From Chloroflexota bacterium (GTDB taxonomy: Bacteria; Chloroflexota; Anaerolineae; JACRMK01): 64,000 nucleotides of DNA. The notes under the pieces were generated by a model, which was given only the letters and a program-made list of their open reading frames with translations, ran no database searches and had not been told where the DNA came from. Of this stretch, positions 1 to 64,000 are shown in pieces; within the stretch, counting starts at the first letter, position 1, and the number at the start of each line of letters is the position of its first letter. The translations under genes were made by a program, and so were the position numbers. The stretch lies in the NCBI GenBank assembly GCA_016235055.1, contig JACRMK010000056.1, positions 23,359 through 87,358 on the forward strand. The letters are read 5' to 3'.

Positions 1-263
1 CATCGGTCCCAGCCGCGTGCGTCGAGCAGCGCGACAGCGTCCTTCGCATAGTCGGCCATCGAGCAGGCCGTGTCCGGCCGCGACGTCTGCCCCAGCCCGC
101 GCTGGTCGTACGCCAGAATCTCGAACCGGCTGGCAATCGGGCGGTCGAAGACGCGCGGCAGGCGGCGCAGATCGCCGCCCGTGCCGCTGATGTACAGCAG
201 GCGCGGCCCCGCGCCGTGCTGCTCGAAATACACGCTCAGATCGCGAATGTTGGCGAACGGCAT
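1..263 (-). CDS. alpha/beta hydrolase fold protein, N-terminal part (CDS runs off the window start)
   Basis: Minus-strand translation from ATG at 263 gives MPFANIRDLSVYFEQHGAGPRLLYISGTGGDLRRLP...DQRGLGQTS, a typical alpha/beta-hydrolase N-terminus. It is not in the ORF track because it is truncated at coordinate 1. Confidence 0.5.
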   Translation of the reverse strand, partial: MPFANIRDLSVYFEQHGAGPRLLYISGTGGDLRRLPRVFDRPIASRFEILAYDQRGLGQTSRPDTACSMADYAKDAVALLDARGWDR

Positions 264-285
264 GCTGTTCTCCCGAAGGGCAGCG

Positions 286-2142
286 TTAGATGCGGCCAAA
301 CTCGCGCGACAACTGGTCGAGGCCGAGGCGAATCATCGTCGGGCGGCCGTGCGGGCAGGTGCGCGGCGACCGGCAACTTTCCAGCCGGCGAATCAACTCG
401 TGCATTTCAGCCGGCGCCAGCAGTCGCCCCGCCTTGATCGCCGCCTGCTTGCAGACCGACGCGATCAGCCGCGCCTCGCGTGCTTCGTCAATCGGGCCAG
501 CCACCCGTCCGTGGCCCCATTCGCGTTCGTCGGCCAGTTCGTCGAGTATGATGGCCAGCGCCTGGCGCGGATCGCCCTCGCCCCAGATGCCCGGCACGGC
601 GCGCACGAGAAACATGCTACCGCCAAACGGCTCAAGCTGGAAACCAACGTGCTGGAACAGGTCAATTTGCGACTCCAGCCGTGTCGCCTGGCGCGCGGTC
701 AGTTCGAGCGTCAGCGGCTCCAGCAGCGACTGACCGACCGGGGCGTGCGACGCATGCTCGTGCTTGAACTGCTCGTACAATACCCGCTCGTGCGCAGCAT
801 GCTGGTCGATCAGGAAGATGCCCTCCGGCCCCTCGGCCACGATGTACGTGCGCGCCACCTGGCCCAGCACGCGCAGCATCGGCAGCGGCTCGTCGGACGG
901 CAACGGCGTCTGCCGCGGCACGTCGGGCAGTAGTGGTCGCGGCGCGCCGTCGAGCTCCGGCGTCCACAGGTGCGGCCCGGCCGGTCGCGGCGGGTAATCC
1001 GGCGGGACGGGCAGCAGCGGCGACAGCGGCGTATCGACTACGCGCTCGCCGTCGTACGATGGTTGGCCGGCCATCGGCATGTCGGGTACCGGCTGGTGCG
1101 AGACCAGTACGGCGCGCACCGCGCGCTGTACGACGCTGAAGATCGCGTGCGAGTCGCGGAAACGCACCTCGGCTTTGGTCGGGTGCACGTTCACGTCGAC
1201 CTCGTCGGGCGGCAGCGTGATGCGCAGAATGCAGAACGGGTGACGGCCGACCATCACGAGCGTGTGGTACGCCTCTGTCACGGCGAAGTTGAGGTTGCGG
1301 TCCTGAACGGAGCGCCCGTTGACGAAGAAGACCATCTGCGACCGGTTCGCGCGGGTCAGCGCCGGCAGTGATGTGTAGCCGCTGACCGTTGTCGCCACGC
1401 CATCGCCGTCCGCGCCGGGCATGTTCGCGGCCACTTCGATCATCTGGCGCGCCGTGTCGAGGCCGTAGACCGCGATCAGCACATCCTGCATCGAGCCGTT
1501 GCCGGACGTCTGGAACACCTGCCGCGACTCGGTTTGCAGGCTGAACCGGACATGCGGGTAGGCCAGCGCGTAACGATTGACGAGATCGACGACGTGCCCG
1601 GCCTCGGTTGTCGTCGATTTCAGGAACTTGAGGCGCGCCGGGATGTTGAAAAACAGGTTCTCGACCGTGATCACCGTGCCCATCGGAGCGGCGTGTGGCG
1701 CGCGGCCCTCCAATGCGCCGCCGACGATGCGAATTTCGGTGCCCGCCTCCTCCAGCGCAGCGCGCGTGAGCATCGTGGCCTGCGCCACCGCGGCGATGCT
1801 CGGCAGCGCCTCGCCGCGAAAGCCGAGCGTCCGGATCGCGAACAGGTCATCGCTCGAATCGAGTTTGCTGGTCGCGTGATGTACGAATGCCAGCTCGACC
1901 TCGGCGGACGGGATGCCGGTGCCGTTGTCGGCGACGCGGATGAGCCGCTTGCCGCCGTCGCGAATCTCGATGCGGATGTCGGTCGCGCCGGCGTCGATCG
2001 AGTTCTCGACCAGTTCCTTGACGACCGAGACCGGCCGCTCAATAACCTCGCCGGCCGCGATCTGGGCCGCCAATTGATCAGAAAGAACATGAATGGGCAT
2101 AGGTGGGCGCTCGGCAGGAGCGTATCTGGCATTATAGCACAC
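286..2142 (-). CDS. mutL: DNA mismatch repair protein MutL
   Basis: 618-aa ORF. The N-terminal GHKL ATPase motifs (IAAGEVIERPVSVVKELVENSIDAGAT, DNGTGI) and the C-terminal dimerisation region are unmistakably MutL. Confidence 0.95.
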   Translation of the reverse strand: MCYNARYAPAERPPMPIHVLSDQLAAQIAAGEVIERPVSVVKELVENSIDAGATDIRIEIRDGGKRLIRVADNGTGIPSAEVELAFVHHATSKLDSSDDLFAIRTLGFRGEALPSIAAVAQATMLTRAALEEAGTEIRIVGGALEGRAPHAAPMGTVITVENLFFNIPARLKFLKSTTTEAGHVVDLVNRYALAYPHVRFSLQTESRQVFQTSGNGSMQDVLIAVYGLDTARQMIEVAANMPGADGDGVATTVSGYTSLPALTRANRSQMVFFVNGRSVQDRNLNFAVTEAYHTLVMVGRHPFCILRITLPPDEVDVNVHPTKAEVRFRDSHAIFSVVQRAVRAVLVSHQPVPDMPMAGQPSYDGERVVDTPLSPLLPVPPDYPPRPAGPHLWTPELDGAPRPLLPDVPRQTPLPSDEPLPMLRVLGQVARTYIVAEGPEGIFLIDQHAAHERVLYEQFKHEHASHAPVGQSLLEPLTLELTARQATRLESQIDLFQHVGFQLEPFGGSMFLVRAVPGIWGEGDPRQALAIILDELADEREWGHGRVAGPIDEAREARLIASVCKQAAIKAGRLLAPAEMHELIRRLESCRSPRTCPHGRPTMIRLGLDQLSREFGRI

Positions 2143-2215
2143 GAACCGATCGTGCCGCGGCCGCCTTCGTGCCTTTTGCAGGGCATTTCCAGAGTTGGCT
2201 TTGCCCTCTCCCTAA

Positions 2216-2299
2216 CCCTCGCCCGCGACGCAAAAACGGCGTCGCAGGCGAGGGGATCCACTCCTTCCCCTGTTCGCGTCGTGTGCGAACGGGGGAAGG
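2216..2299. repeat. two adjacent perfect GC-rich palindromes (hairpin-forming) in the mutL upstream / divergent promoter region
   Basis: cctcgcccgcgacgc-aaaaacg-gcgtcgcaggcgagg (2216-2255) and ccttcccctgttcgc-g-tcgtgt-gcgaacgggggaagg (2263-2299) read directly from the sequence. Confidence 0.45.
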
Positions 2300-2420
2300 T
2301 TGGGAAGGGGCCGTCTGGACTTCGATTTTGAAAAAGCCCCGCGCTTTGATCGGTGTCGGTCGACCGAATAAGACGGCTCCGCGCGTGCGTTTTGGTTTAA
2401 GCGTGTGAAGCAACATCGCG

Positions 2421-2426
2421 TATAAT
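2421..2426 (+). promoter_or_regulatory. TATAAT -10 box 11 nt upstream of ATG 2438 (near-leaderless arrangement)
   Basis: cgcgTATAATcgtctggcagtATG is seen in the sequence. The -35 element is weak. Confidence 0.35.
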
Positions 2427-2437
2427 CGTCTGGCAGT

Positions 2438-3040
2438 ATGTCGATTGTTAGTGTCGCCGCTGCCGGTCACACGACCAGATCAAATTCAAGGAAATACCGC
2501 TTGGCACCTAGAAATTCCCTGCCGCCGGCGCCCCCGCGCAGCGGTCTGACCTCCAATCGCCTGCTACTGATTGGCCTGCCCCTGCTCCTGCTGTGCGCCT
2601 GCTGCTTCTGCGCCGTGATAGCTGTCGGCGCGTGGGCGGTCTCCAACGGGACGATCGATAATCTCCTCAACCCGTCACCGGACGCGCCCAATATTCCGCT
2701 CGGCAGCCTGAGCCGCGATCAGGGCAAGGCGGCGACCGCCGCCGCAGCGTTCGTGCAGAAGGTCCAGGCCGGCAGTTGGGCCGACGCTTATGCGCTCTGT
2801 ACGCCGGCGCTGCAGCGGCAGGTCGGTAGCGCCACGGCGCTCGGACAAGCGATCTCGGCGGCCAAAGGCCAACCCAACGGCCCGTTGAAGGTGGACGGCG
2901 TCAGCACCGTGAGCGCCGGCACGACAAGCGCCACCGTCACCGGGACAGCCCTGTTCGGAAAAACGCCGGGACCGGTGCTCGTCGAGCTCGAGCGCATCGG
3001 CGCCGATTGGAAAGTCAATGGCTTCAGCCTGAACAAGTAG
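2438..3040 (+). CDS. hypothetical membrane-anchored protein (N-terminal TM helix, Ala/Thr-rich extracytoplasmic domain)
   Basis: 200-aa ORF with a hydrophobic stretch LLLIGLPLLLLCACCFCAVIAVGAWAV. No recognisable catalytic motifs. Confidence 0.5.
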   Translation: MSIVSVAAAGHTTRSNSRKYRLAPRNSLPPAPPRSGLTSNRLLLIGLPLLLLCACCFCAVIAVGAWAVSNGTIDNLLNPSPDAPNIPLGSLSRDQGKAATAAAAFVQKVQAGSWADAYALCTPALQRQVGSATALGQAISAAKGQPNGPLKVDGVSTVSAGTTSATVTGTALFGKTPGPVLVELERIGADWKVNGFSLNK

Positions 3041-3052
3041 AGCGGAGGCGAG

Positions 3053-3811
3053 ATGTTCTCACTGGACGGCAAGATTGCACTGGTCACCGGCGGCGCGCGA
3101 GGGCTGGGTCGCGCCGATTGTCTCGCACTGTCCGAAGCCGGTGCGCGCGTCGTGGCGGCGGACGTCAACGAGACGGGCGCCGAGAACACGGCCGAGATGG
3201 CGCGCGCCATGGGGCGCGATGCGCTTGCGCTGAAAGTCGATGTGCGCGACCGCGCGCAGGTCAAGGCGATGATCCAGCGCATCAAGCAGGAGTTCGGCGC
3301 GGCGCCGGACATCCTGGTCAACAATGCGGCCACGCTCGACAACACAGCGCAGGTGCAGGACATGCCGGACGAGTTGTGGGATCGCGACATCGCGGTAAAC
3401 CTGACCGGCGCGTATAACGTGACCAAGGCGCTCTGGCCCGAACTGATGGCCAAGAAGTGGGGACGCGTCATCAGCATGGCGTCGGTGGCGGGCACCATGG
3501 GCGGCTTCGGCCAGGCGAGCTATGCGGCGACGAAGGCCGCGCTGATCGGCTTCACGCGGACGCTGGCGCTCGAAGGCGCGCGGCACGGCATCACCGCCAA
3601 CGCCATTGTCCCCGGCATCATCGGCACCGAGGCGTTCGGCAAGATCCCGGATGCGATGCGCGACCGCATGCGCGCGCGCGTGGCGATGCGCCGCGAAGGC
3701 GAACCGCGCGACATTGCGACCCTGGTCGTTTTCCTGGCATCGCCGGAAGCGCGCTATATCACGGGCGCGGCCGTTCCGGTCACCGGTGGACTGCACCTGT
3801 TCACGTTTTAG
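3053..3811 (+). CDS. SDR family oxidoreductase (FabG-like 3-oxoacyl reductase type)
   Basis: TGGARGLG Rossmann motif, NNAA and the catalytic Y-x3-K (SYAATKAAL). GGAGG-like RBS gcggaggcgag precedes the ATG. Confidence 0.9.
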   Translation: MFSLDGKIALVTGGARGLGRADCLALSEAGARVVAADVNETGAENTAEMARAMGRDALALKVDVRDRAQVKAMIQRIKQEFGAAPDILVNNAATLDNTAQVQDMPDELWDRDIAVNLTGAYNVTKALWPELMAKKWGRVISMASVAGTMGGFGQASYAATKAALIGFTRTLALEGARHGITANAIVPGIIGTEAFGKIPDAMRDRMRARVAMRREGEPRDIATLVVFLASPEARYITGAAVPVTGGLHLFTF

Positions 3812-3850
3812 TCCAGACTCTGCTGCCCCTGGTGACTACCCATATCAACC

Positions 3851-3883
3851 AGACCTCGCGGGTTTTGAATACCCGCGAGGTCT
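3851..3883 (+). terminator. perfect 13-bp stem-loop directly after the SDR stop (terminator-like, no U-tract)
   Basis: agacctcgcgggt-tttgaat-acccgcgaggtct. Confidence 0.35.
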
Positions 3884-3931
3884 TGAGGCGCGACATCCGC
3901 GCAGATGTGGGCGATCACCAGTCGGCCTCGG

Positions 3932-3961
3932 TTGCGGCCGGTCGGCAGGCCGGTATATAAT
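3932..3961 (+). promoter_or_regulatory. sigma70-like promoter (TTGCGG - 18 nt - TATAAT)
   Basis: gTTGCGGccggtcggcaggccggtaTATAATag. Lies in a locally AT-richer 540-bp non-coding gap. Confidence 0.4.
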
Positions 3962-4092
3962 AGACTCTATTCGAAATAAGGGATCCACCATTCTGAGCTT
4001 GTCGGAGCATGCGGAAAAGTGGCTAGTACCAGTGCTTTGACCGCATGCTTCGACAGGCTTACGATGCTACGTCGCTATTTCAGATAGAGTCT
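3962..4092 (+). ncRNA. candidate structured 5' leader / cis-regulatory RNA (unclassified)
   Basis: The terminal arms agactctat (3962-3970) and atagagtct (4084-4092) can close a long-range helix. An inner helix cttgtcggagcatgcgg / ccgcatgcttcgacagg (15 of 17 complementary) is also possible. The element ends 1 nt before ATG 4094. Confidence 0.3.
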
Positions 4093-4093
4093 A

Positions 4094-4306
4094 ATGCCCG
4101 TGGAACAAAAACCGGGACGCCCGTATCCGCTCGACCCGGTCGGTCTGTGCGCGCTCTGCGCCCACCATCGCGTGATCGAATCGACCAAAGGCAGCCATTT
4201 CTGGCTGTGCGCATTAAACGTGCAGGATGCACGTTTCCCGCGCTATCCGCGCCTGCCGGTGCTGGTCTGCGAGGGGTTCGTTCCCTCACCTTCCGGCGAT
4301 AGATAA
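4094..4306 (+). CDS. small Cys-rich hypothetical protein (70 aa; CxxC ... FWLC ... VC)
   Basis: ORF immediately after the structured leader. Its 5 Cys include a CALCAHH motif, a possible metal-binding miniprotein. No family assigned. Confidence 0.35.
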   Translation: MPVEQKPGRPYPLDPVGLCALCAHHRVIESTKGSHFWLCALNVQDARFPRYPRLPVLVCEGFVPSPSGDR

Positions 4307-4350
4307 CGCACGCCATACCAAAGTCACCAACTTCAATCGAGGAGAAATCA

Positions 4351-5238
4351 ATGGCCCTGAATCTAAGTGGAGTTTTCCCCGCCTGCGTCACCCCCTACGA
4401 CGCCGACGGCAACGCTTCGCCCAAGCGCTTTGCGGCGAACGTCGCGCGCTGGGAGAAGGCCGGACTGCACGGCTACCTGGTGCTCGGCTCGACCGGCGAG
4501 TTCCAGTACATGGACGAAGCCGAGCGCGGCAAGCTGATCGAAGGCGCGCGCGCGGCGATCCCGGCCAACAAGACGATGATGGTCGGCGCCGGGCACGAGA
4601 CCACGCGCATGACGATCCGCTACTGCAAGCAGGCCGCGTCGCTCGGCGCGGACTGCGTGCTGGTCGTGACGCCGGTCTACTACACGCGCGGCAAGGAAGA
4701 CGCCCAGCGCAAGTATTACTTTGACGTCGCCGACGCCTCGCCGATCCCGGTGCTGGTTTACAACGTGCCGGGCTTCACGGCGTACAACATCTCGCCGGAG
4801 TTCGTCGCCAGCGTGTCCGGCCACCCGAACATCGTCGGCATGAAGGACAGCGCGGGCGATGCCGGGCAGATCTTCGACACGATCCGACTGACCGACCCGA
4901 ACTTCGCGGTTTTCACCGGTAATGCGCGCATCCTGTACCAGACGCTGGCTGTCGGCGGGCGCGGCAGCATCCTGGCCGCGGGCAACCCGCTCGGCCACGC
5001 CTACGTAGGGATATACGAAACGTTCAAGCGCGGCGATACGGCCTCCGCGCTGGCCCAGCAGAAGGAGGTCCGCGCGGCGGAGCAGAAGCTCAGCGCGTTC
5101 GGCATCGCCGGCTGGAAGTACGCGATGGACGTGATGGGCTGGGAGGGCGGCGAACCGCGCCTGCCGATCCTGCCTTTGGGCGACGAGGCGAAAGCCAAGA
5201 TTCGCGCCATCATGGAGTCGCTGAAGCTGGCGGCGTAG
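4351..5238 (+). CDS. dihydrodipicolinate synthase / N-acetylneuraminate lyase family protein (DapA-like class I aldolase)
   Basis: FPACVTPY...GYLVLGSTGEFQYM...YNVP...MKDS, with the Schiff-base lysine in the MKDS context. RBS aggagaaatcaATG. Confidence 0.9.
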   Translation: MALNLSGVFPACVTPYDADGNASPKRFAANVARWEKAGLHGYLVLGSTGEFQYMDEAERGKLIEGARAAIPANKTMMVGAGHETTRMTIRYCKQAASLGADCVLVVTPVYYTRGKEDAQRKYYFDVADASPIPVLVYNVPGFTAYNISPEFVASVSGHPNIVGMKDSAGDAGQIFDTIRLTDPNFAVFTGNARILYQTLAVGGRGSILAAGNPLGHAYVGIYETFKRGDTASALAQQKEVRAAEQKLSAFGIAGWKYAMDVMGWEGGEPRLPILPLGDEAKAKIRAIMESLKLAA

Positions 5239-5385
5239 CGACTACCGGTTGCCATGCCTGCGGAAAACGTGATCTGGCGTGATCACGTTTTCCGTTTTTT
5301 CGCCGGTTGGCAGCGCGTGCCCGGAGCCTGAAGTCGCGCCCTGAACCTGAGCGAAGCATATTGAACCATAACGCTCCCTGACCGA

Positions 5386-6243
5386 TTGAACGCATACCTT
5401 GTCCTGCTGGGCGGCATTATCGCCACGGCGTTTGCCGCCGTCTTTATCCGCCTGGCCGACGCGCCGGCGCTGGTCATTGCCGCTTTTCGGCTCGGGCTGG
5501 CGTCGCTCGTGCTGCTGCCGGTCGCGGCCGCGCGGGACGGCGCGCAAATGCGACGGTTGTCGCGCAGCGCGCTCGGATGGGCGCTGCTGTCCGGCCTGAT
5601 GCTGGCGGTGCATTTCGGTACCTGGATCACATCGCTGCAGTACACATCGGTCGCCAGTTCGGTCGTGATCGTGACCTCGTCGCCGGTCTGGGTGGCGCTC
5701 GCTTCGGTCGCGCTGCTGCGAGAGCGGCTGAAGCGTATCACCGTCGCCGGCATTGCGCTCGCAGTGGCGGGCGGCGCGCTGATCGGCGGCGGTGATCTGA
5801 CGCTGGGTGGCAACGCCCTGTATGGCGACCTGCTGGCGCTCGTCGGAGCATGGAGTGTCGCCGGATACTTTCTGCTGGGCCGGCGATTGCGCCACGAATT
5901 GACGCTCGTTCCGTATATCGCGACCGTCTATTCCGTCGCGGCACTGGCTCTGCTGGCGGCGGTGCTGGCCGGCAACCTGCCGCTGACCGGGTACTCGGCG
6001 CAAACGTACCTGATGTTCGTGCTGCTGGCCGCGGTGCCGCAACTGCTAGGTCATTCTGCGTACAATTTCGCACTACGCCATTTGAGTGCCACACTGGTCA
6101 GCGTGGCGACGCTGGGTGAACCGATCGGCTCGACTCTGCTGGCCGCGCTGATCCTGGGCGAGCAGCCGCCGGCTGTCGTGCTGATCGGCGGTTTGGTGGT
6201 ACTCGGCGGCATCGCGCTCGTCACGGCCGGCGAACGCACCTGA
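5386..6243 (+). CDS. EamA/DMT family transporter
   Basis: Ten predicted TM helices with a duplicated EamA-like architecture. Confidence 0.85.
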   Translation: MNAYLVLLGGIIATAFAAVFIRLADAPALVIAAFRLGLASLVLLPVAAARDGAQMRRLSRSALGWALLSGLMLAVHFGTWITSLQYTSVASSVVIVTSSPVWVALASVALLRERLKRITVAGIALAVAGGALIGGGDLTLGGNALYGDLLALVGAWSVAGYFLLGRRLRHELTLVPYIATVYSVAALALLAAVLAGNLPLTGYSAQTYLMFVLLAAVPQLLGHSAYNFALRHLSATLVSVATLGEPIGSTLLAALILGEQPPAVVLIGGLVVLGGIALVTAGERT

Positions 6244-6271
6244 GCGTCGCAAAGATAGCGATACCGGAGCT

Positions 6272-6919
6272 TTGATGATCAAGACCATTCTGTTTGACGT
6301 GGACGACACACTGTACCCGCGCTCATCCTCACTGTTCCCGATGATCCGCAACAAGATCATCCAGTACATGATCGACTACCTGGGACTGAGCCGCCCGGAG
6401 GCGATGACGCTTCGCGAACGCTACCTCAAGGAATACGGCACGGCGACGCGCGGCCTGATGATCAACGACCACATCAACGTTCACGAGTACCTCGCCTACG
6501 TCCACGATGTGCCGGTCTCAGAGGCATTGCAACCCGACTCCGAACTCGACGCTATCCTGGGGCAGATCAACGTCGAGAAGTGCCTGTTTACCAACGCCAC
6601 GCGGCAGCACGGTATCAACGTCGTGGAGGCGCTGGGCATCACGCGGCGCTTTACGCGCGTGTTCGGACTGGAAGATTTCAACTATATCAGCAAGCCCGAC
6701 CCGCGCCCCTATCAGGTAGCGCTTGCCACGCTGGGCGTGCCCGGCGCGGAGGTTGCGCTGCTGGAAGACAGCCCGGTCAATCTGGAAGCCGGGCGCGCCG
6801 CCGGCATGACGTCGATTCTGGTTGGCGATGCACCGTACGCCGGCCCGACATTTGACTACCACATCGCGCGCGTGCACGATGTGCTGGCGGTCGCACGCCG
6901 ACTGGGAGTTGCCACATGA
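6272..6919 (+). CDS. HAD-superfamily hydrolase (subfamily IA, nucleotidase-like)
   Basis: Motif I FDVDDTLY and a C-terminal LEDSPVNLEAGRAAGM (motif III/IV). Confidence 0.85.
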   Translation: MMIKTILFDVDDTLYPRSSSLFPMIRNKIIQYMIDYLGLSRPEAMTLRERYLKEYGTATRGLMINDHINVHEYLAYVHDVPVSEALQPDSELDAILGQINVEKCLFTNATRQHGINVVEALGITRRFTRVFGLEDFNYISKPDPRPYQVALATLGVPGAEVALLEDSPVNLEAGRAAGMTSILVGDAPYAGPTFDYHIARVHDVLAVARRLGVAT

Positions 6920-7887
6920 TCAACGCCTACGCTCGCCGGACCGACGCCAACGGGCGCGTGAACGAAGCGCGCGCGGTGCCTGTCGAAGAAGGACTCGCCC
7001 TTCTTTCCGCGCCCGGCGGCCATGTCTGGTTCGACGTGATCGCCGAGTCCGAGGCCGACTTCGCCTGGTTGGAGCAGTCGTTTCATTTCCACCCGCTGAC
7101 CATTGACGACTGCCGCCAGCACGACGCGCGCGCCAAGATCAGCGACTACGACGGGTACCTGTTCATCACGCTGCACACGCCGATCGTCAACGCCGACGAG
7201 ACGACCAGCGACGAAATCCACGTCTTCCTGAGCGAGCGCTATTTCGTCACGGTCCACGACACGCCGAACTCCGTGATCACTGCGCTGGTCGAAATCCAGT
7301 CCAAGAACTTCCAGTTGAGCGAATGGGGCACATCGTTCTTGTTCTACCGGCTCGGCGACCTGGCCGTCGACGCCTACTTCCCGGTCCTCGACGAGGTCGC
7401 CGACCGGGTCGACGATCTCGAAGACCAGATCGTCAATGTCGCGACGCGCGACCAGTTATCCGGCATCTTCACGCTGAAGCGCGACCTCGTCTTCCTGCGC
7501 AAGACGCTCGGACCGATGCGCGAGGTGTTCAACGCATTGCTCATCCGACGCTACCCGCTGATCGATGAGCGATCGCTCGTCTACATGCGCGACGTGTACG
7601 ACCACGTCGTGCGGTTCTACGACATCATCGACACCTACCGCGACCTTGCCAGTTCGGCGCTCGACACCTATCTTTCCAGCGTGTCAAACAATCTGAACGA
7701 CGTGATGAAGCGCCTGACGATCATCACGACCATCTTCATGCCGTTGACCTTTGTGACTGGGTTCTTCGGCATGAACTTCCAGCACCTGCCGTTCGACAGC
7801 GACATCATATTCTGGGTCGCCATGACCACCATGCTGGGCAGCGCCGTTGGAATGCTGATATTCTATCGCCGCAAAGGCTGGCTCTAG
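6916..7887 (+). CDS. corA: magnesium/cobalt transporter CorA
   Basis: C-terminal two TM helices with the signature FMPLTFVTGFFGMNF (GMN motif). 4-nt overlap with the upstream gene. Confidence 0.9.
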   Translation: MINAYARRTDANGRVNEARAVPVEEGLALLSAPGGHVWFDVIAESEADFAWLEQSFHFHPLTIDDCRQHDARAKISDYDGYLFITLHTPIVNADETTSDEIHVFLSERYFVTVHDTPNSVITALVEIQSKNFQLSEWGTSFLFYRLGDLAVDAYFPVLDEVADRVDDLEDQIVNVATRDQLSGIFTLKRDLVFLRKTLGPMREVFNALLIRRYPLIDERSLVYMRDVYDHVVRFYDIIDTYRDLASSALDTYLSSVSNNLNDVMKRLTIITTIFMPLTFVTGFFGMNFQHLPFDSDIIFWVAMTTMLGSAVGMLIFYRRKGWL

Positions 7888-8076
7888 CCACATTCGCCAA
7901 GGGGTATTACGCACAACTGGCGGAATTGTCGCATATCGGCGTCAGCGTAGGGACAGTTCGCGACACCCCAAAGGGTGCGATGCTCGGCCGCCCGGCCCGC
8001 GGGCGCATCGCGATGCGCCCCTACATTGCGCCAAACCGGTGTGCCCGACAGTTTGGCGGCAAAGTCTCGCCAAGTA

Positions 8077-8333
8077 CAGCAATTCTCATTTTGGAGTCGG
8101 CTGCCACTATGCCCCCTCATCCCCTGCCCCTTCTCCCCCGCGGGGGAGAAGGGGAAAAGCTAACGGGGAGGTGCGCGGCGGCTGCGCCGCCGCGTCAATC
8201 CCCTATGAATCTCGCCCCCTCCCAACTTCGTTGGGAGGGGGTCGGGGGGAGGGCAGCGCCACTTCTTCGGCGGGCCAGCGCATCGCGAGCGGCGTTGAAA
8301 AGTACCCGTCCAAAGCCAAATTGAGAATTGCTG
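8077..8333. mobile_element. TIR-bounded palindrome-rich miniature element, copy 1 (257 bp), flanked by a 9-bp direct repeat CGCCAAGTA
   Basis: Termini cagcaattctcattttgg ... ccaaattgagaattgctg are inverted repeats. CGCCAAGTA occurs at 8068-8076 and 8334-8342. The interior has three GC-rich palindromes. Confidence 0.7.
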
Positions 8334-8364
8334 CGCCAAGTAACCGTTTTACGACCTCGGCGTG

Positions 8365-8370
8365 CTATAA
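8365..8370 (+). promoter_or_regulatory. TATAAT -10 box 7 nt upstream of GTG 8378
   Basis: cgtgcTATAATggcgctGTGaagacc. Confidence 0.35.
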
Positions 8371-8377
8371 TGGCGCT

Positions 8378-9736
8378 GTGAAGACCACGCTCATCCGCCA
8401 CGCCCATCTGGTCGCGACGTTTGATGACCGGCGACGCGAGATCCGAGACGGCGCAATCCTCGTGCGCGGCCATCTGATCGAGCAGGTCGGCGCGACGTCT
8501 GAGTTGCCATCCGGGGCCGACGAGACCATCGATGCGCGCGATCATGTCATTATCCCCGGCCTGATCAACTGCCATCACCACCTGTATCAGACGTTGACTC
8601 GCGCGGTGCCCGGCGCGCAGGATGGCACGCTCTTCCAATGGCTGGTCACGCTCTACCCGATCTGGGCCAATCTGACGGCGCAGGCTATCTATATTTCAGC
8701 GCTGACCGGTCTGAGCGAGCTGCTGTTGAGCGGCTGCACGACAGTCGCCGACCACCTCTACATCTACCCGAACGGCGCGCGCATCGACGACGAGATTCGC
8801 GCCGCACAAGAGATCGGCGTGCGCTTCCACCCGACGCGCGGCAGCATGTCGCTAGGCGAATCGCAGGGCGGCCTGCCGCCGGACCGGGTCACTGAGAACG
8901 AAGAGGCGATCCTGCGCGACACGCGCCGGGCCATTGAAGCGTACCACGACCCGGCGCCGTACTCGATGTGCCGCGTTGGCGTGGCGCCGTGCTCGCCGTT
9001 CTCGGTCACGACCGACTTGATGCGCCAGTCGGCGGAACTTGCGCGCGCTTATGGCGTGCGCTGCCACACCCATCTGGCCGAGACCGCCGACGAAGACCAG
9101 TTCTGTCTCGAGAAGTTCGGCCGCCGCCCGCTCGAGTACGCCGAGGATGTCGGCTGGGTCGGCGACGATGTCTGGTACGCTCACGGGGTGTGGTTCGACC
9201 CGGCGGAGATCGGTCGCATCGGCCGGTCGGGCAGCGGCATCGCACACTGCCCCACCTCCAATATGCGCCTCGGGTCCGGCGTCGCGCCGCTGTTGAACTG
9301 GCTATCCCACGGCGTCAAGGTCGGGCTCGGTGTGGATGGCAGCGCCAGCAACGATTCCGGCCATCTGCTGGCCGAAACGCGCCAGGCGATGCTGCTGCAG
9401 CGCGTGACGCATGGCCCGGCCGCGCTGACCGCGCGCCAGGCGCTGGAACTCGGCACGCGCGGCGGCGCGGCGGTGCTCGGCCGCACGGATATCGGCGCGC
9501 TCGCGCCCGGCATGGCGGCCGATCTGGCGATGTTCGACCTGAACCAACTCGCCTATGCCGGCGCATGGCACGACCCGCTGGCCGCGCTCGTCTTCTGCGC
9601 GCCGCAGACCGCCAGCCTGGTGATGGTCAACGGCCGCTTGGTGGTCCGCGAGCAGCATCTCACGACAATTGAACTCGGCCCCGTGATCGAGCAGCACAAC
9701 CGCATTGCGCGGGCCATGGTCGACGGTCCGCGCTAG
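8378..9736 (+). CDS. amidohydrolase-superfamily deaminase, 8-oxoguanine deaminase / SsnA-chlorohydrolase type
   Basis: PGLINCHHHLYQTLTR metal-binding HxH, then HLAET, CHTHLAET and a VGLGVDGSASND aspartate loop. The start is reset to GTG 8378 because the longer ORF 8039.. is translated through the repeat element. Confidence 0.85.
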   Translation: MKTTLIRHAHLVATFDDRRREIRDGAILVRGHLIEQVGATSELPSGADETIDARDHVIIPGLINCHHHLYQTLTRAVPGAQDGTLFQWLVTLYPIWANLTAQAIYISALTGLSELLLSGCTTVADHLYIYPNGARIDDEIRAAQEIGVRFHPTRGSMSLGESQGGLPPDRVTENEEAILRDTRRAIEAYHDPAPYSMCRVGVAPCSPFSVTTDLMRQSAELARAYGVRCHTHLAETADEDQFCLEKFGRRPLEYAEDVGWVGDDVWYAHGVWFDPAEIGRIGRSGSGIAHCPTSNMRLGSGVAPLLNWLSHGVKVGLGVDGSASNDSGHLLAETRQAMLLQRVTHGPAALTARQALELGTRGGAAVLGRTDIGALAPGMAADLAMFDLNQLAYAGAWHDPLAALVFCAPQTASLVMVNGRLVVREQHLTTIELGPVIEQHNRIARAMVDGPR

Positions 9737-9838
9737 ACGGACGAGGAGGCGCACCGACACACCTGTAGCGAAGCCCGCCCACATTGGATTCAACCCGTGT
9801 CAGACTCGGGACACGGTCCCATTCGGAGGAAAACGCCC

Positions 9839-11029
9839 ATGGTTCGCAAGCTGTTTCTAATCAGTGCGCTGCTCGCCCTGCTGCTGCTGGCAGCCTGCAG
9901 CCCGTCGACCCCCACCCCGCCGACGGCGGCCAAGCCGTTCACGTTTGGCGTCGTGCTGGTCGGCCCCAAGGACGACCACGGCTGGAGCGAAGCGCATTAC
10001 AACGCCGGATTGTACCTGGAGAAGAAGCTCCCCGGTTCCAAGATGGTCTGGCTCGACAAGGTGAACCCGGCCGACCGCAAAGGCACCACGCTCGAACAGG
10101 TTATCGATGACATGGTGAAGCAGGGCGCCAAGCTTATCTTCACCACGTCCGACGACTTCAAAGACGATTCCCGCGCGTACGCGCAGAAGCACGCCGACGT
10201 CACGATCATGCACATCTCCGGCGACGACGTGCTGACCAAGAAGAACCCGCCCAACCTCGGCAACTACATGGGCCGCATGGAATACGGCAAGATGATCGCC
10301 GGGTGCGCTGCCGCACTGACCTCGCAGACCGGCAAGATCGGCTACCTCGGCCCCCTCATCAACGACGAAACGCGCCGCCTGGCTGCCTCCGTCTTCCTCG
10401 GCGCCAAGTATTGCTGGACGACCGTGCGCGCCAAGCCGGCCGCCGACCTGAAGTTCGAAGTCCGCTGGATCGGCTTCTGGTTCAATATTCCCGGCGTCAC
10501 ACTCGACCCGACGAAGGTCTCCAACGACTTCTATAATGGCGGCTTCGACGTCGTCCTGAGCGGCATCGACACGACGCAGGCGCTGGTGCAGGCCGGCGAA
10601 GCGGCGAAAGCCGGCAAGAAGGTCTGGGCGATCCCGTACGACTTCAGGGACGCCTGCAACGAAGCCGCCTCAGTCTGCCTCGGCGTGCCTTACTTCAACT
10701 GGGGCCCCGGCTACCTGAAACTGGCCAACGCATACAACGCCAAGACGTGGAAGCCGGAGTTCGAGTGGCTTGCGCCGGACTGGAAGGACATCAACAACGC
10801 CGACACCAGCCCGGTCGGCTGGGTGCCCGGCCCGGCACTCGCCGCCGACAACAAGACGAAGGTGGATGCGTTCATCAAAGGTCTGGCCGATGGCTCGATC
10901 GACCTGTGGAAGGGCGAGCTGAAGTTGCAGGACGGATCGGTCTATCTGAAGGCCGGCGAGAAGGCCACCGACAACCAGATCTGGTTCCTGCCCCAACTGC
11001 TGCAGGGCATGGACGGAGCCAGCAAGTAG
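9839..11029 (+). CDS. BMP-family ABC transporter substrate-binding lipoprotein (nucleoside/purine-binding PnrA-like)
   Basis: Lipoprotein signal MVRKLFLISALLALLLLAAC and BMP-family sequence throughout. Upstream of the ATPase and two permeases. Confidence 0.85.
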   Translation: MVRKLFLISALLALLLLAACSPSTPTPPTAAKPFTFGVVLVGPKDDHGWSEAHYNAGLYLEKKLPGSKMVWLDKVNPADRKGTTLEQVIDDMVKQGAKLIFTTSDDFKDDSRAYAQKHADVTIMHISGDDVLTKKNPPNLGNYMGRMEYGKMIAGCAAALTSQTGKIGYLGPLINDETRRLAASVFLGAKYCWTTVRAKPAADLKFEVRWIGFWFNIPGVTLDPTKVSNDFYNGGFDVVLSGIDTTQALVQAGEAAKAGKKVWAIPYDFRDACNEAASVCLGVPYFNWGPGYLKLANAYNAKTWKPEFEWLAPDWKDINNADTSPVGWVPGPALAADNKTKVDAFIKGLADGSIDLWKGELKLQDGSVYLKAGEKATDNQIWFLPQLLQGMDGASK

Positions 11030-11081
11030 CAGTCTGTCAATCGCCCGGGCGCCGGCAGATCATGCCGGCGCCCGGCGTCAT

Positions 11082-12560
11082 TTGCGACATCGCATGCACC
11101 TCATCCTGCGCGAGATTACGAAGACGTTCGGCCGTGTGCCGGCCAACGATCGCATCTCGTTGACCGTCGAGCCGGGCATCATCCACGGCCTGCTCGGCGA
11201 AAACGGGGCCGGCAAGTCCACCCTGATGAAGGCGCTGTCCGGCTTCATCAGCGCGGACAGCGGCGAGATCGTGCTGGACGGAAAGAGCGTGCGCTTCCGG
11301 TCGCCGCTCGAGGCGCTGGAGCATGGCATCGGCATGCTCCACCAGGACCCGCTGGATTTCCCCACCCTGAGCGTGCTTGAGAACTTCATGCTCGGCATGC
11401 CTGGTACGCTGCCGCCGCGCGCGGCGGCGCTCGCCCAGCTTCTGGACCTATCGCGCCAGTTTGACTTTACCCTGGCCCCGGAGTCACCGGCCGGCGCCTT
11501 AAGCCCCGGCGAGCGTCAACAACTCGAAATCGTGCGCCTGCTCGCACGCGGCGCGGAGTTGCTGATACTTGATGAGCCGACCACCGGCATCTCGCAGGTG
11601 CAGAAGGTCAAGCTCTTTGTGACGCTCCAGAAACTGGCGGCGCAGGGCAAGAGCATTATCCTCGTGACCCACAAGCTCGAAGACGCCGAGACACTGTGCC
11701 AGCGTGTGACCGTGCTGCGCCGCGGCCGGGTCGTCGGCGAGGTCGAGCGACCGTTCACCACTCAGAAACTGGTCCAGCTCATGTTCGGCCAGGAACTGCC
11801 ACGCCTGGAGCGCCCGGCCCTATCGGCCACACAAACGACCGTGACCGTCCGGGACCTGGCGGTACACGATCACCGCATGGCGGTGGAAGCGGTCAACCTG
11901 GAGATCATGGCCGGCGAGGTCATCGGGCTGGCCGGACTGGAAGGTAGCGGGCAGCGGCTGGTCATGCGCGCGCTCGGCGGCCTGCTGACGCCTTCGCACG
12001 GCGAGATCAGCGTCGGTGGGCAGTCGCTGGCCGGCAAACCGTACAGCCAGTTTCTGCGTACCGGCGTTGCGTACTTGCCGGCCGGGCGGATGGATGAAGG
12101 GCTTGTGCCGGGCCTCAATCTAACGGAGCATTTTGAACTGGCGCGCCGCAGCCACGACTTCACCGTGGACTGGAAACGCGCGGAAGCGCTGGCCGCCGAG
12201 CGAATCGACATGTTTAGCATTCGCGGCCGCCCCGCAACCGCAGTCGATGACCTTTCGGGCGGCAACCAGCAGCGCGCTCTGCTCGCGCTGCTGCCGGAGC
12301 AACTTTCACTGCTGTTGCTGGAGCACCCGACGCGCGGACTCGACATCGAATCGTCGGCCTGGGTCTGGACGCAACTGCTGGAACGCAGACGGCACGGCAC
12401 GGCCATCATCTTCATCTCCGCCGACCTCGACGAGATTCTGGCTTACAGCGACCGCATCGTCGTCTTCTCCGGCGGCCAGGTCAGCGCGCCGCTCGCCGCC
12501 CGCGACGCGACCGTCGAGCAACTCGGCAACCTGATCGGCGGCAAGCGCGCCCAGGGCTGA
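11082..12560 (+). CDS. ABC transporter ATP-binding protein with duplicated ATPase domains
   Basis: Two Walker A sites (GENGAGKST and GLEGSGQ), two LSGG signature motifs and Walker B sites. Confidence 0.9.
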   Translation: MRHRMHLILREITKTFGRVPANDRISLTVEPGIIHGLLGENGAGKSTLMKALSGFISADSGEIVLDGKSVRFRSPLEALEHGIGMLHQDPLDFPTLSVLENFMLGMPGTLPPRAAALAQLLDLSRQFDFTLAPESPAGALSPGERQQLEIVRLLARGAELLILDEPTTGISQVQKVKLFVTLQKLAAQGKSIILVTHKLEDAETLCQRVTVLRRGRVVGEVERPFTTQKLVQLMFGQELPRLERPALSATQTTVTVRDLAVHDHRMAVEAVNLEIMAGEVIGLAGLEGSGQRLVMRALGGLLTPSHGEISVGGQSLAGKPYSQFLRTGVAYLPAGRMDEGLVPGLNLTEHFELARRSHDFTVDWKRAEALAAERIDMFSIRGRPATAVDDLSGGNQQRALLALLPEQLSLLLLEHPTRGLDIESSAWVWTQLLERRRHGTAIIFISADLDEILAYSDRIVVFSGGQVSAPLAARDATVEQLGNLIGGKRAQG

Positions 12561-12567
12561 TAGCAAC

Positions 12568-13626
12568 ATGACCACATCCGTCCCGCGCAGGTCAGTAACG
12601 CGCGTCGCTCGCCGGCTGATGCCGGCGCTGCAGCCTGTCGCACTGGCGCTGATCGTCACGCTCGTGATCATTGTACTGGTCGGCGCGTCGCCGCTCGCCG
12701 TGCTGGCCGGCATGTGGGACGGCGCGTTCGGCGATGCCGACCGGCAGGCCGATGTGCTGGCCGCCTGGGTGCCGCTGACGCTCGCCACCGTCGGACTGCT
12801 CGTTACTTTCACTGCCGGCCTGTGGAACATCGGTATCGAGGGGCAGATCACGCTCGGTGCGATTGGCGCCACCTTCGTCGTGCGCACGCTACCGGACCTG
12901 CCGGCGCCGCTGCTCCTGTCGCTCGTCCTGCTGAGCGCGGCCGTTGCCGGCGGACTGTGGGGATTGATCGTCGGAGCGCTAAAAACGTACGGCAAGGTAC
13001 ATGAGATCTTCGGTGGGATGGGGCTCAACTTCGTGGCCATCGGCCTCACAAACTACCTGATCTTCGGGCCGTGGAAGCAGGCCGGTCGCGCGTCGGCCAG
13101 CGGCACGGAACCATACCCGCTGAACGCCTATCTACCGACGCTGGAGGGGCTGCGCCTCAGCCCGTATGCGCTCGGGCTGGCCATTGTCGCGCTTTTGATA
13201 GTGTACGTGGCGCTGCGCGGAACCACCTGGGGTCTGCAACTCAAAGCGATCGGCAAGAGCTTGCGCGCCGCGCACTGGCTCGGTATCGCCACCGAGCGGC
13301 AGATACTGCTGGCGTTCGTTGTGGCGGGCGCATGCGCCGGTCTCGCCGGTGCTGTGCAGACCACTGTGACGTATCACCGCCTCATCCCGTCCATCAGCAG
13401 CGGCTACGGATATCTGGCCATCCTGGTCGCGCTGCTGGCCGGGTTCCGCGCTCTGTGGGTCGCCCCACTAGCGTTCTTCTTCGCAGCGCTCAGCCTGGGT
13501 AGCCGCACGCTGCAGATGCAGTTGCAACTCGACTCGTCGCTCGGCGGCGTCATCCAGGGCGTGCTGGTGCTGATCGTCGTGCTCGCGCGCGGCCTCGGCA
13601 CGCGCAGCGGCAATACGGAGACCTAG
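12568..13626 (+). CDS. ABC transporter permease (BMP-system, first permease)
   Basis: Multi-TM ORF immediately after the ATPase, a typical BMP-ABC operon order. Confidence 0.85.
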   Translation: MTTSVPRRSVTRVARRLMPALQPVALALIVTLVIIVLVGASPLAVLAGMWDGAFGDADRQADVLAAWVPLTLATVGLLVTFTAGLWNIGIEGQITLGAIGATFVVRTLPDLPAPLLLSLVLLSAAVAGGLWGLIVGALKTYGKVHEIFGGMGLNFVAIGLTNYLIFGPWKQAGRASASGTEPYPLNAYLPTLEGLRLSPYALGLAIVALLIVYVALRGTTWGLQLKAIGKSLRAAHWLGIATERQILLAFVVAGACAGLAGAVQTTVTYHRLIPSISSGYGYLAILVALLAGFRALWVAPLAFFFAALSLGSRTLQMQLQLDSSLGGVIQGVLVLIVVLARGLGTRSGNTET

Positions 13627-13629
13627 CGC

Positions 13630-14598
13630 ATGGACATCGTCATCCGCCTGCTGGCCTCTATCCTGGCCGATTCCGCGCCGCTCGTCTTCGCGGCGGTCGG
13701 CGAGACGATCACCGAGAAGGCCGGCGTCATCAACCTGTCGCTCGACGGCTCGCTGATGCTGGCCGCGATGGCCGGCTTCGCCGTGGCGTACAGCACCGGC
13801 AGCGTGGCCGCCGGATTCCTGGCGGCGATGGCGGTCGGCGCGCTCGTCGCGCTGCTCATCGCGTACGCGGGTATTGCGCTCAATCGCGACCAGGTGGCCG
13901 TCGGGTTCATCCTGACTGTGCTCTGCACCGATCTCAGTTCGTTCCTCGGCACGCCGTTTGTGCGCAAGCCGATCATCACTGCGTTGCCCGCGCCCATCCC
14001 GTTCCTGAGCGACATCCCGGTGCTCGGCACGCTCTTCTTCAACCACAGCGTCACGGTGTACGCCAGCTTCGCCGTCGTGCTGCTCGCCTGGCTGTTCATG
14101 TTCAAGACGCAGCCCGGCCTCATGCTGCAGGGCATCGGCGAGCGCCCGGCGGCGGCCTTCGCACGCGGCGCAAACGTCAACCGCCTGCGCTACCTCTATA
14201 CGCTGATTGGCGGCGCCCTGGTCGGCGTGGCCGGCGCGGCGTTCTCGCTGGGCGCCAGCCCCGGCTGGAGCTACCATCACACGCAGGGCTTCGGCTGGAT
14301 CGCGCTGTCGATCGTCATCTTTGGCGGCTGGCACCCGTTCCGCGCCGCCTTCGGCGCATACCTGTTCGGCGGGCTGCAAACACTCGGCAGCGTGCTGCAG
14401 GCCGGCATGCCCGACATGCCGATCTACGTCTTCCAGGTCGCGCCGTTCCTGATGATGATCCTCGTCCTGCTCGCAGCCAACAGCGAGGGACTCGACCGCC
14501 TGATGGCCTACCTGCCTGCCGGGTTCGCGCGCTGGCTCACGCGCATGCTGCGCGGGCAGTCGCCCGCCGCATTAGGCGCCAACTTCCATTCGGAGTAA
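13630..14598 (+). CDS. ABC transporter permease (BMP-system, second permease)
   Basis: Multi-TM ORF 4 nt after the preceding permease. Confidence 0.85.
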   Translation: MDIVIRLLASILADSAPLVFAAVGETITEKAGVINLSLDGSLMLAAMAGFAVAYSTGSVAAGFLAAMAVGALVALLIAYAGIALNRDQVAVGFILTVLCTDLSSFLGTPFVRKPIITALPAPIPFLSDIPVLGTLFFNHSVTVYASFAVVLLAWLFMFKTQPGLMLQGIGERPAAAFARGANVNRLRYLYTLIGGALVGVAGAAFSLGASPGWSYHHTQGFGWIALSIVIFGGWHPFRAAFGAYLFGGLQTLGSVLQAGMPDMPIYVFQVAPFLMMILVLLAANSEGLDRLMAYLPAGFARWLTRMLRGQSPAALGANFHSE

Positions 14599-14660
14599 AA
14601 TGGTTTGCCGTTGGCGCGCATGTTGGCGCGCCGGCGCCCATCCCGCCAAACGAACCGCGC

Positions 14661-15209
14661 ATGCCCAAAGTCTATCTCATCCGCAACGCCGAGACGCAGG
14701 CAACTCATGAGGACCCCGCCTTCTGGCCGCTGTCGGATCGCGGCGAGGAGCAGGCGCGCATGATCGCGCGGCTGCCTTTTTGGGACGCAGTCACGGCGAT
14801 CGTCAGCAGCGACGAAAGCAGCGCGCTCGCCACCGTCAGCCAGATTGTGTTTGACCGCCGCCTCCCGCTGTTTCACGATGTGCGCCTGCGCGAACTGAAA
14901 CGCACCAGCGAGCACCTGGAAGACCCCGAGTCGCGCGTGCTCGAAGTCATGCAGAAACCGGCGCTCAGCATCGGCGGTTGGGAGCGCGCCACCGATGCGC
15001 AGACGCGCGCAACGGCGTGCTTCCAGGAACTCGTCGACCGCTACGGCGAGGCGACGTTTGCCGTCGTCTCGCACGGCATGACGCTGGCGCTGCTGCTCGG
15101 CGTGCTGCAGGAATCGGTCGGCTACGCGTTCGATATCTGGCAATCGCTCGGCCACGGAAGCGTCGTGCTCGTCGAGCGCGATGACGCGCCGGCCCTTCCC
15201 GCCACATAA
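14661..15209 (+). CDS. histidine phosphatase family protein (phosphoglycerate-mutase-like)
   Basis: N-terminal LIRNAET.....LSD.GEEQA (an RHG-type motif with N replacing H) and the overall length. Confidence 0.7.
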   Translation: MPKVYLIRNAETQATHEDPAFWPLSDRGEEQARMIARLPFWDAVTAIVSSDESSALATVSQIVFDRRLPLFHDVRLRELKRTSEHLEDPESRVLEVMQKPALSIGGWERATDAQTRATACFQELVDRYGEATFAVVSHGMTLALLLGVLQESVGYAFDIWQSLGHGSVVLVERDDAPALPAT

Positions 15210-15227
15210 CAAGGATCCCGCCAAGCT

Positions 15228-16319
15228 ATGCAGATCGGCATCATTGGCCTGCCCACGTCGGGCAAGACCACCATTTTCAATGCGCTAACGCGCGGCAACA
15301 TCGCCCCGGCGGCCTACTCGTCCGGCAAGTTCGAAGTGCACACCGGCGTCGTCGACGTGCCGGACGACCGGCTTGGCGTGCTGGCGCAGATGTTCAACCC
15401 GCGCAAGGTGACGCACGCGAAGGTGCAGTATAACGATGTGGCCGGCCTCGCGCGCGGCGCCGGCGAGAAAGGCGGGCTGGAGCCGGCGCTCCTCAACCTG
15501 CTCTCGCAGAGCGACGCGCTGATTCTGGTCATCCGCGCTTTTGACGACCCGAACGTGCCGCACCCGGACGGCAGCGTGGACCCGGCGCGCGACCTGAATG
15601 CGCTGGAGACCGAATTACTGCTGGCCGACCTGATGGCGGTCGAAAAGCGCCTGCAGCGACTGAAGGAAGACGCCGGCAAGCGCGGCGGCACGCCGCAGGA
15701 GAAGGAAATGCGCGTGCGCGAGGTCGCCCTCTTCGAGCGCATGCAGACTCACCTCGAAGGCGAGCGGCGCCTCAACACGCTCGGCATGAATGAAGATGAA
15801 GTCAAATCGGTGCGCGGCTTTGGCCTGCTGACCGTCAAACCGACGATGGTCATCTACAATCTGGCGGAGTCGCAGTCGCCCCAGGCCGAGTGGGAACGGC
15901 GCGACGGCGACCAGGGCACCATCCACACGGCACTGCGCGGCAAGCTGGAAATGGAAATCGCGCAGATGGCGCCCGACGATGCGCGCGAGTTTCTTGCTGA
16001 GTACGGCATTACCGAGCCCGGCCTGAACCGCATCATCCGGCTCTCGTACGACCTGCTCGGCCTGCATTCGTTCCTGACGACCGGCGAAGACGAGGTGCGC
16101 GCCTGGACGGTCCGCAAAGGCGCGACAGCGGTCGAAGCCGCCGGCACCATTCACAGCGACCTGGCGCGCGGCTTCATTCGCGCCGAAGTCATCGCGTATG
16201 CCGACCTGATCGACGCGGGCGGATTCGCCGAAGCGCGCAAGCGCGGCACGCTGCGGCTCGAGGGCAAAACGTACGTGGTCAGCGATGGCGACATCGTCCA
16301 CGTCAAGTTCAACGTGTAG
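15228..16319 (+). CDS. ychF: redox-regulated ATPase YchF (Obg-family GTPase)
   Basis: GIIGLPTSGKTTIFNALT G1 motif, 363 aa with a C-terminal TGS domain. Confidence 0.9.
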   Translation: MQIGIIGLPTSGKTTIFNALTRGNIAPAAYSSGKFEVHTGVVDVPDDRLGVLAQMFNPRKVTHAKVQYNDVAGLARGAGEKGGLEPALLNLLSQSDALILVIRAFDDPNVPHPDGSVDPARDLNALETELLLADLMAVEKRLQRLKEDAGKRGGTPQEKEMRVREVALFERMQTHLEGERRLNTLGMNEDEVKSVRGFGLLTVKPTMVIYNLAESQSPQAEWERRDGDQGTIHTALRGKLEMEIAQMAPDDAREFLAEYGITEPGLNRIIRLSYDLLGLHSFLTTGEDEVRAWTVRKGATAVEAAGTIHSDLARGFIRAEVIAYADLIDAGGFAEARKRGTLRLEGKTYVVSDGDIVHVKFNV

Positions 16320-16344
16320 CACGACAGAGCACAGGAGCGAGACC

Positions 16345-17421
16345 ATGAAGGCCGCCGTCTTGCGCGCGCCCAATGCGCCGCTGACCATCGAGCAGGTCGA
16401 TCTGGACACTAATCTGCTAACCGGCGAGGTGCTGGTGCGGATTACGCACGCCGGCGTCTGCCACAGCGACTACCACATCATGATCGGCGAGACGCCGCAC
16501 CCAATGCCGGTGGTGCTCGGGCACGAGGGCGCGGGCATCGTGGAGGCCGTCGGGCCGGGCGTTAGCCGCCTGCACAAGGGCGATCCGGTCGCCGTGACGT
16601 TCCGCCCATTCTGCGGCTACTGCCGGCAGTGCAACAGCGGCCATCCGAACCTGTGCGACAACGTCGAAGTGCTGCGCCGCGCCTGCCGCCTCAGTCAGCA
16701 CGGCGAGCGCGTGTACAACTTCATCGGCGTGTCGTGCTTCGCCGAGTACACGGTCGTGCACGAATCCGCCGCCATCAAGGTGCCGTCCGACGTGCCGCTC
16801 GACCGCGCCGCGCTCGTCTCATGCGGCGTGATGACCGGCGTCGGCGCCGTCATCAACACGGCGAAGGTTTCGCCGGGCGAGACGGTGGCTGTGATCGGTT
16901 GCGGCGGCGTCGGGCTGAATGTGATTCAGGGCGCGCGGCTGGCCAACGCCTCCGTCATCATCGCGGTCGACATTCACGACAACAAGCTGGAGATGGCGAC
17001 CACGTTCGGCGCGACACATCTGATCAACGGCCGGTCCGAAGACGCGATCAAGAAAGTGCGCGAGCTTGTCAAGGGCGGTGTGGACTGGTCATTCGAGGTC
17101 ATCGGCCTGCCGGCGACCATGGAACAGGCGTACGCTATGATCCGCAAAGGCGGCACGGCCGTCATGGTTGGCATGCCGCCGTCGGCCAGCAAGGTTTCGT
17201 TCCCGGCGTTCTCCTTTTTTGCCGAGGAGAAGACAGTCAAAGGCTCCATGTTCGGCAGCGCGCGTCCCAGCATCGACATCCCGCGTGTCCTCGATCTGTA
17301 CAAGCATCACCAATTGCAGCTAGACGAGTTGATCTCGCGTCACTACCCGCTTGAGCGTATCAACGAAGCGTACGAGGCACTGGCGCGCGGCGAAGTGGCC
17401 CGCAGCGTCATCGATCTCTAG
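16345..17421 (+). CDS. zinc-dependent alcohol dehydrogenase family protein
   Basis: GVCHSDYH and GHEGAG zinc motifs, and GCGGVG Rossmann. The start is reset to the MKAAVL ATG. Confidence 0.85.
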   Translation: MKAAVLRAPNAPLTIEQVDLDTNLLTGEVLVRITHAGVCHSDYHIMIGETPHPMPVVLGHEGAGIVEAVGPGVSRLHKGDPVAVTFRPFCGYCRQCNSGHPNLCDNVEVLRRACRLSQHGERVYNFIGVSCFAEYTVVHESAAIKVPSDVPLDRAALVSCGVMTGVGAVINTAKVSPGETVAVIGCGGVGLNVIQGARLANASVIIAVDIHDNKLEMATTFGATHLINGRSEDAIKKVRELVKGGVDWSFEVIGLPATMEQAYAMIRKGGTAVMVGMPPSASKVSFPAFSFFAEEKTVKGSMFGSARPSIDIPRVLDLYKHHQLQLDELISRHYPLERINEAYEALARGEVARSVIDL

Positions 17422-17442
17422 CCCCTGTCGGATTGAAACGCC

Positions 17443-18675
17443 ATGAGCCCTGACATCACCCAAGAAATCCGGTCGCTCGTCGCCCAGCGGCGCGACTCGA
17501 TGATCCGGTTCTTCCGCGATATCTGCGCGATTCCGTCGTACGACTCGCAGATCGGCCCCGTGGGCGAGCGCGTCGGCCAGGAGATGCGCGCCCTCGGCTT
17601 CGACGAGGTGCGCTTCGACAAGATGGGCAATATCCTGGGCCGCATCGGCAACGGGCCGCGCTGCCTGGTGTATGATTCGCACATCGACACCGTCGGCGTC
17701 GGCGATCCGGCCGCCTGGGAGTGGGATCCGTTCAAGGGCAAGGTTGAAAACGGCATTCTCTTCGCGCGCGGGGCATGCGACGAAAAAGGCTCGACGCCCG
17801 GCATGATCTACGGCCTGGCGCTCGCCCGACAGCTCGGTCTGCTGCACGGCTGGACCGCGTACTACTTCGGCAATATGGAAGAGTGGTGCGACGGCATCGC
17901 CCCCAACTCGTTCGTTGAGGTGGACCCAAGGGTACGCCCCGATTTCGTCGTCATCGGCGAGCCGACCAAGATGCAGGTCTATCGCGGGCACAAAGGGCGC
18001 ATCGAGTTGCAGATCACGGCCAGCGGCAAATCGGCTCATGCCGCGCACCATCACCTGGGTGACAACGCGGTGTACAAGATGCTGGACATCATCGCGGGCA
18101 TCCGCGATCTCGACGCGCAGCTGCCGAGCGACCCGTTCCTGGGCAAGGCAACCGTGGTTGTCACCGATGCTGAGGTGCACACGCCGTCCATCAACGCCGT
18201 GCCAGACCTGTTCAGTATCTTCATCGACCGCCGCATTACGTTCGGCGAGACGCGCAAAGGCATCGTGGAGCGCATCCAGGCACTGATTCCGGCTGAACTG
18301 CGCGGCGAGATCACGCTCAAAGAGATGTTCTACGACACGCCGAGCTACACCGGCTTCGTCTTCCCGATCGAAAAGTACTATCCGCCCTGGGCGCTCGATG
18401 AGACGCATCCCCTGGTGCGCGCCGGGCAACGCACGATGGCGCGTCTGTGGGGCGAAGCGCCGCCCACGGGCAAATGGGGCTTCTCGACCAACGGCACCTA
18501 CTGGGCGGGGAAGGCGCAGATACCGTCGATCGGCTTCGGGCCCGGCGACGAGGTCCACGCGCACACCACGCTGGACCAGAACAAGCTCGACGATGTGGTG
18601 CGCGCCACCGAATGGTACGCGCTTTTTCCGACCGTGTTGGCGCAACTTACCGCCGCCGTTACGCCGGAGTTCTAG
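17443..18675 (+). CDS. M20-family peptidase, YgeY-like
   Basis: HIDTV, ARGACDEKG and EPT...GHKG motifs, 410 aa. Confidence 0.85.
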   Translation: MSPDITQEIRSLVAQRRDSMIRFFRDICAIPSYDSQIGPVGERVGQEMRALGFDEVRFDKMGNILGRIGNGPRCLVYDSHIDTVGVGDPAAWEWDPFKGKVENGILFARGACDEKGSTPGMIYGLALARQLGLLHGWTAYYFGNMEEWCDGIAPNSFVEVDPRVRPDFVVIGEPTKMQVYRGHKGRIELQITASGKSAHAAHHHLGDNAVYKMLDIIAGIRDLDAQLPSDPFLGKATVVVTDAEVHTPSINAVPDLFSIFIDRRITFGETRKGIVERIQALIPAELRGEITLKEMFYDTPSYTGFVFPIEKYYPPWALDETHPLVRAGQRTMARLWGEAPPTGKWGFSTNGTYWAGKAQIPSIGFGPGDEVHAHTTLDQNKLDDVVRATEWYALFPTVLAQLTAAVTPEF

Positions 18676-18688
18676 CCGCTCGTTGTAC

Positions 18689-18719
18689 GCCCCGCACCGT
18701 GCCGGTGCGGGGCTTTTTT
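18689..18719 (+). terminator. Rho-independent terminator (11-bp GC stem + T6)
   Basis: gccccgcaccg-tgc-cggtgcggggc-tttttt, 14 nt after the peptidase stop. Confidence 0.7.
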
Positions 18720-18746
18720 GTTGCCCGCAAGCCGGGCCTCTGCATG

Positions 18747-19034
18747 CAGCAATTCTCAATTTGGCTTTGTACGGGTACTTTCCAATGCCGCTTGCGATGC
18801 GCTGGCTCTCAGGCGCTTGTCACGCAAGCTGGCCCGCCGAAAAAGTGGCGTTGCCCTCCCCCCGACCCCCTCCCAACTTCGTTGGGAGGGGGCGAGATTC
18901 TTCGGGGATTGGCGCGGCGGCGTAGCCGCCGCGCCAATCCCCGTTAGCTTTTCCCCTTCTCCCCCGCGCGCGGGGGAGAAGGGGCAGGGGATGAGGGGGC
19001 ATATTGGCAGCCGACTCCAAAATGAGAATTGCTG
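18747..19034. mobile_element. TIR-bounded palindrome-rich miniature element, copy 2 (288 bp, opposite orientation to copies 1 and 3), flanked by a 9-bp direct repeat CTCTGCATG
   Basis: CTCTGCATG occurs at 18738-18746 and 19035-19043. TIR cagcaattctcaatttgg ... caaaatgagaattgctg. Confidence 0.7.
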
Positions 19035-19146
19035 CTCTGCATGCGAGCGCCGCGACCGCACGGTGGTATCATATATCCAGGAAGAGTGCGTGCGGCTTCT
19101 CACCGATTGCCGTCGGGCACGGACACAGTGAGCCCGAAAGGAGGCC

Positions 19147-20106
19147 ATGATGCGGAGTTTTCTGGGCCGCGACATCCTGTCGCTGAAGGATTTCGAACGT
19201 GACGATTTCACGCGTGTCTTTCAAGTCGCCAAAGACCTCGAGCCGATTGCGCGCGACCGGCGCAACAGCGACCTGCTGGCGGCCAAGACGCTCGTGACGG
19301 CATTCTACCAGCCGAGTACCCGCACCCGGCTGGCGCATGAGGCGGCCATGCACCGGCTCGGCGGCCACGTGGTCGGGTTTGCCGACTTCAAGATGACGCG
19401 CGCCGGCGACTGGTATCAGGAATCAATCAAGGATACCGTTCGCATGCTCGAGTATTACGGTGACGCAATCGTCATGCGCCATTTCCTGCAGGGCGCGCCC
19501 GCCGAGGCTGCGCGCTGGGCCAGCGTTCCGGTGATCAATGCAGGCGACGGTTGGGGCGAGCACCCCACACAGGTGCTGACCGACTTGTACACTGTGCGCG
19601 AGGAGCGCGGCCGCATCGACGGCCTGACGTTCCTCTGCATCGGCGATATGCGCATGCGGACGATGCACTCCCTCTCGTATGCGCTCACCCAGTTTGATTG
19701 CCAGGCGATCTACGTCGCGCCGCCCGACATGTCGCTGACGGACGAGTTCAAGGCCGAGTTGCGCGAGCGCAACCTGCGTTTCCGCGAGGCAGAGCATGTC
19801 GCACAAGTGATCGATCAGGCCGACGTGATCTACATGGAGCCGGTCATCCAGGCCGACTACACGCAATCGCGCGTCGAGCACGCGTCCGAGCGGCCGCATA
19901 CGCCGGATAACTATGTCGTCAGCCGCGAACTCCTGCGTGACAAGGCGCGCTCCGATGCCATCATCCTGCACTCCCTGCCGCGCATGGACGAGTTGCCCGC
20001 CGACGTGGATGGTACCCGCCATGCGCGCTACTGGCAGGAAGCGTTCAATGGCGTTGTCGTGCGCATGGCGCTGCTGGCCTTGATCCTTGGCGCGGCTGAG
20101 CGGTAA
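19147..20106 (+). CDS. aspartate/ornithine carbamoyltransferase family protein (divergent, PyrB-like)
   Basis: The STRTR carbamoyl-phosphate motif and HPTQ are present. The C-terminal motif is LHSLP rather than the canonical HPLP/HCLP, and the 80s-loop region is atypical. Confidence 0.8.
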   Translation: MMRSFLGRDILSLKDFERDDFTRVFQVAKDLEPIARDRRNSDLLAAKTLVTAFYQPSTRTRLAHEAAMHRLGGHVVGFADFKMTRAGDWYQESIKDTVRMLEYYGDAIVMRHFLQGAPAEAARWASVPVINAGDGWGEHPTQVLTDLYTVREERGRIDGLTFLCIGDMRMRTMHSLSYALTQFDCQAIYVAPPDMSLTDEFKAELRERNLRFREAEHVAQVIDQADVIYMEPVIQADYTQSRVEHASERPHTPDNYVVSRELLRDKARSDAIILHSLPRMDELPADVDGTRHARYWQEAFNGVVVRMALLALILGAAER

Positions 20107-20121
20107 TCCGCGGCGAGCGTA

Positions 20122-20235
20122 GCGCATATCCCGTCGATCGGCTTCGGTCCGGGCGACGAGGTCTACGCGCATACCACGCTCGACCAGATCAGCCTCGACG
20201 ATGTCGTGCGCGCAACCGAGTGGTATGCGCTCTTG
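20122..20235 (+). pseudogene. orphan duplicated 3' fragment of the M20 peptidase gene (about 85% nt identity to 18517-18630)
   Basis: Encodes ..IPSIGFGPGDEVYAHTTLDQISLDDVVRATEWYAL, compared with IPSIGFGPGDEVHAHTTLDQNKLDDVVRATEWYAL at the peptidase C-terminus. It has no start codon or upstream body. Confidence 0.55.
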
Positions 20236-20449
20236 TCCGCGCTGCTCGCGCACCACATGGCTGCAACCTCGCCCACGCCGCAACACCGCAAAGATCAGGC
20301 CGGAGTTCAATGCTCACCAAAGGCGCCCAGATGCGGGCGCCTTTGTCTTTTGTGCCTGCGCCCCATGCCAATTTACCCTTCACAGGGAGTGACATTCGCC
20401 CCTTCCGCCGCACGGCAGCTTCGAGTAAACTAAGGAGCGCGCATCGTTC

Positions 20450-21187
20450 ATGCGCTCTCGGAGGCCAGCAATGAATCACCGGCGTCAAAGCAAACCGGCA
20501 GTGGACGCACACCGCAACCATTCGCGCCTTTCGGAAGTGATACTCGGCGGGCAGGACGGACTGGTCAACGTGCTCGGCGTCATTCTGGGCGTCGCCGCGG
20601 CGACCAGCGACACGTCCATTGTGCTCGTCGCCGGGCTGGCCGCCACCTTCGCCGAATCGGTGTCGATGGGCGCGGTGGCGTACACCTCGACGCTGGCCGA
20701 CGCGGAGCTGTACGAAAGCGAACGGCAGCGCGAATTCCGGCATATTACTGCGCAGCCGGATCGCGAGCGAGACGAAATCCGCCAGATCTACGCGCAGAAG
20801 GGTTTTAGCGGCGATCTGCTTGAGCGGATCGTGAACACGATCACGGCCAGTCCGGACGTCTGGGTGGCCGTCATGATGGCTGAGGAGATGCGCCTGATGC
20901 CGTCGGATCGCGGCCACGCACTACGCTCGGCGTTCGTCGTCGGCTTCGCCGCGATTGTCGGCTCGCTGATCCCGCTGGCGCCCTACATCTGGCTTCCGGT
21001 CGGCACCAGCATGCTGCTGTCGCTCATCATCGCTGCCCTGACGCTATTTGTGGTCGGTGCCTACAAAGCGCGCACGACCGTCGGGCACCCGGGGCGCAGC
21101 GGGCTGGAAATGGCCCTGATCGGCACGCTCAGTGCGCTGGCCGGCTATCTGGCTGGCGTGATCTTCAAAGTACCGGCGGCGCCATAA
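20450..21187 (+). CDS. VIT1/CCC1 family iron/manganese transporter
   Basis: ILGGQDGLVNVLGVILGVAAA plus a C-terminal TM cluster. A possible shorter start at MNHRR (20471). Confidence 0.85.
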   Translation: MRSRRPAMNHRRQSKPAVDAHRNHSRLSEVILGGQDGLVNVLGVILGVAAATSDTSIVLVAGLAATFAESVSMGAVAYTSTLADAELYESERQREFRHITAQPDRERDEIRQIYAQKGFSGDLLERIVNTITASPDVWVAVMMAEEMRLMPSDRGHALRSAFVVGFAAIVGSLIPLAPYIWLPVGTSMLLSLIIAALTLFVVGAYKARTTVGHPGRSGLEMALIGTLSALAGYLAGVIFKVPAAP

Positions 21188-21211
21188 CGCCGCACGGCCG
21201 AAGGGGGCACG

Positions 21212-21673
21212 ATGTATAACCGCATCCTGGTGCCGCTCGATGGATCGGCGCTGGCCGAGGCTGCGCTGCCGCACGCGCACATGCTGGCGGCTCCGGCCAA
21301 CGGCGAGATCATCCTGCTGCGCGTGGTGACCTATTCGCTACACGACATCGCGGAACACGACCCGCACATGGACGGCACGCTGGCAGACGATTTGAAGGCG
21401 GTGCGCGCCGACGCCGAGTTGTACCTGCACCGGCTCGCCACCCGGCTGCAACCGCGGGAGCGCGTGCGCGCAATCGTGCTGGACAATGCCCGCGCTGCCG
21501 ACGCCATCATCGCTTGCGCTTCCGAGCAGGCGGTTGACCTGATCGTCATGACGACCCACGGGCGCACCGGCGTAGTTCGCTGGCTACTGGGCAGCGTCGC
21601 CGACCGCGTCGCCCGTCAAGCGCGCGCGCCGGTGCTGCTGGTTCGCTCGACGCCGGTCGCGAGAGCGGCGTGA
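21212..21673 (+). CDS. universal stress protein (UspA family)
   Basis: ILVPLDGS ... LIVMTTHGRTG...LGSVA signature motifs. Confidence 0.85.
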   Translation: MYNRILVPLDGSALAEAALPHAHMLAAPANGEIILLRVVTYSLHDIAEHDPHMDGTLADDLKAVRADAELYLHRLATRLQPRERVRAIVLDNARAADAIIACASEQAVDLIVMTTHGRTGVVRWLLGSVADRVARQARAPVLLVRSTPVARAA

Positions 21674-22155
21674 GCGGGCATCGTCCGGTCGTTTGTGACA
21701 TCGCTGCCATTCGGTTAAAATGGCCTATAATGACGCGCGACGAACTATCGCAACTGACGTTCGATCAACTGGTGGACCTCATCTTGCACCTGCAGGCTGA
21801 AGCGGCCCGCCTGCAGGTGCGCATAGCCGAATTGGAAATGCACGGCCCTGTGACTTCGACCGCGCCGGCCGTTCCTTCCGCCACACCGGAGATCCGTTGG
21901 AACAGCGCGGCCGCCGGCGCGCCGGAACCACAAGGCCCGGTGCTGACGACACAGGCCATCGAGGATCATGTGCATGTGCGGCGCTCGCGGCACCATCGCC
22001 CGTGGTACAAGAAGCTGTGGCGCGCCGTCCGTCCGCAGAACGCTAGACTGAGCATTACCGTTATCGCAACCACCATCGTCGTTATCGCGCTGTCAGTGGC
22101 CATTGTCTTCTGGCTCCCGCAACTGCGGCTGACCGATTTGATCAGAACCCGCTAG
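21670..22155 (+). CDS. hypothetical protein (predicted coiled-coil, C-terminal TM helix)
   Basis: 4-nt overlap with usp. LHLQAEAARLQVRIAELE heptads and a hydrophobic ITVIATTIVVIALSVAIVFWL. No family assigned. Confidence 0.4.
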   Translation: MSGHRPVVCDIAAIRLKWPIMTRDELSQLTFDQLVDLILHLQAEAARLQVRIAELEMHGPVTSTAPAVPSATPEIRWNSAAAGAPEPQGPVLTTQAIEDHVHVRRSRHHRPWYKKLWRAVRPQNARLSITVIATTIVVIALSVAIVFWLPQLRLTDLIRTR

Positions 22156-22189
22156 CCGCCGACTAGTCAGCTATGCTATCATCCGCAGC

Positions 22190-23173
22190 GTGATCATCTC
22201 CCGCACCCCCCTGCGCGTCAGTTTCGTCGGCGGCGGCAGCGATCTGGCGGCGTACTACCAGTGTGCGCCCGGCGCCGTCGTCAGCACCGCGATCGACAAA
22301 TACATCTACATCACGGTCAACCGCAAGTTTGACAGCCGCATCCGCGCGAGTTATTCCGTCACGGAAATCGTCGATAGCGTGGGCATGGTGAAGCACGAGT
22401 TGATCCGCGAGGCGCTGAAACTGGTCGGGGTTGATGGCGGCATCGAGATTACATCAATCTCGGACATTCCGTCTGAAGGCACGGGACTCGGTTCCTCCAG
22501 CACGTACACGGTCGGACTGCTGACCGCGTTGTACGGTTACATCGGGCGGCACGTGGGAGCCGAGCGGCTGGCGCGCGAGGCGTGCGAAATCGAAATCGAG
22601 CGGTGCGGACGTCCGATTGGCAAGCAGGATCAGTACATAGCTGCCTATGGCGGCCTGCAGTATCTGCGATTCAACCCGGATGAGAGCGTCTTCGTTAATC
22701 CGATCATTTGCCCGCCCGCTCTGCGGCAGACGCTGCAATCCCGACTGATGCTCATGTACATGGGCACGACCCGCGCCTCCAGCGCGATTCTGGCCGAGCA
22801 GCGCTCGAACACGGAGCACGACGCCGGTAACCGGCGCGTGCTGGGGCACATGGTCGCACAGGCCGACGCACTGCGCGCCGCGCTCAATCAGCAGGACCTC
22901 GATGCGTTTGGCGGCATCCTGCACGACGGCTGGCTGGCCAAGAAGCAGTTGGCGTCCGGGATCAGCAACGGGCAGATTGATGAGTGGTATGACCGCGCGC
23001 GCGCCGCCGGGGCCGTCGGCGGCAAGGTACTTGGCGCGGGCGGCGGCGGGTTCCTGCTGCTGTATGCGCCACCGGAACGGCAGGCCGCCATCGAGCGCGC
23101 TCTGCCGGAACTGCGGCGCATCGGTTTCGGCTTTGAGCCGCAAGGCTCCAAGATTATCTACGTCGAGGATTGA
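22190..23173 (+). CDS. GHMP kinase, D-glycero-D-manno-heptose 7-phosphate kinase (HddA) type
   Basis: N-terminus MIISRTPLRVSFVGGGSDL and the GHMP ATP motif PSEGTGLGSSS. Confidence 0.8.
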   Translation: MIISRTPLRVSFVGGGSDLAAYYQCAPGAVVSTAIDKYIYITVNRKFDSRIRASYSVTEIVDSVGMVKHELIREALKLVGVDGGIEITSISDIPSEGTGLGSSSTYTVGLLTALYGYIGRHVGAERLAREACEIEIERCGRPIGKQDQYIAAYGGLQYLRFNPDESVFVNPIICPPALRQTLQSRLMLMYMGTTRASSAILAEQRSNTEHDAGNRRVLGHMVAQADALRAALNQQDLDAFGGILHDGWLAKKQLASGISNGQIDEWYDRARAAGAVGGKVLGAGGGGFLLLYAPPERQAAIERALPELRRIGFGFEPQGSKIIYVED

Positions 23174-23176
23174 AGC

Positions 23177-23926
23177 ATGGCGACCGCCGCGGGCCGACCG
23201 CCCTCCGCCCGCCTCTACCTGGATCGCCAGGCAGCCAGCCTGCCGCGCTATGTATGGGAGCAAGCGCTGATGGCGCTGGCCGGATGGGTGCCAACAATTG
23301 CCGGAATCGCTTTGCGCGGGCTGCTCTACCGCTTCATGCTGCGCATGGACGGCATGGCCGCCATCGAAGCGGGCGTGCGGCTGCGCTTTGCCGGCAACAT
23401 CCGGCTGGGCCGGCGCGTGTACCTCGACGAGGGTGTGTATATTCATGCCTGCCCGGCCGGCGTCACGATCGGCGACGACACGCTGGTCATGCACGGCTCG
23501 GTGCTGCACGTATATAACTTCCGGGGCATACCGCAGTCGGGCATTCGTGTCGGACGCCACAGCCTCATCGGCGAGTATAATGTTATTCGCGGGCAGGGCG
23601 GCGTGACGATCGGCGACCGGGTCTATACGTCGCCGCACTGCCAGCTCATCGCCGTCAACCATGTCTTCGATGACCCGGCACGCCCGTTCGTCGAGCAGGG
23701 CATCACGGCGCAGGGAATCGTCATTGAGGACGATGTGTGGATCGGCAGTGGCGCGCTGATATTGGATGGCGTGCGCGTCGGACGCGGCGCGGTCGTCGCC
23801 GCCGGCGCAGTCGTCACCAAAGACGTGCCGGCGCATACCGTGGTCGGCGGCGTGCCGGCGCGGGTCATCCGGGAGATTGATGGGACCAGCACGGTGCCCG
23901 ACGGGGTAGCCGTCTATTCGCTCTAA
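23177..23926 (+). CDS. hexapeptide-repeat (LbH) acyl/acetyltransferase
   Basis: Repeated [LIV]GxxxxI hexapeptides ([34 protein letters not shown]). Confidence 0.8.
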
Positions 23927-23927
23927 C

Positions 23928-25151
23928 ATGCACACCTTATCGATTGTCATTCCAGCCTACAACGAGGAGCACGGCATCGCGCACATTGTCGAGCGCGTGC
24001 TGGCCGTACGCCCTGAGTTGGCCAACGCCGGTTGGGACGCCGAACTCGTCGTGGTGGACGACGGTTCACGTGACCACACCGCTGACGTCGTCGCTGGCTA
24101 TCCCTTGGTGCGCCTGATCCGCCACCCGCGCAACCGCGGCTATGGCGCGGCCATCAAGACCGGTTTCCGCTCCAGCCAGAGCGACTACGTGGCGTTTCTC
24201 GACGCGGACGGCACCTACCCGCCGGAGAGCTTTCCCGCGTTGTGCCGCGCGGCGCAGGACGCCGACGTGGTCGTCGGATCGCGCATGAGCGGGGCGCGCA
24301 GCGACATGCCGCTGACGCGGCGCATCGGCAACACGGTCTTCGCCATGCTGCTGAGTCTGATCGGCAACGTGCCGGTGCGCGACACCGCCAGCGGTCAGCG
24401 GATCGTGCGACGCTCGGTGCTGCCGCGCCTGTACCCGCTGCCGGACGGCCTGCAGTTCACGCCGGCCATGAGCACGCGCGCAATCCACGAAAACCTCAAG
24501 ATCGTTGAAGTGCCGATTTCATACGCTGAGCGCGTTGGACGCTCGAAGCTATCCGTGGTGCGCGACGGGGTGCGCTTCACCCGCGCCATTGTCTGGACGG
24601 CGCTCGCCTACAACCCGGTGCGCATCCTCGGCATCGGCGCGCTGGCGGCGCTCGCGGTCGCGCTACTGATCGGCGCGTATATGTTGTTCTTGCGCCTGAG
24701 CGGCGTCACGACGCTGACGGCGTCACAGGTGTTCCTGGTGTTCGGCGCGGCTCTGTTGGTGGTAGCGGGCATCAACCTCTTCTCGCTCGGCGCGATGTTC
24801 AACTACCTGGTTGCGCTCTTCCACCGCCAGCCGGTGCGGCAAGGGCTGTTCGGCAAGCCGATCTTCTCACCGCCGCTCGACTACCAGTTCGGGTGGATGG
24901 GGCTGGCGGCGATTGGCCTCGGCACGCTCATGGGTACCGGCGCGTTCATCGCCAGCTTCAGCGGATGGGAAATCGAGCGCCTCTGGTTCTACCTGCTTAT
25001 CGGCGCGTCGCTGGTCATCGTCGGCATTCAACTGGCCGTCGCATGGGTCGTGATGCGCGTGCTGGAGGAACTGGCCCAGCGCGATGCCGACGCGCAGCGC
25101 GATCTGATTGAACCCGGCATCACCGCCGCAGCCGAAGACCCTGCGGCGTAG
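23928..25151 (+). CDS. family 2 glycosyltransferase (polyprenyl-phosphate sugar synthase-like) with C-terminal TM domain
   Basis: SIVIPAYNEE, VVDDGSRD, FLDADGTY and a C-terminal 4-TM region. Confidence 0.8.
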   Translation: MHTLSIVIPAYNEEHGIAHIVERVLAVRPELANAGWDAELVVVDDGSRDHTADVVAGYPLVRLIRHPRNRGYGAAIKTGFRSSQSDYVAFLDADGTYPPESFPALCRAAQDADVVVGSRMSGARSDMPLTRRIGNTVFAMLLSLIGNVPVRDTASGQRIVRRSVLPRLYPLPDGLQFTPAMSTRAIHENLKIVEVPISYAERVGRSKLSVVRDGVRFTRAIVWTALAYNPVRILGIGALAALAVALLIGAYMLFLRLSGVTTLTASQVFLVFGAALLVVAGINLFSLGAMFNYLVALFHRQPVRQGLFGKPIFSPPLDYQFGWMGLAAIGLGTLMGTGAFIASFSGWEIERLWFYLLIGASLVIVGIQLAVAWVVMRVLEELAQRDADAQRDLIEPGITAAAEDPAA

Positions 25152-25188
25152 CGCGGTGCCGGCGCATCAACAAGGGGAAGAAGGAAGC

Positions 25189-26841
25189 ATGCCTGAATCT
25201 GATACACAAATCAATCTGGGCACGCGCACGCGCGAAATCGTGCGCGCGCCTAAGTTCCCGGACGCCGGCGCCGCCGTGCGCGAGCATATCACGGCGCGCG
25301 AGCGTCCCGCCACGGCCGTCGACGTGCTGCTCGTCAACCCGCCGGCGCCGGACGGCGGCATCTGGATTCGCAGCCAGCACCGTGTTGGGCGCAAGAGCCG
25401 CGAGAACATGATCTGGCCGCAGGTCTCGCTGGCGCAGATGGCCGCGCTGCTGGCGCCCGATTACACGGTCGCCATCATCGACGCCATCGCCGAGCGCATG
25501 ACCTGGCCTCAGTTCGAGGCGCGTCTGCGCGCGGCGATGCCAAAGTACTACCTCACTCAGGTGACCGCGCCGACGCTGCAGAACGACATGTACGGCGTCT
25601 TCCTGGCCAAGTCGCTCGGCGCGCGGACGATGGCCATGGGCACGCATGTCACACCGATGTGGCGCGAAACGCTGGAGCCCTACCCGGCGCTCGACTTCGT
25701 GTTGCAGGGCGAGCCGGAGATGACCCTGCGCGAGGTGATCGACGCCTTCGAAGGGCGCGAGCCGTCCAGCGAGAACATCCGCCGCCTGCTGACCGGCACC
25801 GGCTCCAACGTGCCCACCCAGTTCGTCTCGCAGAACGGCGGGGACCTGTCACATATCAAGGGCCTGGGCTGGCGGCGCGGCGCGGAGATCACGCTCAATA
25901 CCCCGCGCCCGTTCATCCCGAATCTGGACGACCTGCCGATCCCGCTGCATCACCTGCTCCCGCTGGACAAGTACCGCATGCCGATGATGAAGAGCGCGTA
26001 CACGTTCATCGTCTCCTCGCGCGGGTGCAGCGCCGGCTGCACCTACTGCATCAAGCACGTCTCGTACCAGTGGACGCTGCGCCTGCGCTCGCCGGAGAAT
26101 ATCGTCAAAGAGCTGTGGGTGCTGAAGAAACTCGGCATCAACTACATCCACATGTACGCCGATCTGTTCACCCTGTCGCGCAACCAGGTGGTCGAGTTGT
26201 GCCGCTTGATCATCGACCAGAAACTGGACATCAAGTGGACGTGCAACAGCCGCGTGGATTATGTGGACGCGGAGATGTTGTCGCTGATGGGCCGCGCGGG
26301 CTGCTGGATGATCTCGTGGGGTATCGAGTCGGGCAACGAGGCGATCCTTCACCACGCGCGCAAGGGCGCCGACCCGCAAAAAGCGCGACGGGCGCTCACC
26401 TGGGCGCGCGCAGCCGGCATCAAGAACTGGGGCTACTTCATCATCGGCCTGCCCGGCGAAACGGAACTGACCATCCGTGAATCGATCGAGTTCTCCAAGC
26501 AGTTGCCGCTCGATATCGCCCTGTTCCATATCGCCGCGCCGTACCCCGGCACGCCGTTCTTCTTCGAGGTCGTAAGAAATGGCTGGTTCCGCCCCGGCAC
26601 GCGCTGGGAAGAAGTCGATATGGATCGCTCGACCGTGCTCGACTATCCGCATCTGAAGGCCGAGCGGCTGGAGTACTGGCAGAAGCGCGCCTTCCGCGAG
26701 TGGGCCTATCGTCCCGGCCCGATTCTGACGTTCCTCAAGGGCATGAACTCATGGGAAGGGCTGAAATCGGCGCTCGATATCGCCTTCCAACACTTCACCT
26801 GGGCCAGCGATACGCCGCTCGCCGGCGACTCGGCTACGTGA
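25189..26841 (+). CDS. B12-binding radical SAM protein (class B radical SAM, methyltransferase-like)
   Basis: N-terminal cobalamin-binding domain followed by the SSRGCSAGCTYC CxxxCxxC motif. The start is reset to MPESDTQ, preceded by the RBS aaggggaagaaggaag. Confidence 0.85.
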   Translation: MPESDTQINLGTRTREIVRAPKFPDAGAAVREHITARERPATAVDVLLVNPPAPDGGIWIRSQHRVGRKSRENMIWPQVSLAQMAALLAPDYTVAIIDAIAERMTWPQFEARLRAAMPKYYLTQVTAPTLQNDMYGVFLAKSLGARTMAMGTHVTPMWRETLEPYPALDFVLQGEPEMTLREVIDAFEGREPSSENIRRLLTGTGSNVPTQFVSQNGGDLSHIKGLGWRRGAEITLNTPRPFIPNLDDLPIPLHHLLPLDKYRMPMMKSAYTFIVSSRGCSAGCTYCIKHVSYQWTLRLRSPENIVKELWVLKKLGINYIHMYADLFTLSRNQVVELCRLIIDQKLDIKWTCNSRVDYVDAEMLSLMGRAGCWMISWGIESGNEAILHHARKGADPQKARRALTWARAAGIKNWGYFIIGLPGETELTIRESIEFSKQLPLDIALFHIAAPYPGTPFFFEVVRNGWFRPGTRWEEVDMDRSTVLDYPHLKAERLEYWQKRAFREWAYRPGPILTFLKGMNSWEGLKSALDIAFQHFTWASDTPLAGDSAT

Positions 26842-26854
26842 GCCGTCTCGCTGA

Positions 26855-28759
26855 GTGAGCGTGCCCGTGTCTCGACAACCCCAAAGCTCCGAAGCGCCTT
26901 CGCTGACCGTACAGTTGCTGCCTGCGCTGGACATCGGTCTCGCCGTACTGGCCGGCGCGATCTGGTACATCCGGCCGCAGGAAGGCGCCTGGCCGCTGGC
27001 GCTGATCGGCGTGGCGTGGCTGCTGCGCACCCTCGCGTACGGCAGCCCCACGCGCCCCACGCCCTTCGACCTGCCGATGGTCATCTTCCTGGCCAGCGCC
27101 TTCGCATCGGCCACGGTCGGGTACAACCAGGACCCGCGCTGGGCCGATGGGCCGACGCCGCTCATGTGGGCGTGGGCCAAATACTGGACGCTCGTCGCGG
27201 CGGTGGCGCTCTTTTTCGCGGTTGCCAACCTGCGCACGCCATCCGCCGTGCGCGGCGCCGCGCTCGGCATGTTCGTGCTGGCCGTCGCCATCAGTATCTA
27301 CTTCGTGCTGACAAACGACTGGGGCGCGCGGGGCGGCAAGGTCGATGCGCTCTCGCAGATCGGCGCTTGGCTGGCTGAACCCGCGCCGGAGATCGCCGGC
27401 CGCCGCCTAAATCCCAATGTCGCAGGTGGCATTATTGCACTGGCCGTGCCATTCGGCATCGTGGTGTGGATCGAAGCGCGCCGCCGCATCGCGTTGCGTA
27501 TCCTGTGGAGCATCGCTTTGGCGATCGCCGGCGCGGGCTTGTTGCTCTCGGCGTCGCGCGGGGCGTGGCTGGCGCTGGCTGTGGCCCTGCTTGGATGGGC
27601 GCTGGCACGGCAGTTCTCGGCGCTGCGGCAGAATCGCTCGGTCGTGCGCGCTGCCCTGCTCGCCTTGACGCTGATCTGCGTCGGCGTCGTGCTCGGCACG
27701 GCTGTTGACCGAGGCAGCTTCGGCAGCCTGCCCGTGGCGGCTCCGGCCGGCGTTTCGGGTTTCGGCAGCGGATCGGTCATCGGGCGCGTAACGCTCTGGC
27801 AAGGCGGCATCGGACTGGCGCAGGACTACATCTTCACCGGCGCAGGGCTGGGCGCGCTGCCGATGCAGATCTCTGCGTACGCTCTGTTGCTGCCCGTCCT
27901 GTATGTGCCTCACGTGCACAACACGTTCCTCAATATTCTCATCGAGCAGGGGCTGCCGGGCGCCGTGGCGTTGATCTGGCTCCTGCTTGTCGCCATAGTC
28001 GCCAGTTGGCGCGCCACGAGAAACTCCGGGAACACGTCCGCAGATCAATCACGCCGACTGATGCGGGAGGCCGCGTTGGTCAGCCTGGCCGTGATGCTGC
28101 TGCATGGGTTGGTGGACGATGTGCCGTTCGGCTCACGTGGCATGCTCTTGCTGTTTGTCCCGCTCGGCATGATCGCGGCTTTGCACGGCGGCGCCAGGTC
28201 AGCTTTCGGACGCCTGCCCCTGCGGGTGATTGCGATTGCCGCAGCGCTGCTATTCGTCACCGCCCTATGGCAGCGCGATGCCATAGTCGCCACCGCATAC
28301 GCGAATCTCGGAGCGCTGGCCCAGTCACGCGCAGAACTGGCGGGCTATCGCGTTCCAGACCGGTTGCCGGAGACGCTCCGGCGCGAGGCCCCGCTCGATG
28401 AAGCGATTGCCGCCTACCGTCAGGCGCTGGCGCTCGATCCGGGCAACCGCACCGCCAATCAGCGCATGGGCATGATTGCGCTGGCACGCGGGCAATACGA
28501 TGCCGCCATGAGCTACATCGAGGCCGCGTACCGCCGCGACCCGGCGAATGAAACACTCCGCATGTTGATGGGCGACGCCGCTCTGGCCGCCGGCCGGGCG
28601 GACGACGCGTACACATTCTGGGTGCGCGCGCCGGACGCGCCGTCGCGCCTTGAATTGACGGCATCACTGCGGTACGATAAACTCAATGATCTGGAGCGTG
28701 CCGCAGCGGCACGCGCGCTTGCGGCGCGCATCGCGTCAGAGCGTTCCAAGGGCCATTAG
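26855..28759 (+). CDS. O-antigen ligase / polymerase family membrane protein with C-terminal TPR repeats
   Basis: About 12 TM helices including a Wzy_C-like HNTFLNILIEQGLPG segment. C-terminal TPR-like repeats (AIAAYRQALALDPGN, AAMSYIEAAYRRDPAN). Confidence 0.7.
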   Translation: MSVPVSRQPQSSEAPSLTVQLLPALDIGLAVLAGAIWYIRPQEGAWPLALIGVAWLLRTLAYGSPTRPTPFDLPMVIFLASAFASATVGYNQDPRWADGPTPLMWAWAKYWTLVAAVALFFAVANLRTPSAVRGAALGMFVLAVAISIYFVLTNDWGARGGKVDALSQIGAWLAEPAPEIAGRRLNPNVAGGIIALAVPFGIVVWIEARRRIALRILWSIALAIAGAGLLLSASRGAWLALAVALLGWALARQFSALRQNRSVVRAALLALTLICVGVVLGTAVDRGSFGSLPVAAPAGVSGFGSGSVIGRVTLWQGGIGLAQDYIFTGAGLGALPMQISAYALLLPVLYVPHVHNTFLNILIEQGLPGAVALIWLLLVAIVASWRATRNSGNTSADQSRRLMREAALVSLAVMLLHGLVDDVPFGSRGMLLLFVPLGMIAALHGGARSAFGRLPLRVIAIAAALLFVTALWQRDAIVATAYANLGALAQSRAELAGYRVPDRLPETLRREAPLDEAIAAYRQALALDPGNRTANQRMGMIALARGQYDAAMSYIEAAYRRDPANETLRMLMGDAALAAGRADDAYTFWVRAPDAPSRLELTASLRYDKLNDLERAAAARALAARIASERSKGH

Positions 28760-28800
28760 CCTGCCGCTTCACTATTGCGAGTCTCGTTCGATCTTGATTA

Positions 28801-29027
28801 TGGCACTGCTACGCACAATCTGGGACAAATGGCGCGCGTTCGGCCACTGGATGGCCGACGTGGTCGGCCGAGTGGTCATGACTATCTTCTATTTCACGCT
28901 GGCCGCCCCGTTCGGCATTGGCGTACGGCTGTTCAGCGATCCACTGCACCTGAAGCCCGAAACGCCGCAATGGAATCCCCGCGAGCCGGTTTCCGAAGCG
29001 TTGGACGATGCGCGGAGGTCATTCTAG
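28801..29027 (+). CDS. small membrane protein (75 aa) immediately upstream of the O-carbamoyltransferase (SxtJ-like position)
   Basis: MALLRTIWDKWRAFGHWMADVVGRVVMTIFYFTLAAPFGIGV... The true start is internal to ORF 28686..29027. Confidence 0.45.
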
Positions 29028-29028
29028 C

Positions 29029-30831
29029 ATGCGCATCCTGGGCATTTCGTGCTTCTATCACGACTCGGCCGCGGCGCTGCTGGTTGACGGCATGCTCGTG
29101 GCCGCTGCGGAGGAAGAGCGCTTCACCCGCAAGAAGCACGATCACGACTACCCAGCGCAGGCGGTCGCGTTCTGCCTCAAGCAGGCTGGTATCACCGCCG
29201 GCGATCTGGACTACGTGGTCTTTTACGAGAAGCCGCTGGTCAAGTTTGAGCGCATTCTGATGACCTCGCTGGGCGGCTATCCCAGGACCTGGCGCGTTTT
29301 TCCGGAAGCGATGGTCGCGTGGTTTAATGAAAAACTGTGGGTCAAGGGCCTCATCGTCCGCAAGCTGGGCGTGCCGCAGAACCGCGTGTTGTTCGCCGAC
29401 CATCACATGGCGCACGCGGCCAGCGCGCTCTTCTGCGCGCCGTATGCGGACGCCGCCGTGCTCACGCTTGACGGCGTGGGCGAGTGGACAACCGCGGCGA
29501 TCGGGCACGGCCAGGCCGACTGGACCGGCACGGGCAAGAGCAGCATCAACCTGACCGGAGAGATTCGTTTTCCGCATTCGCTCGGGCTGCTCTACTCGGC
29601 TTTCACGGCGTTCCTCGGCTTCGAGGTGAATGAGGGCGAGTACAAGGTCATGGGCATGGCGCCCTACGGCGAGCCGCGCTACGTCGACGACGTGTACAAG
29701 CTCGTGCGCGTCGAAGCCGACGGCAGCTTCCGGCTGAGCATGGAATACTTCAGCTTCTACCACTCGACGGAGCAGACGTACAATCGCCGGTTCACCGAGT
29801 TGTTTGGCGAGCCGCGTGTCCGCGAGTCCGAGTTCTACACCCGGCAGACGCATCCGCAACGCGACCACCCGCAGTGGGATGACCGCGCCGCCGAACGCAA
29901 CCAGCACTACGCCGACATCGCGGCCAGCATCCAACGTGTCACCGAGGAGATTATCCTCAAGATGGCGCGCCACGCCCGGCTGAGCACAGGCTCAAAGCGA
30001 CTGGTCATGGCGGGCGGCGTGGCGCTCAACAGCGTAGCCAACGGGCGCATCCTGCGCGAGACCGGCTTCGAGGAACTGTTTATCCAGCCGGCCGCCGGCG
30101 ATTCGGGCGGGGCGCTGGGCGCGGCGCTGTACGCCTACCACGTCATTCTGGGCCAGCCGCGCAAGTTTACGTTGAACGACTGCTACTGGGGACAGGGATA
30201 CAGCAATTCCGAGATTGGCGATTACCTGCGCGCCAACAACATCCGGCACGAGCAATTCGACGACGAAGATCGCCTGCTCGATCGCGTGGTGGACGGCCTG
30301 GTGAATGGCAAGGTAGCCGGTTGGTTTCGCGGTCGCTTCGAATGGGGACCGCGCGCGCTCGGAAACCGCAGCATCATCGCCGATCCGCGGCGCGCCGAGA
30401 TGAAGAACATTGTCAACGCCAAGATCAAGTTCCGCGAGCCGTTTCGCCCCTTTGCGCCGGTGGTGCTGGAAGAGCGCACGGCGGAGTATTTTGATCTGGA
30501 CGACCCGGCGCGGCAGTTGCCGGCGCGGTACATGCTGCTGGTGGCCCCGATCAAGAGCGACAAGCAGGATCAGATTCCAGCGGTCAACCATATGGGCACC
30601 GGCCGCTTGCAGACGATCCGGCCGGAGACCAATTCCGGCTACTACAACGTCGTGCGCAAGTTCGGCGACGCGACCGGCGTGCCGGTGCTGATGAACACCT
30701 CGTACAACCTGCGCGGCGAGCCAATCGTGGCAAGCCCGGCAGACGCCATGCGCACGTTCAACAACAGCGGACTGGACATGCTGGTCTTTGACCGCTTTCT
30801 GGTATTGAAGGACAAGGAGGAAGCCGCATGA
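29029..30831 (+). CDS. NodU/CmcH-family O-carbamoyltransferase
   Basis: MRILGISCFYHDSAAALLVDG, HHMAHAASA and the YRF-domain C-terminal half, 600 aa. Confidence 0.9.
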   Translation: MRILGISCFYHDSAAALLVDGMLVAAAEEERFTRKKHDHDYPAQAVAFCLKQAGITAGDLDYVVFYEKPLVKFERILMTSLGGYPRTWRVFPEAMVAWFNEKLWVKGLIVRKLGVPQNRVLFADHHMAHAASALFCAPYADAAVLTLDGVGEWTTAAIGHGQADWTGTGKSSINLTGEIRFPHSLGLLYSAFTAFLGFEVNEGEYKVMGMAPYGEPRYVDDVYKLVRVEADGSFRLSMEYFSFYHSTEQTYNRRFTELFGEPRVRESEFYTRQTHPQRDHPQWDDRAAERNQHYADIAASIQRVTEEIILKMARHARLSTGSKRLVMAGGVALNSVANGRILRETGFEELFIQPAAGDSGGALGAALYAYHVILGQPRKFTLNDCYWGQGYSNSEIGDYLRANNIRHEQFDDEDRLLDRVVDGLVNGKVAGWFRGRFEWGPRALGNRSIIADPRRAEMKNIVNAKIKFREPFRPFAPVVLEERTAEYFDLDDPARQLPARYMLLVAPIKSDKQDQIPAVNHMGTGRLQTIRPETNSGYYNVVRKFGDATGVPVLMNTSYNLRGEPIVASPADAMRTFNNSGLDMLVFDRFLVLKDKEEAA

Positions 30832-31010
30832 GCGCTTGGTTTCGCAGCCTGGCCGCCAACACCGGTGTGGCCGGCGAAGTCTTCGTGTATCTGTGGCGCC
30901 GCAAGAAGTGGTGGCTCATCCCGATGGTCGTGGTGCTGATGGTCTTCGGACTACTGCTGGTCTTTGCGTCGGCGTCCGGCGTTGGCCCGTTCATCTACAC
31001 GCTGTTCTAG
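30828..31010 (+). CDS. small membrane protein (60 aa) overlapping the carbamoyltransferase stop (SxtK-like position)
   Basis: ATGA start/stop overlap, RRKKWWLIPMVVVLMVFGLLLVFAS TM helix. Confidence 0.45.
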   Translation: MSAWFRSLAANTGVAGEVFVYLWRRKKWWLIPMVVVLMVFGLLLVFASASGVGPFIYTLF

Positions 31011-31039
31011 GCACAATCGCCCATCCCGCAGACATACTA

Positions 31040-32162
<1,123 letters not shown>

Positions 32163-32166
<4 letters not shown>

Positions 32167-33635
32167 CACGCTCTCGTTGGCCGGCGCTCGTGCTGGCACT
32201 GTTCGCGATAGCGCTCGCCGCCGGAACGGTGGACGCGCAGGATCCCGCCGGTGTGCGCTGGAGCCAGCCGCTGGTCATCTCAGGCAACGTGCCGCATTCC
32301 GGCCGGCCGGCCATTGTGGCCGACGCTTTCGGGAGGGTGCATATCTTCTGGCAGGCCGCGTACACGCCGTTCCCTCAGAACCCAGAGGTGGGCGGCAGCA
32401 TCATCTACTACTCGCAGTATGACGGCGCGCGCTGGACCGATCCGGTGGATCTGTTTGTATCGCCCGGCAGTTATTCGCTGGCTTCCAATGTTGTGGCCGT
32501 GGCGGATGATGCAGGCTACGTGGACGCTGCGTGGGTGGGCGGCGGCCTGCTGTTTTTCACCCGCGCGCCCATAGACCTGGCAACCAGCGCGCGCGCGTGG
32601 TCGCCGTTCATCCGCATCGACGATAACGTGCAGACACCGTACCTGGCGACCGGCAGGGATGGCACGCTGCACCTCTTTTACTGGAACACGGGCACAACCC
32701 CCGGTATCTATTACACACGCTCAGTCGATCGCGGCCTGCACTGGACATCGCCCGAGCCGATCTGGCAGCGGCCGGTGCGCGGGCAGGTTCCCGGCACAGC
32801 CGACGCTATCGTGGTCGTGCAGGACCCGGCCAGCGGCGTGCTGCACGCGGTCTGGGTTGACATCTTCGAGCCAACCCTGTATTACGCGCAGTCGACAGAT
32901 CAAGGACTGTCATGGTCGCGCCCGGTGCAACTCGATGAGCGCGATCCTAATTCCAACCTGTTCGGACCGCTGTATCCCAGCATCGGCGTCGACGCGCGCG
33001 GCAGTATAGTCCTACTCTGGACGGCGAGCCACGACAAGGTTTCGTGCGCCCGTTACGGGCGTACTTCGACCAACGGCGGGCAGACCTGGGGCGCACGGCG
33101 GCGCGTGCTGGCACCGATTGAAGGCTGCTTCTTCCAAACGCCATTTGTTGCAGACGGCTCCGGCGTCCTCCAGATGGCGACCGTGGGCCGCGACAAGGGC
33201 ATCGTCGCACTATACCGCAGCACCTGGGGCAACACCGATTGGATGGCGCCCCAGACATTCCTCGGCGTGTCCATCAAAGATGGCGACGACTGGCAGCAAC
33301 GCGGCCCCGATGATCTGAAGTTGGCGATCGGCCTCGGCAACAAGATGCATGCGGCATGGTACACGAATGACGGTCGGGTCTGGTACGCAACCGGCGAGAG
33401 TACAGCGCGCTCGATCGCGGCTCGGACCGTGCCGACACCCTTGCCAACGGCGACGCGGCCTTCCGCACTCGCCACAAGCGTCGCACCGGCACCCACACGC
33501 GGCCCGCAATTTCCGGCCGACGCCGTGCCGGCCGAATCGCGGCCGGGCGAATTGCCGCTCTATTTCGGCGTCGTGCCCGTGCTCGCGCTGCTCCTGCTCG
33601 TTGTGGTGAGCCGCGTCATGGCGCGCGGTCGCTGA
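32163..33635 (+). CDS. secreted BNR/Asp-box repeat protein (sialidase-like beta-propeller) with C-terminal TM anchor
   Basis: Signal peptide MTRSRWPALVLALFAIALAAGTVDA. Asp-boxes SVDRGLHW, STDQGLSW and STNGGQTW. C-terminal LPLYFGVVPVLALLLLVVVSRVMARGR. ATGA overlap with the epimerase. Confidence 0.7.
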
Positions 33636-33869
33636 CCGTCGATTCTCGATCACTCGAAGCCAGAACGTAGGGACTCGACTCAGACCCGCTGCCTGGCGCC
33701 AGGCTGTCATGACCGATCGAATATCTGTGTGCGCAGAGTCGCCCGCTTCACAAATCGCACAATGTCACAGACCGATCAAGAGTTGCTTCGTGCGCTTGTA
33801 TCTATGCGTTGAACGCCTGAGTCTTTCTCAACAGAACCGCTCCGTGTATTCCACCTTATCGAGGACATA

Positions 33870-35717
33870 ATGACTGAAGTCTATACCGGCAAGATCATCC
33901 GCATCGACCTGACCGCACGCACCGCGCAGGTCCAGTCGATCCCGGAAGAAATCTATGAGACCTACCTGCTCGGCTCCGGCCTGGCGGCCAAGTTGTTCTA
34001 CGACGAGATGGACCCCTCGCTCGATGCCTTCGATCCGCGCGCGCCGCTCTACTTCTTCAACGGCCTGCTGACCGGCACCGGCGCCACGACCGCCAATCGC
34101 ATCTCCGTCTGCGGTCGCTCGCCGCTGACCGGCATTTGGGGCGAGGCGAACGCGGGCGGCTACTGGGGCCCCGAACTGCGCTTCGCCGGCTACGACGGAC
34201 TCGTCATCAGCGGGCGCAGCGAGACGCCGGTCTACCTCTGGATCACCGAAAAGGGCGTCGAGTTCCGCGACGCGTCGCACCTCTGGGGCCAGGCCGACAG
34301 CTACCAGACGCTGGACGCGCTCCAGAAGGAGTGCGACCCCAAGTGCCGCGTTACCTGCATCGGCCCCGGCGGCGAGAACCGTGTGCTGATCGCCGGCGTC
34401 GCCTTCGACGGCCGCGAGACGCGCATGGCCGGGCGGTGCGGCCTCGGCGCGGTCATGGGCAGCAAGCACCTCAAGGCGATCGCCGTGCGCGGCAAGCAGA
34501 AGATCGCCTACCACGACAAGGGCGCGTTCCTCAAGTACGTGCAGTCGGTCAACGATCCGCTCAGGGATAACGGCTACATCATTTCGCTCAACAAGTTCGG
34601 CACCGCCGGCGGCGTCGCGTTCACCGAGCGCACCGGCGACATCCCGATCCGCAACTGGGCGGGCGGAAACTGGGCCGAGGGCGCGCAGAAGATCCAGGGC
34701 CAGACGATCCGCGAAAAGTACTACTCCGAAACGACGCGCTGCTTCGCGTGCCCGATCGCCTGCACACAGCACGTCGAGTTCAAGGAAGGCGAGCACGCCG
34801 GCCTGCACGCTCATGGCCCGGAGTACGAGACGCTCGGACTGATGGGCGCGAACTGCCTCATCGATGATCTCGAAGCGATCGCCGTGGCCAACGATCTCTG
34901 CAACCGCTACGGCCTCGACACGATTTCGGTCGGCTCAACCATCGCCTTCGCCATGGAAGCGTACGAGAAGGGCATCCTCGCGCCCGACCAGTGCGACGGC
35001 ATCGACCTGACCTGGGGTAACGGCAAGGCGCTGGTGCAGGCGGTCGAGGCGATCGCGTTCCGCCGCGGCGCGCTGGGCAACCTACTCGCCGACGGCACGC
35101 GCAAGGCGGCCGCGAAGTTGGGCCGGGGCGCAAGCGAGTTCGCGGTGCACGTCAAGGGTCTCGAAGTGCCGGCGCACGACCCGCGCGCCTTCGTCTCGAT
35201 GGCCTCCAACTACGCGACCAGCGCACGCGGCGCGTGCCATCTTGAATCGCTCGGCTACTGGCCGGAGCTCGGCATCCCATTTAAGGAACTCGGCTACGCC
35301 GGCGGCATCGACCCGCACACCGACGAAAACAAAGCGGCGATCACGTTCACGATGCAGAACTTCCAGTCGTTGATGAACCCGCTCGGTCTCTGCAAATTCA
35401 CGAACAAGGGCTCCGTCGGCCCGGAGATCCTCTCGCGCTATGTGAACCTCGCGCTCGGCTGGCAATGGGACGTCGAAACCTGGCAGCACATCGGCGAGCG
35501 GCTGTTCAATCTGAAGCGGCTGATCAACGTGCGCTATGGCGTCACGGCGGCTGATGACGACTTGCCGCCGCGTCTGAAGCAGGCCCGCCCCAGCGGCGGC
35601 GCGGCCGGCGTGGTGCCCGACGTCAAGCGCCAGGTGCAGGAGCTCTACGCCCTGCGTGGCTGGAACGCGGAAGGCGTGCCCGGTGAGGCACGACTGCGAC
35701 GGTTGGACTTGGCGTAA
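33870..35717 (+). CDS. aldehyde:ferredoxin oxidoreductase family (tungsten/molybdopterin AOR)
   Basis: N-terminal GKIIRIDLT and full-length AOR domains with the cluster/pterin-binding Cys (CFACPIAC). Confidence 0.9.
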   Translation: MTEVYTGKIIRIDLTARTAQVQSIPEEIYETYLLGSGLAAKLFYDEMDPSLDAFDPRAPLYFFNGLLTGTGATTANRISVCGRSPLTGIWGEANAGGYWGPELRFAGYDGLVISGRSETPVYLWITEKGVEFRDASHLWGQADSYQTLDALQKECDPKCRVTCIGPGGENRVLIAGVAFDGRETRMAGRCGLGAVMGSKHLKAIAVRGKQKIAYHDKGAFLKYVQSVNDPLRDNGYIISLNKFGTAGGVAFTERTGDIPIRNWAGGNWAEGAQKIQGQTIREKYYSETTRCFACPIACTQHVEFKEGEHAGLHAHGPEYETLGLMGANCLIDDLEAIAVANDLCNRYGLDTISVGSTIAFAMEAYEKGILAPDQCDGIDLTWGNGKALVQAVEAIAFRRGALGNLLADGTRKAAAKLGRGASEFAVHVKGLEVPAHDPRAFVSMASNYATSARGACHLESLGYWPELGIPFKELGYAGGIDPHTDENKAAITFTMQNFQSLMNPLGLCKFTNKGSVGPEILSRYVNLALGWQWDVETWQHIGERLFNLKRLINVRYGVTAADDDLPPRLKQARPSGGAAGVVPDVKRQVQELYALRGWNAEGVPGEARLRRLDLA

Positions 35718-35810
35718 GCGCCGACGCAACCCACAGGTCGTGGTAATTTGTCGCCGCCGGCTCAACATAGGGGCACCGACGCCATTTGTGCACGATACAC
35801 GGCCACGATT

Positions 35811-35839
35811 TTGTAACGCGGCTTTTCCCGTGATATAAT
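35811..35839 (+). promoter_or_regulatory. near-consensus sigma70 promoter for rplS (TTGTAA - 17 nt - TATAAT)
   Basis: atTTGTAAcgcggcttttcccgtgaTATAATgtc. Confidence 0.5.
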
Positions 35840-35859
35840 GTCTTCCTGTCAACACGCAC

Positions 35860-36261
35860 TTGGAAAGGTGTCCAGTCATGCAAGATCTAATTCGTTCGCT
35901 TTCGAAGATGCCGGAGAAGGCGGCCAAGCGGCCGGTACTCGAGCCCGGTGATACCGTGCGCGTGATGTACCGCATCGTTGAGGGCGACAAGGAACGCCTG
36001 CAGCCGTTCCAGGGCGTCGTCATGCGCTTGCGTGGCAACGGCGCGACCACCCGCTTCACGGTGCGCCGCCTCGCGGCTCACGGCGTCGGCGTCGAGCGCA
36101 CATTCGTAGCGAACTCGCCCCGGCTGGAAGACGTCAAGGTCATCCGCCACGGCCAGGTGCGCCGCGCGCAGTTGTTCTTCCTGCGCGACCGCGTCGGCAA
36201 GAAGGCCCGCCTGCGCGAGCGCCGCTACGACGATTCCGAGCAGAATCCGCCGGCCAGCTAG
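35860..36261 (+). CDS. rplS: 50S ribosomal protein L19
   Basis: PGDTVRV...G.KER.Q.FQGVV is a diagnostic L19 sequence. A possible start at MQDL (35878). Confidence 0.9.
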   Translation: MERCPVMQDLIRSLSKMPEKAAKRPVLEPGDTVRVMYRIVEGDKERLQPFQGVVMRLRGNGATTRFTVRRLAAHGVGVERTFVANSPRLEDVKVIRHGQVRRAQLFFLRDRVGKKARLRERRYDDSEQNPPAS

Positions 36262-36357
36262 CATAAGCGCCGCTTGCGGCGGTCGTTGAATCATAAGGGA
36301 AATCGGGTATACTCAAGTGTGCCCCGTTTCCCTTATTTGCTTTGATGGGGCACATGG

Positions 36358-37002
36358 ATGCGCATGCCAGGCTTTCGGGCGGAACTTAGGTATCACGGTC
36401 GCGGCCTCGCGCCCGTCGCCGGGTTGGACGAGGCCGGGCGCGGCGCATGGGCCGGTCCACTGGTGGCCGGCGCGGTCATCCTGCCGCCGCCGACTCCCGC
36501 GCTGCGTCGCGCGCTTCGTCAGGTTAACGACTCGAAGCAGTTGAGCGCGGCCGCCCGCGAGTTCTGCGCCGCGTTGATTCGCACGGTCGCCGTCGCGGCC
36601 GCCGTCGGCATGGTCTCGCCCGCCGAGATTGACGAGATGGGCATGACCCGCGCCACGCGCGAGGCGATGTCGCGCGCGCTGGCTGGTTTGACCGTCGCGC
36701 CGGCCGCCTTGCTGATCGACGCCTTTCCGCTGCCGTCCAGCGCGCTGCCACAGCAGGCGATCATTCGCGGCGACTCCTATGCGTTCAGCATCGCCGCCGC
36801 CTCGATTATAGCGAAAGTCACACGAGATGCGTTGATGCGCGAGCTCGATACCACCTGGCCGGGCTACGGCTTTGCCCATCACAAAGGCTACGGTACCGTC
36901 AACCACCACGCTGCGCTGCGCGCCATCGGCGTCTCGGTCGTGCATCGCCGCTCGTTTGCGCCGATCCGCGCCCTGCTGGCCGCCGCCGGAGCGCCGCAGT
37001 GA
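36358..37002 (+). CDS. rnhB: ribonuclease HII
   Basis: VAGLDEAGRGAWAGPLVAGAVIL and the DSK..S motif. Confidence 0.9.
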   Translation: MRMPGFRAELRYHGRGLAPVAGLDEAGRGAWAGPLVAGAVILPPPTPALRRALRQVNDSKQLSAAAREFCAALIRTVAVAAAVGMVSPAEIDEMGMTRATREAMSRALAGLTVAPAALLIDAFPLPSSALPQQAIIRGDSYAFSIAAASIIAKVTRDALMRELDTTWPGYGFAHHKGYGTVNHHAALRAIGVSVVHRRSFAPIRALLAAAGAPQ

Positions 37003-37394
37003 CCGCGCACACGGCGCCGCCGCGTCGCCCTTCGGCCCGTCGCCAACTCGGCACCGCCGGCGAGCAGATGGCCGCGCGGGCGCTGCAGGAGCGCGGTCTG
37101 TCGATTGTCGAGATGAACTACCGCTGCGCCGAGGGGGAGATCGACCTGGTGGCGCGCGACGGCGACGCGTGGGTGTTCGTCGAAGTGAAAACCCGGCGCG
37201 GCGACCGCTTCGGCACGCCGGAGGAAGCCGTGACGCCGCGCAAGCAGGCCAAATTGATCACTGTGGCCGACAACTATCTGCAGACGCACAATCTGGGCGA
37301 CGCCGACTGGCGCATCGACGTGGTGGCGATCGCGATGGACGCGCATGGTCGCCTGCAGCGTATCGATATCATCGATCACGCGGTCACGCACTAA
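36999..37394 (+). CDS. yraN: YraN family endonuclease (UPF0102)
   Basis: GE.A.A..L...G......N.R...GEID.VA motif, 4-nt overlap with rnhB. Confidence 0.85.
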   Translation: MTAHTAPPRRPSARRQLGTAGEQMAARALQERGLSIVEMNYRCAEGEIDLVARDGDAWVFVEVKTRRGDRFGTPEEAVTPRKQAKLITVADNYLQTHNLGDADWRIDVVAIAMDAHGRLQRIDIIDHAVTH

Positions 37395-37397
37395 CCG

Positions 37398-38321
37398 GTG
37401 AAGACGCGCCTGGTCGTCATCGTCGGCCCGACCGCGGTCGGTAAGACCGCGCTCGCCCTCGACCTGGCAGAGCGGTTCGGCGGCGAGATCATCGGCGCCG
37501 ACTCGCGCCAAGTCTATCGCGGCATGGATATCGGCACCGCCAAGCCGTCGGCAGACGAACGGGCGCGGATCCCGCATCACCTGATCGATATCGTCGCACC
37601 GGACGAGGTGCTCTCGCTCGGTCAATACCGCGACCTGGCGACTCGCTGCATCGCGGAGATCAGCGCGCGCGGCAGACTGCCGTTCATGGTCGGCGGCACC
37701 GGCCAGTATGTGAAGGCGATCGTCGAGGGTTGGACCGTGCCCGAAGTCGCGCCTGACATGGCGCTGCGGGCGCAGTGGGAGCAGGAAGCGCGCGAGCACG
37801 GCCCGCAAATGTTGTACGCGCGCTTGCAGGCCGCCGATCCGGTCGCGGCGTCGCGGGTCGACGCGCGCAACGTGCGCCGCGTCATCCGCTACCTGGAAGT
37901 CTGCACGGCCACCGGTCGCCCCGTTTCCGAGCTGCAGCGGAAGGAGCCGCCGCCGTACGACATGCTGCAGATCGGGCTGACGCTGCCGCGTCCAGCGCTC
38001 TACCGCCGCATCGATGAGCGCGTCGATGCGATGATCGCTGGCGGGCTTGTAGATGAGGTGCGCGCCCTGCTGGCGCGCGGCTACTCGACCGATCTGCCGT
38101 CGATGTCGAGCTTCGGCTACAAGCAGATCGCGGCGTATCTCGCCGGGCAGTTGACGCTGGCGCAGGCCATAGAGAGTACCAAGAAAGAAACACGCCGGTT
38201 CGTTCAGCGGCAGTACGCCTGGTTCCGGCTCGACGATCCAAACATCGTGTGGCTGGACGCAGACGCGCGCGCAACGATGCGCGCCGGCGAGATTGTCGCT
38301 ACATCCCTGGGCCAGGTGTAG
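37398..38321 (+). CDS. miaA: tRNA dimethylallyltransferase
   Basis: IVGPTAVGKTALAL P-loop, DSRQVYRGMDIGTAKP. Confidence 0.9.
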   Translation: MKTRLVVIVGPTAVGKTALALDLAERFGGEIIGADSRQVYRGMDIGTAKPSADERARIPHHLIDIVAPDEVLSLGQYRDLATRCIAEISARGRLPFMVGGTGQYVKAIVEGWTVPEVAPDMALRAQWEQEAREHGPQMLYARLQAADPVAASRVDARNVRRVIRYLEVCTATGRPVSELQRKEPPPYDMLQIGLTLPRPALYRRIDERVDAMIAGGLVDEVRALLARGYSTDLPSMSSFGYKQIAAYLAGQLTLAQAIESTKKETRRFVQRQYAWFRLDDPNIVWLDADARATMRAGEIVATSLGQV

Positions 38322-38342
38322 TCGCAGGCAATTACCTTATCA

Positions 38343-38912
38343 TTGGGAGTGTCAATGGCTCGGTTTCAGTCCTGGGTGCCGCGGTTATTCGTGATCAGCC
38401 TGTTCTTCCTGATCATCCATGTGCTTGACGATGCGCTCAATCTCGGCGAGCCGCGCGACTGGGGCGTCAGCGTGCCGGAATTCCTGCTGATCGTTGCCTC
38501 GCTCTACCTCATTCTGCCGCCGTTCGGTGCGCTGCTCGCCCGGCGCGGGCACCCGCTCGGATTTCTTCTCGTGATGGCATACGGGCTTCAGGCGTTCTAC
38601 GGCGCCGGGCTCAACCACCTGCGACACCTGCAGGGCGAGTTCGGCGGCGTCGGGTTGATCGGACGCCTGCTGACCTCGTTCGGCATCGACTGCCTCGCCA
38701 TGCAGGGCAAAGGCTTCGTGACCGGCGTGCTGGCCATGCTCGGATGCGGCGTCACCACGCCGCACACCCATGCCTGGTGGTCGACAGCCGTCGCCGCCAT
38801 CGATACCGTGCTGAACATTCCGCTGGTGCTGCTCTGCGCAGCCGCGCTCGTCGTCTGGGTCCGCAGTCGCGGCTCGCGCGCCGCGCTGGCCGGGGCACCG
38901 GCCTCATCGTAA
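38343..38912 (+). CDS. hypothetical integral membrane protein (about 5 TM)
   Basis: Hydrophobic 189-aa ORF with no recognisable family. Confidence 0.5.
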   Translation: MGVSMARFQSWVPRLFVISLFFLIIHVLDDALNLGEPRDWGVSVPEFLLIVASLYLILPPFGALLARRGHPLGFLLVMAYGLQAFYGAGLNHLRHLQGEFGGVGLIGRLLTSFGIDCLAMQGKGFVTGVLAMLGCGVTTPHTHAWWSTAVAAIDTVLNIPLVLLCAAALVVWVRSRGSRAALAGAPASS

Positions 38913-38931
38913 AGAACCGGGCCAAACTTCC

Positions 38932-39816
38932 ATGAGCATTCTGGCCGATGCCGGCACGCGAATCCTGATCCAGGGCATCACCGGCCGCGAAGCGGTCACG
39001 CTGGCGCAGGAATCGCTCAAATATGGCGCGCGCATCGTCGCCGGCGTCACGCCCGGGCGCGGCGGCGCCACGGTGGCCGGTGTGCCTGTCTTCGACACGA
39101 TCGAGCAGGCCTGCGCGCAGCAGCCGGTCGACGCCTCGGTCATCTCGGTACCCGCTCCGGCTGCCATGGATGCCGCGCTGGAAGCAATCGCGCACGGCAT
39201 CCGGCTCATCGTCATCGTCACCGAGCGGCTGCCCCGGCGTGACGTAGCGGTCATACTGGAAACCGCCGCGCGCGCCGGTGCGCGCATCGTCGGCCCCAAT
39301 AGCCTCGGCCTGATCGTGCCGGACGTGACACGCGTCGGCATGTGCGGCGGCTCGGCCGCCGCCGCGCGTCGCGCCTATCGGCCCGGGCGTGTCGCCGTGC
39401 TCTCGCGCAGCGGCGGCATGACCACCGAGATCGCCAGCCTGCTGACGTTGAGCGGACACGGCCAAAGCACCGCGATATCGCTCGGCGGCGATCCGCTGAT
39501 CGGCTCCACGGCGCTCGATTTGCTGCCGCTTTTCGAGGCCGACCCGCAAACCAACGCACTGGTCCTCTTCGCCGAGCCGGGCGGCACGATGGAGGAACAG
39601 TTGGCGCAGCACCTCAGCCGCCACCCGTCGCGCCTGCGCATCGTCGCGTTCGTGGCCGGGCGCTTCGCGGAGCGTATGCAGGGCGTGCGCTTCGGGCATG
39701 CCGGCAGCATCGTCGAGGGCACGCGCGGCAGCCCGCAGAAGAAGATCGACCTGCTCCGCGATGCCGGCGTCCGCGTCGCCCGCACCCTGTCGGAGATACC
39801 ATCCCTGCTCGCCTGA
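38932..39816 (+). CDS. succinyl-CoA synthetase alpha-subunit-like CoA-binding protein (stand-alone, no beta subunit adjacent)
   Basis: ILIQGITGREA, GVTPGRGG and GPNSLG motifs of the SucD fold. The phosphohistidine-region equivalent is GHAGSI. Confidence 0.8.
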   Translation: MSILADAGTRILIQGITGREAVTLAQESLKYGARIVAGVTPGRGGATVAGVPVFDTIEQACAQQPVDASVISVPAPAAMDAALEAIAHGIRLIVIVTERLPRRDVAVILETAARAGARIVGPNSLGLIVPDVTRVGMCGGSAAAARRAYRPGRVAVLSRSGGMTTEIASLLTLSGHGQSTAISLGGDPLIGSTALDLLPLFEADPQTNALVLFAEPGGTMEEQLAQHLSRHPSRLRIVAFVAGRFAERMQGVRFGHAGSIVEGTRGSPQKKIDLLRDAGVRVARTLSEIPSLLA

Positions 39817-40064
39817 TGCCGCCGCGTATGAGCCTCTTTATCCGTATTGAACTGTCGGAAGCCGCCCGCTCGCTCGGGCGCGTGGCCGCCGTCTGCCCGG
39901 TCAACATCTTCGCCGACCAGGCCGGCGCTCTCGTCGTAGTGCCGGAACGTGAGGACGAGTGCACGCTATGCGAGCTCTGCCTCGACGCCGCGCCGCCGGG
40001 CGCCATTCGCATCCACAAGCTCTACTCCGGCGCGACGTTGGAGCGCCCGGCGCCTGCCGCATGA
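39816..40064 (+). CDS. small ferredoxin-like protein (82 aa, 4 Cys: C-x22-C-x2-C-x2-C)
   Basis: Start ATG overlaps the TGA of the upstream gene (ctgATGcc). VCPVNIF...ECTLCELC. Confidence 0.45.
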   Translation: MPPRMSLFIRIELSEAARSLGRVAAVCPVNIFADQAGALVVVPEREDECTLCELCLDAAPPGAIRIHKLYSGATLERPAPAA

Positions 40065-42610
40065 CCTTCACTCGCACGCGCATGCCCCGAATGGCCGCAT
40101 GGCTTCGCGCCGAATGGCGCGACCACCGCCTGTTGTACCTGGCGTGGCTGATCTGGTTCGTCGCGTTCGCCCTGCTGGTGCGCTCCACGCTGGGCGGCCC
40201 GGACGGTACCCGCTACCTTGCTTACCTGCGCTCGCTCGTCTTCGACCGCGACCTGATTCTCACGAACGAGTTGGAACGCTTCGGTCAGCGCGTCATCATC
40301 ACCGCGACCGGCTACAGCGCACAGATCGCCAACGTCGGTATCATCCCATTCTGGCTGCCGTTCTACCTCATGGGCGTCGTCTCGGCCTGGCTCGCTGGCG
40401 ATGTCGGGTCGGGGCTGGCGTCCAACTACCAGCTCTGGCTTGATTTCGGGGATTGGCTGTACGGCCTGCTCGCCATACTGGTCATGGTTCGCTGGTTGCG
40501 CACCCGCTCGTCGGCTGGAATCGCTACGTTCGCCGTACTATTGGCCGTGCTGGGCTCCTCGTACATCTACTACATGACGGCGCTGGCGCCCAGCTACCAC
40601 ATGACGACCGCCCTGCTGTGCGCCATCTTCATCGCCATCTGGGACCGCACGCGCGGTAACCGCTCACTCGCGCAGTGGCTCGCGCTCGGCCTGCTGGCCG
40701 GGACAGCCATGAGCATCGCCCAGTACCACGCACTGCTGCTCGTCTTCCCGGCGCTCGAAACGCTTGCAGGCGCCATCGCGATCGGTCACGAGTGGCGAGT
40801 GTCCGAATTACGCCATGTCGGGTCATTGCTGCGTCAGGTCACGCCACGCCGAATCGCCGCCGGACTCGCCCTAGTGATAGGCCTCATGCTGCCGCTTGCG
40901 CCGCAATTCGTCGCCTGGGGCATCATCTTCGGCAACCCGTTCGCCAACCCGTACACGATCGACGCCAACTGGAACGCGGCGCATTTCTCGGACGTCCTGT
41001 TCTCCTCGTACCACGGCCTGTTCTTCACCGCGCCGCTGCTGTTGCTGGCCTGTCTCGGCTGGTTCGTCGGACTCCGCCGCGACTGGCCGCTCTACGGCGG
41101 CGCGCTCCTCTTTCTGGCCGGCATCACCTACAGCAGCGCCACGCGTATCGGGTTCTGGGGCGGCGTTTCATTCGGCATGCGCTACGCCATTGGCTTGACG
41201 CCCTTGTTTGCGCTCGGTCTATGCGTCTGGCTGGCGACCGTCCGCACGCGGCCACTGCACCTCGCCATCGCCGCGATCGGAGTGACGTGCGTGCTCTGGA
41301 CATACGGCTACTTCCTGCAAGCCTTTTTCGGACCGGCGTCGTTCTCGGAATACCATGCCGCCGCGCAGTGGTTAGCCAACCAGTGGCAGATCATCCGTGA
41401 CCCGTGGCCGTTCCTGACACGTCAGTTTCTGCTTCCGCGCTCGCCGACCCTGATGGCCAACCTGGCTGGCCTCGCGCTGATATCACTCGTCATCTGGCGC
41501 GCCGGTGCGGCGCTCATCGCCGCGCCGCGCCGCGCGGCCTCCGGCGTGCTTGTACTGGCGGTGGTGCCGCTCGTCTTCGCTGCCGGCCTGCTTGCGACCG
41601 TGCCTAATAACGAGGCGCGCATGGCTGTCCTGCGCGCCAACGGGTACTACGCCAAGAACTCCAATCGCGGTGAGTTTGACTGGGAACAGTTCAGCAACGA
41701 GTACGTCGAGCGCGCGCGTTATTACGACGCCATCGGCCAGCACACGTTGGCTATGCGTGACATCGCCCGCGCCTTCGAGATCTGGCCCAACAAATCACGC
41801 GTCCTGTCGAGCGGCGATGTGACGGGCCGGTTCCGTCCGGTCGGCATCACGTTCGGTGACGAAGTGGAATTGGTCGCCTATCAGACACAGCCCGACGTCA
41901 TTACGGCGGGACAACCGCTTACAGTTACCTTGCTCTGGCGCGCAGGTAAGCGACTGCCGTCCGATTACGACTCCGGCGTGCTGCTGATCGACGCGAATGG
42001 GCAGGTCAGCCAGCGCTCTCCAAGCGGACAAGGCGACGACGCATTTCCGGCCAGTTGGTGGCTGCCGGGCACGCTCATAGCCGACCGGCAGGTCATCGAT
42101 GTGTCAGCGGTCGCGCCGGCCACATTGCTAAAGCTGCGCGCTGAACTTTTCGATCCGTTCGCCAACAAGCGGCTCGCGGCACCCGCCAACGGAGTCTTTG
42201 CGGAAATCAAGCGCCCGCCGCTGCCCGGTGGACCAGCCAGCGTGGTCGGCACCCTGGGTGGCGCCGTGTCACTGATCGGCTCCCAATTCGCCCGCACGGC
42301 ATCCGGCGCGACGCTGGCCGTGACCTGGCGCGCCGACGCGCCACTGGAGCGCGACTACACGGTCTTTGTACATCTGCTGGACGCCCAGAACGCCATTATC
42401 GCACAGCACGACGCCCAGCCGCTCAAAGGCCGCTATCCGACGCATGCGTGGGCGCCCGGTGACGTTATTAACGAGACGTACGACTTTGCACTGACGCCTA
42501 CCCAGCAGGAGCGCGTGCAGAGCGCCGTGGTCGGCCTGTACACGCTATCCGACGGGCGTCGCCTGCCGGCGTCCGGCGGCGGCGATTTACTACGCATTCC
42601 GCTGCGCTAA
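40061..42610 (+). CDS. large polytopic membrane protein, GT-C/PMT-like fold with C-terminal tandem soluble repeats (putative glycosyltransferase)
   Basis: ATGA overlap with the upstream gene. More than 12 TM helices in the first 480 aa. The C-terminal 370 aa contains two related segments (LTVTLLWRAG...DYDSGVLLIDANG / LAVTWRADAPLERDYTVFVHLLDAQN). Confidence 0.55.
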   Translation: MTFTRTRMPRMAAWLRAEWRDHRLLYLAWLIWFVAFALLVRSTLGGPDGTRYLAYLRSLVFDRDLILTNELERFGQRVIITATGYSAQIANVGIIPFWLPFYLMGVVSAWLAGDVGSGLASNYQLWLDFGDWLYGLLAILVMVRWLRTRSSAGIATFAVLLAVLGSSYIYYMTALAPSYHMTTALLCAIFIAIWDRTRGNRSLAQWLALGLLAGTAMSIAQYHALLLVFPALETLAGAIAIGHEWRVSELRHVGSLLRQVTPRRIAAGLALVIGLMLPLAPQFVAWGIIFGNPFANPYTIDANWNAAHFSDVLFSSYHGLFFTAPLLLLACLGWFVGLRRDWPLYGGALLFLAGITYSSATRIGFWGGVSFGMRYAIGLTPLFALGLCVWLATVRTRPLHLAIAAIGVTCVLWTYGYFLQAFFGPASFSEYHAAAQWLANQWQIIRDPWPFLTRQFLLPRSPTLMANLAGLALISLVIWRAGAALIAAPRRAASGVLVLAVVPLVFAAGLLATVPNNEARMAVLRANGYYAKNSNRGEFDWEQFSNEYVERARYYDAIGQHTLAMRDIARAFEIWPNKSRVLSSGDVTGRFRPVGITFGDEVELVAYQTQPDVITAGQPLTVTLLWRAGKRLPSDYDSGVLLIDANGQVSQRSPSGQGDDAFPASWWLPGTLIADRQVIDVSAVAPATLLKLRAELFDPFANKRLAAPANGVFAEIKRPPLPGGPASVVGTLGGAVSLIGSQFARTASGATLAVTWRADAPLERDYTVFVHLLDAQNAIIAQHDAQPLKGRYPTHAWAPGDVINETYDFALTPTQQERVQSAVVGLYTLSDGRRLPASGGGDLLRIPLR

Positions 42611-42628
42611 TTCGCATGGGAGCCCCCT

Positions 42629-43600
42629 GTGAAACGCTACGAACTAATCACTTTCGGCGAAAATATGATCCGCCTTTCGACGCGCGACTACGAGCGGCTG
42701 GAACAGGCGCAGACGCTCGACGTCCGCCACGGCGGCACCGAAGCCAATGTCGCCGTGGGACTGGCGCGGCTGGGGCATCGCACCGCCTGGTTGTCGCGCC
42801 TGGGCGACAATGCGCTCGGACACCGGATCGAGCGCGACATTGCATCATGGGGCACGGACACCAGCCGAGTGATCTGGGCGCCCGACGAGCGCGTTGGCGT
42901 ATTCTTTCTCGAAGTAGGGGCAGGCGCGCGGGGGTCGTCGGTGCTTTATGATCGTCGCGACTCCAGCATGAGCCGCATGGGCGTCGAGACGTTCCCGTGG
43001 GAATGGCTTGCGGAGGCCGGGTGGCTGCATCTCACCGGCATCACGACGGCGATTAGCAGCAGCTGCGAGGAACTGGTGCGCGAGACGCAGCGACGCGCGC
43101 ACGAAGCCGGATTGACCGTGTCGTACGACGTGAACTACCGGGCCAAGCTCTGGACGCCGGAACGAGCGCGCGAGGTCGTCAGCCCGCTCTGCCGCGACGC
43201 CGACATCATGTTCATGAAGCATTCCGATGTGGAGCGCGTCTTCGGCATTCGCGAGGCTACCGCCGAGGATGACCTGCGCGCGCTGGCATCCCGCTTTGCG
43301 CGCAAAGTCGTGGTGATGACAGCGGGCGCGGACGGCGCGCTGGCGTTCGACCAGCAGAGCGGGCAGATCGCACGTGCCCCGGCCCACCCGCTGACGCACG
43401 TGGTCGATCGCGTCGGCGCCGGCGATGCGTTCGCGGCCGGATTCATCGCGGGTTATCTGGAGACCGGCATCGAATGCGGTCTGCGCATGGGCAACGCGAT
43501 GGCGGCGCTCAAAATGACCATTCAGGGCGACTACGCGCTCGTGTCGCGCGCCGAGGTTGACGGCCTGCTGGCCGGCAGGTCCGGCGGCATCAGCCGCTGA
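42629..43600 (+). CDS. PfkB-family sugar kinase (2-dehydro-3-deoxygluconokinase-like)
   Basis: GGTEANVAVGLARLG N-terminal motif and the C-terminal DRVGAGDAFAAGF ATP-binding motif. Confidence 0.85.
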   Translation: MKRYELITFGENMIRLSTRDYERLEQAQTLDVRHGGTEANVAVGLARLGHRTAWLSRLGDNALGHRIERDIASWGTDTSRVIWAPDERVGVFFLEVGAGARGSSVLYDRRDSSMSRMGVETFPWEWLAEAGWLHLTGITTAISSSCEELVRETQRRAHEAGLTVSYDVNYRAKLWTPERAREVVSPLCRDADIMFMKHSDVERVFGIREATAEDDLRALASRFARKVVVMTAGADGALAFDQQSGQIARAPAHPLTHVVDRVGAGDAFAAGFIAGYLETGIECGLRMGNAMAALKMTIQGDYALVSRAEVDGLLAGRSGGISR

Positions 43601-43604
43601 ACCG

Positions 43605-43892
43605 CAGCAATTCTCATTTTGGAGTCGGCTGCCAATATGCCCCCTCATCCCCTGCCCCTTCTCCCCCCGCGCGCGCGGGAGAAGGGGAAAAGCTAACGGG
43701 GAGGTGCGCGGCGGCTGCGCCGCCGCGCACCTCCCCTAAGAATCTCGCCCCCTCCAACGAAGTTGGGAGGGGGTCGGGGGAAGGGCAGCGCCACGTTTTC
43801 AGCGGGCCAGCTTGCGTGACAAGCGCCTGAGAGCCAGCGCATCGCAAGCGGCATTGGAAAGTACCCGTACAAAGCCAAATTGAGAATTGCTG
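43605..43892. mobile_element. TIR-bounded palindrome-rich miniature element, copy 3 (288 bp), flanked by a 9-bp direct repeat GCTGAACCG
   Basis: GCTGAACCG occurs at 43596-43604 (contains the TGA stop of the kinase gene) and 43893-43901. Confidence 0.7.
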
Positions 43893-43917
43893 GCTGAACC
43901 GTCGTCGCATTGACAAG

Positions 43918-43949
43918 AAAAGGCCACCATGGTGTGCATGGTGGCCTTT
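43918..43949. terminator. bidirectional terminator hairpin downstream of the HU gene
   Basis: aaaaggccaccatg-gtgtg-catggtggccttt with A-run and T-run flanks. Confidence 0.5.
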
Positions 43950-43967
43950 CGTGGCTGCGGAGTTGCG

Positions 43968-44273
43968 CTACTTCTTCTTCGCCTTCTTGCCGCCGTTCGG
44001 GCCGAGGATGGCATCCTTGGCCGCCTTCGCCACGCGGAACTTCACGACCTTCTTCGCGGCGATCTGGATCGTCTCGCCGGTCGCGGGGTTGCGGCCCACG
44101 CGGGCGGCGCGATCCTGCATCACCAGCTTGCCCAGGCCGGGCAGCGTGAAGGTGTTCTTGGCTTCCTTGTAGGCAAGCGCGGCGAGCGCCTCGAGGAACT
44201 GCGCGCTCTGCTTCTTGCTGATGCCGGTGACTTCCGCAAGCTTGGACGTGATCTGACTCTTCGTCATTGCCAT
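43968..44273 (-). CDS. hup: HU family DNA-binding protein with lysine-rich C-terminal tail
   Basis: MAMTKSQITSKLAEVTGISKKQ...RNPATGETIQIAAKKVVKFR. C-terminal GGKKAKKK. Confidence 0.9.
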   Translation of the reverse strand: MAMTKSQITSKLAEVTGISKKQSAQFLEALAALAYKEAKNTFTLPGLGKLVMQDRAARVGRNPATGETIQIAAKKVVKFRVAKAAKDAILGPNGGKKAKKK

Positions 44274-44337
44274 AGATCATTCTCCTTGTGAAAATGTTGG
44301 ATTTCTGGCCTAATTCTAGTGGTTTTTCAAAATGGAG

Positions 44338-45084
44338 TCAAGAGCGCCTGCATATTCGCCCTAAGTTGACAATTCCACATCCCAATACTACTACATATAG
44401 ACTCTGTGTCATGCGCAGGCCCCAGATGTAGATGCTTGGATCCCCGCGTGAGGCATCGATGAAAAGCATTCCGGCCGAATACATGCTTAGCGCAAATGCG
44501 GCCACGCTACCCGCGCGCCGCTCGGCGCCCCGTGCAATGATCGATGCAAGCGCACACAGCGCGGCCCAACCGGCGGCCCACAATTGCGTGGGCCAACGCG
44601 CCAAGACCACACCATAGTTGTCGCGCAATTCAAGCGCAATGTTGCTGTCGCTCGGCGCGCCATACTGGCTGCCATGCAGAAACGCGCCAACCCATGCCAT
44701 TGTGGCCAGTGTGAGCGTGGGCAGCACGGCGAGATCGAGAAGCTCGGCGACACATTCGCCGCGCCGCCGTCCCCACAGCCACAATCCGAGCACCGCCCCA
44801 CCGCTAACGCCGACGAGGCCCAACCCGCCGTCAGCAAACCAGACCATCTGCGCGGGACGCTCGACAAAGTAATCCAGGTTGGTTGCAATGTGAACGATAC
44901 GGCCGCAGCAGAGCGCAGGGAACGTCATCCATGCCGCCAGTTCAACAGCGTCTTGCGGCGAGCGCCCGGCGCGCCGCCATGCCGGCATTCCGGCAAGTAT
45001 GCCGGCCGCCATGCCACCCACGACCAGTGTCGTGAACGAAAAAAACGGAATGCCCGCGAGTTTGAACAGGAACAGCGGCTGCAT
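44338..45084 (-). CDS. lgt: prolipoprotein diacylglyceryl transferase
   Basis: 248 aa polytopic. Lgt signature region G.R.G (WGRRRGE) and overall similarity. Confidence 0.75.
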   Translation of the reverse strand: MQPLFLFKLAGIPFFSFTTLVVGGMAAGILAGMPAWRRAGRSPQDAVELAAWMTFPALCCGRIVHIATNLDYFVERPAQMVWFADGGLGLVGVSGGAVLGLWLWGRRRGECVAELLDLAVLPTLTLATMAWVGAFLHGSQYGAPSDSNIALELRDNYGVVLARWPTQLWAAGWAALCALASIIARGAERRAGSVAAFALSMYSAGMLFIDASRGDPSIYIWGLRMTQSLYVVVLGCGIVNLGRICRRS

Positions 45085-45090
45085 CCGGCC

Positions 45091-47598
45091 TCACGGACCT
45101 TTCAACTCATCGACAATCGATGCGAACACCAATCCCAGCGCGTGCGACTCCTCTTCGCTGGTGGATTCCGCGTAAATGTTGCACGTCGGGCTGTCAGGGT
45201 CCGGATGCACCAGCGCCCATGCTTCGCCCATGTCGATCCGGATGCCGTCGATCTGCTCGATCCGGTACGACTGGTACTCCTCGAGCAACCGCCGCATTAA
45301 TCGCCCGCGCGCCTCCCACGGGCAGTGCACCGACTTGTGCACGACATGGTGCGGCGGCAGCGCCGCCAGCGTATCCGCGAGGGTCGTATCGTGCACCGCC
45401 AGCAGTTCCATGAACTTTGCGGCGGCAAACATGCCGTCGATGGCGTGATGGAATGCCGGGAACACGAAGTGCCCCAGCCCGTCGGCCGCCAGCATCACAT
45501 CGGGTTGGGTGGACGCGAGCATCAGCGACGTCGGATCCATCCGGCTGCGAATCACCTGCATGTCGTGCTGCGCCGCGACGCGCTCCGCCGCCATCGACGC
45601 ATTGGCCGGCACCACCAACCGCTGACCGCGCGCCGCGCCGCGCAGGCTCAGATCGATCAGCGTCAACGCAAAGTCGCTGTCGCTAATCCGTTCGCCCCGG
45701 CCATCAATCATGAAAATACGCTCGCCGCTCACGTCGAAGCGCACGCCGAAATCCGCGCCGGTCGCGCCGGTGATGCGCGCCAGCCGCGTCAGGTCGCGGT
45801 CAAGCTCCGGGCGTGTGATCGACATGCGTTCCGGATCCAGGTAGCTGTTCAGCGTCACCACGTCGCAGCCCAGATGCTCGAACAGCGGCGGCAGCACCAG
45901 GCTCACCGGCGCATGCGCGTAATCCACGACGAGACTGAAGCGACGCGTGCGAATCGCCTGCGTGTCGATTGAGTCCATGAAGCGCCGGCCATACTGCGTG
46001 ATCACATCCGGCGCGCTGTTGATGTACCCGATATCATCCTGGTGCACGCGGCGGAAATCCTCGCGGAAGAATGCGCGCTCGATCGCCCGCTCGGTGGCAT
46101 GGTTGATCGTCAGCCCGTCTTTGTCAAAGAACTTGATGTCCACCACGCGGCGCTGGTAAGGCGACACGCGCACGTGCACGCCGCCGGCCGCGCCGGACGC
46201 GCGTGTGAAGAAGCGCGCCACCGGCACCGGCACGTTCTCGATATCGACCGCATTGACGCCGACCGACGGCAGCCCCGCGATGATCGCGCGCTTGAGCATC
46301 CGCGACGTCCGGTTCAGGTCGCGATTGACCGTCACCACGGCGCCCGTGGGATGCATGGCGCCGAACGCCGCCCCCAGCCGCGCCGCAAACTCGGGCGTCA
46401 GGTCGACGTTGACGACGCCGGTCACGCCGTAGCGCCCGAAAATGACGCGTCGCGCCTGCGAGCCCCAGATGATGGACGATTTGACGATCGCGCCTGGCTC
46501 CACCTCTTTGCCCGGCCACAACCGCACGTTGGCGTGGATGATGGCGTGCTCGCCCAGTACGCAGCCATCGCCCAGCACGGAGCCTTCGAACAGTACGGCA
46601 TTGGCCTTCAACCGGCACTGGCGACAGACCACCGCGCCGCGCACCTCCGCGCCTTCGCCGACATAGGTATTGCGCCAGATGATCGAGCGATCGACCCGCG
46701 CGTGCGAGTCGATGACGGTATCTTCGCCAATCACGGCGGGGCCATGAATGATCGCGCCATCTTTGACATTGGCGCCGCGCCCCAGAAACACCGGCCCGTA
46801 CAACTGCGCGTCGTGCGCTATCTCAACGTCATCCGCCGCCCAGATGCCGTCGCCCAGGTGCCGCCCCGGTATCGGCAACTTGATGCGACCGGCGAGATAG
46901 TCGGCATTGGCCTGAGCGTAGGTGATATGATCGCCGATGTCACACCAGTAGCCATCGGACACAAAGCCATACATGGGCCGGTCTTGCTCCAACATGATCG
47001 GGAACAGGTCCTGACTGAAGTCGAACGCCTTCTCCGGCGGTACCAGCGTCAACACGTCGGGGTCGATGACGTAGATCCCCATATTGACCGTGTCGCTCAT
47101 CACCTCGCCCCAGGTCGGCTTCTCGACAAACTGGCGAATGCGCCCATCGGGGTCGGTGATGACCACGCCGTAGTCGACCGGGTGCTGGACGCGGCTGAGG
47201 GCGACCGTCAGCGCGGATCCCTTTTCCTTGTGGAATGCCACCAGCCGGCTGAGATCGATGTCGGTGAGCGCGTCGCCGCTGATGACGAGGAATGGCTCCT
47301 CCAGCAGTTCCAGCGCCTGCCGGACCGAGCCGGCGGTGCCCAGCGGCGATTCTTCGATGAAGTAGTGAATGCGAAGGCCGAAGGCCTCGCCATCCCCGAA
47401 GTAGTTCTGGATGACGGAGGCCATGTACTGCAGGGTGATGACAACCTCCTCGACGCCGTGGCGCTTCAACAGGTCGAGGATGTGCTCCAGCACCGGTTTC
47501 TCGAGGATCGGCACCATCGGCTTGGGCCGCCCGATGGTCAACGGGCGCAAGCGCGACCCGGCTCCCCCAGCCATCACGACTGCTTTCATGCCGCTCAC
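45091..47598 (-). CDS. bifunctional sugar-1-phosphate nucleotidyltransferase (with LbH domain) / phosphomannomutase-phosphoglucomutase
   Basis: N-terminal [21 protein letters not shown]-transferase motif, a central hexapeptide repeat region and a C-terminal alpha-D-phosphohexomutase domain. Confidence 0.85.
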
Positions 47599-47690
47599 CT
47601 GTGTGCCCGTGACCTCGCGCGCGCCGGAGGTGGCACACGCGTCGATTGACCTGCGCTAATTATAGCCGATACGGGGACCGGACGCCACGG

Positions 47691-48392
47691 CTACCAGGCG
47701 ATCGGCTGCCGGTCGCGGAAGAACCTGCCCGACGGCCCATCATCCGGCAGGAGCGCCAGCCAGACGATCGTGTCGGCGCCGGTCGCCACGTCGCGCGGCG
47801 CATCCGCCCCGCCCATATCCGTGCGTACCCAGCCGGGGCAGGCGGCATTCACTTTGATGTTGGTGCCTTCCAGTTCGTTCGCCATCATGCGCGTCAGACT
47901 GTTCAGCGCAGTCTTCGAAAGCCGGTAGCCCGCGCTGCCGCCGCCCATCTCGTCGAACGCCCCCATGCCCGACGACACATTGACTACTCGGCCGTACTGC
48001 TGCCGCCGCATCAGCGGCATGAACGCCCGGATCGTCTCGTACGCACCGAACAGGTTGACCTCCAGCGTCTGGCGCACCGTGTCGAGCGGCACGTCAAAGG
48101 CGCTCTGGTCCTCGTCGATATAGATCCCCGCGTTGTTGACCAACACATCCAGCCGCCCGTATTGCTGCTCGACGATTTGCCGCGCGGCGGACACGCTCGC
48201 TGCATCGGCGACATCCAGCGGGCAGAACTCCACGTCGCACCCGCTTGCGCGCAGCGCATCCGCGGCCCGCCGACCGTCGGCTGCGCGCCGCGCCCCCAGC
48301 ACGACCTGCAGGCTGTTCGCCGCCAATTGCCGGCAAACTTCGTACCCGATACCCCGGTTGCCGCCCGTCACCAGCGCCACGCGCTTGCTCAT
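47691..48392 (-). CDS. SDR family oxidoreductase
   Basis: VTGGNRGIGYE, NNAG and Y-x3-K (YRLSKTAL). Confidence 0.85.
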   Translation of the reverse strand: MSKRVALVTGGNRGIGYEVCRQLAANSLQVVLGARRAADGRRAADALRASGCDVEFCPLDVADAASVSAARQIVEQQYGRLDVLVNNAGIYIDEDQSAFDVPLDTVRQTLEVNLFGAYETIRAFMPLMRRQQYGRVVNVSSGMGAFDEMGGGSAGYRLSKTALNSLTRMMANELEGTNIKVNAACPGWVRTDMGGADAPRDVATGADTIVWLALLPDDGPSGRFFRDRQPIAW

Positions 48393-48483
48393 GCCGCCTC
48401 CTGTTTGCCTGTCCCGGCGCGGCTCGCACCGTCGACAGATAATGAAAAAGCGACCAGATGAGCATCCGGTCGCCTACAGATCA

Positions 48484-48554
48484 GAGCGGGTGAAGGGAGT
48501 CGAACCCTCGCCGCTTGCTTGGGAAGCAAGAGCACTGCCGTTGTGCTACACCCG
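48484..48554 (-). tRNA. tRNA-Gly (anticodon CCC)
   Basis: Manual fold: acceptor GCGGGTG/CACCCGC, D-stem GCAC/GTGC, anticodon stem CTTGC/GCAAG with loop TTCCCAA, T-arm GAGGG-TTCGACT-CCCTT. CCA is not encoded. Confidence 0.85.
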
Positions 48555-48567
48555 CAGACTGATTGGT

Positions 48568-48575
48568 ATTATAAT
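48568..48575 (-). promoter_or_regulatory. palindromic extended -10 (ATTATAAT) 13 nt upstream of the tRNA-Gly 5' end
   Basis: ggtATTATAATgcg. The octamer is its own reverse complement, so TATAAT reads on the minus strand. Confidence 0.35.
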
Positions 48576-48592
48576 GCGCTGGTTGGCGAACG

Positions 48593-49063
48593 TCAACTGG
48601 ATCCCGCATCGGGCTCGGCATCGCCGCGGGCACGGCCGATCGCCTGCTTTTCTTCGTTCGACAGCGTATAGGTGGATAGCCACGCGACGAGCGGCTTGGC
48701 AAACACGCGGCTTTCATTGCGGCGGTACAGGCCGTTGATGACGACGCCGTTGCCGTTCGCGTCCGCAATGCAGAGCGCGAAGCTCTGGTCGCCGCCGGTG
48801 TCCTCGAACGGATTGAACCGCACAATGCCGACCCGCTGGAGCGCGGAGGGCAGTTGCGCTTGCACTGCGGCCAGCGCAGCCTGTTCGTCGGAACTGAATT
48901 GCACAGACGCGGCCGGTCGGGTCGCCATGCGCAGCGCCGACTGCAGCCGATCGATCCGGCGGTGCAGAAGCAGTATCCAGAGTTCGAGAATGAGAACCAG
49001 AAACGCCAGCACAATCCACGCTTCGGCAGCGCGGGCCTGAAAAAACGCATTAAGAGCTTCCAC
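48593..49063 (-). CDS. DUF4446-family membrane-anchored protein
   Basis: N-terminal TM helix AWIVLAFLVLILELWILLL, and a conserved C-terminal block RFNPFEDTGGDQSFALCIADANGNGVVINGLYRRNESRVFAKPL. The start is reset to GTG, preceded by GGAGGTG. Confidence 0.6.
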   Translation of the reverse strand: MEALNAFFQARAAEAWIVLAFLVLILELWILLLHRRIDRLQSALRMATRPAASVQFSSDEQAALAAVQAQLPSALQRVGIVRFNPFEDTGGDQSFALCIADANGNGVVINGLYRRNESRVFAKPLVAWLSTYTLSNEEKQAIGRARGDAEPDAGSS

Positions 49064-49164
49064 GCAATGACACCTCCAACGAATTTTGATTGTAGTGGAG
49101 AGCGGTCTGATCGACAACTTGCGAACAACGCGTTGCACGCCAGATCCAATTCGGGCCGGACAGC

Positions 49165-49782
49165 ATGCACACCAAACTCCTGATCGCCACGCACAATCAG
49201 GGCAAGGTACGCGAGTTTGCGCACATCTTTGCCGATCTGCCGCTCACGCTCCTGTCGCTTGACGACGCGGGAGTGACGTGGGAAGTGGAGGAGACGGGCG
49301 CGACGTTCGAGGCCAACGCGCGGCTGAAAGCTGAGGCGTATTGCAGGGCAACCGGCCTGCCGACGCTGGCGGAAGATTCAGGACTGGAGGTCGATGCACT
49401 CGACGGCGCGCCAGGCGTGTATTCGGCCCGCTATGGTGGTCCCGGCCTGACGCCCGTGCAACGCTACGAGTTGCTGCTCGAGCGCATGCGCGCCATCCCG
49501 GCGGGTCAGCGCCAGGCGCGCTTTCGCAGCGTGATTGCGCTGGCCGCGCCCGGCCGGCCGCCGCAGGTCGCGGAGGGCGCGTGCCCCGGCGAGATCGCCG
49601 GCACGCCCCGCGGTGCCGGCGGCTTTGGCTACGACCCGGTCTTCTTCATGCCGGAATTCGGCCGCACGATGGCCGAGCTTTCCCTGGAGGAAAAGAATCG
49701 CGCCAGCCATCGTGCCCGCGCCGCCCGGGCCGCCCACGACAAGCTGCGCGCAATGCTCGACGCCGCTAACCCCGCTCAATGA
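49165..49782 (+). CDS. rdgB: RdgB/HAM1 non-canonical purine NTP pyrophosphatase (dITP/XTP)
   Basis: LIATHNQGKVREF, EDSGLEVDALDGAPGVYSARY, FGYDPVF. Confidence 0.9.
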   Translation: MHTKLLIATHNQGKVREFAHIFADLPLTLLSLDDAGVTWEVEETGATFEANARLKAEAYCRATGLPTLAEDSGLEVDALDGAPGVYSARYGGPGLTPVQRYELLLERMRAIPAGQRQARFRSVIALAAPGRPPQVAEGACPGEIAGTPRGAGGFGYDPVFFMPEFGRTMAELSLEEKNRASHRARAARAAHDKLRAMLDAANPAQ

Positions 49783-50266
49783 GCGCGCGCATGCGCGCCG
49801 ACTGGCAGTGGCAGAGCGCCACGGCCAGCGCGTCCGCTGCGTCGTCCGGATGCGGTGTATGATCGAGTTGCAGCACCATGCGCACCATCTGCTGCACCTG
49901 GTCTTTGGTCGCCCGCCCGTAACCGACCAGCGCCTGCTTCACCTCGAGCGGCGTATATTCGTGCACCGGCACGCCCGCCATCGCAGCCGCCAGCAGCAGG
50001 ACGCCGCGCGCCTGGCCGACCGACAGCGCCGTGGTGACGTTGCGGTTGAAGAATAGTTTCTCGACCGCGACCACCGCTACCTGCTCGCTCTTCATCAGGT
50101 CGGCGGCGCCCAGGAAAATGAGCCTCAACCGCTCGGGCATCGGCATCTCCGGCGGCGTGATGATGGCGCCATAACGCAGCAGGCGCGGGTTGTCGCCCTC
50201 GCCCTCCACCACACCGTATCCGGTGGTCGCCGTGCCCGGGTCGAGGCCCAGCACACGCAGGCTCAT
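49766..50266 (-). CDS. ruvC: crossover junction endodeoxyribonuclease RuvC
   Basis: VLGLDPGTATTGYGV ... YTPLEVKQALVGYGRATKDQVQQMV ... DAADALAVALCH. Confidence 0.9.
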   Translation of the reverse strand: MSLRVLGLDPGTATTGYGVVEGEGDNPRLLRYGAIITPPEMPMPERLRLIFLGAADLMKSEQVAVVAVEKLFFNRNVTTALSVGQARGVLLLAAAMAGVPVHEYTPLEVKQALVGYGRATKDQVQQMVRMVLQLDHTPHPDDAADALAVALCHCQSARMRALIERG

Positions 50267-50278
50267 GGCCGCCAGGCT

Positions 50279-51031
50279 TTACGCCGCTTCCAACTGCTGC
50301 AGCACCGCGTCCGAGATCACGAGGTTTGTATAGACGTGCTGAATGTCGTCCAGTTCTTCCAGCACCTCGACCAGCCGCAGTGTCGAGGCGGTCTCGTCTA
50401 TGCTGAGTTCGATCGGGTTCTTGGCAATCATCTGAAGCTCGGCCGACTCGTAGGCGATCTTTTTCCGGTCGAGCGTCTGCTGGACTTTCTGCAGGTCATG
50501 GGGCGCAGTGTACACTTCGAGCGTCGTGCCGTCGATATTGACATCCTCGGCGCCGTAGTCGATCATTTCCAGCGCTAGTTCGTCGGCATCGCGGCCCTTC
50601 GCTTCGATCGCGATCACACCCTTGTAGTCGAACATCCATCCCACACTGCCGGACTCGCCCATACGGCCGCCGTGGCGATTCAGCGACGCGCGAATGTCGG
50701 CGACCGTGCGGTTGCGGTTGTCGGACAGCGTCAAAATCATCAGCGCCGAGCCGCCCGGGCCGATCGCTTCGTAGGCGGCCTCCTCCAGCGTAGCACCTTC
50801 GAGCTCGCCGGTGCCGCGCTTGATCGCGCGCTCGATATTTTCCTTCGGCATGTTGGCCGCGCGTGCCTTCGTCACGATCATGCGCAGGTTGATATTGCCA
50901 TCGGGGTCGCCGCCGCCGCCGCGCGCCGCCAGCGTCAGTTCGCGCCCGATCTTGGTGAATAACTGGCCGCGCTTGGCATCGGCCGCGCCCTTCTTGCGTT
51001 TGATCGTTGCCCATTTGGAATGACCGGACAT
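50279..51031 (-). CDS. yebC: YebC/PmpR family DNA-binding transcriptional regulator
   Basis: MSGHSKWATIKRKKGAADAKRG is the canonical N-terminus. Confidence 0.9.
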   Translation of the reverse strand: MSGHSKWATIKRKKGAADAKRGQLFTKIGRELTLAARGGGGDPDGNINLRMIVTKARAANMPKENIERAIKRGTGELEGATLEEAAYEAIGPGGSALMILTLSDNRNRTVADIRASLNRHGGRMGESGSVGWMFDYKGVIAIEAKGRDADELALEMIDYGAEDVNIDGTTLEVYTAPHDLQKVQQTLDRKKIAYESAELQMIAKNPIELSIDETASTLRLVEVLEELDDIQHVYTNLVISDAVLQQLEAA

Positions 51032-51215
51032 ACCCGCTAACTCCGCACGTGAAATTGATGGATTGAGGATGCGCTTGCCGGCAACCGTGCCGCTCGCGCC
51101 GCATGTTGACTACAGCACATTATACACGGGGCGGTCATGAATTCCCAATCACAAACGCCAAGCGCCAGGGTCATTCAATTGTCATAGTGCATGATGATTA
51201 TCCGACGAAACGGGC

Positions 51216-51286
51216 GCTGAGCGGCACAAGACGCCGTCGAAGCGCGCGCATATCCCTGCCCTTCGACGGCGTTGTGCGCCGCTCAG
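51216..51286. repeat. long imperfect inverted repeat (about 25-bp arms) in the yebC / LysM intergenic region
   Basis: gctgagcggcacaagacgccgtcgaag ... cttcgacggcgttgtgcgccgctcag. Confidence 0.35.
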
Positions 51287-51340
51287 GGCACGATCTCACG
51301 CTTTGTCAAGCGACCTTTGAATCGCCCTGCGCCAAGCGCA

Positions 51341-52048
51341 CTATCGCCGTATCGTATAGCTGTCGATCACGACGCCGTTGCGGTCTTTCAGCGTCGCCGT
51401 GTCGTTGGCGTCCCACACCGACGTCGTGCGGCCCCAGTACAAGTCTGCCGCCGTGTCGAGCCCGTTCTCGCTGTGCAGCCGCAGCGACGTGTTCGGCTCG
51501 ACCACAATATCCGGAAATGCGTAGAGGTTGCCATGCAGGTCGGCCAGCGACCAGCCTTTGAGGTTCAAGCGCGCTCCGAGATTCTGGATGATCACCGTCT
51601 CGCCGCCCGGCGACGGCGGCGTCGTCGAGCGCAGGATCGCCGAGATGCGCAGGATCGGCGCGGGCGACGCGGCCGATGCGATGGTGGATACGGCGGGCGG
51701 GGTCAGATCAGGCGGGGGGATCGTCAATGCCTGCCCGACGGTAAGCAGGTTAGGATTGGTAATACCGTTGGCCTGCATGAGCGCCGACGTCGGTATACCA
51801 TAGGTGGCCGCAATCGTCGACAGGGTGTCGCCCGGCTTGACGATATACTGGATCGCTTGCGTACGCCGCACAGCCGTCGGCGATAACGCCGCAACGGGCG
51901 CCGCAACCGTCGTGGCGTCAGGCCCGGCGACCGCCGCCACCCGTGACCCGGCAATGGAAAACGAAACGATGACAACTATCGTGCTGATGACAGCCGACAC
52001 GATCGCGTTCACCACGATCACGAATACGAACTGATCGCGATTGATCAC
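51341..52048 (-). CDS. LysM domain protein with C-terminal lamin-tail-like domain, N-terminal TM anchor
   Basis: LysM: YIVKPGDTLSTIAATYGIPTSALMQANGITNPNLLTVGQALTIP. C-terminus: GWSLADLHGNLYAFPDIVVEPNTSLRLHS (LTD-like). Confidence 0.8.
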   Translation of the reverse strand: MINRDQFVFVIVVNAIVSAVISTIVVIVSFSIAGSRVAAVAGPDATTVAAPVAALSPTAVRRTQAIQYIVKPGDTLSTIAATYGIPTSALMQANGITNPNLLTVGQALTIPPPDLTPPAVSTIASAASPAPILRISAILRSTTPPSPGGETVIIQNLGARLNLKGWSLADLHGNLYAFPDIVVEPNTSLRLHSENGLDTAADLYWGRTTSVWDANDTATLKDRNGVVIDSYTIRR

Positions 52049-52072
52049 ACGCCCTCCGCTATCGGCCGCCGG

Positions 52073-52432
52073 CTACGCGGCCTGCGCCGCCGACCGGTTG
52101 CTGCACTTGCCGCTCAGTACGCCGCCTTCTTCGATCAGGATCGAGCCAACGTCCACGTCCCCGACAACCTGGCCGCCCGCCAGGATGGCCAATTGACCGA
52201 CCGTCCGTACGTTGCCTGTGACCTTGCCGGAAACCAGAATGTCGCGGCCGGTCAAATTGGCGCCGACCCGCGCCGCTTTGCCGACGATGATATTGCCGTC
52301 GGTCTCAATGCTGCCGTCGAAGATACCCTCCACGCGCACGCCGCCCTTGCACTTGAGGTCGCCATCAAAGCTGGCGTTGGCGCTCAGGATGGTTTCGAAC
52401 TGTTCAGACGCGCGGTTGAAGCGGAACATGGC
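52073..52432 (-). CDS. bactofilin family polymer-forming cytoskeletal protein
   Basis: Beta-helical repeats IEGIFDGSIETDGNIIVGKAARVGANLTGRDILVSGKVTGNV. The start is reset to MFRFNR. Confidence 0.75.
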   Translation of the reverse strand, partial: AMFRFNRASEQFETILSANASFDGDLKCKGGVRVEGIFDGSIETDGNIIVGKAARVGANLTGRDILVSGKVTGNVRTVGQLAILAGGQVVGDVDVGSILIEEGGVLSGKCSNRSAAQAA

Positions 52433-52454
52433 AACCTTTAGGGCGTTGGGCCGG

Positions 52455-53489
52455 CTATGGCGCCAGGTCGAGGAAGCGCATCGGATCGAGCGCCTGGCCG
52501 CGCAGCCGCACCTCATAGTGAACGTGCGGCCCGTTCGCGTAGCCGGACTGTCCGCTGAGCGCCACTACATCGCCGGCCTGCACCGTCTGGCCGACCTTGA
52601 CTTTGAGGCTGCTGTTGTGGCCGTAGTATGTAACGTACCCCAAATCATGCGCGATCTCGACAAGATTGCCATAGCCTTCGGCCCACCCGGCATAGATAAC
52701 GGTGCCTTCCTTGGTGGCCTTGACCGGCGTAAAATACCAGACGCCGATATCCAATCCCGTGTGGAATTCGCGCTTCGTATCATCGAACAGCGCTTTGCGC
52801 CAGCCGAACTCGGATGTGATGCGCCCGCGCACCGGCCACAACGTCGGCGCCGCCGCGAGCAGTTTGAGCTGCGCCTCAAGTTCAGACTGGCTGCCGCGCT
52901 TGGTCGGATCGATCTTGGATACGCGCAACAGCGACTGGCTGGCCAGGTACTGCAATTCTTTCGCGGCCCACGGTATCGACGGTTGCAGCGCGTCGAGCAC
53001 TTGCGCGCTCTCGACGGCAAGCAGCATGGACCCGCTGGATGCGCTCAGCGGGTCGGCGCTACCGCCGCCACGCGCCTGGGGCAGCACGCCGGGGATGTAT
53101 GACTGCGGCGTGGGAGCGGGAATCACAGGCGATGGTCCCTTCGGCAGACCCAGCAACTGCCGCACCTGGTCGCTCAGCTTGCGGATACCGTCCAGCTCGG
53201 ATTGAATCTGGCGCACTTCGTCGCTCAACTGCTTGACGTCCCCCTGTTGCGACAGGATGATCGAGCGCATGCCCCGGCTGCGATCCGATTCCACCGATTG
53301 GGCTTGCACCACCTGATCATAGCGTTCCGAAAGCTGCCGGTATCGAACGAGCAGATAGCCAACCACAAGCAACAGGGCGATGACAATTGCAGCCAGCGAG
53401 GGAGCCAGCCAGCGTGGGAAACTCAACGTAAGCGTCGCCGACTCATTGTGCGGAACAATGATCAGTGTAATATTGCGGTTCTTCTTCAT
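52455..53489 (-). CDS. M23 family metallopeptidase (LytM-like) with N-terminal TM and coiled-coil region
   Basis: HTGLDIG ... GYGNLVEIAHDLGYVTYYGHNS ... GPHVHYEV (HxxxD / HxH zinc motifs). Confidence 0.85.
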   Translation of the reverse strand: MKKNRNITLIIVPHNESATLTLSFPRWLAPSLAAIVIALLLVVGYLLVRYRQLSERYDQVVQAQSVESDRSRGMRSIILSQQGDVKQLSDEVRQIQSELDGIRKLSDQVRQLLGLPKGPSPVIPAPTPQSYIPGVLPQARGGGSADPLSASSGSMLLAVESAQVLDALQPSIPWAAKELQYLASQSLLRVSKIDPTKRGSQSELEAQLKLLAAAPTLWPVRGRITSEFGWRKALFDDTKREFHTGLDIGVWYFTPVKATKEGTVIYAGWAEGYGNLVEIAHDLGYVTYYGHNSSLKVKVGQTVQAGDVVALSGQSGYANGPHVHYEVRLRGQALDPMRFLDLAP

Positions 53490-53595
53490 GCGTCTACGAT
53501 GATAACGGCATCATTTCGGCCTGTCAAAGCCCGCTTTGACACCGGACGTTGACGCATTTACCGATTACCGCGCTTATGCAGCCACTCCAAGCGAA

Positions 53596-55461
53596 TCACG
53601 GTCTGCGGCCGCCCCTCGCAGCCTGCGCATCGACTTCGCGCTCGCGCACTTCGCGTCGGTAGTTCATGGTATACAGCCCGAAGTACGCGCCCCTACGCGC
53701 GAGCAGTTCAACATGCGTGCCGCGCTCGACGATGCGACCTGCGCCGATGACGACGATCTGGTCGGCGCGCGTGATCGTGCTCAGGCGGTGCGCGATCACA
53801 AATGCGGTGCGGCCCTTCAAGAGGCGCTCCAGCGCCCGCTGGATGTTCTGCTCCGATTGGGTATCGATAGACGATGTCGCTTCGTCCAGAACCAGGATGC
53901 GCGGATCGGCCAGTAGGGCGCGCGCAAATGAGACAAGCTGGCGCTGCCCCATCGACAGCGAAACGCCGCCCTCGCCAACCTGGGTGCGGTAGCCGCCGGG
54001 CAGCGCCGCGATGAATTCGTGCGCGCCCACCGTACGCGCCGCCTCTTGCACCTCCGCGTCGCTCGCGGCCAGCCGTCCGTACCGGATGTTGTCGGCGATG
54101 GTCCCGCTGAACAGGAACGTCGCCTGTAACACGACCCCCATCTGCCGGCGCAGCGATTCGCGCGTCACCTGCCGGATGTCGTGCCCGTCGATCGTGATCC
54201 GTCCCTGGCGCACGTCGTAGAACCGGCTGAGCAGCGCCACCAGCGAGCTTTTGCCGGCGCCCGTCTCGCCCACAAACGCCACCGTCTGTCCCGGCGCCAC
54301 GTCGAGATCGATGTCGTGCAGCACGTCGACCGCTTCGCCATACCCAAACGAGACGTGCTCGATCCGCACGTGCCCGACGATTGCGGGCAGCGCAACGGCG
54401 TCCGGCGCTTGCAAAATGGCCGGCTGCGTGTCGAGCAACTCGATGATGCGCTCGCCGCTGGCCATCGTGGCCTGAAGCGTATTGTAGCGCTGCGTGATAT
54501 CGCGGATCGGGTCGAAGAAGCGGTCCACGTACAGCACCATAGCCACCAGCACCCCGGGCGTCAATTCACCCGACAGCACAGCCGCCCCGCCAAAACCGAC
54601 CAGCAGTGCCGTCGCCAGTGAGCCGATGAAGTCAATCGCCGGGTAAAACAGCGCGGAAAGCTGCGCCGCGCTCATGTTGGCATCGAAATTGTCGCGGTTC
54701 AGGCGATCAAAGTGAGTAGCGTTGACCTGCTCGCGCGAGAACGCCTGCACCACGCGCACACCGGCGATACTCTCATTGAGATTGGCGTTGACGACCGCGA
54801 TCCGGCGGCGCACCTGGCGGTACGCCTCGCGTGCGCGAGCCCGCCAGAGCATCGTCACGATGAACATGAGCGGGATCACGGTGAACGTCAGCAGCGAGAG
54901 CGGCACGTTAAGCGACAGCATCGCAAACACGATGCCGACCAGCGTGAAGATGTCCATGAACAGCCCGACAATCGCCCAGGTGACAAACTCCTGCATGACG
55001 CCCACATCGCCGATCACGCGCGAAATGATGCGCCCGACCTCATAGTGGTCGTAGAACGACAGCGTCAGTTCCTGCAGGTGCGCAAACAGCCGGTTGCGCA
55101 GGCTGTAGATCAGCGTCTGTCCGACTTTGGACATCATGTAGATCTGCGCGAAGTTGGTCACCGCATTGCCGGCCGCCGCCGCCGTGTACGCGATTGCCAT
55201 GGCGGCGAGGAACGGCAGGTCGTGGTTGGCTATCCCCTGGTCAATGGCCAGGCGAATCAGGTACGGCCCCGCCAGCCCGCTCACGGCGCGCACGAGCATC
55301 ACGACGAACGCAACCGCAATCGTCCGCCGGTACGGCGTCATCAGTTCCAGCAGACGCTGCATGACGCGCGCGTCGTAGGCCTTGCCGAGCACGTCCTCGT
55401 CCGACAGTCGCTGTGACTTGCTGTTTGCCGCGCCCGGCGCGGGTCTGGTTGGTGCGCTCAT
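53596..55461 (-). CDS. ABC transporter ATP-binding/permease protein (type I exporter half-transporter)
   Basis: 6-TM domain plus NBD (GETGAGKSS, LSMGQRQ, ILVLDEATS). The start is reset to MSAPTRP, which gives a 1-nt TGATG overlap with the upstream partner. Confidence 0.85.
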   Translation of the reverse strand: MSAPTRPAPGAANSKSQRLSDEDVLGKAYDARVMQRLLELMTPYRRTIAVAFVVMLVRAVSGLAGPYLIRLAIDQGIANHDLPFLAAMAIAYTAAAAGNAVTNFAQIYMMSKVGQTLIYSLRNRLFAHLQELTLSFYDHYEVGRIISRVIGDVGVMQEFVTWAIVGLFMDIFTLVGIVFAMLSLNVPLSLLTFTVIPLMFIVTMLWRARAREAYRQVRRRIAVVNANLNESIAGVRVVQAFSREQVNATHFDRLNRDNFDANMSAAQLSALFYPAIDFIGSLATALLVGFGGAAVLSGELTPGVLVAMVLYVDRFFDPIRDITQRYNTLQATMASGERIIELLDTQPAILQAPDAVALPAIVGHVRIEHVSFGYGEAVDVLHDIDLDVAPGQTVAFVGETGAGKSSLVALLSRFYDVRQGRITIDGHDIRQVTRESLRRQMGVVLQATFLFSGTIADNIRYGRLAASDAEVQEAARTVGAHEFIAALPGGYRTQVGEGGVSLSMGQRQLVSFARALLADPRILVLDEATSSIDTQSEQNIQRALERLLKGRTAFVIAHRLSTITRADQIVVIGAGRIVERGTHVELLARRGAYFGLYTMNYRREVREREVDAQAARGGRRP

Positions 55462-57242
55462 CACTCCGCCACCTGGAACGTCACACCTTCGGCGGCAAAC
55501 GTGTTCGCCGCGGCGGCGGCCTCCTGGTCTCTTAGTTGAAGATCGTAGATGCGCCGGTACAGTCCGGGCGCCGCCACCAGTTCCGCGTGCGTCCCGCGCT
55601 GCACAACCCGTCCATGGTCGAGGACGATGATCTGATCGGCGTGTTTCAGCGTCACCAGCCGCTGCGCGACTACAAACGTCGTGCGCCCACACATCAGCGT
55701 GGCCAGCGCCTGCTGGATCTGGTATTCCGTCTCGGTATCCACGGCCGACAGCGAATCATCGAGCACCAGGATGCGCGGATCCATCAGCAGCGCGCGCGCA
55801 ATCGCAATACGCTGGCGCTGGCCGCCCGACAGCGTGATGCCGCGCTCGCCGACGCGCGTTTCATAGCCGTCCGGCAGTTCCATGATAAAGTCGTGCGCAC
55901 GCGCGGCGCGCGCGGCCGCGACCACGCGCTCCAGATCGGCATCACGGTTGAAGTAGGCGATGTTCTCACGCACCGTGGTCGAGAACAGAAACGTCTCCTG
56001 CAGGACGATGCCGACCTGCCGGCGCAGCGAAGCCAGCGGCACGTCGCGGATATCGCGGCCGTCGACCATGATGCGACCGCCGGTCACGTCATAGAACCGT
56101 GGCAGCAGACTGATGATGGTGCTCTTGCCCGAGCCGGTCGGCCCCATCAGCGCGACAACCTGGTTCGGGCGCGCGTCAAACGAGACATCGTGGAGCACGG
56201 TGTCGCGATCATACGCAAACGACACATTCTCGAACCGCACATGCCCGGCCACCTCGCCCAGCGCAGTCGCCGCCGGCTTCTCCAAGATCGGCGACGGCAG
56301 ATCCAGGATCTCGAACAGGCGCTCGCCCGACGCCTGCGCGTTGGACATGATGTTCACCAGGAACCCCAGCCGCTGCACCGGCAGCGCCAGCATGACCAGG
56401 TATGAGTTGAATGCGAACAGCTCGCCGACGCTGATCTCGCCCCGGATGACCATCAGCCCGCCGAACCAGAGTAGCAGCGCCACCGATGCCGCAATTACGA
56501 AATTCATGAACGGGAAGGTGCGCGCCCACGAGCGCACAACCGCCAGCCGGTCGCCCAGGTAGAGCGAATTCTCGTGCCGGAACCGCTCGATTTCGTGCGC
56601 CTCGCGCGCAAACGCCTTGACGACGCGCACGCCGGTCAGGTTCTCCTGCAGTGCCGTGCTCATGCGGCCCATCTGATCCTGGGCGCGTTTGGACAGCGTG
56701 CGCTGCCGGCGCGCAAACGTGAACGTCACCCAGATCAGGATGGGCATCGGCAACATCGTGACAAGCGTCAGCGGTACGCTGGCCGCGCACATCGCCACAA
56801 CGGTGCCGGCAAACAGCAGCACGATGGTCACGAGGTCTATCAGACCATTGCCGGTAAAGCGGGTCACGGCGTCGATATCGCTGGTTGCGCGCGCCATCAG
56901 GTCGCCCGTGTGCGCCTTGTCATGAAAGGCGAACGCCAGTCGCTGGTACCGCTCGTACAGTTGACCGCGCAGGTCGTACCCGGTCCGGTTGGCGATCCAC
57001 TCCGTCAGATACATCCGCCCGAAGCCGAACAGGCCGCGCAGCGCCGCCACCGCCAGGATCAGCCCGCCGGAGACGACCAGCACATTGGAATCGCGCTGGG
57101 ACAATCCCTGGTCGATCACCTGCCGGATCAACTGAGGCACGACCAGGTTGAGCGCCGTGGCGCCCAGCACGCAGGCGTACGCCAGCGCTACCGGCCTCCC
57201 GTGGGGCCGCAGCGTGGCGAGTAAACGCAGGAGCATATTCAC
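55461..57242 (-). CDS. ABC transporter ATP-binding/permease protein (type I exporter half-transporter, partner of the downstream gene)
   Basis: 6-TM domain plus NBD (GPTGSGKST, LSGGQRQ, ILVLDDSLS). Confidence 0.85.
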   Translation of the reverse strand: MNMLLRLLATLRPHGRPVALAYACVLGATALNLVVPQLIRQVIDQGLSQRDSNVLVVSGGLILAVAALRGLFGFGRMYLTEWIANRTGYDLRGQLYERYQRLAFAFHDKAHTGDLMARATSDIDAVTRFTGNGLIDLVTIVLLFAGTVVAMCAASVPLTLVTMLPMPILIWVTFTFARRQRTLSKRAQDQMGRMSTALQENLTGVRVVKAFAREAHEIERFRHENSLYLGDRLAVVRSWARTFPFMNFVIAASVALLLWFGGLMVIRGEISVGELFAFNSYLVMLALPVQRLGFLVNIMSNAQASGERLFEILDLPSPILEKPAATALGEVAGHVRFENVSFAYDRDTVLHDVSFDARPNQVVALMGPTGSGKSTIISLLPRFYDVTGGRIMVDGRDIRDVPLASLRRQVGIVLQETFLFSTTVRENIAYFNRDADLERVVAAARAARAHDFIMELPDGYETRVGERGITLSGGQRQRIAIARALLMDPRILVLDDSLSAVDTETEYQIQQALATLMCGRTTFVVAQRLVTLKHADQIIVLDHGRVVQRGTHAELVAAPGLYRRIYDLQLRDQEAAAAANTFAAEGVTFQVAE

Positions 57243-57342
57243 CGGATGAGTATAGGCTCAGCCCGGCGCGCGCGCCAAATCGCCAGCCGCGCGCCGGGCC
57301 ATGCCAATTGCGTCGCGCCGTGTTTGCCGCTAAACTCCCTGC

Positions 57343-58488
57343 ATGCTCGCGGACGATCTGGACCTGACGCCTTCGCCGCTGGAGCAACGCCGCCGCATAG
57401 CCGCCCAGCGCGCCGACTATATCGACCTGAGCGCAACCAATCCGACCGAGCACGGCTTGTTGTTCCCGCCCGACCTGCTGCGCATTCTCGCCGAGCCTTA
57501 CTGGAGCGCCCGCCGTTATGCGCCGCACCCCAAGGGCCTGCGCACGGCCCGCGAAGCGATCGCGGCGTACTACGCGCGGCGCACGCCGGCCCTGGCCGTC
57601 TCCCCGGAGCAGATCTTTGTGACCGCCAGCACCAGCGAAGCGTATGCGCTGCTGTTCACCCTGCTGGCCGCGCCGGGCGATGCCGTGCTGTCGCCGTTGC
57701 CGAGCTACCCGCTGTTCGCGCATCTGGCCGCCATGCGCGGCGTGCAGCTCAAGCCGTACCACATTGCGCCGGATGGCGCCGGGCGCTGGGCGCTCGATAG
57801 CGATGGAATCACGGTGCAGGCCGACGATCGTACGCGTGCCATCCTGCTGATCTCGCCGCACAATCCGACGGGTCATACGGTCGATGCCGCCTTGACCTTG
57901 CGCGGGCGGGCCGCCGATCTGCCGATCGTGGCCGACGAGGTCTTTTGTGAGTTTCCATATACTCTGGCCAGCGTGCCGCCGCTCGGCGCGCTCATGCCGG
58001 AGACCACCGTCTTTCATCTCAACGGCATCTCGAAGATGTTCGCATTGCCCGATCTCAAGCTCGGCTGGATCGCAATCAGCGGACCGTACGCTGCGGACTA
58101 CCTGGATCAACTGGAACTGCTCAACGACACGCTGCTAAGCGCTAACTCGCTGACGCAGTCCATGCTGCCGTCGCTCTTCGAGGCCGGCGCGCCGTTTGTG
58201 GCGGCAATGCGCCGGCGCATCCGCGGCGCGCTTGACGTGGCCCTCGGCGCCTTGTCCAAAATGCCTGGCATTGAAGTCGCGCCGCCACCGGCGGGCGCGT
58301 ATCTGTTCCCACGCGTGCGCAATTGCGCTGACGAAGAAGCGCTGGTCATGCGTATGTTGGACAGCGGCATCTTCGCGCATCCCGGCTACTTCTATGACGC
58401 CGAGGATGCTTGCCGGCTCATGCTATCTGCCGTGCTGGAGCCCGCGCGGCTGCTGGAAGGGATCGCCCGCCTGAGGGCAATCCTGTGA
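57343..58488 (+). CDS. pyridoxal-phosphate-dependent aminotransferase, class I/II
   Basis: Fold-type I aminotransferase length and motifs (NPTG.., SKMFALPDLKLGW with the PLP lysine). Confidence 0.85.
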   Translation: MLADDLDLTPSPLEQRRRIAAQRADYIDLSATNPTEHGLLFPPDLLRILAEPYWSARRYAPHPKGLRTAREAIAAYYARRTPALAVSPEQIFVTASTSEAYALLFTLLAAPGDAVLSPLPSYPLFAHLAAMRGVQLKPYHIAPDGAGRWALDSDGITVQADDRTRAILLISPHNPTGHTVDAALTLRGRAADLPIVADEVFCEFPYTLASVPPLGALMPETTVFHLNGISKMFALPDLKLGWIAISGPYAADYLDQLELLNDTLLSANSLTQSMLPSLFEAGAPFVAAMRRRIRGALDVALGALSKMPGIEVAPPPAGAYLFPRVRNCADEEALVMRMLDSGIFAHPGYFYDAEDACRLMLSAVLEPARLLEGIARLRAIL

Positions 58489-58519
58489 CGGGCTAATTTC
58501 ACTTCACGGGGAGGAATCA

Positions 58520-59197
58520 GTGGGAGAGATCGTATCATTCAAGAGCAACGGCGCAAGCGCCGACGGGTACCTGGCGTTGCCGCCGGCCGGACACGGCCCG
58601 GCCGTTATCGTCATTCAGGAATGGTGGGGACTGGTGCCGCACATCAAGGACGTGGCCGACCGCTACGCGCAGGCCGGCTTTGTAGCGCTGGCACCCGACC
58701 TTTACCACGGCAAGGCGACATCGGAGCCCGGCGACGCCGGTAAACTGATGATGGCGCTGAACATCCTGCAGGCCGAGAAGGACCTGCGCGGCGCGGTAGA
58801 CTACCTGTTGGCGCACCCGGCTACCGCCGGCAAAAAGGTAGGTGTCGTCGGCTTCTGCATGGGCGGCGCGCTGTCGCTGTACGCCGCCAGCACGAACCCT
58901 GACACGGTCGGAGCGTGCATCATCTACTATGGCGGACACCCGAACGTCAAGCCCGACCTCGCCGCGCTGAAAGCGCCAGTGCTCGGCTTCTACGGCGAGC
59001 GCGATAGCGGCGTCACGCCCGCCAGCGCGCTCGCGCTCCAGTCGCAACTGCAGGCGCTCGGCAAACGCATGGATGTGCACATCTATCCGGGCGCCGGTCA
59101 CGCCTTCTTCAACAGCGACCGGCCGGCAGTCTACGACAAAGCGGCCGCCGAAGACACCTGGACGCGCGCCATGGACTTCTTCCGTACCAACCTGTAA
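58520..59197 (+). CDS. dienelactone hydrolase family protein
   Basis: GPAVIVIQEWWGL, nucleophile motif GFCMGG, C-terminal GAGHAF. Confidence 0.85.
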   Translation: MGEIVSFKSNGASADGYLALPPAGHGPAVIVIQEWWGLVPHIKDVADRYAQAGFVALAPDLYHGKATSEPGDAGKLMMALNILQAEKDLRGAVDYLLAHPATAGKKVGVVGFCMGGALSLYAASTNPDTVGACIIYYGGHPNVKPDLAALKAPVLGFYGERDSGVTPASALALQSQLQALGKRMDVHIYPGAGHAFFNSDRPAVYDKAAAEDTWTRAMDFFRTNL

Positions 59198-59246
59198 TAC
59201 TATTTCAACTAGGCCATGTCCTCATAGAGATAGTGCAAGTGCAAGT

Positions 59247-59400
59247 GCCGCCCCCTCATCCCCTGGCCCCTTCTCCCCCGCGCGCGGGGGAGAAGGGGAA
59301 AAACTAACGGGGAGGTGCGCGGCGGCTACGCCGCCGCGCACCTCCCCGGAGACTTGCTCCCCCTCCCAGCTTCGCTGGGAGGGGGCTGGGGGGAGGGCAG
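59247..59400. repeat. internal fragment (about 154 bp) of the palindrome-rich miniature element, lacking both TIRs
   Basis: Retains all three internal palindromes (cccccgcgcgcgggggag; ggggaggtgcgcggcggctacgccgccgcgcacctcccc; ccccctcccagcttcgctgggaggggg). It has no cagcaattctca termini. Confidence 0.6.
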
Positions 59401-59470
59401 AATTTGGCGGTGTGCCGTGTGCTCATGCGACATGAGGACATTTTCAATTTGAAACAGTATGATAACACAC

Positions 59471-59499
59471 ACGCCCGCGACCGAATCGGTCGCGGGCGT
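59471..59499. terminator. 13-bp perfect hairpin between convergent DLH and gmhA genes
   Basis: acgcccgcgaccg-aat-cggtcgcgggcgt. Confidence 0.45.
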
Positions 59500-59527
59500 G
59501 CTTCTATCCCGGCGCGCTGCGTGCGGT

Positions 59528-60152
59528 TTACGTACGGCGCACGCGCAATCCCCAGTCCTCGGCCAGTAGCCAGTCCGGCAAACGGTACTGACCCGCTTCG
59601 GCGGTGCGGATGCAGTCGCACACCAAATGCATCACGACATGGTGTGCGTCCTCGGCCTGGTCCATGCGCCGCACCGGTGCATGGATGTTGAGATCGACGG
59701 CGTCCTTCAAGCGTCCGCCGTCGAAGCCACTGAAGCCAATGCTCACGGCGCCGGCCTCCCGCGCCGCCTTCATCGCCTCGAGCACGTTGCGTGAATTGCC
59801 GCTACCGCTCAGCCCGATCACGATGTCCCCGCGCTCGACCAGCGCGCGCAGCGGTTCCACAAAGACGCTCTCATACCCCATGTCATTCGCATACGCGGAG
59901 AACATGCACTGGTGCTCGGTCAGCGGGATCACCTTGAACGTCGGTTTGCCCGCTTCAGCCGTGCCCTTGCCCAGGTCGGTCGCGAAGTGCGCCGCCGTCG
60001 AACCGCTGCCGCCGTTGCCGCAGAAGAAGATGCGGTTGCCATACTCGCGCGCCGACATCAGCAGCGCGATCAACTCGCCGATGCGCTCGGCATCGAGGCG
60101 GTCAAGCACCGACTTCAAAGCGTCCAGATAATTGCGAATCGGATGCATGCTC
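59528..60152 (-). CDS. gmhA: SIS-domain sedoheptulose-7-phosphate isomerase (GmhA-like)
   Basis: NRIFFCGNGGSGSTAAHFATDL ... IGLSGSGNSRNVLEAM ... FSGFDGG. The start is reset to MSMHPIRN; the long 339-aa ORF has a spurious N-terminal extension. Confidence 0.8.
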
Positions 60153-60981
60153 ATAATACCTCGCCGAAATTGCGGCTCAAGCGCCGGAAGATCCCGTAGC
60201 CGATCAGCAGGCAGCCCAGCGCCGTAACGATCGTCCGGGCCAGGAACGCCATATCGGGAGACGCCCCATTGTAGATGATGACGCGATAGGACGCCACCAA
60301 CGACGCCATCGGGTTCAGGATGTACGCCAGGCGCTGTACGGGCACGTCGTAGCCAAACATCTCCTTGGTCACCGGAATGAAGTCGGTCGAGTAGACGACG
60401 GGCGTCAGGAAGAACCACGCCAGCATCAGCACGTCCATGACCATGGCGGTATCGCGGTAGTAGACGTTGACCGCCGACAGCAGGAACGCCAGGCCGAGGA
60501 TGAAGACAAACTGGATGAGTATGACGAGCGGCAGGTATAGCAGCCACCAGGTGGGCGGCGTGCCGAAGTAGAGCATCAAGCCCAGCAGCACGACAAGCGC
60601 CAGCAGGAAGTGCACCAGGTTGGACAGCACCACCGAAATCGGCAGCACCTCGCGGGGGAAGTAGACTTTCTTAACGAGCGACGCGCCGTTGAGAACGCTG
60701 TACGTCGACGCCATCACCGAACCCGAGAACCAGTTCCACGGCAGGATGCCGCACATGACGAAGAGCGGAAAGCGGTCGATGGCGTTGTTGGGGATCAGGA
60801 TGGTGAATACCACCGTGAACACGACCATCATGCCCAGCGGGTTCAGCATCGACCAGACGATGCCGAGCGCCGAGTTCTTGTAGCGCACCTTCAGGTCGCG
60901 CGCCACAAAGTTGCGTATCAGATCGCGATAGCCGAAAAGGCCGGCGAAATCATGCAAGGCATTGAGCATACACGTCAACAA
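60151..60981 (-). CDS. ABC-2 type transporter permease (Wzm/TagG-like polysaccharide export permease)
   Basis: RDLKVRYKNSALGIVWSMLNPL signature and 6 TM helices. No cognate Wzt ATPase gene is adjacent. Confidence 0.75.
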   Translation of the reverse strand: MLTCMLNALHDFAGLFGYRDLIRNFVARDLKVRYKNSALGIVWSMLNPLGMMVVFTVVFTILIPNNAIDRFPLFVMCGILPWNWFSGSVMASTYSVLNGASLVKKVYFPREVLPISVVLSNLVHFLLALVVLLGLMLYFGTPPTWWLLYLPLVILIQFVFILGLAFLLSAVNVYYRDTAMVMDVLMLAWFFLTPVVYSTDFIPVTKEMFGYDVPVQRLAYILNPMASLVASYRVIIYNGASPDMAFLARTIVTALGCLLIGYGIFRRLSRNFGEVL

Positions 60982-62161
60982 TTCGTTGGCCCGCCTGTTG
61001 CCACGTGAAATGTGAGGCCACCCGCTCGCGCAAGGCCGCGCCCAGCGCGATGCAGCGCGGCCCGTCGTCGAGCAGCGCCGACAGCGTCCGCGCCAGTTGC
61101 ATTACGTCGCCCGGCTCGGCATACACGCCCCACGCGTCCAGATATTCGCGCGCCACTTCGGTATCGAATGCCACGGTCGGCAGCGCCATGGACATATAGT
61201 TCAATACCTTGCCGAGTCCCTCGGTGGCCGAGAGCTTGGGCGCCACCGCCACATCACCCAGCGCAAGGTGGCGCGGCGCATCGAGGTAGTTGATCTTGCC
61301 CGTGAATGTGCAGAACCTATCGACGCCAAGCTGCTGTGCTCGCGCACGATAGACATCGACGCCGGGGTAGCCCATGATCAGGAAGTGCACGTCGCAACGC
61401 GTGCGGGTGATTTCTGCGGCCGTCTGCAGCAGCAACTCCGTGCCCTGGTACGGTGCCAGCAGTCCCAGGTACACCACCACCTTATGATGCGCCGGGATGC
61501 CCAGACGCGCCTTGAGCGCCGCGCGCTCGTCGGCGCTGATCACCCCCGGACTAAAGAAATCGGGGTTGACGCCATCCGGCACGACCGTGATCGACTTCGC
61601 GCGGCAGCCATACGCTTCCCGCAATAGCCGCACGGCGCGCTGCGACGACGCAATCAATGCGTTGGGCGCATTGTTGATCATGGTCTCCAGCCGCCGCGCC
61701 GGGCCATACAGAACGCCCCGGGGATTGAGGAAGCGATGATCGACCATCTCGCTCGTCAGGCTGCCCTGGAAATCGAAGACCAGCGGAATCCGCAGCAGGC
61801 CGTGCACCGGCAAACTGACCAGCGCGCCCTCGTGCATGTGCGCGTGGATGATGTCGGGCCGTTCGCTCAGCGCCACCTGCATGAGCTTGATGCCCAGCAG
61901 GGCGTCAAACGCGACTTTGTGGCGAGACGAGCCAACCTCCGCGTCGCTGCGCCAGGGCACGCGCAGCGTCCGCTCGATCGGCAGGCCGTTCCAGGCCCCA
62001 CCGGTATGGTAGGTCACGACCTTGACGCGGTGCCCCAGCAGCTTCAGCGCATCGGCTTCCTCGGCGATGCGGATGTGGCCGCCATACGACGAAAAGAACG
62101 ACGTCGGCGCCACCATCAGCACATTCAGACTGCGCCCCGTCAATGCGTCTCCTTGAACCAT
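60950..62161 (-). CDS. family 1 (GT4-type) glycosyltransferase
   Basis: GT-B fold with the C-terminal E-x7-E region (SATEGLGKVLNYMSMALPTVAFD). The start is reset to MVQGDALTGRSLNVLMVAP. Confidence 0.8.
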   Translation of the reverse strand: MVQGDALTGRSLNVLMVAPTSFFSSYGGHIRIAEEADALKLLGHRVKVVTYHTGGAWNGLPIERTLRVPWRSDAEVGSSRHKVAFDALLGIKLMQVALSERPDIIHAHMHEGALVSLPVHGLLRIPLVFDFQGSLTSEMVDHRFLNPRGVLYGPARRLETMINNAPNALIASSQRAVRLLREAYGCRAKSITVVPDGVNPDFFSPGVISADERAALKARLGIPAHHKVVVYLGLLAPYQGTELLLQTAAEITRTRCDVHFLIMGYPGVDVYRARAQQLGVDRFCTFTGKINYLDAPRHLALGDVAVAPKLSATEGLGKVLNYMSMALPTVAFDTEVAREYLDAWGVYAEPGDVMQLARTLSALLDDGPRCIALGAALRERVASHFTWQQAGQRIVDVYAQCLA

Positions 62162-62841
62162 AGCTGCCAGCGCAGCCGAGCCAGCTCCCGGAAAGCGCGC
62201 ACGATCACGTCGGGCCGCGCGCCGGTCTGGCTGCCGGCCTGCCGCGGCCGGTGGGTGACCGGCGCTTCGACGATCGTATAGCCGGCGCGCTTGGCCCGGA
62301 TCAGGAATTCGGCGCTGAACGTCGCGCCGCGCGACGCCAGGTTGATATGCTGCAGGATATCCCGCTTGAACAGCTTGAACGCGCAGTCGATGTCGCGGCA
62401 CATATAGCCGAACAGCAGCGTCACCAGCGCGCTCCAACCGACGCCGTTCAGCACGCGCATGAACGGATCGCGCCGCGGCGCGCGGAATCCGGCGACCAGG
62501 TCGCCCTGCCCGATCAACGGTACCAAGCGGTGCAGGTCGGTCAGGTCGAACTGGCGGTCGGAATCGGTCAGGAAGACCACGTCCTTGGTGGCCGCGTAGA
62601 AACCGGTATACAGGGCCGCGCCGTACCCCAGATTCTTCGGGTGCTCCAGCAAACGCACCTGCGGGTATTCGGCCTGCAGTTGCCGGCCAATTTCGCCGGT
62701 GCGGTCGCGACTGCCGTCGTTGACGACGATGACCTCGTAATCCGTCGTGAGGGCGCCAACCACCCGGACTACGTCGACGACCTGGGGTCGGATATTCGCT
62801 TCTTCATTGTATGCCGGCATCACGGCGGAAATGCTGTACAC
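62140..62841 (-). CDS. family 2 glycosyltransferase (polyprenyl-phosphate hexose synthase, DPM1/GtrB-like)
   Basis: SAVMPAYNEE, VVNDGSRD, TDSDRQF. Confidence 0.85.
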   Translation of the reverse strand: MYSISAVMPAYNEEANIRPQVVDVVRVVGALTTDYEVIVVNDGSRDRTGEIGRQLQAEYPQVRLLEHPKNLGYGAALYTGFYAATKDVVFLTDSDRQFDLTDLHRLVPLIGQGDLVAGFRAPRRDPFMRVLNGVGWSALVTLLFGYMCRDIDCAFKLFKRDILQHINLASRGATFSAEFLIRAKRAGYTIVEAPVTHRPRQAGSQTGARPDVIVRAFRELARLRWQLWFKETH

Positions 62842-62868
62842 GCAGCCTCCGGTTGGAGTGTGTCAAAG

Positions 62869-63858
62869 CTACTTCTTACCGGCCTGCTTTGTCTTGTCGC
62901 TCAAGCGGCGGCCCAGGAACATCTCCTGGAAGGAGAACGAACCGGATTGGCGGACGGCGTCCGATTGAGAGGCCTGGTCGTTGTCCACATACGGCTTGGA
63001 GACGACGCTGCGCGTCACATAGCCGTCGCCGATCATCTCCTCGATCTTCTTGGGGTCGCCCTCCTGCACCAGCGCGTCGATGGCCGTCAACTCCTCCTGC
63101 AATACGCCAATCCAGCGGCTGATCGCTTCCTTGTTCGTCAGGCACAGATCGCGATAGGTGCGCAAGTCGGTCGACGAAAAGCTCGTGGCGCGCCGGAATG
63201 TCGGACCGATCATGCGATGCATGTCAGCCTTGACTTTGATCGGGGCGCCCTTGGTGGCGACCATACGCAACAGCGCCAGCGACAACATGGCGGGCAACTG
63301 GTCGGCCGCGCCGGCGTAGCCATCATGCTCGTGCGGATCGACGAAGTAAGGCGTGGCGCCAAGCAGTTCGACCAGGCCGACCACCAGCCGCACGGCCTCG
63401 TTGGGCGCATCGGGCGACGGCGTCAGGCAGTACGTCGCGCCCTGGAACAGCTTCGCGCTTGGCGTCGACTTGTCGTCCAGCGGCCCCACAATCGGGTCGC
63501 CGCCCACAAACGGCACGTGCGCCGGGAGCAGGTCTTTGGCCCAGGCCATCACCTCGGCCTTGGCGCCCGACGTATCGGTCACGACCTGCGTCTTCTGCAG
63601 GTACGGGCCCACCACCGTCAAGATCTCCTTCACCGCCGCCACGGGCGTGGCGATGACCAGCACATCGGCGCTCTCGCATGCGCTGATCAGGTTCCACTCG
63701 GACTTCTCAATCGCGCCGAGCTTCAGCGCCTGCTTCACCGCGTCGCTGTTCGAATCATGCCCGACGATTTCCAGCTCCGGTCGCGCGGCGCGCAGCGCCA
63801 GCCCGAGCGAAGCCCCAACCAGCCCGGTGCCGACAATCGTAATGCGTGGCTTGGCCAT
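62869..63858 (-). CDS. tyrA: prephenate/arogenate dehydrogenase
   Basis: ITIVGTGLVGASLGLAL Rossmann motif, then HP.VG and the C-terminal dimerisation domain. RBS gaggaatcagctactATG. Confidence 0.85.
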   Translation of the reverse strand: MAKPRITIVGTGLVGASLGLALRAARPELEIVGHDSNSDAVKQALKLGAIEKSEWNLISACESADVLVIATPVAAVKEILTVVGPYLQKTQVVTDTSGAKAEVMAWAKDLLPAHVPFVGGDPIVGPLDDKSTPSAKLFQGATYCLTPSPDAPNEAVRLVVGLVELLGATPYFVDPHEHDGYAGAADQLPAMLSLALLRMVATKGAPIKVKADMHRMIGPTFRRATSFSSTDLRTYRDLCLTNKEAISRWIGVLQEELTAIDALVQEGDPKKIEEMIGDGYVTRSVVSKPYVDNDQASQSDAVRQSGSFSFQEMFLGRRLSDKTKQAGKK

Positions 63859-63886
63859 AGTAGCTGATTCCTCTAATTCAAATTTT

Positions 63887-64000
63887 CAATCTTCGTCTAC
63901 GGCATGCAGCGCGCGCAGGCGGCGCTCTGCCGGCGGCGGTATGTGCGGCCCGTCCGGCACCTGGTGATGCCGGATCAGCGCGACGACATCATCCGTGCAG
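63887..64000 (-). CDS. 3' end of an unidentified CDS (extends beyond the window end)
   Basis: Minus-strand frame ...CTDDVVALIRHHQVPDGPHIPPPAERRLRALHAVDED-stop. It is too short to classify. Confidence 0.3.

Follow-up and report, generated by a model that had tools for sequence, protein, structure and literature searches.

Three MITE copies with perfect 9-bp target-site duplications in an uncultured Chloroflexota bacterium and their probable mobilizers, insertion sequences of a Tn5-like group

The window, i.e., the whole 64-kb stretch of DNA of an uncultured Chloroflexota bacterium that was analyzed, contained three short non-coding elements of 257–288 bp scattered among housekeeping genes. Copy 1 occupied positions 8077–8333 of the plus strand (257 bp; terminal inverted repeats at 8077–8094 and 8316–8333), copy 2 was found at positions 18747–19034 of the minus strand, inverted with respect to copies 1 and 3 (288 bp; terminal repeats at 18747–18764 and 19017–19034), and copy 3 at positions 43605–43892 of the plus strand (288 bp; terminal repeats at 43605–43622 and 43875–43892). 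Re-reading of the sequence placed all three exactly, to the base, where an earlier inspection of the letters (the sequence-only reading) had drawn them. The terminal inverted repeat of about 18 bp proposed in that reading was also recovered: the left and right ends of every copy were identical at 17 of 18 positions, and the 18-bp inverted repeat CAGCAATTCTCAWTTTGG was exact at all six element ends. This sequence had six matches in the window, each precisely at an end of an element, against 0.04 expected from shuffled sequences. Every copy was flanked by its own 9-bp direct repeat, as had been claimed earlier: CGCCAAGTA for copy 1 (8068–8076 and 8334–8342), CTCTGCATG for copy 2 (18738–18746 and 19035–19043), and GCTGAACCG for copy 3 (43596–43604 and 43893–43901). 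These duplications, read directly from the sequence, were perfect and of three different sequences, which rules out chance.

Alignment of the three copies gave a mean column identity of 90%. The copies diverged from each other by 5–10%, plus deletions; copy 1 had internal deletions of 5 bp and 27 bp, the latter flanked by two GCCAGC direct repeats. Open reading frames overlapping the copies looked like the usual spurious frames of DNA with 65% G+C. A tblastn search of the window with transposases of the partner family described below revealed no homologue (the best match had an E-value of only 0.48), in agreement with the earlier statement that nothing in the window encodes a transposase.

All three copies were intergenic and adjoined terminators, and they were found in both orientations relative to the adjoining genes. 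Copy 1 was located between corA (6916–7887) and a gene encoding 8-oxoguanine deaminase (about 8381–9736). Copy 2 was located between a gene of a YgeY-like hydrolase (17443–18675), with a terminator at 18689–18713, and pyrB (19147–20106); the YgeY-like protein had no exact match on record. Copy 3 was inserted between the stop codon of a sugar kinase gene and the terminator common to this gene and a convergent gene of an HU-like protein, and the TGA stop codon of the kinase gene (43598–43600) fell inside the left duplication of the element. The intergenic, terminator-adjacent placement most likely means that such insertions are tolerated by the host. No promoter-like site was found at or across any of the three copies; the creation of hybrid promoters by the element ends was rejected on this ground. 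At gathering thresholds, Rfam models identified only a tRNA (48485–48555) in the window.

The locus of copy 3 was compared with its orthologous loci in L059 (GCA_040960765.1) and L060, at kinase identities of 78% and 75%, respectively. In both, the gene order was kept: the kinase gene, about 75 bp, the HU gene, and lgt. The element was absent from the kinase–HU locus of both relatives, and the 9-mer was single: in L060, GCTGAGCCG occurred once at the stop codon, versus GCTGAACCG twice in the window. After removal of the element together with one of the repeats, the window aligned colinearly with L059 and L060. Empty sites in relatives, which the sequence-only reading had suggested looking for, thus exist at the copy 3 locus. 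Logan contigs with an identical corA stopped 29–30 nt inside copy 1, and Logan contigs also stopped about 27 nt inside copy 3. The contigs breaking at copies 1 and 3 came from SRR12113394 and SRR12113397 and had identical flanking genes; they are short-read assemblies of the same organism, and the breaks are repeat behavior. Three copies in 64 kb, two of which (copies 1 and 3) interrupt contigs, make a high genomic copy number plausible.

The interior of the element contained a G+C-rich core of 150 bp (43639–43788, plus strand), in which an outer stem surrounded three long hairpins; the fold energy z-scores of the core were −8.5 (DNA) and −9.0 (RNA). A fourth copy of the core, 87% identical to MITE positions 35–184 and lacking the CAGCAATTCTCA termini, was present at 59250–59400 of the plus strand; this partial relative had been overlooked in the earlier note. 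It was surrounded by a 264-bp frame (59197–59460) that had a separate pair of imperfect 29-nt inverted repeats, ATACTATTTCAACTAGGCCATGTCCTCAT and ATGAGGACATTTTCAATTTGAAACAGTAT, the arms of which were 79% complementary, and the frame began at the stop codon of ORF 58520–59197. This frame is possibly a second type of MITE, not established as mobile because the window holds a single copy of it. Across the four copies of the core, 95.9% of cells were paired, versus 53–64% with the pairing partners slid, and four pairs were changed on both sides (three neighboring pairs of hairpin 2 and a single pair of hairpin 3), a number reached in just 13 of 500 shuffles; these statistics rest on four sequences. 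Hairpin 2 was broken in copy 1, and palindrome loops were flipped from copy to copy, reading TTC or GAA. Read on one strand, hairpin 2 and the TTAGCTTTT after it had a terminator-like score in copies 2 and 3. A search of the MITE against Rfam at permissive thresholds returned just sub-threshold microRNA-precursor noise, as generic hairpins do, and no family came near threshold. The GGGAGGGGGTCGGGGGGAGGG stretch of the core is a candidate G-quadruplex sequence. The long hairpins are probably filler sequence of the element and not of use to the host; simple neutral filler, however, predicts neither the occurrence of the core in a second inverted-repeat frame nor compensatory changes, and both observations argue against it.

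Insertion sequences (ISs) of 1.63–1.73 kb, bounded by the terminal sequence of the MITE and encoding a DDE transposase of 437–455 aa, were found in metagenomes. ISs with the MITE termini were present in L024 (2–1654), L047 (707–2337), L028 (3239–5807), and L021 (1332–2774), the last being decayed and frameshifted and having a perfect 9-bp duplication, GCGTGGCCC; the termini of the more distant members L049, L050, and L055 fit CAGCARTTCTMAWTKT. Intact transposase genes were located at 137–1453 of L024 and 926–2239 of L047. A search for an IS bounded by the same inverted repeat, proposed in the sequence-only reading, was therefore successful. The IS ends begin with CAGCA(A/G)TTCT, and the full-length elements recovered with such ends all encoded the Tn5-like transposase. 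Duplications of 9 bp (0–2 mismatches) flanked 11 elements of other metagenomes, and one element had a duplication of 10 bp. All these partner ISs came from other genomes or metagenomes, Chloroflexota MAGs among them, and the transposase cluster nearest to that of L024 (P0001) also derives from other samples. The earlier claim that an autonomous partner must lie elsewhere is thus borne out as far as ISs with the same termini and a DDE transposase exist in metagenomes and Chloroflexota MAGs.

The 24-nt terminal pattern had seven matches in 596 Gb of genomes, a scan of species representatives that did not include the source MAG, and 30 matches in a metagenome collection. Most of them were ends of short elements bounded by terminal inverted repeats or of ISs with this transposase, and about a dozen were single ends for which a partial look found no partner end. 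Matches to the terminus were concentrated in Chloroflexota, the phylum of the window. The terminus was common to at least seven MITE families with unrelated interiors, and one member of the partner group carried a passenger gene with a DruA domain. The sequence common to the MITE and the sampled ISs was limited to 20–26 nt per end, apart from a single 35-nt match (91%). Since the likeness is confined to the ends and the interior is unrelated, an origin of the MITE by simple deletion from any recovered IS was rejected. A blastn search of the plasmid collection with the 288-bp element (distant mode) gave no match. The CAGCAATTCTCAWTTTGG 18-mer had eight matches in viral contigs, which were judged to be due to chance (41–52% G+C, no second end, six of the eight being the same sequence). 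Neither the terminal sequence in this context nor Chloroflexota MITEs of this kind were found in the literature searched.

The public names of the partner transposases were "hypothetical protein". Residues D128, D217, and E341 were invariant, the glutamate being located within RxRWKIEN...K. The AlphaFold model of the transposase (pLDDT 89, pTM 0.89) matched Tn5 transposase in a Foldseek search (E about 1e-9, TM 0.54–0.59, about 430 columns), and the model strands at 262–318, between D217 and E341, correspond to the beta-strand insertion of the Tn5-like DDE fold. Judging from this model, the partner transposase is predicted to have a Tn5-like (IS4-superfamily) fold; its N-terminal half is weakly ISAs1-like. 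PF01609 matched 27 of 38 members of the transposase family (best E-value 7e-7) and PF13808 matched 17 (best 1e-6), in both cases mostly below the gathering score. The IS4 model NF033591 matched 31 members through the C-terminal motif only (best E-value 3e-7; its cut-off of 152 bits was not reached), and the other NCBIfam IS4 models matched fewer. The ISAs1 model NF033564 matched four members far below its cut-off (best E-value 1e-3); one distant member scored 21.7 bits versus the cut-off of 70, and the E. coli control, YhhI, scored 412 bits. Comparison by hhalign with an ISAs1 alignment gave a marginal result (E 0.0043, probability 8%, 275 colinear columns), and with the single proteins of IS4 (InsG) and IS186 (InsL) just a spurious or 65-column match. 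A sequence-profile search of solved structures with the transposase found none, and none of the curated IS-family models reached its threshold on this protein. At E ≤ 1e-30, the family comprised 1,748 clusters (50% identity).

Bacterial MITEs tied to DDE-transposase ISs include Correia elements of Neisseria, RUP of Streptococcus pneumoniae, and Nezha of cyanobacteria. The elements of the window resemble bacterial MITEs in being short and non-coding, in inverted end repeats that are the same as in an IS, in a duplication of fixed length, in several dispersed intergenic copies, and in a strongly folding interior; their terminus, 9-bp duplication, and interior match none of the three named families. 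As to the ISAs1 family, to which YhhI and other H-repeat proteins of E. coli belong, the weak Pfam matches of the partner transposases come in its domain order, an N-terminal PF13808-like domain and then PF01609, and in the marginal profile alignment the two were colinear from the N-terminal PDxR through both aspartates to (R)x(R/H)WxIEN. The partner transposases are longer (437–455 aa versus 378 aa of YhhI). ISAs1 ends start with CAG (CAGGG), and its duplications are 8–10 bp long. The partner ends differ (CAGCA versus CAGGG), whereas their duplications of 9–10 bp fit.

The partner ISs share with the IS4 family (IS50/Tn5, IS10/Tn10, IS4Sa) the Tn5-like fold, predicted over the whole protein, a single transposase ORF without frameshift, and ends beginning with CA. 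Their size of 1.63–1.73 kb is within the range of the IS4Sa subgroup, 1150–1750 bp (PMC2266710, Table 1). The duplication length, which the sequence-only reading had proposed to compare with IS families, also points in this direction: duplications of the IS4 family are about 8–13 bp and those of emerging families 4–6 bp, and the 9 bp of the MITEs, as well as the 9–10 bp of the partners, fit IS10 (9 bp), IS50 (8–9 bp), and IS4Sa (8–10 bp) (PMC2266710, Table 1). In De Palmenaer et al. (2008, PMC2266710), the IS4 signature of region C1 is given as Y-(2)-R-(3)-E-(6)-K. Its R-(3)-E part was invariant in the partner transposases, including the arginine at E−4; however, the signature tyrosine, likewise absent from ISAs1, was replaced at position E−7 by glycine in 32 of 38 members and by alanine in six, and the invariant lysine was located one residue further, at E+8 instead of E+7, so that the complete signature was absent. 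Nor did the partner transposases come near any NCBIfam IS4 cut-off.

The anatomy of the copies, the empty site, and the termini shared with ISs all agree with the copies being MITEs moved by the DDE transposase of a full-length relative of the Tn5-like group located elsewhere, a reading to which we assign a probability of about 0.88. Of an IS, such a MITE would carry solely the sites at the two ends where the transposase binds and cleaves. The transposase supplied by the full-length relative would bind the 18-bp ends CAGCAATTCTCAWTTTGG, excise or copy the element, and insert it into target DNA whose two strands are cut 9 bp apart; the 9-bp direct repeats would result from repair of this stagger. 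Cut-and-paste through hairpin intermediates is assumed by analogy with Tn5/Tn10. ISs of the Tn5-like group probably move these MITEs; we infer that their transposase acts on these particular copies and that a functional partner copy is present in the source genome.

The chain of long G+C-rich palindromes in the interior, the intergenic, terminator-adjacent position of all copies, and the palindrome loops flipped from TTC to GAA between copies are also features expected of recombinational or REP/BIME-like palindromes propagated through gene conversion or through a RAYT-type tyrosine enzyme. REP/BIME sequences, however, are not known to make a target duplication and are associated with the RAYT tyrosine transposase, whereas each copy in the window has a different perfect 9-bp duplication and defined inverted termini, and the same termini bound ISs with a DDE transposase. 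The length of 257–288 bp far exceeds that of REP palindromic units, given as 20–40 bp in PMC3733652. Because of the orthologous empty site with its single 9-mer, this explanation is largely refuted, and we consider it hardly tenable. Movement by a transposase of another family, the termini being convergent or captured, is very unlikely. The partner ISs are known from other genomes and metagenomes, none from the source genome, and their similarity to the MITEs amounts to 20–26 terminal nucleotides, as such an explanation would have it; against it are the identity of most 24-nt pattern matches as short elements with terminal inverted repeats or ISs of this very transposase family, the encoding of this transposase by all full-length elements with these ends, the equal duplication length of 9 bp, and the concentration of the matches in Chloroflexota.

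The MITEs might also be fossils, immobile since the autonomous partner was lost from the genome. No transposase of the partner family was found in the 64 kb, the copies are 5–10% divergent and have deletions, and decayed, frameshifted ISs of the family occur elsewhere, e.g., in L021. However, for a genome several megabases in size, 64 kb is hardly informative, and the three perfect duplications and the 18-bp termini intact at six ends argue for fairly recent insertion, which makes the loss of mobility rather improbable. It is unlikely, somewhat more so than fossilization, that the core is functional cargo of the MITEs, whether as a structured RNA, as a terminator or an insulator, or as a DNA module of the hairpin or G-quadruplex type. 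A cargo function would account for the retention of the core and for its presence in two inverted-repeat frames, that of the MITEs and the different 29-nt one around 59250–59400, and is consistent with the 95.9% pairing, the four double-sided pair changes (13 of 500 shuffles), and the terminator-like hairpin 2 with TTAGCTTTT on one strand of copies 2 and 3. On the other hand, the pairing concerns four sequences, and palindromes can stay symmetric by DNA-level processes without selection; furthermore, the copies do not keep to one orientation with respect to neighboring genes, hairpin 2 is broken in copy 1, no Rfam family was near threshold for the element, and no promoter-like site was found at the copies.

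Beyond the reading of the copies as MITEs moved by Tn5-like ISs, we tentatively propose two further readings, which we regard as doubtful on balance: the core may be a transferable cargo module preserved by selection on its structure, and the partners may make up a separate IS family standing between IS4 and ISAs1. The core may have been recruited by two unrelated frames, CAGCAATTCTCA and TACTATTTCAA...ATGTCCTCAT (59197–59460). If this were true, these MITEs would be carriers of a functional DNA or RNA structure, as opposed to plain parasites. If the partners were a family of their own, it would be one of great abundance among environmental bacteria that is nevertheless absent from curated models; the Tn5-like fold of the model, set against the incomplete IS4 signature and the failure of every curated IS model, means that the group may deserve a family or subgroup name.

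The element itself is of an ordinary kind, a clean example with a previously unannotated partner, and the general picture of bacterial MITEs is unchanged by it. No fewer than seven unrelated MITE families arose from the partner group, and the search motif CAGCARTTCTMAWTKT combined with a 9-bp duplication can serve to find both MITEs and ISs whose transposases are called "hypothetical protein" by annotation pipelines. Assemblies of this Chloroflexota lineage from short reads are interrupted at certain intergenic sites because of these elements. For the host, insertions at gene ends lengthen 3′ untranslated regions by 288 nt of very stable hairpins, which could affect termination or mRNA stability.

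The three elements lie between different, perfect 9-bp direct repeats, and the coordinates, termini and repeats claimed by the sequence-only reading all proved exact on direct reading and needed no correction. Copy 1 occupied positions 8077–8333 of the window (257 bp, plus orientation), with the 9-mer CGCCAAGTA at 8068–8076 and 8334–8342; copy 2 occupied 18747–19034 (288 bp, inverted), with CTCTGCATG at 18738–18746 and 19035–19043; and copy 3 occupied 43605–43892 (288 bp, plus orientation), with GCTGAACCG at 43596–43604 and 43893–43901. The 18-mer CAGCAATTCTCAWTTTGG was found six times in the 64-kb window, each time as an element end (6/6), compared with 0.04 matches in shuffles; within a copy, the two ends mismatched at a single position, 13 (T or A). 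Mean column identity of the three aligned copies was 90%. The first hairpin of copy 1 had a loop shortened by 5 bp, and a further 27 bp, bounded by two GCCAGC direct repeats, were missing from this copy, the latter loss looking like a slippage deletion. G+C content was 61–69% across the window, without a break in composition at the copies.

All three copies were intergenic, amid ordinary chromosomal genes. Copy 1 was flanked by corA and the gene of an 8-oxoguanine deaminase. Copy 2 followed directly on a YgeY-like hydrolase gene and its terminator, ahead of pyrB, and copy 3 was located between the gene of a 2-keto-3-deoxygluconate-type sugar kinase and a convergent small gene. Copy 3 starts four bases after the kinase stop codon, the TGA of which falls within the duplicated 9-mer, and precedes the hairpin terminator common to both genes. 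Strong hairpin terminators (18689–18713 and 43915–43950) were situated a few tens of bases from copies 2 and 3, and two hairpins (8000–8055) adjoined copy 1; such proximity may reflect a target preference or just a tolerated site. The only Rfam match above the gathering threshold in the window, a tRNA gene (48485–48555, minus strand), was unrelated to the elements.

An empty site, which the sequence-only reading had proposed to look for, was found at the locus of copy 3. The closest relatives of the kinase, with 78% (L059, a locus of GCA_040960765.1) and 75% (locus L060) identity, lacked the element. Gene order was kept in L059 (large protein, kinase, HU, lgt), and the shorter L060 contig contained only an upstream ORF, kinase and HU; the kinase–HU spacing was about 75 bp in both. 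In the alignment with the window, the 288-bp element plus one 9-mer formed a clean gap, GCTGAGCCG being present once in L060 at the site of the twofold GCTGAACCG, and the hairpin terminator downstream of copy 3 aligned as well. Copy 3 inserted into a site empty in relatives and duplicated 9 bp. Logan short-read contigs encoding an identical CorA (SRR12113394, SRR12113397) crossed the left duplication and ended 29–30 nt inside copy 1, at the first base at which the copies diverge; contigs encoding an identical kinase ended about 27 nt inside copy 3. Assemblers break contigs at dispersed repeats in just such a manner. Intact ends and perfect duplications speak for recent movement; the 5–10% by which the copies diverge, together with the deletions of copy 1, shows that the family has some age.

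A 24-nt degenerate terminal pattern was scanned over 596 Gb of species-representative genomes and a metagenome collection. It was found in 7 places in the former (five Chloroflexota MAGs of Anaerolineae, Anaerolineales and Thermoflexales, one cyanobacterium, and one Blastocatellia MAG) and in 30 places in the latter. Paired ends delimited two kinds of elements, short (111–280 bp) and long. The sequence-only reading had placed the autonomous partner outside the window, and insertion sequences (ISs) with the same ends and duplication length, encoding a transposase, were indeed present in metagenomes and other genomes. Those of contigs L024 (2–1654), L047 (707–2337) and L028 (3239–5807, 2569 bp, with differing flanking 9-mers) each had a single long transposase ORF in the range of 437–455 aa; a decayed, frameshifted element of contig L021 (1332–2774, 1443 bp) was flanked by the perfect 9-bp duplication GCGTGGCCC. 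Eleven further elements, short and long, had 9-bp flanks with 0–2 mismatches, and one had a 10-bp duplication. Short elements compared after trimming 24 nt from each end fell into seven families with no mutual internal similarity; that of the window was found in its source genome only.

The L024 ORF as a protein query (E ≤ 1e-5) matched 6,756 clusters, and contigs of 1.5–2.5 kb held the majority of these, as expected of a repeated IS. Distant members (54–58% identity) provided additional complete elements of 1692–1728 bp with the ends CAGCAATTCTAAATTTGCC, CAGCAGTTCTCATTTTAGAG and CAGCAGTTCTCAATGTGAC; thus, the terminus CAGCARTTCTMAWTKT travels with this transposase, the likely partner. Two IS copies from different samples (L048, 1291–2982; L049, 981–2672) were 99.9% identical and had the 9-mers AATTGCTCT and GTCTCGTGG reciprocally swapped, as homologous recombination (by inversion or deletion) between two copies, each first flanked by a duplication of its own, would leave them. 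The L028 element carried a passenger ORF upstream of the transposase gene (3377–4252, 291 aa) with a Druantia DruA domain (PF14236, E 2.8e-31). In the IS of contigs L051 (2792–5626) and L052, two extra ORFs with HTH_23 and DDE_3 (IS630-like) domains separated the transposase gene from the right end, which points to a nested insertion. This IS had as its neighbour a gene for a group II intron-type reverse transcriptase. In a filamentous cyanobacterium (L002), a lone terminus match (4394–4417) preceded, at a distance of about 100 bp, a 376-aa ORF that was taken for a CobW/COG0523-like GTPase. No partner end turned up within 4 kb; this match could be a solitary end or a relic present by chance.

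In a 38-member set, the catalytic residues D128 (LALDGT), D217 (LGDD) and E341 (G-R-x-R-W-K-I-E-N-E-x-x-N-T-L-K) were invariant, as was a CxxC...H motif directly past the first aspartate (L024 residues 140–157), which may bind metal. Matches to known models were weak. Of the 38 members, 27 matched PF01609 (best 7e-7) and 17 matched PF13808, the N-terminal domain of ISAs1 type (best 1e-6); the NCBIfam models matched were IS4 with 31 members (best 3e-7; cut-off 152 bits), IS701 with seven and ISAs1 with four. Neither the 38 members nor ten more distant representatives reached a curated NCBIfam score. A sequence-profile search with the transposase found no solved structures. The AlphaFold model, built with 36 homologs, was confident (pLDDT 89, pTM 0.89) except at residues 340–357, which include E341 and the conserved lysine. 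Foldseek matched it over its full length to Tn5 transposase (E ~1e-9, TM 0.54–0.59, ~430 columns). Profile comparison with an ISAs1 transposase alignment (E. coli YhhI and relatives) was marginal (E 0.0043, probability 8%), yet colinear throughout, with the N-terminal PDxR motif, both aspartates and the WxIEN motif aligned in order; single IS4-family proteins aligned at the C-terminal motif only or not at all. An HMM search covering all 1.84 billion representatives put the size of the group at 1,748 clusters (E ≤ 1e-30) or 6,617 clusters (E ≤ 1e-10), and public members are named "hypothetical protein".

De Palmenaer et al. (PMC2266710) define the IS4 family by the Y-(2)-R-(3)-E-(6)-K signature in full, with target duplications of about 10 bp. 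The partner transposase, in contrast, has G or A for the tyrosine and its lysine one residue later. The size of the partner ISs, their CA start and 9–10 bp duplications agree with IS4, chiefly the IS4Sa, IS10 and IS50 subgroups, and with Tn5/IS10 the enzyme shares both fold and 9-bp duplication; its scores were below the curated NCBIfam ISAs1 level. As the partner lacks the full IS4 signature and falls short of the ISAs1 model, we filed it in neither and assigned no curated family; our description is a Tn5-like transposase of the IS4 superfamily that has ISAs1-like traits. The group may already be named in ISfinder.

The window's elements carry the IS ends alone, without a gene. The ISs with these ends code for a DDE enzyme of Tn5-like fold, and their duplication, too, is 9 bp long. 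The partner transposase would bind the 18-bp ends in trans, the bound ends would form a synaptic complex, and the element would be joined into a target cut with a 9-bp stagger; by analogy with Tn5/Tn10 alone, this could be cut-and-paste via hairpin intermediates.

The 288-bp element folds much better than shuffles (z −8.5 as DNA, −9.0 as RNA), positions 35–184 forming an outer stem around three long G+C-rich hairpins. A fourth copy of this 150-bp core (87% identity) was found at 59250–59400 without CAGCAATTCTCA ends. It was enclosed in an intergenic 264-bp frame (59197–59460) with imperfect 29-nt inverted repeats (79% complementary) and TA on each side, beginning at the stop codon of the ORF 58520–59197; this may be a second MITE type with cargo common to the first. 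Across the four cores, 95.9% of paired cells were complementary, versus 53–64% with slid partners, and four two-sided pair changes were counted, a number reached in 13 of 500 shuffles. Hairpin 2 had AGGTG/CACCT in two copies and ATTGG/CCAAT in a third, copy 1 having a broken hybrid of both; hairpin 3 varied between CCCAAC/GTTGGG and CCCAGC/GCTGGG, with its loop flipped between TTC and GAA. With four sequences, such changes are no more than suggestive; palindrome symmetry can persist via DNA-level processes too. The core was near no Rfam family, and no promoter-like site created by the copies was found. Hairpin 2 followed by TTAGCTTTT on one strand gave a terminator-like score in copies 2 and 3, and orientation relative to neighbours differed among copies.

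REP/BIME-type repeats were rejected as the identity of the three copies. The copies have all defining MITE features tested (small size, absence of a gene, terminal inverted repeats, 9-bp duplications of differing sequence, an empty site for copy 3, and ends in common with transposase-encoding ISs), and these features bear out the DDE-mobilised MITE interpretation. The copies are MITEs of a well-known kind, and the core common to two frames is the one feature that the plain MITE model does not explain. Beyond the routine are a large un-annotated transposase group, seven MITE families with its ends, and a core residing in two inverted-repeat frames.

Follow-up and report, generated by a model that had tools for sequence, protein, structure and literature searches.

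A putative purine-breakdown carbamoyltransferase, annotated as aspartate carbamoyltransferase, in a rearranged locus

The genes of the locus

Does a gene that is annotated as aspartate carbamoyltransferase (ATCase), and that lies near genes for a purine-type deaminase and an importer, encode an enzyme of pyrimidine synthesis or of purine breakdown? A preliminary description of this part of a 64-kb stretch of DNA (the window) favored purine breakdown and proposed that ten genes form one catabolic island. All ten genes exist as described, as judged by NCBIfam and Pfam (Table 1). They do lie on the same strand, but this is not distinctive, as the plus strand carries an unbroken run of about 35 genes between 2438 and 43600.

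Table 1. Features of the locus, with the scores or sequence features that identify them
Feature	Position	Strand	Details
MITE-like copy	8076..8334	-	83% identity over 289 nt to 18746-19035, opposite orientation
PRK08203 "8-oxoguanine deaminase"-type amidohydrolase	8378..9736	+	NF006055 702 bits, cut-off 532
BMP-family substrate-binding protein	9797..11029	+	Pfam Bmp 49 bits
ABC ATPase, two fused ABC domains	11082..12560	+	two ABC_tran stretches (Pfam)
ABC permease 1	12568..13626	+	BPD_transp_2
ABC permease 2	13630..14598	+	BPD_transp_2
Histidine phosphatase	14661..15209	+	His_Phos_1 58 bits
YchF ATPase	15228..16319	+	TIGR00092 310 bits, cut-off 279
Zn-dependent alcohol dehydrogenase	16285..17421	+	ADH_N and ADH_zinc_N (Pfam)
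YgeY-family M20 hydrolase	17443..18675	+	TIGR03526 465 bits, cut-off 321.5
Terminator-like hairpin and T-run	18689..18713	+	11-bp stem, 10 GC pairs, then TTTTTTGTTG
MITE-like element, about 290 bp	18746..19035	+	19-bp terminal inverted repeats, three internal perfect hairpins
Putative pseudo-ATCase (ATC/OTC-fold protein)	19147..20106	+	ATC II-derived, 319 aa as called
ygeY 3' remnant, 54 codons	20113..20274	+	from a second ygeY copy
Terminator-like hairpin	20318..20345	+	11-bp stem, then TCTTTTGT; ends the pseudo-ATCase unit
MITE-like element, further copy	43604..43893
MITE-like element, further copy	59250..59399

Among proteins with solved structures, the amidohydrolase matches 3hpa (612 bits) and 7ww2 (595 bits). 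The BMP protein was thought to bind nucleosides, but its only solved relatives bind purine bases (3s99, with adenine modelled, and AtzT, 6pi5, which binds guanine with a Kd of 0.11 uM), so purine bases are probably its ligands. The ABC ATPase is 55% identical to its counterpart in the operon of a related locus (L025). For the alcohol dehydrogenase, every NCBIfam equivalog scored below its cut-off and the profile alignments begin at residue 21; translation probably begins about 20 codons downstream of the called start.

A carbamoyltransferase without the aspartate site

The carbamoyltransferase matches a 318-amino-acid public protein (P0001) that public records call aspartate carbamoyltransferase. 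Since this length and the spacing from an AGGAGG motif both fit the second ATG, at 19150, translation probably starts there, which gives a protein of 318 amino acids.

One explanation is that this is a housekeeping PyrB with unusual but tolerated variants in its motifs. Besides the name in public records, this would explain why the protein scores above the cut-off for the ATCase family TIGR00670 (260 bits versus 237) and why its best solved relatives are all ATCases, beginning with the enzyme from P. abyssi (1ml4, 250 bits; E. coli 1q95 scored 204 bits). With these authentic enzymes of class ATC II it has in common the fold, the length, and the carbamoyl-phosphate site (hhalign probability 100%, 38% identity). 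On the other hand, the score for NF002032 is 230 bits, which is under the cut-off of 263, and the residues of the aspartate site are gone. The protein in the window keeps STRTR, R105/H106, HPTQ, and R167, but five residues are replaced (S80R, K84Y, R229P, Q231I/V, and P266S). Across all 81 members of its family, the carbamoyl-phosphate residues (S52, T53, R54, T55, R105, H134, and Q137) and R167 are invariant, and so are the replacements at S80, K84, and P266 and a deletion of G166. R229 and Q231 are considered lost because hhalign, run against 31 canonical ATCases, pairs TRVQKER with EPV(V/I)Q(P/A)D, and because phmmer and L-INS-i concur. The "aberrant motifs" that had been noted for this protein are thus real by all three methods. 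The protein also has about seven extra residues in the 240s region, relative to authentic ATCases. Overall, the carbamoyl-phosphate site appears to be intact and the site for the second substrate appears to be remodelled. The copy in the window deviates from the family at just four of 182 conserved positions (family range, 0–10), and is therefore intact.

We built a neighbor-joining tree (200 bootstraps) from 53 canonical ATCases, 39 proteins that lack K84 and R229, and an OTC-like outgroup. All 53 canonical ATCases fell on one side of the tree, and 38 of the 39 other proteins fell on the other side, with the outgroup. The family was monophyletic in 200 of 200 bootstraps and was in a clade free of canonical ATCases in 145 of 200, so it does not lie inside bona fide PyrB. 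Members from different phyla are 74–83% identical, a pattern unlike that of a housekeeping enzyme passed on by vertical descent; canonical representatives are 38–54% identical to E. coli PyrB. Also, authentic ATCases and proteins of this type coexist in the same organisms (Barba et al. 2013, PMC4016543). We therefore consider it extremely unlikely that this is a housekeeping PyrB. The sequence comparisons indicate that the gene is a mis-annotated ATCase paralog, or "pseudo-ATCase," rather than a gene for pyrimidine synthesis. Its family descends from ATCases of the archaeal/E. coli type.

Pseudo-ATCases were described by Barba et al. 2013 (PMC4016543), who found that they branch at the base of ATC II and that the P. 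abyssi ATCase is their nearest relative. One of their subgroups adjoins a ygeW homolog, xdhABC, and hyuA; another is a catabolic ureidoglycine carbamoyltransferase, encoded beside carbamate kinase, and has experimental support; and subgroups 2 and 3 were not assigned a function (PMC4016543). By motif and context, the protein in the window seems to match the uncharacterized ones, especially subgroup 2 (Nocardioides sp. JS614) and subgroup 3. As in those proteins, the annotation is ATCase, STRT and HPTQ are kept, HPLP has become H[ST]LP, RxQ is lost, and the P. abyssi enzyme is the nearest authentic relative. The neighbors of subgroup 2 (the ygeW homolog, xdhABC, and hyuA) also occur in loci related to the window, whereas the context of subgroup 3 differs (a Na+ symporter and asparaginase). 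At the position of RxQ, the published motifs are AIA/AIS/SIA, GX[SC], and VXP, but the protein in the window has P-V-(V/I) by hhalign, which matches none of these; only in a register offset by two residues (V-Q-P) would there be a match.

Conserved neighbors in 80 genomes

We compared the loci of 80 species-level genomes (from Anaerolineae, Acidimicrobiia, and others) whose pseudo-ATCases are 74–83% identical. For 42 of these loci, at least 8 kb of sequence is available on both sides of the gene ("fully flanked"). In 41 of the fully flanked loci, the pseudo-ATCase gene is followed on the same strand by a gene for a second, YgeW/OTC-like carbamoyltransferase (median gap, 76 bp), and carbamate kinase is present in 38. 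Other recurrent partners are the PRK08203 amidohydrolase (31 of 42, and within 10 kb in 44 of the 80 loci), a ThrC-like PLP enzyme (31 of 42), a GntR regulator (30 of 42), an adenine deaminase (24 of 42; 504 bits, above the equivalog cut-off of 472), and the BMP binding protein (21 of 42, with orthologs in 35 of 80). Each of the 42 loci has at least one of these partners. Orthologs of the rest of the importer are found in 35 (ATPase), 34 (permease 1), and 33 (permease 2) of the 80 loci. Subsets of the loci also have YgeY, D-hydantoinase, SsnA, or the Mo and FAD subunits of xanthine dehydrogenase (XDH; 13 of 80 loci), although most Anaerolineae loci lack the last three within 10 kb. YgeY and the pseudo-ATCase are a recurrent module: an ortholog of YgeY is found in 12 of 80 loci, mostly 60–300 bp upstream of the pseudo-ATCase gene. 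The PLP enzymes of these clusters are ThrC/IlvA/CysK-like and are not orthologs of YgeX.

Neither pyrC nor pyrI lies near the pseudo-ATCase gene in any of the 80 loci, and this, together with the carbamate kinase and second transferase in 38–41 of 42, also argues against pyrimidine synthesis. In these roughly 80 other species, the pseudo-ATCase appears to belong to an ATP-yielding operon for purine breakdown. Only part of the proposed island shares in this synteny. Seven of its ten genes do, but the histidine phosphatase (0 of 80), YchF (0 of 80), and the alcohol dehydrogenase (2 of 80, both weak paralogs at 28% identity) do not and are therefore bystanders.

A putative role in purine breakdown

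The reductive urate (2,8-dioxopurine) cluster of E. coli and Clostridium is xdhD-ygfK-ssnA-hyuA-ygeW-yqeA-ygeY-ygeX; in this pathway, YgeW and YqeA use 2,3-diureidopropionate to form ATP, and YgeY strips the leftover ureido group (PMC12507026; bioRxiv 10.1101/2025.04.24.650524). Neither report mentions an ATCase-like enzyme. By analogy, the context of the pseudo-ATCase looks like a variant of this cluster, which was described in 2025. Common to both are YgeY (in the window) and, in related loci, a carbamoyltransferase paired with carbamate kinase; some related loci have SsnA, D-hydantoinase, XDH, and fold-type-II PLP enzymes nearby. The common logic would be ureido removal with a gain of ATP at the substrate level. 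Unlike in the known cluster, the transferase is derived from ATC II and is not the knotted YgeW; orthology to YgeW was rejected, as the protein scored 22–29 bits against cut-offs of 453–500. Furthermore, most relatives have two tandem transferases; purine deaminases, a GntR regulator, and the BMP-ABC importer are built into the loci; YgeX orthologs are absent from them; and the window itself holds only YgeY, the transferase, the deaminase, and the importer.

We think it probable that the pseudo-ATCase family carries out catabolic ureido phosphorolysis that feeds carbamate kinase, in a variant of anaerobic purine degradation via 2,8-dioxopurine. The BMP-ABC system would import a purine base, and the amidohydrolase would deaminate a guanine-type base toward urate. 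The pseudo-ATCase, in the place held by YgeW in E. coli, would convert a ureido compound and phosphate to an amine and carbamoyl phosphate, from which carbamate kinase would form ATP. Together with YgeY, it would strip a C3 intermediate of both its ureido groups, first as 2,3-diureidopropionate and then as the mono-ureido product. Most likely, the pseudo-ATCase removes a ureido group from such a purine-derived C3 intermediate by phosphorolysis; we infer the substrate and the catalytic direction from gene context. A minority of the loci, along with the deaminase and YgeY partners, suggests the link to 2,8-dioxopurine. Catabolic OTCase or PTCase with carbamate kinase, in the arginine and agmatine deiminase pathways, follows the same principle of energy-conserving ureido phosphorolysis, but those transferases are from another clade and their substrates have another source. 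In several loci, YgeY occurs with both transferases. The simple model, with two ureido groups to remove, does not explain why these loci have three enzymes for the task.

The only pseudo-ATCase with experimental support for its activity in PMC4016543 is Rxyl_2847 from Rubrobacter xylanophilus. If the protein in the window were likewise a ureidoglycine carbamoyltransferase (allantoate + Pi to ureidoglycine + carbamoyl phosphate), it would act in the oxidative uricase/allantoin route, not the reductive one. Both belong to the same pseudo-ATCase assemblage and both are tied to carbamate kinase and purine catabolism, and XDH in 13 of 80 loci would fit. The motifs differ, however: subgroup 1 has HPLA where the window has HSLP, and P-V-(V/I) replaces RxQ instead of AIA (the type in Rxyl_2847), AIS, or SIA. 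Rxyl_2847 has uricase and allantoinase in its context, and no allantoinase, uricase, or HIU hydrolase was found among the conserved neighbors of our family, which are markers of the reductive route instead (SsnA, D-hydantoinase, YgeY, and the YgeW-like transferase). Also, the carriers of the family are mostly strict anaerobes (Anaerolineae). This activity is very unlikely.

Another alternative is the cleavage of a different N-carbamoyl amino acid, either N-carbamoyl-threonine or -glycine derived from t6A or the product of a hydantoinase. (In the t6A variant, an adenine-deaminase-type hydrolase would release the carbamoyl amino acid from N6-threonylcarbamoyladenosine. This alternative corresponds to the "modified-base" option in the preliminary description.) The standard operon, with its adenine-deaminase-family hydrolase, BMP importer, and ThrC/IlvA-like PLP enzymes, is consistent with this, as is the fact that, over 10 kb, most loci lack XDH, SsnA, and hydantoinase. 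The loss of R229 and K84 would suit a substrate that is an alpha-N-carbamoyl amino acid and lacks a beta-carboxylate. Nothing speaks directly for it, though. The adenine deaminase is above its equivalog cut-off; the urate route is favored by loci of several phyla in which XDH, SsnA, hydantoinase, and YgeY are co-located; and two transferases would be left unexplained. We consider this alternative unlikely. Overall, the synteny in 80 species, the loss of the aspartate site, and the tree support the original proposal of a non-canonical ATCase-family enzyme in purine catabolism.

A rearranged and partial copy of the operon

The window holds a rearranged, partial copy of the purine-breakdown operon that is atypical of the family. 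Within its 64 kb, we did not find carbamate kinase, a second transferase, the GntR regulator, adenine deaminase, or a PLP lyase, nor did we find hydantoinase, SsnA, or XDH. The amidohydrolase gene abuts the BMP gene, while five genes stand between them in other genomes. Nor is the stretch a single operon: between ygeY and the carbamoyltransferase gene lie a terminator-like hairpin, directly after ygeY, and a MITE-like element, and because strong terminator hairpins lie on both sides of the carbamoyltransferase gene, it is in its own transcription unit. Just 7 nt past its stop codon begins the remnant of a second ygeY (72% amino acid identity to residues 355–408 of the YgeY in the window, and 87% nucleotide identity to 18514–18623), which is the scar of a rearrangement or deletion.

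These features raise the question of whether, in this genome, the gene has been orphaned by the breakup of its operon and is now outside of any working pathway. The lack of the two partners that are nearly universal in fully flanked loci (the second transferase and the kinase), the remnant, the inserted element and terminator, and the altered gene order are all consistent with this. Nevertheless, the open reading frame is intact and is preceded by a good Shine-Dalgarno sequence, and its deviations are within the family's range. In another locus (L001), YgeY and the pseudo-ATCase are paired without the kinase or the second transferase and adjoin XDH, which suggests that this is a viable variant, and the kinase may be encoded elsewhere in the genome, as in some gut strains. 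An orphaned gene thus seems quite unlikely. If the pseudo-ATCase does act in purine breakdown here, the steps of ring reduction and opening, the kinase, and the lyase would be encoded elsewhere in the genome. Another copy of the MITE-like element lies immediately upstream of the amidohydrolase gene.

An ATCase-like protein with a remodeled second-substrate site

The preliminary description listed the genes from 8378 to 20106 as a nucleobase deaminase, a BMP-family ABC system, a histidine phosphatase, YchF, a Zn-ADH, a YgeY-like peptidase, and a PyrB-like carbamoyltransferase, and NCBIfam and Pfam confirmed each of them (see the table of features). The last gene encodes the protein that we call the window pseudo-ATCase; a public protein from a Chloroflexi MAG (P0001) is identical to it. 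Its closest solved relative is the ATCase of Pyrococcus abyssi (1ml4), with 250 bits, ahead of 204 bits for E. coli PyrB. It scores above the cutoff of the model TIGR00670 (260.3 versus 236.95) and below that of NF002032 (230.5 versus 263). We ruled out that it is a YgeW knotted carbamoyltransferase: the YgeW models TIGR03316 and NF005538 gave 22.4 and 28.9 bits, far under their cutoffs of 500 and 453, with the match confined to the N-terminal 100 residues.

Features of the window. Empty cells mean that no value is given.
Feature	Position	Strand	Evidence or remark
Pyrimidine-5'-nucleotidase-type HAD phosphatase	6272-6919		TIGR01993, 160 bits vs cutoff 143
MITE-like copy	8076-8334	-	intergenic
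PRK08203 "8-oxoguanine deaminase" amidohydrolase	8378-9736	+	NF006055, 702 bits vs cutoff 532
BMP binding protein, double-domain ABC ATPase, two permeases	9797-14598	+	NCBIfam, Pfam
Histidine phosphatase, YchF, Zn-ADH	14661-17421	+	NCBIfam, Pfam
YgeY-family M20 hydrolase	17443-18675	+	TIGR03526, 465 bits vs 321.5; NF009555, 426 vs 321
Strong terminator hairpin	18689-18713		directly 3' of ygeY
MITE-like element, ~290 bp	18746-19035	+	19-bp terminal inverted repeats, three internal perfect GC-rich hairpins
ATC/OTC-fold protein (the pseudo-ATCase)	19147-20106	+	NCBIfam, Pfam
ygeY 3' remnant, last 54 codons of a second copy	20113-20274		begins 7 nt after the pseudo-ATCase stop codon
Second terminator	20318-20345		after the ygeY remnant
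NodU/CmcH-type O-carbamoyltransferase (Carbam_trans_N/C)	29008-30831		within a glycan-synthesis block
MITE-like copy	43604-43893	-	intergenic
MITE-like copy, partial	59250-59399		intergenic

Among GTDB species, each represented by one genome, we found at least 589 relatives and analyzed the best 80 of them (74-83% identity). Residues are numbered as in E. coli PyrB (checked to be identical to 1q95_A). In all 81 sequences (the window copy and 80 orthologs), the carbamoyl-phosphate site (S52-T53-R54-T55, R105, H134, and Q137) is unchanged, and so is R167. Also in all 81, G166 is deleted, S80 is replaced by R, and K84 is replaced by Y (K83/K84 reads D-(W/F)-Y within a fixed 80s-loop motif, TRAGD(W/F)YQES), and the HPLP motif (H265-P268) reads HSLP, with S in place of P266. 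In ATCase, S80 and K84 of the 80s loop are supplied by the adjacent chain. Profile-profile alignment (hhalign) to 31 canonical ATCases (probability 100%, 38% identity) pairs the canonical TRVQKER with EPV(V/I)Q(P/A)D in the family, so that P stands in the place of R229 and V or I in that of Q231. S80, K84, R229, and Q231 are unchanged in all 31 canonical representatives. Both phmmer and L-INS-i (100 sequences) agree with hhalign on the register of TRxQxER. When E. coli PyrB was the sole outgroup, MAFFT --auto gave another register, with an 8-residue insertion ahead of T-(K/Q)-S-R; we preferred the register on which phmmer, L-INS-i, and hhalign agree, and RxQ is absent in either case. The "aberrant motifs" that had been remarked on are borne out by these alignments, in which the aspartate site, the 80s loop, and HPLP are all replaced. 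Such replacements in every family member argue against the rival explanation that the window protein is the housekeeping PyrB.

The family belongs among the pseudo-ATCases

In an exhaustive search with HMMER, covering 1.84 billion representatives at 50% identity, the family consisted of two full-length representatives (72-74% identity), and the next full-length relatives were at most 48% identical. Many of these more distant proteins share the TRAGD-type 80s loop and have no RxQ, and they form a large and diverse assemblage. We built a neighbor-joining tree of 102 sequences, with canonical and pseudo members assigned from the alignment columns for K84, R229, and Q231. One split sets all 53 canonical ATCases (which have K84, R229, and Q231) apart from 38 of the 39 proteins without K84 and R229, along with an OTC-like outgroup. 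The family is monophyletic in 200 of 200 bootstraps and lies inside a canonical-free clade in 145 of 200, which is moderate support. The preliminary description had considered the protein non-canonical, and the tree indeed places it apart from all 53 canonical ATCases, at 145/200.

With moderate support, then, the family appears to branch outside authentic ATC II, with the P. abyssi ATCase as its nearest authentic relative. Barba et al. (2013) placed the pseudo-ATCases at the root of ATC II, also with the P. abyssi enzyme as the nearest authentic relative, and defined them by retention of STRT and HPTQ, an altered HPLP, and loss of RxQ (PMC4016543). The window family retains STRT and HPTQ, has HSLP, and has P-V-(V/I) where the R230-Q232 motif would be. 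Judged by these motifs and the tree, the window protein is a member of this known but functionally uncharacterized assemblage. In subgroup 2 of Barba et al. (Nocardioides), the pseudo-ATCase adjoins a ygeW homolog, xdhABC, and hyuA, and no function was given (PMC4016543). HSLP fits their subgroups 2 and 3, and the genomic context fits subgroup 2; the RxQ equivalent matches none of the subgroups, except that a shift of register to V-Q-P would give the VXP pattern of subgroup 3. Our literature search found no later paper on pseudo-ATCases.

Related loci encode two carbamoyltransferases in tandem

The best 80 of the 589 or more relatives are from Anaerolineae and Acidimicrobiia, along with the cultured Thermanaerothrix solaris (L025) and single MAGs of Verrucomicrobia, Spirochaetota, Planctomycetota, Thermotogota, and Zixibacteria. 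The 74-83% identity thus spans MAGs assigned to at least seven phyla, and much of this cross-phylum similarity may be due to horizontal transfer or mis-binning.

We clustered the flanks of these 80 loci de novo and then annotated the clusters. The recurrent operon runs, in order: (FolD), PRK08203 amidohydrolase, adenine deaminase, GntR/UTRA regulator, pseudo-ATCase, second carbamoyltransferase, carbamate kinase, BMP-ABC importer, and a ThrC-like PLP enzyme with further genes. For 42 of the best 80 loci, at least 8 kb was available on both sides ("fully flanked"), and every one of these carries at least one of the tabulated neighbors.

Neighbors of the pseudo-ATCase gene in the 42 fully flanked loci, from the best 80 of at least 589.
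Neighbor	Loci (of 42)	Remark
Second transferase	41	median 76 bp downstream
Carbamate kinase	38	
PRK08203 amidohydrolase	31	
ThrC-like PLP enzyme	31	
GntR regulator	30	
Adenine deaminase	24	
BMP binding protein	21	
XDH Mo subunit	8	
YgeY	6	
D-hydantoinase	5	
SsnA	4	

Across all of the best 80 loci, carbamate kinase is found in 59, XDH in 13, SsnA in 7, and hydantoinase in 7. As for the genes of the window, within 10 kb of the family gene an ortholog of the PRK08203 amidohydrolase occurs in 44 of the best 80 loci, each of the four BMP-ABC transporter genes in 33-35, and YgeY in 12. Neither the histidine phosphatase nor YchF was found within 10 kb in any of the 80, and for the Zn-ADH there were just two paralogs, at 28% identity. 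The annotated recurrent neighbor families of these best 80 loci (of at least 589) include no pyrimidine-biosynthesis gene, which is a second argument against a housekeeping PyrB. The sole DHOase-like recurrent neighbor passes the D-hydantoinase equivalog (543 versus a cutoff of 393), and as a query it had no match in the 64-kb window.

The second transferase has orthologs in 67 of the best 80 loci (median identity between genomes of 82%). In T. solaris (L025:11035-12015) it has 326 amino acids and the motifs FSSTRTR, HPFQ, HPLPA, and KSWG. The models nearest to it are OTC, AOTC, and YgeW, but it falls under all of the NCBIfam cutoffs (OTC, 257 versus 306; AOTC, 249 versus 288; YgeW, 197 versus 453), and from these scores it appears to be another uncharacterized transferase subfamily. 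PLP enzymes are present in the best 80 loci, but they are not orthologs of YgeX; a CysK-like PLP enzyme of about 500 amino acids with a long N-terminal extension is also recurrent. A GT2-like gene (285 bits with the PgfS model, under its cutoff) lies between two PLP-enzyme genes inside the purine operon at L025:19416-20381, at L007:14369-15325 (another related locus), and in about 20 other loci of the best 80.

The window contains a rearranged fragment

In the window, the amidohydrolase gene and the BMP gene are just 60 bp apart; in other genomes, five genes intervene. Between the transporter genes and ygeY lie three unrelated genes. The spacer between ygeY and the pseudo-ATCase gene is 471 bp, of which 290 bp is the MITE-like element, as compared to 60-300 bp, typically, in other loci. 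The ygeY remnant is 72% identical to the intact copy at the protein level and 87% identical at the nucleotide level (18514-18623). It looks like the scar of a deletion or rearrangement, by which the second carbamoyltransferase may have been lost. We compared it to "upstream-type" and "downstream-type" YgeY genes, for which 54 residues are too few to decide. Among the fully flanked relatives (from the best 80 of at least 589), only L001 has the same minimal pair of YgeY and pseudo-ATCase, and there the XDH subunits follow directly.

In the 64-kb window, no carbamate kinase, second transferase, GntR regulator, or adenine deaminase was detectable, nor any PLP lyase, hydantoinase, SsnA, or XDH. 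The locus is a rearranged fragment of a purine module and not a complete island. The proposal of a purine-catabolic island is supported in substance, but not as to the extent of what the window holds. It had also been called co-directional, and the genes are all on the + strand; however, about 35 consecutive genes (2438-43600) are on this strand, broken only by two doubtful antisense ORFs (14508-15224 and 31057-31533), so shared strand is by itself uninformative and we dismissed it as evidence for an operon.

A rival explanation for such a fragment is that the pseudo-ATCase gene is an orphaned remnant in this genome. At the 182 positions that are conserved in the family, the window copy has 4 deviations (family range, 0-10). 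Its sequence indicates an intact gene under constraint whose second-substrate site has been remodeled.

The terminal inverted repeats of the MITE-like element are GCAGCAATTCTCA(A/T)TTTGG. Its copies are 83-95% identical, and a search for repeat ends gave 6 matches as compared to 0.01 expected by chance. Two oppositely oriented copies bracket the gene block at 8378-18675. The element had no match in Rfam, and in the 80 related loci (best of at least 589) there was only one weak match, of 60 nt. No riboswitch or other RNA family was found by an Rfam scan of 7800-20500. A sigma-70 promoter scan, which is uninformative for Chloroflexi, gave 1 site where 1.6 were expected in the region, and none ahead of the pseudo-ATCase gene.

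A possible role in anaerobic urate degradation

The reductive urate (2,8-dioxopurine) pathway leads from urate to 2,3-diureidopropionate by way of XdhD, a ring reductase, SsnA, and HyuA. One of the two ureido groups is then split off phosphorolytically by YgeW, and the carbamoyl phosphate serves the carbamate kinase YqeA to form ATP; the other ureido group is hydrolyzed by YgeY, and YgeX converts diaminopropionate to pyruvate and ammonia (PMC12507026; bioRxiv 10.1101/2025.04.24.650524). Neither of these 2025 studies mentions an ATCase-like enzyme. Li et al. (2025) described SsnA clusters in Chloroflexota and counted any PF00185 protein as "YgeW."

The urate cluster includes an XdhD-type dehydrogenase, a ring reductase (YgfK, UacX, or an F420 enzyme), SsnA, HyuA, carbamate kinase, and a DAP ammonia-lyase. 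All of these are absent from the 64 kb, so the window holds only part of such a cluster. The cluster's de-ureidation pair is a carbamoyltransferase and YgeY; in the window, YgeY is beside the pseudo-ATCase, as it is in 12 of the best 80 loci (of at least 589). We infer that YgeY and the pseudo-ATCase act on the same pathway intermediates. The family sits in a variant of the anaerobic urate cluster that has two transferases and had not been described.

We propose that the pseudo-ATCase would act by phosphorolysis of a ureido acid that arises when the purine ring is cleaved. The best candidate for its substrate would be the 2-ureido (alpha-N-carbamoyl) group carried by 2,3-diureidopropionate or 2-ureido-3-aminopropionate. 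These compounds are analogues of carbamoyl-aspartate with a nitrogen substituent in place of the beta-carboxylate, and such a substituent would be in keeping with a site that has lost the cationic R229 and K84 and gained invariant residues of acidic and aromatic type. Next to the hydrolytic YgeY, as in the window and in L001, the pseudo-ATCase would take over the role of YgeW. The two transferases of the standard operon could allow both ureido groups to be recovered as ATP. It is possible, though we consider it somewhat unlikely, that this is a new activity, a 2-ureido C3-acid carbamoyltransferase that acts on 2,3-diureidopropionate or 2-ureido-3-aminopropionate in tandem with a YgeW-like transferase in Chloroflexota and Actinomycetota. 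If so, both ureido groups of the purine skeleton would be recovered as carbamoyl phosphate, and anaerobic urate degradation would yield twice as much substrate-level ATP as it does by the route in E. coli, in which one ureido group is hydrolyzed by YgeY. The simple model of two ureido groups does not account for several of the best 80 loci (of at least 589), in which YgeY occurs along with both transferases. Rival explanations are that the protein is a ureidoglycine carbamoyltransferase, or that its substrates are other N-carbamoyl amino acids, including those derived from t6A.

The protein family, with at least 589 genomic matches in GTDB species representatives and many metagenomic copies, very probably does not make carbamoyl-aspartate. 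Many of these proteins are publicly labeled "aspartate carbamoyltransferase." If they do not make carbamoyl-aspartate, then any metabolic reconstruction of Anaerolineae or Acidimicrobiia in which they are taken for pyrB is wrong twice: it over-calls pyrimidine synthesis and misses a purine-fermentation module. The conserved tandem of transferases with carbamate kinase points to an energy-conserving life on the purine bases of dead biomass, and the groups that carry it dominate anaerobic digesters and sediments. This also ties the "pseudo-ATCase" puzzle of 2013 to the urate pathway that was solved in 2025. For the window itself, the message is modest.

Other genes in the window

The product of 8378-9736 is assigned to the 8-oxoguanine deaminase family by its NF006055 score, and its substrate is predicted; it also matches the PDB entries 3hpa (612 bits) and 7ww2 (595 bits). 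The preliminary description had the importer take up nucleosides. The only solved relatives of its BMP binding protein are 3s99, which binds adenine, and AtzT, which binds guanine (Kd 0.11 uM; PMC6834077), and because of these relatives, uptake of bases seems more likely than uptake of nucleosides.

The genes on both flanks are unrelated, with housekeeping and envelope functions. Upstream are MutL, SDR, DHDPS-like, EamA, a nucleotidase-type HAD, and CorA, and downstream are VIT1, Usp, and the glycan-synthesis block. The HAD phosphatase, about 1.5 kb upstream of the deaminase, is syntenic in none of the best 80 loci (of at least 589). The glycan-synthesis block includes a GHMP kinase, an acetyltransferase, a GT2, a B12-radical SAM protein, and an O-antigen ligase; its O-carbamoyltransferase is a second consumer of carbamoyl phosphate, with a fold that is unrelated to ATC/OTC.

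Some of the ORFs need adjustment. The ADH ORF (start at 16285) shares 35 nt with the end of ychF, and every profile alignment begins at residue 21, so the true start is probably near 16345. A 565-amino-acid ORF from 8039 is the amidohydrolase ORF extended too far upstream; the true start is at 8378. A 132-amino-acid ORF (7926-8324) has no family match, lies almost wholly within a copy of the repeat element, and is probably not a gene. The G+C content of the window is about 65%, and the cumulative GC skew declines steadily over most of it.

Follow-up and report, generated by a model that had tools for sequence, protein, structure and literature searches.

The window, that is, the whole stretch of 64,000 nucleotides analysed here, contains four copies of a core built from three palindromes, and three of these copies lie inside an element of 257-288 bp that is almost certainly a non-autonomous DNA transposon (MITE). 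The arms of the palindromes differ between copies by matched, complementary changes that probably originated by template switching; the hairpins are most likely kept perfect by arm-on-arm copying during DNA replication, and are not evidence of a selected RNA structure. Taken together, a MITE whose compensated changes arose by template switching is the best explanation of the data and one that we consider reasonably probable. The kind of element and the proposed mechanism are both already known, and the unusual part is the three-palindrome core.

Architecture and Copies of the Element

The P2-like pattern GCGCGGCGGC-NNN-GCCGCCGCGC matched the window four times, against 0.01 matches expected by chance; once aligned in one orientation, the four copies proved to have in common a core of about 150 nt with three GC-rich palindromes, P1, P2 and P3. 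The GC content of the window is 65%. From left to right, the core starts with the C-run block CCCCCTCATCCCCTG, followed by P1, CCCCTTCTCCCCC(GC)nGGGGGAGAAGGGG; then come the spacer AAAAGCTAAC, P2, GGGGAGGTGCGCGGCGGC-TGC-GCCGCCGCGCACCTCCCC, and a second spacer; finally, P3, CCCCCTCCCAAC-TTC-GTTGGGAGGGGG, is followed by the G-run block TCGGGGGGAGGGCAG. No isolated P1, P2 or P3 occurs in the window outside the four copies, whose coordinates are collected in Table 1.

Regarding the individual copies, copy 2 is inverted with respect to copies 1 and 3, and copy 1 has a 30-bp internal deletion flanked by GCCAGC direct repeats. All copies are intergenic, and they are found in both orientations relative to the neighbouring genes. 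The preliminary description of this DNA had credited every copy with three perfect palindromes, which was an overstatement: nine of the twelve are perfect, and the exceptions are P2 of copy 1 and both P1 and P3 of copy 3. As for the positions given there, the interval 18905-18942 for P2 of copy 2 does lie inside the palindrome, but it falls 1-2 nt short of its full extent (18903-18943); for P2 of copy 3, placed at 43698-43735, the start was right, but the end is at 43736.

Table 1. Positions of the four copies, their target duplications and their palindromes in the window
Feature	Position	Strand	Description
MITE copy 1	8077..8333	+	257 bp; TIRs 8077-8094 and 8316-8333
Copy 1 TSD	8068-8076 and 8334-8342		CGCCAAGTA, 9 bp; read directly from the sequence
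Copy 1 P1	8127-8154		perfect 28-nt palindrome, CCCCTTCTCCCCCG/CGGGGGAGAAGGGG
Copy 1 P2	8165-8203		chimeric, imperfect; left arm GGGGAGGTG (A type), right arm TCAATCCCC (B type plus C>T)
Copy 1 P3	8215-8241		perfect; 12-bp arms, loop TTC
MITE copy 2	18747..19034	-	288 bp; TIRs 18747-18764 and 19017-19034
Copy 2 TSD	18738-18746 and 19035-19043		CTCTGCATG, 9 bp
Copy 2 P1	18953-18984		perfect 32-nt palindrome; two extra central CG units compared with copy 1
Copy 2 P2	18903-18943		perfect 41-nt palindrome, CGGGGATTGGCGCGGCGGC-gta-GCCGCCGCGCCAATCCCCG; B type, arms ATTGG/CCAAT
Copy 2 P3	18866-18892		perfect; loop GAA in element orientation (TTC on the + strand of the window)
MITE copy 3	43605..43892	+	288 bp; TIRs 43605-43622 and 43875-43892
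Copy 3 TSD	43596-43604 and 43893-43901		GCTGAACCG, 9 bp
Copy 3 P1	43655-43687		imperfect; asymmetric centre CCCCCC(GC)4GGG
Copy 3 P2	43698-43736		perfect 39-nt palindrome; A type (AGGTG/CACCT), loop TGC
Copy 3 P3	43748-43773		loop GAA; 1-nt deletion in left arm
Copy 4	59250..59400	+	three-palindrome core alone, without the MITE TIRs
Copy 4 frame	59198..59459		inverted repeat; arms TACTATTTCAActaggccATGTCCTCAT at 59198-59225, partner at 59432-59459
Copy 4 P1	59267-59298
Copy 4 P2	59308-59348		A type, loop TAC
Copy 4 P3	59359-59385		loop TTC; compensated CAGC/GCTG pair

Evidence for a Mobile Element

Three observations together identify copies 1-3 as a bona fide MITE: their TIRs, their 9-bp TSDs and an empty site. 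The 18-nt TIR CAGCAATTCTCAWTTTGG is present at both ends of each of these copies, which makes six exact matches where 0.04 were expected, and a perfect 9-bp TSD flanks each of the three. The empty site belongs to copy 3, for which related DNA was obtained by way of the adjoining HU gene; in a close relative (locus L098, run SRR22387922), whose HU protein is 98% identical, a single CGGTTCAGC stands at the position of copy 3. The nearest named homologues of the HU protein come from Verrucomicrobiota MAGs, with 76-78% identity; an origin in Burkholderiales, at first suggested by the style of the terminators, was discarded in view of these homologues and of plasmid matches that were few in strength and mixed in kind. 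For copies 1, 2 and 4, a concatenated search with the flanking proteins for the orthologous sites in this relative gave no near-identical orthologue (the best had 83% identity), and exact look-ups of these sites returned either nothing or only same-strain contigs ending at the repeat.

The short-read assemblies of the same strain, from three sequencing runs in all, are informative in another way; the samples containing this strain are SRR12113394, SRR12113397 and SRR12113407. Their contigs end 16 to 30 nt inside the TIR at copy 3 (two runs), and about 4 to 28 nt inside the element at copies 1 and 4; assemblies that break inside the TIR or the core are the usual signature of a multi-copy repeat, and we therefore take the element to be one. 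Concerning its coding capacity, the open translated segments of five of the six reading frames were concatenated and compared with the protein collection, in which nothing homologous turned up.

As for its mobilisation, the element would depend on a DDE transposase supplied in trans, from the group that NCBI labels 'ISNCY family'; this enzyme would recognise the 18-nt termini and make the 9-bp target duplications. No transposase gene of this ISNCY-type group was found by tblastn within the 64-kb window, and the candidates come from other genomes. When GTDB was scanned with the TIR, at one genome for each species, 92 loci came up; the source organism contributed none of them, and none contained the core. 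They lie in MAGs annotated as Pseudomonadales, Asaia, Saprospiraceae, Nitrospira, Cyanobacteria, Chloroflexota, Verrucomicrobiota and others. Most of these loci are MITEs of 111-390 bp that have the same termini and unrelated interiors, and 9-bp direct repeats flank 33 of the 37 short elements with these termini, which are spread over many phyla. Full-length ISs with these termini are also present in other genomes (loci L020 and L095). In an Asaia MAG, an IS of 1.53 kb has the same termini, the right end being identical to the 18-nt TIR and the left end a diverged version of it, and encodes a transposase of 429 aa without a Pfam match; this protein is 47% identical to the transposase of a 1.64-kb IS on plasmid pNPUN02 of Nostoc punctiforme, annotated as 'ISNCY family transposase', whose terminus GCAGCAATTCTCAT... 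is identical to the MITE termini over their first 13 nt.

A possible link to a described family comes from Nezha, a MITE of 130-170 bp from Anabaena and Nostoc; according to the review passage that describes it, Nezha has its TIR in common with ISNpu3 of N. punctiforme, and its mobility was demonstrated through empty and filled sites (PMC3184786). The ISNCY-type group considered here may be the Nezha/ISNpu3 group, a lead that follows from that review description of Nezha.

Regarding the distribution of the core, no match was found by blastn in plasmid records or by two scans of viral contigs, and a scan of JGI metagenomes with the P1-P2 spacer motif gave two matches, both attributable to chance. 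Among plasmids, the metagenome spacer scan, viral contigs, the protein collection and the GTDB loci with the TIR, the core is known only from this window.

Relation to Known Repeat Families

The three-palindrome MITE resembles the MITEs mobilised by ISNCY transposases in being short, non-coding, TIR-bounded, flanked by direct repeats and able to fold strongly as a transcript or single strand; moreover, its size and its 9-bp duplication fit the 111-390-bp relatives that have ISNCY-type termini elsewhere. It differs from every other MITE with these termini in its interior, that is, the three-palindrome core with its paired G-run and C-run blocks, which is unrelated to theirs.

The likeness to Correia, RUP or BIME elements proposed in the preliminary description stands only in part: the element is a MITE, and hence of the same kind as Correia and RUP, but it is not BIME- or REP-like and belongs to none of these families. 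Like Correia of Neisseria and RUP of Streptococcus pneumoniae, it is small, TIR-bounded, non-autonomous, intergenic, strongly folding and present in either orientation. Unlike them, it has no sequence relationship to either and shares with them neither the TIR nor the type of TSD. The target duplication of both Correia and RUP is a TA dinucleotide, and their ancestry lies in different IS families. Since the termini and the 9-bp duplication differ, the element is not a member of Correia or RUP; similarly, the IHF site, the promoters and the terminator functions of Correia have no demonstrated counterpart in it.

As for REP and BIME sequences, what the element has in common with them is the presence of GC-rich extragenic palindromes that fold on either strand. 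REPs are imperfect palindromes of 20-40 nt that carry a GTAG or CGTC tag, are linked to RAYT transposases and have neither TIRs nor TSDs (PMC3733652). At the ends of P1-P3, in all four copies, neither GTAG nor CGTC was found; because these palindromes are untagged and lie inside an element with TIRs and TSDs, they are not REP/BIME sequences.

Differences Between the Copies

The most telling differences concern P2. Its arms are GGGGATTGG...CCAATCCCC in copy 2 and GGGGAGGTG...CACCTCCCC in copies 3 and 4, so that GGT in the left arm of the latter corresponds to TTG in the former, and ACC in the right arm to CAA: the two changes are exact complements of each other and affect three adjacent base pairs. 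The compensated change of the P2 arms noted in the preliminary description is thereby confirmed. The three pairs change from G-C to T-A, from G-C to T-A and from T-A to G-C; all are transversions on both sides, with no G-U intermediate, and for this reason each pair of the block has to pass through a mismatched state if its two sides change separately. The loop of P2 in copy 2 reads GTA on the + strand, corresponding to TAC in the orientation of the element.

Copy 1 has a P2 of mixed nature. The preliminary description had put this down to the drift of a single arm; the palindrome is better described as a chimera or intermediate than as the product of random drift, since its left arm is that of copies 3 and 4, whereas the TCAAT of its right arm is the CCAAT of copy 2 plus a C>T change. 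The two arms accordingly form three mismatches and one G-T wobble. When folded with RNA parameters, this P2 reaches -32.4 kcal/mol, compared with -44 to -46 kcal/mol for a perfect P2, and is thus weaker by about 12 kcal/mol.

In P3, the loop, read in the orientation of the element, has two states, TTC (copies 1 and 4) and GAA (copies 2 and 3), which are exact reverse complements; the probability of obtaining this inversion by point mutation is about 6e-6. P3 of copy 4 has, in addition, a compensated pair in which CAAC/GTTG became CAGC/GCTG (A-T to G-C). Finally, the number of CG repeats at the centre of P1 does vary, as previously noted: the centre is CCCCCGCGGGGG in copy 1, CCCCCGCGCGCGGGGG in copies 2 and 4, and CCCCCCGCGCGCGCGGG in copy 3.

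These differences stand out against the similarity of the copies elsewhere. Overall, no two copies are closer to each other than copies 2 and 3, which differ at 5 of 190 positions outside the palindromes (about 2.6%), and yet their P2 forms are different, with 7 differences in 39 positions (binomial 6e-5); six of the seven make up the mirrored 3-bp block. The covariation check was run on the four copies of the window, and pairs changing on both sides were indeed found, three in P2 and one in P3, but the formal test is weak because there are only four copies. On the alignment used for it (A3), 97.5% of the cells were paired, versus about 50-58% with the partners slid, and 15 of 500 shuffles reached the observed value, a result of weak power with n = 4.

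The characters also group the copies in conflicting ways: the P2 loop unites copies 1 and 3 against copies 2 and 4, the P3 loop unites copies 1 and 4 against copies 2 and 3, and, as for the P2 arms, copy 1 goes with copy 2 by its right arm and with copies 3 and 4 by its left arm.

Origin of the Compensated Changes

The preliminary description had proposed that covariation of this kind implies either selection on a hairpin or conversion within the palindrome; the stem-preserving covariation is real, and the second option fits best. In the mechanism that we propose, the palindrome would fold back during replication and the nascent strand would briefly copy the opposite arm, as in quasipalindrome correction or arm-to-arm conversion. 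A single event could then make a multi-base block of one arm exactly complementary to the opposite arm, so that an imperfect P2, in the state seen in copy 1, would become the A form or the B form depending on the arm used as template; likewise, a single event could invert a loop, such as that of P3 (TTC to GAA), or fix a lone pair, as in P3 of copy 4. The (CG)n at the centre of P1 would instead change by replication slippage.

A history in four steps would be the most economical: a block change in one arm produced the imperfect P2 kept in copy 1; the A form of copy 3, present in copy 4 as well, resulted from a conversion in which the left arm served as template; the B form of copy 2 resulted from one in which the right arm did; and the loop was inverted once, before copies 2 and 3 separated. 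Four copies are too few to settle the order or the direction of these events. Elsewhere in the element, candidate template sources for the B-type block (CCAAT/ATTGG) amounted only to 5-mer matches, which are uninformative.

Template-switch (quasipalindrome) mutations are known in bacteria and yeast, and were described for RNA hairpins by Monttinen and Loytynoja (2022). One such event can compensate several bases at once, invert a loop and leave a perfect stem (PMC8794818; PMC5453318; PMC3820800), and all the footprints given for it (PMC8794818) are found here: an arm block that is the reverse complement of its partner, a loop inversion that keeps the length, and an imperfect intermediate. The present case is thus like the known ones in its mirrored multi-base compensation, its loop inversion and its passage from an imperfect to a perfect stem; it is unlike them in that the switching would have acted on the inside of a bacterial MITE, and not on an RNA gene or a reporter, and in that it is deduced from four copies. 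Because there are only these four, the template-switch mechanism is one that we infer from the pattern that the changes left.

The conflict among the characters has a further bearing, since recombination between copies explains the incompatible grouping by P2 arms, P2 loop and P3 loop equally well. Extended to the whole pattern, this becomes the proposal that diverged MITE subfamilies have long carried different alleles, namely P2 of A or B type and one or the other loop state, and that homologous recombination or gene conversion among the copies, breaking at the palindrome centre, assembled these old alleles into the present mosaics. The P2 of copy 1, which changes type exactly at its centre, fits such a breakpoint, and the donor copies exist because the element is multi-copy in the genome. 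However, the proposal only moves the question: to derive B from A, or the reverse, mirrored changes of both arms are still required. In addition, the rest of the element has no matching subfamily structure, given that copies 2 and 3, the closest pair, differ in P2 form, and ordinary allelic conversion cannot invert a loop unless an inverted donor already exists. We regard old alleles as a rather unlikely origin of the compensated changes, compared with template switching.

The symmetry of the palindromes invites yet another explanation, namely that they are dyad sites for a dimeric DNA-binding protein, of the host or an accessory of the transposon, and that selection on the half-sites keeps the arms complementary. 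A perfect Watson-Crick dyad, identical on both strands, would indeed suit a reader acting at the DNA level, but the arms of 12 to 19 bp, with loops of 0 to 3 nt, greatly exceed the typical length of an operator half-site. Recognition should also change between the A and B half-sites, given their three adjacent differences; besides, P1, P2 and P3 have sequences unrelated to one another, the element has no candidate protein linked to it, and the MITEs that have these TIRs elsewhere contain unrelated interiors. Dyad sites of this sort are very improbable, and template switching is retained as the preferred origin of the matched arms.

Folding and the Terminator Question

Folding of the whole element gave -163.3 and -165.4 kcal/mol for the two strands, with z about -8, and the individual hairpins range from -24 to -46 kcal/mol each; the expectation that identical hairpins form on either strand was borne out, as both strands fold equally well. 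The high stability of the hairpins speaks for RNA-level selection on them, in the role of terminators or of mRNA stabilisers at the 3' end that has been proposed for REP/BIME, Correia and RUP, the compensated pairs being then a case of classical compensatory evolution. The intergenic position of every copy and the preservation of nine of the twelve palindromes agree with this, and copy 3 is placed directly 3' of a stop codon, the TGA (43598-43600) of the upstream kinase-like ORF being contained in its TSD; owing to this position, copy 3 must be transcribed into the 3' region of that mRNA.

The terminator function itself, suggested in the preliminary description, found little correspondence in the sequence. 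No U-tract accompanies P1 or P3 on either strand, which leaves the idea unsupported; P2 agrees with it weakly and on one strand only, since on the minus strand of the element it is followed, 6 nt away, by the weak tract GTTAGCTTTT, and it is the sole palindrome to pass a lenient terminator scan. Moreover, canonical intrinsic terminators are already present at 18690-18720 and 43917-43950, and both copy 2 and the HU-gene side of copy 3 are located past them. The occurrence of both orientations relative to the neighbours likewise weighs against a role in RNA. As for known RNA families, a tRNA was the only Rfam match at the gathering score in the window, and around the copies only generic hairpin (miRNA-precursor) matches far below threshold were obtained, none of them defining a family for these hairpins.

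The character of the changes also speaks against RNA-level selection. The nine perfect palindromes do not contain a single G-U pair and the two strands fold equally well, both of which favour conversion at the DNA level, and the inversion of the loop has no rationale at the RNA level. The P2 block amounts to six substitutions within 10 nt, against a divergence of 2.6% elsewhere in these copies, and it was made of transversions that were mirrored in the other arm, with a one-arm intermediate still visible in copy 1; on these grounds, together with the loop inversion, stepwise RNA-level compensation is disfavoured, and the clustered multi-nucleotide changes and the inverted loop are a better fit to template switching or arm conversion. 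RNA-level selection as the source of the compensated pairs is, in our judgement, unlikely, though selection favouring intact hairpins could operate in addition to the mutational process.

The Bare Core of Copy 4

Copy 4 has the core without the MITE termini, set in a frame of its own inverted repeats (Table 1), and no clean TSD was found around this frame. The same-strain contigs cross its left part and end only inside the core, from which it follows that the core is repeated there and the left frame is single-copy. The frame was considered as a second MITE family and rejected, since it is an inverted repeat but has no TSD and its left part is not repeated in the same-strain assemblies.

A core found inside a MITE and also alone might be a self-standing structured cassette of about 150 nt that propagates by itself, being copied into new frames by template switching or by another mechanism; in such a cassette, the G-quadruplex motifs, one per strand, would stall replication and lead to arm-to-arm correction. 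We hold this extension of the template-switch account to be quite unlikely.

Significance

In conclusion, a terminus of 17-18 nt and a 9-bp duplication are common to MITEs across many bacterial phyla, and this shared terminus assists the annotation of an IS group still labelled 'not classified yet'. With regard to the search for RNAs based on covariation, the element calls for caution: mutation itself can make perfect 'compensated' stems in repeated DNA, and finding them in repeats therefore does not prove that an RNA structure is under selection. If the template-switch reading is true, one locus family displays the imperfect intermediate, both of its resolved products and a loop inversion; should the full genome confirm the pattern, the MITE would offer a compact, natural case of bacterial palindrome repair by template switching.

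Variation among the copies in the window

Regarding the core of the element, the 64-kb window was scanned for canonical G-quadruplex motifs, defined as four runs of at least three G separated by loops of 1–7 nt; nine were found, and all but one fell inside the four core copies. Every core carries two of them, a bottom-strand motif at the left end and a top-strand motif at the right end, and these overlap the outer arms of the palindromes P1 and P3. Such motifs might form in competition with the hairpins, or they might stall replication.

As for the individual copies, copy 1 lacks 30 bp that are present in copies 2 and 3; the direct repeat GCCAGC flanks the lost segment, the hallmark of a slippage deletion. 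Near copy 2, about 135 nt lying just past an aspartate/ornithine carbamoyltransferase-like gene match, with 82% identity, the 3' end of the M20-peptidase-like gene upstream of this copy, and they appear to be what is left of a partial duplication or rearrangement around the locus. The target duplication of copy 3 includes the TGA stop codon with which the upstream kinase-like gene ends; the insertion therefore hit this codon, and only the duplication of the target has kept the gene intact. The transcript of this gene must now extend into the MITE.

Features of the element, its surroundings and its relatives (window positions, unless a locus is named)
Feature	Position
G-quadruplex motifs, copy 1 core	8112-8139, 8233-8253
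G-quadruplex motifs, copy 2 core	18854-18874, 18972-18999
G-quadruplex motifs, copy 3 core	43640-43668, 43765-43785
G-quadruplex motifs, copy 4 core	59251-59279, 59377-59397
G-quadruplex motif outside the cores	2204-2224
30-bp deletion, copy 1	8280
Equivalent stretch, copy 3	43808-43837
Stretch near copy 2	20122-20255
Its match	18514-18644
Carbamoyltransferase-like gene	19147-20106
M20-peptidase-like gene	17443-18675
Copy 3 target duplication	43596-43604
Kinase-like gene	42629-43600
Terminus-bearing MITEs (examples)	L007:3196-3327; L054:6102-6234; L023:400-614; L031:1480-1621
Frameshifted transposase-like gene	L007:3585-5402
Saprospiraceae MITE copies	L014:2279-2464; L079:4258-4388; L081:720-841

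Related elements in other genomes

Among the 92 loci matched in GTDB genomes (L001-L092), the same 17-18-nt terminus as in the window element, CAGCAATTCTCAWTTTG(G), recurs together with 9-bp duplications at the ends of MITEs that are 111-390 bp long and whose interiors are unrelated. The metagenome-assembled genomes (MAGs) bearing it are annotated as Pseudomonadales, Asaia, Saprospiraceae, Cytophagales, Nitrospira, Cyanobacteria, Chloroflexota, Verrucomicrobiota, Desulfobacterales, Blastocatellia and others, and a single Pseudomonadales MAG, OY762824.1, supplied about 30 of the 92 stretches. Such conservation of one insertion sequence terminus across phyla is unusual.

In OY762824.1, two identical 132-bp MITE copies flank a frameshifted gene whose domains (DruA-like, DDE_Tnp_1_assoc and DDE_Tnp_1) make up an ISAs1-like transposase architecture; the layout may reflect a composite arrangement or may simply be coincidental.

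Finally, three copies of one AT-rich MITE from a Saprospiraceae MAG (about 35-40% GC) differ solely in an internal G/C-rich hairpin region. The hairpin of L081 is GTCCCCC-TCCAAA-GGGGGAC; relative to it, L014 has the loop reverse-complemented (TTTGGA), together with an additional G/C-rich inverted-repeat insertion of about 60 nt, and L079 carries a third form. These differences look like hairpin remodelling of the same kind as in the window element.

Follow-up and report, generated by a model that had tools for sequence, protein, structure and literature searches.

Within the window analysed here (i.e., the whole stretch of 64,000 nucleotides, which is part of an 88.7-kb contig of a Chloroflexota metagenome-assembled genome), we found the 3' end of a second ygeY-type gene stranded behind the carbamoyltransferase gene that follows the resident, full-length ygeY. 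We assign a probability of about 0.9 to the reading that this fragment is a non-functional relic of a second ygeY, located at a lineage-specific breakpoint. The initial annotation had proposed a displaced remnant of the peptidase 3' end at a structural rearrangement, and this general idea holds; synteny with related genomes breaks at the stop codon of the carbamoyltransferase gene. The features concerned are as follows.

17443 to 18675, forward strand: full-length YgeY-family M20 hydrolase, the resident copy (410 aa; TIGR03526 and Pfam matches).
18505 to 18666, forward strand: part of the resident gene matched by the fragment, codons 355 to 408 (tblastn; blastn core 18514 to 18630).
18689 to 18713, forward strand: predicted intrinsic terminator of the peptidase gene, a hairpin with TTTTTTGTT after it (-25.7 kcal/mol, z -3.5; kept in the closest relative, L083).
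18739 to 19043, forward strand: 289-nt non-coding repeat element (18747 to 19035) with flanking 8-bp target-site duplications (TCTGCATG on each side).
19147 to 20106, forward strand: ATCase-family carbamoyltransferase (319 aa; TIGR00670 and Pfam matches), the conserved downstream partner of the peptidase.
20101 to 20122, forward strand: junction zone, where synteny with relatives ends and peptidase homology begins (the alignment with L083 stops at the carbamoyltransferase stop codon).
20113 to 20274, forward strand: stranded 3' piece of another ygeY-type gene, 54 codons long and lacking both start and gene body (a highly probable pseudogene relic).
20275 to 20352, forward strand: rest of the fragment's tail, which can not be aligned and is free of stop codons in all frames, together with the fragment's own predicted terminator and a T-rich run.
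20318 to 20345, forward strand: predicted terminator hairpin of the fragment (-25.8 kcal/mol, z -2.9).
20471 to 21187, forward strand: VIT1/CCC1-family transporter, first gene of the non-syntenic right flank (Pfam VIT1, E 7.5e-56).

The duplicate that had been located at 20122 to 20235 is present there, far beyond chance, by blastn, by a repeat finder and by direct alignment. The core DNA match (20122 to 20239 against 18514 to 18630) was 86.4% identical over 118 columns (E 5.8e-34; blastn), the repeat finder returned the pair D1 (18514 to 18644 and 20122 to 20252, spacing 1608), and a MAFFT alignment of both copies contained a 108-nt core (36 codons) with approx. 86% DNA identity; the similarity is thus not below 70%, and the fragment is not low-complexity sequence. 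The resident counterpart at 18517 to 18630 was likewise recovered, but it does not represent the last 38 codons of the peptidase, as had been stated, since the gene continues for another 45 nt to its stop codon (18673 to 18675). Nor does the homology end at 20235; along the variable C-terminal tail it weakens gradually and is lost at approx. position 20274. At the protein level, YgeY residues 355 to 408 matched 20113 to 20274 over 54 residues without gaps (72% identity, E 8.6e-19; tblastn), and amino acid identity of the fragment to the 80 YgeY orthologues ranged from 57 to 80%. The translation of the fragment matched the NCBIfam model TIGR03526 (YgeY) at profile positions 352 to 391 of 395 (E 9e-10) and scored 38 bits, against a curated cutoff for full-length membership of 321.5; the resident peptidase scored 465 bits (cutoff 321.5) over profile positions 2 to 393 of 395 and carries the Pfam domains Peptidase_M20 and M20_dimer. 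On its translation, the fragment reads as homologous to the YgeY family, but not as a member gene.

The earlier observation that the duplicate has no gene body upstream was corroborated. Residues 1 to 354 of the peptidase are absent (tblastn found no homology to them near the fragment or elsewhere in the 64-kb window), and the fragment starts seven codons past the TAA of the carbamoyltransferase, in the same reading frame (chance expectation for a shared frame, one in three). No TAA, TAG or TGA was found in any frame of 20236 to 20350 before the terminator hairpin; a full-length parent gene of the fragment would carry the tail ..EWYALLSALLAHH... No sigma-70-like promoter was found just upstream of the fragment when 18400 to 20600 was scanned, and an Rfam scan of 18400 to 21000 returned sub-threshold hairpin noise only, with no riboswitch between the fragment and VIT1. 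The NCBI annotation calls no gene at the fragment (MBI5878832 and MBI5878833 are consecutive). The fragment is predicted to encode nothing and to have no present role as a gene. It probably lies within the predicted 3' untranslated region of the carbamoyltransferase mRNA and, going only by position and fold, the hairpin at 20318 to 20345 with its T run probably now ends the carbamoyltransferase transcript; the only function that the fragment is likely to have is a passive one, via this hairpin terminator. Like ordinary truncated pseudogenes at deletion or rearrangement junctions, it has no start, body or stop, is unannotated and sits at a synteny breakpoint, and its category is that of an ordinary truncated pseudogene, with no difference of substance. 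The region from 20107 to 20350 is better labelled as a ygeY pseudogene fragment plus terminator than as intergenic DNA or a small ORF.

Read-through of the TAA, giving a carbamoyltransferase-peptidase fusion, was also considered and was rejected, as no such fusion was seen among the homologues and the frame would cross the terminator. If the TAA were absent, the carbamoyltransferase ORF would extend for more than 100 codons, past the terminator, to position 20433.

We compared the window with 80 loci around the closest YgeY genes from one-genome-per-species collections (all but one labelled Chloroflexota or Anaerolineae); the wider search covered 80 genome loci, 80 metagenome VIT1 loci and 13 more loci found by exact protein match, and the closest relative in this sampling has 81% nucleotide identity. 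The canonical cluster starts with an 8-oxoguanine-deaminase-like amidohydrolase, GntR, YgeY and, optionally, the ATCase-like carbamoyltransferase, and continues with an OTC-like carbamoyltransferase, carbamate kinase, a Bmp-type ABC transporter and a PLP enzyme. The arrangement in the window (Bmp-ABC-permeases-HisPhos-YchF-(ADH)-YgeY) is that of a smaller clade (L083, L084, L085, L086 and L027). Compared to canonical loci (e.g., L010 and L167), this clade (8339 to 20106 in the window) has the transporters upstream of ygeY, with HisPhos-YchF-ADH inserted between. The genes ygeW-ygeX-ygeY-hyuA-yqeA make up the reductive uric-acid degradation cluster (PMC12507026); as in that cluster, the neighbours of YgeY in the relatives include an OTC-like carbamoyltransferase, carbamate kinase and a PLP-dependent lyase. 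Unlike the uric-acid cluster, the window keeps only the 8-oxoguanine deaminase, the Bmp-type ABC transporter, YgeY and the ATCase-like enzyme. As no carbamate kinase, OTC-like gene or PLP lyase was found within the 64-kb window, the catabolic set at this locus appears to be incomplete; in the uric-acid pathway, the fragment itself plays no part.

The contents that the initial annotation had listed for the interval between the two copies are real (i.e., the terminator, the repeat element with its 8-bp duplication and the ATCase-family gene). The carbamoyltransferase scored 260 bits against TIGR00670 (cutoff 237), carries the Pfam domains OTCace_N and OTCace, and is 70 to 85% identical in amino acid sequence to orthologues in the same position. 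YgeY is followed by the ATCase-like carbamoyltransferase in 27 of the 80 related Anaerolineae loci. The closest relative, L083, is 81% identical in nucleotide sequence over 3.8 kb (window 14881 to 18724), with 86 to 87% amino acid identity for YchF, ADH and YgeY (86% for the peptidase itself), and it shares the C-terminal tail of the peptidase (FPSELAQMAAAVTPES in the window vs FPTVLAQLTAAVTPEF in L083), the terminator and, directly downstream and without the repeat element, the start of the carbamoyltransferase. L083 shows no peptidase fragment downstream of the carbamoyltransferase; a threonine-dehydratase-like gene of the PALP family follows 77 nt past the carbamoyltransferase stop codon. 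As tail, terminator and carbamoyltransferase occur in L083 without a remnant, the interval between the two homologous blocks is ancestral except for the repeat element, and peptidase, terminator and carbamoyltransferase stand in the ancestral order. With the interval ancestral in place, the carbamoyltransferase is not a cassette dropped into the peptidase, and the proposed insertion of such a cassette into the peptidase 3' end is contradicted both by the gene order in the 27 loci and by L083.

The genes that follow the peptidase vary among the relatives. The PALP-family gene, the ancestral right-hand neighbour, is found directly after the peptidase in L086 (82% amino acid identity) and L027 (74%), and lower-identity homologues of the PALP313 type are found after the peptidase in L002 (54.5%) and after the carbamoyltransferase in L001 (48.7%); no PALP-family gene was found within the 64-kb window. 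The carbamoyltransferase is absent after the peptidase in L086, L027 and L002, and stands there in L001 and L083. Both L084 and L085 have ygeY as the last gene of the conserved block, with unrelated genes behind it. None of approx. 90 related loci showed a second peptidase, or a remnant of one, downstream of the carbamoyltransferase. The best 80 YgeY loci came from 80 different assemblies, so that long-lived close ygeY paralogue pairs look unusual.

The repeat element in the interval, described earlier as a MITE, belongs to a family with terminal inverted repeats (GCAGCAATTCTCA..) and two perfect internal palindromes, of which four copies occur in the window.

8077 to 8334 (reverse strand), 18747 to 19035 (forward strand), 43604 to 43892 (reverse strand) and 59250 to 59399 (partial): copies of the repeat element.

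These copies are 83 to 95% identical to each other, and the 8-bp target-site duplications differ at all three full copies (GCCAAGTA, TCTGCATG and GCTGAACC). The element was not found in the related loci fetched, and L083 provides an empty site for it between peptidase and carbamoyltransferase; by this comparison, the insertion at 18747 to 19035 is specific to the window's lineage.

Leftward of the carbamoyltransferase stop codon, the window and L083, L027 and L084 are collinear; rightward of it, no locus examined is related to the window. In place of the PALP-family gene, the window has the fragment, its own terminator, VIT1, Usp and a glycan-synthesis cluster (the NCBI proteins MBI5878829-834 are, consecutively, YchF, ADH, YgeY, aspartate carbamoyltransferase, VIT1 and Usp). 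Unambiguous peptidase homology begins at 20113 to 20122. The carbamoyltransferase ends in ..GAAER* (window 20098 to 20130) as compared to the conserved ..GAME end (AME* in six orthologues and in L083, ATE* in one), and because of these altered last codons we placed the joint there. The fragment marks the exact break of a conserved Anaerolineae purine-catabolism neighbourhood in one lineage. It had been suggested that relatives be inspected for a peptidase followed directly by the sequence downstream of the fragment. Peptidase tail and carbamoyltransferase were indeed kept together in L083, but neither the fragment nor VIT1 stood beside a peptidase in any relative examined. Specifically, no peptidase lay upstream of VIT1 in the 80 closest metagenome VIT1 loci (≤74% amino acid identity), and a full-length ygeY' followed by VIT1 was not found among the 80 genome loci, these 80 VIT1 loci and the 13 further loci. 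There was no compositional break at the junction (GC content 0.63 to 0.67 throughout), and sliding identity to L083 along the left flank showed no step. With flat GC content, no identity step and no locus that joins peptidase and VIT1, neither side stands out as imported. No integrase, recombinase or transposase was found between the copies or within 15 kb rightward. Proteins identical to ADH, VIT1 and Usp are present in Logan assemblies.

Over the 36-codon core, nucleotide identity was 86.1% between fragment and resident peptidase, 83.3% between fragment and the L083 peptidase, and 84.3% between resident and L083 peptidases. Identities of the fragment to the L084 and L085 peptidases were 83.3% and 82.4%, respectively, and the median for the other Anaerolineae loci was 66%. 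These values of 82 to 86% place the fragment in the same shallow clade as the resident gene, L083, L084 and L085, whose peptidases are equally far from one another, and show that it was not recently copied from the resident gene. Tail and terminator are common to the resident and L083, and the fragment's own are different; a tail or intergenic sequence shared by the fragment and L086, which an extended tblastn match had raised, was ruled out, as nucleotide alignment shows none. Divergence between fragment and resident was mostly synonymous (pS 0.39, pN 0.06, dN/dS 0.11), and all amino acid differences of the fragment fall at positions that are variable among functional orthologues. The parent gene thus evolved under purifying selection, was functional for nearly all of the divergence and was truncated late; the loss of the stop codon before the hairpin shows that some time has passed since truncation. 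The rearrangement had been called recent. As the two copies differ as much as orthologues of separate genomes in the clade do (86% vs 82 to 86% nucleotide identity), recency applies in a relative sense only: the truncation postdates the split from L083.

Damaged relatives of both genes were observed in related assemblies. In L083 (3980 to 4198), the carbamoyltransferase is cut to 72 codons by an in-frame internal deletion between GCGCATG direct repeats, so that residue ~61 is followed directly by the final 12 residues (in the window, this repeat occurs around 19340 and 20064); loss of the gene is under way in the L083 lineage. In L082 (4863 to 5732), ygeY has an internal deletion of residues ~167 to 308, and in L081 (9043 to 10240) a frameshift splits it into ORFs of 333 and 79 aa; damage in these two loci may represent true decay or assembly error. 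When the 68-residue fragment was searched against the protein collection, only short proteins were returned. Those that could be placed (L081 and L082) were frameshifted or internally deleted peptidases beside the OTC-like gene, and were set aside as not being remnants behind the carbamoyltransferase. One candidate for a second breakpoint at the same codon, P0005, was treated as a frameshift (by eye), as its N-terminus resembles out-of-frame upstream peptidase sequence. Another orphan ygeY 3' end occurs in L174 (1 to 529; ENA contig WILH17-1 scaffold_312299), where nucleotides 195 to 310 are 89.7% identical to the peptidase 3' end of L085, tail and stop codon included. This L174 fragment is fused in frame behind 41 unrelated codons (FolC-like by eye) and starts ~25 nt downstream of the start point of the window's fragment in the gene; it could reflect a real deletion or a chimeric short contig (529 nt).

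For the origin of the relic, we tentatively favour, at a little short of an even chance, an exchange in which two diverged versions of this one neighbourhood recombined and a single joint formed without homology. One version would have carried ygeY followed by the carbamoyltransferase, and the other would have carried ygeY' followed directly by its terminator and VIT1. Recombination between them would have been anchored by homology on one side and closed by an illegitimate joint at the carbamoyltransferase end (i.e., homology-facilitated illegitimate recombination), so that the 3' end of the other version's ygeY would have been stranded behind the surviving genes. Such an exchange would account for a piece of ygeY 1.4 kb from ygeY without a long-lived tandem paralogue. 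It is consistent with a stranded 3' end from an allele that diverged under selection (86% nucleotide identity, dN/dS 0.11, equidistant from the sister orthologues), with a syntenic left flank as anchor and a non-homologous joint at the other end, and with the finding of no second close ygeY, the best 80 loci representing 80 assemblies. Moreover, the end of the conserved block at ygeY in L084 and L085 makes a version with ygeY' followed by something else plausible. On the other hand, the predicted ygeY'-VIT1 arrangement was not found in any relative searched, the junction shows neither a GC break nor a step in identity to L083, homologous pairing is inefficient at 14 to 19% divergence, the lost stop codon implies time since truncation, and the junction is known from a single metagenome-assembled contig.

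Precedent for stranded 3' ends exists at Rhs, CdiA and T6SS effector loci, where displaced orphan 3' gene ends have been attributed to homology-facilitated illegitimate recombination (PMC5361080). As at those loci, an intact gene in the window is followed nearby by the stranded, promoterless 3' end of a diverged allele. Displacement at Rhs, CdiA and T6SS loci is recurrent and selected, however, and builds arrays with immunity genes, whereas the window has a single metabolic-hydrolase fragment with no selected cargo; unlike in those systems, the DNA between the copies in the window is ancestral rather than newly acquired.

A different origin, which we consider less likely but a serious competitor, is decay of a tandem paralogue. 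Here, an ancestral functional ygeY' would have stood downstream of the carbamoyltransferase in the same orientation, followed by VIT1, and one deletion from the carbamoyltransferase stop codon to codon ~352 of ygeY' would have also removed the threonine-dehydratase-like gene. The deletion of a tandem paralogue had been raised by the initial annotation as well, and mostly synonymous divergence needs a long functional life of ygeY'. Deletions are moreover common in this cluster of related assemblies (the L083 carbamoyltransferase, the L082 peptidase and the L174 orphan 3' end), and pS of the fragment to the resident was 0.39 as compared to 0.49 to 0.54 to the orthologues, a difference that would suit a lengthy stay of both copies in one genome but is not significant over 36 codons. 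The second peptidase itself was not recovered in the approx. 90 related loci; none was found within 10 kb downstream in related loci (L086 and L027 extend 10 kb rightward), and no genome among the 80 yielded a second close ygeY locus. Copies that are 14% diverged would also have had to coexist nearby without gene conversion. By either route, be it exchange among related uncultured Chloroflexota or paralogue loss, the fragment is a small trace of a past encounter between this locus and a second ygeY allele; its significance beyond this genome is small.

Insertion, in which the carbamoyltransferase with a donor peptidase 3' end and terminator entered the resident 3' end and pushed the resident's own end downstream, is improbable. 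A single crossover by a circularised fragment would be one route. The geometry fits, with direct repeats 1608 nt apart around terminator and carbamoyltransferase, and the carbamoyltransferase is variably present after the peptidase in relatives. However, L083 has the tail, terminator and carbamoyltransferase with no remnant and with the PALP-family gene directly after, so that three events would be needed (insertion before the L083 split, loss of the remnant in L083 and loss of PALP in the window) as compared to one or two. The longest identical run between the copies, 17 nt, is moreover a poor substrate for a homologous crossover.

An assembly chimera of two co-occurring related populations has to be considered because the window comes from a metagenome-assembled genome, and conserved motifs such as the one at 20130 to 20146 are typical spots for assembly-graph tangles. 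We nonetheless give it a very low probability. A k-mer joint would fall in shared sequence and yield a hybrid peptidase. It would not put a peptidase 3' end after the stop codon of the carbamoyltransferase, where the two flanks have no long k-mer in common, and an assembler could follow such a path only if the stretch from the end of the carbamoyltransferase to 20146 were real DNA.

The 3' end of icd in E. coli is duplicated at the integration site of e14 and phage 21; the e14 prophage integrates in the icd 3' end with a replacement 3' end, and the native end is left at the far side of the element. The window resembles icd/e14 in that a gene end of ~50 codons is duplicated, with mostly synonymous differences and one copy orphaned; unlike icd/e14, it has neither integrase nor prophage, and the intervening DNA is a conserved neighbour gene. 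Site-specific integration at the ygeY 3' end by a mobile element with its own replacement 3' end is the least probable origin of all, since, although the duplicated end of ~160 nt with mostly synonymous differences would by analogy recall icd/e14 and the L174 orphan starts within ~25 nt of the same gene position, the copies are separated by 1.5 kb of ancestral DNA and a small repeat element, the interval contains no recombinase domains, and L174 is a 529-nt contig that is possibly chimeric.

The start points of the two independent orphan ends, in the window and in L174, which lie within ~25 nt of each other in a 1.2-kb gene, give no more than a hint that in this Anaerolineae clade the ygeY 3' end near the IPSIGFGPGDE codons may be a hot spot for repeated breakage or attachment, which we regard as a long shot. 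If such a hot spot existed, alleles would have been swapped repeatedly and old 3' ends left stranded, as at Rhs or icd-type loci.

With regard to the carbamoyltransferases themselves, the ATCase-like protein is unusually conserved (window 19147 to 20106 and loci L167 to L173): it is 79 to 85% identical in amino acid sequence in many metagenome-assembled genomes of Chloroflexota and in some labelled Actinobacteria or Acidimicrobiia, values above those of YgeY itself. Annotated as aspartate carbamoyltransferase, it sits beside the OTC-like carbamoyltransferase and carbamate kinase in the purine-catabolic cluster. A further carbamoyltransferase, of the NodU/CmcH type (Carbam_trans_N and Carbam_trans_C), is encoded at 29008 to 30831 in the glycan-synthesis cluster of the right flank and has no homology to the ATCase-family gene.
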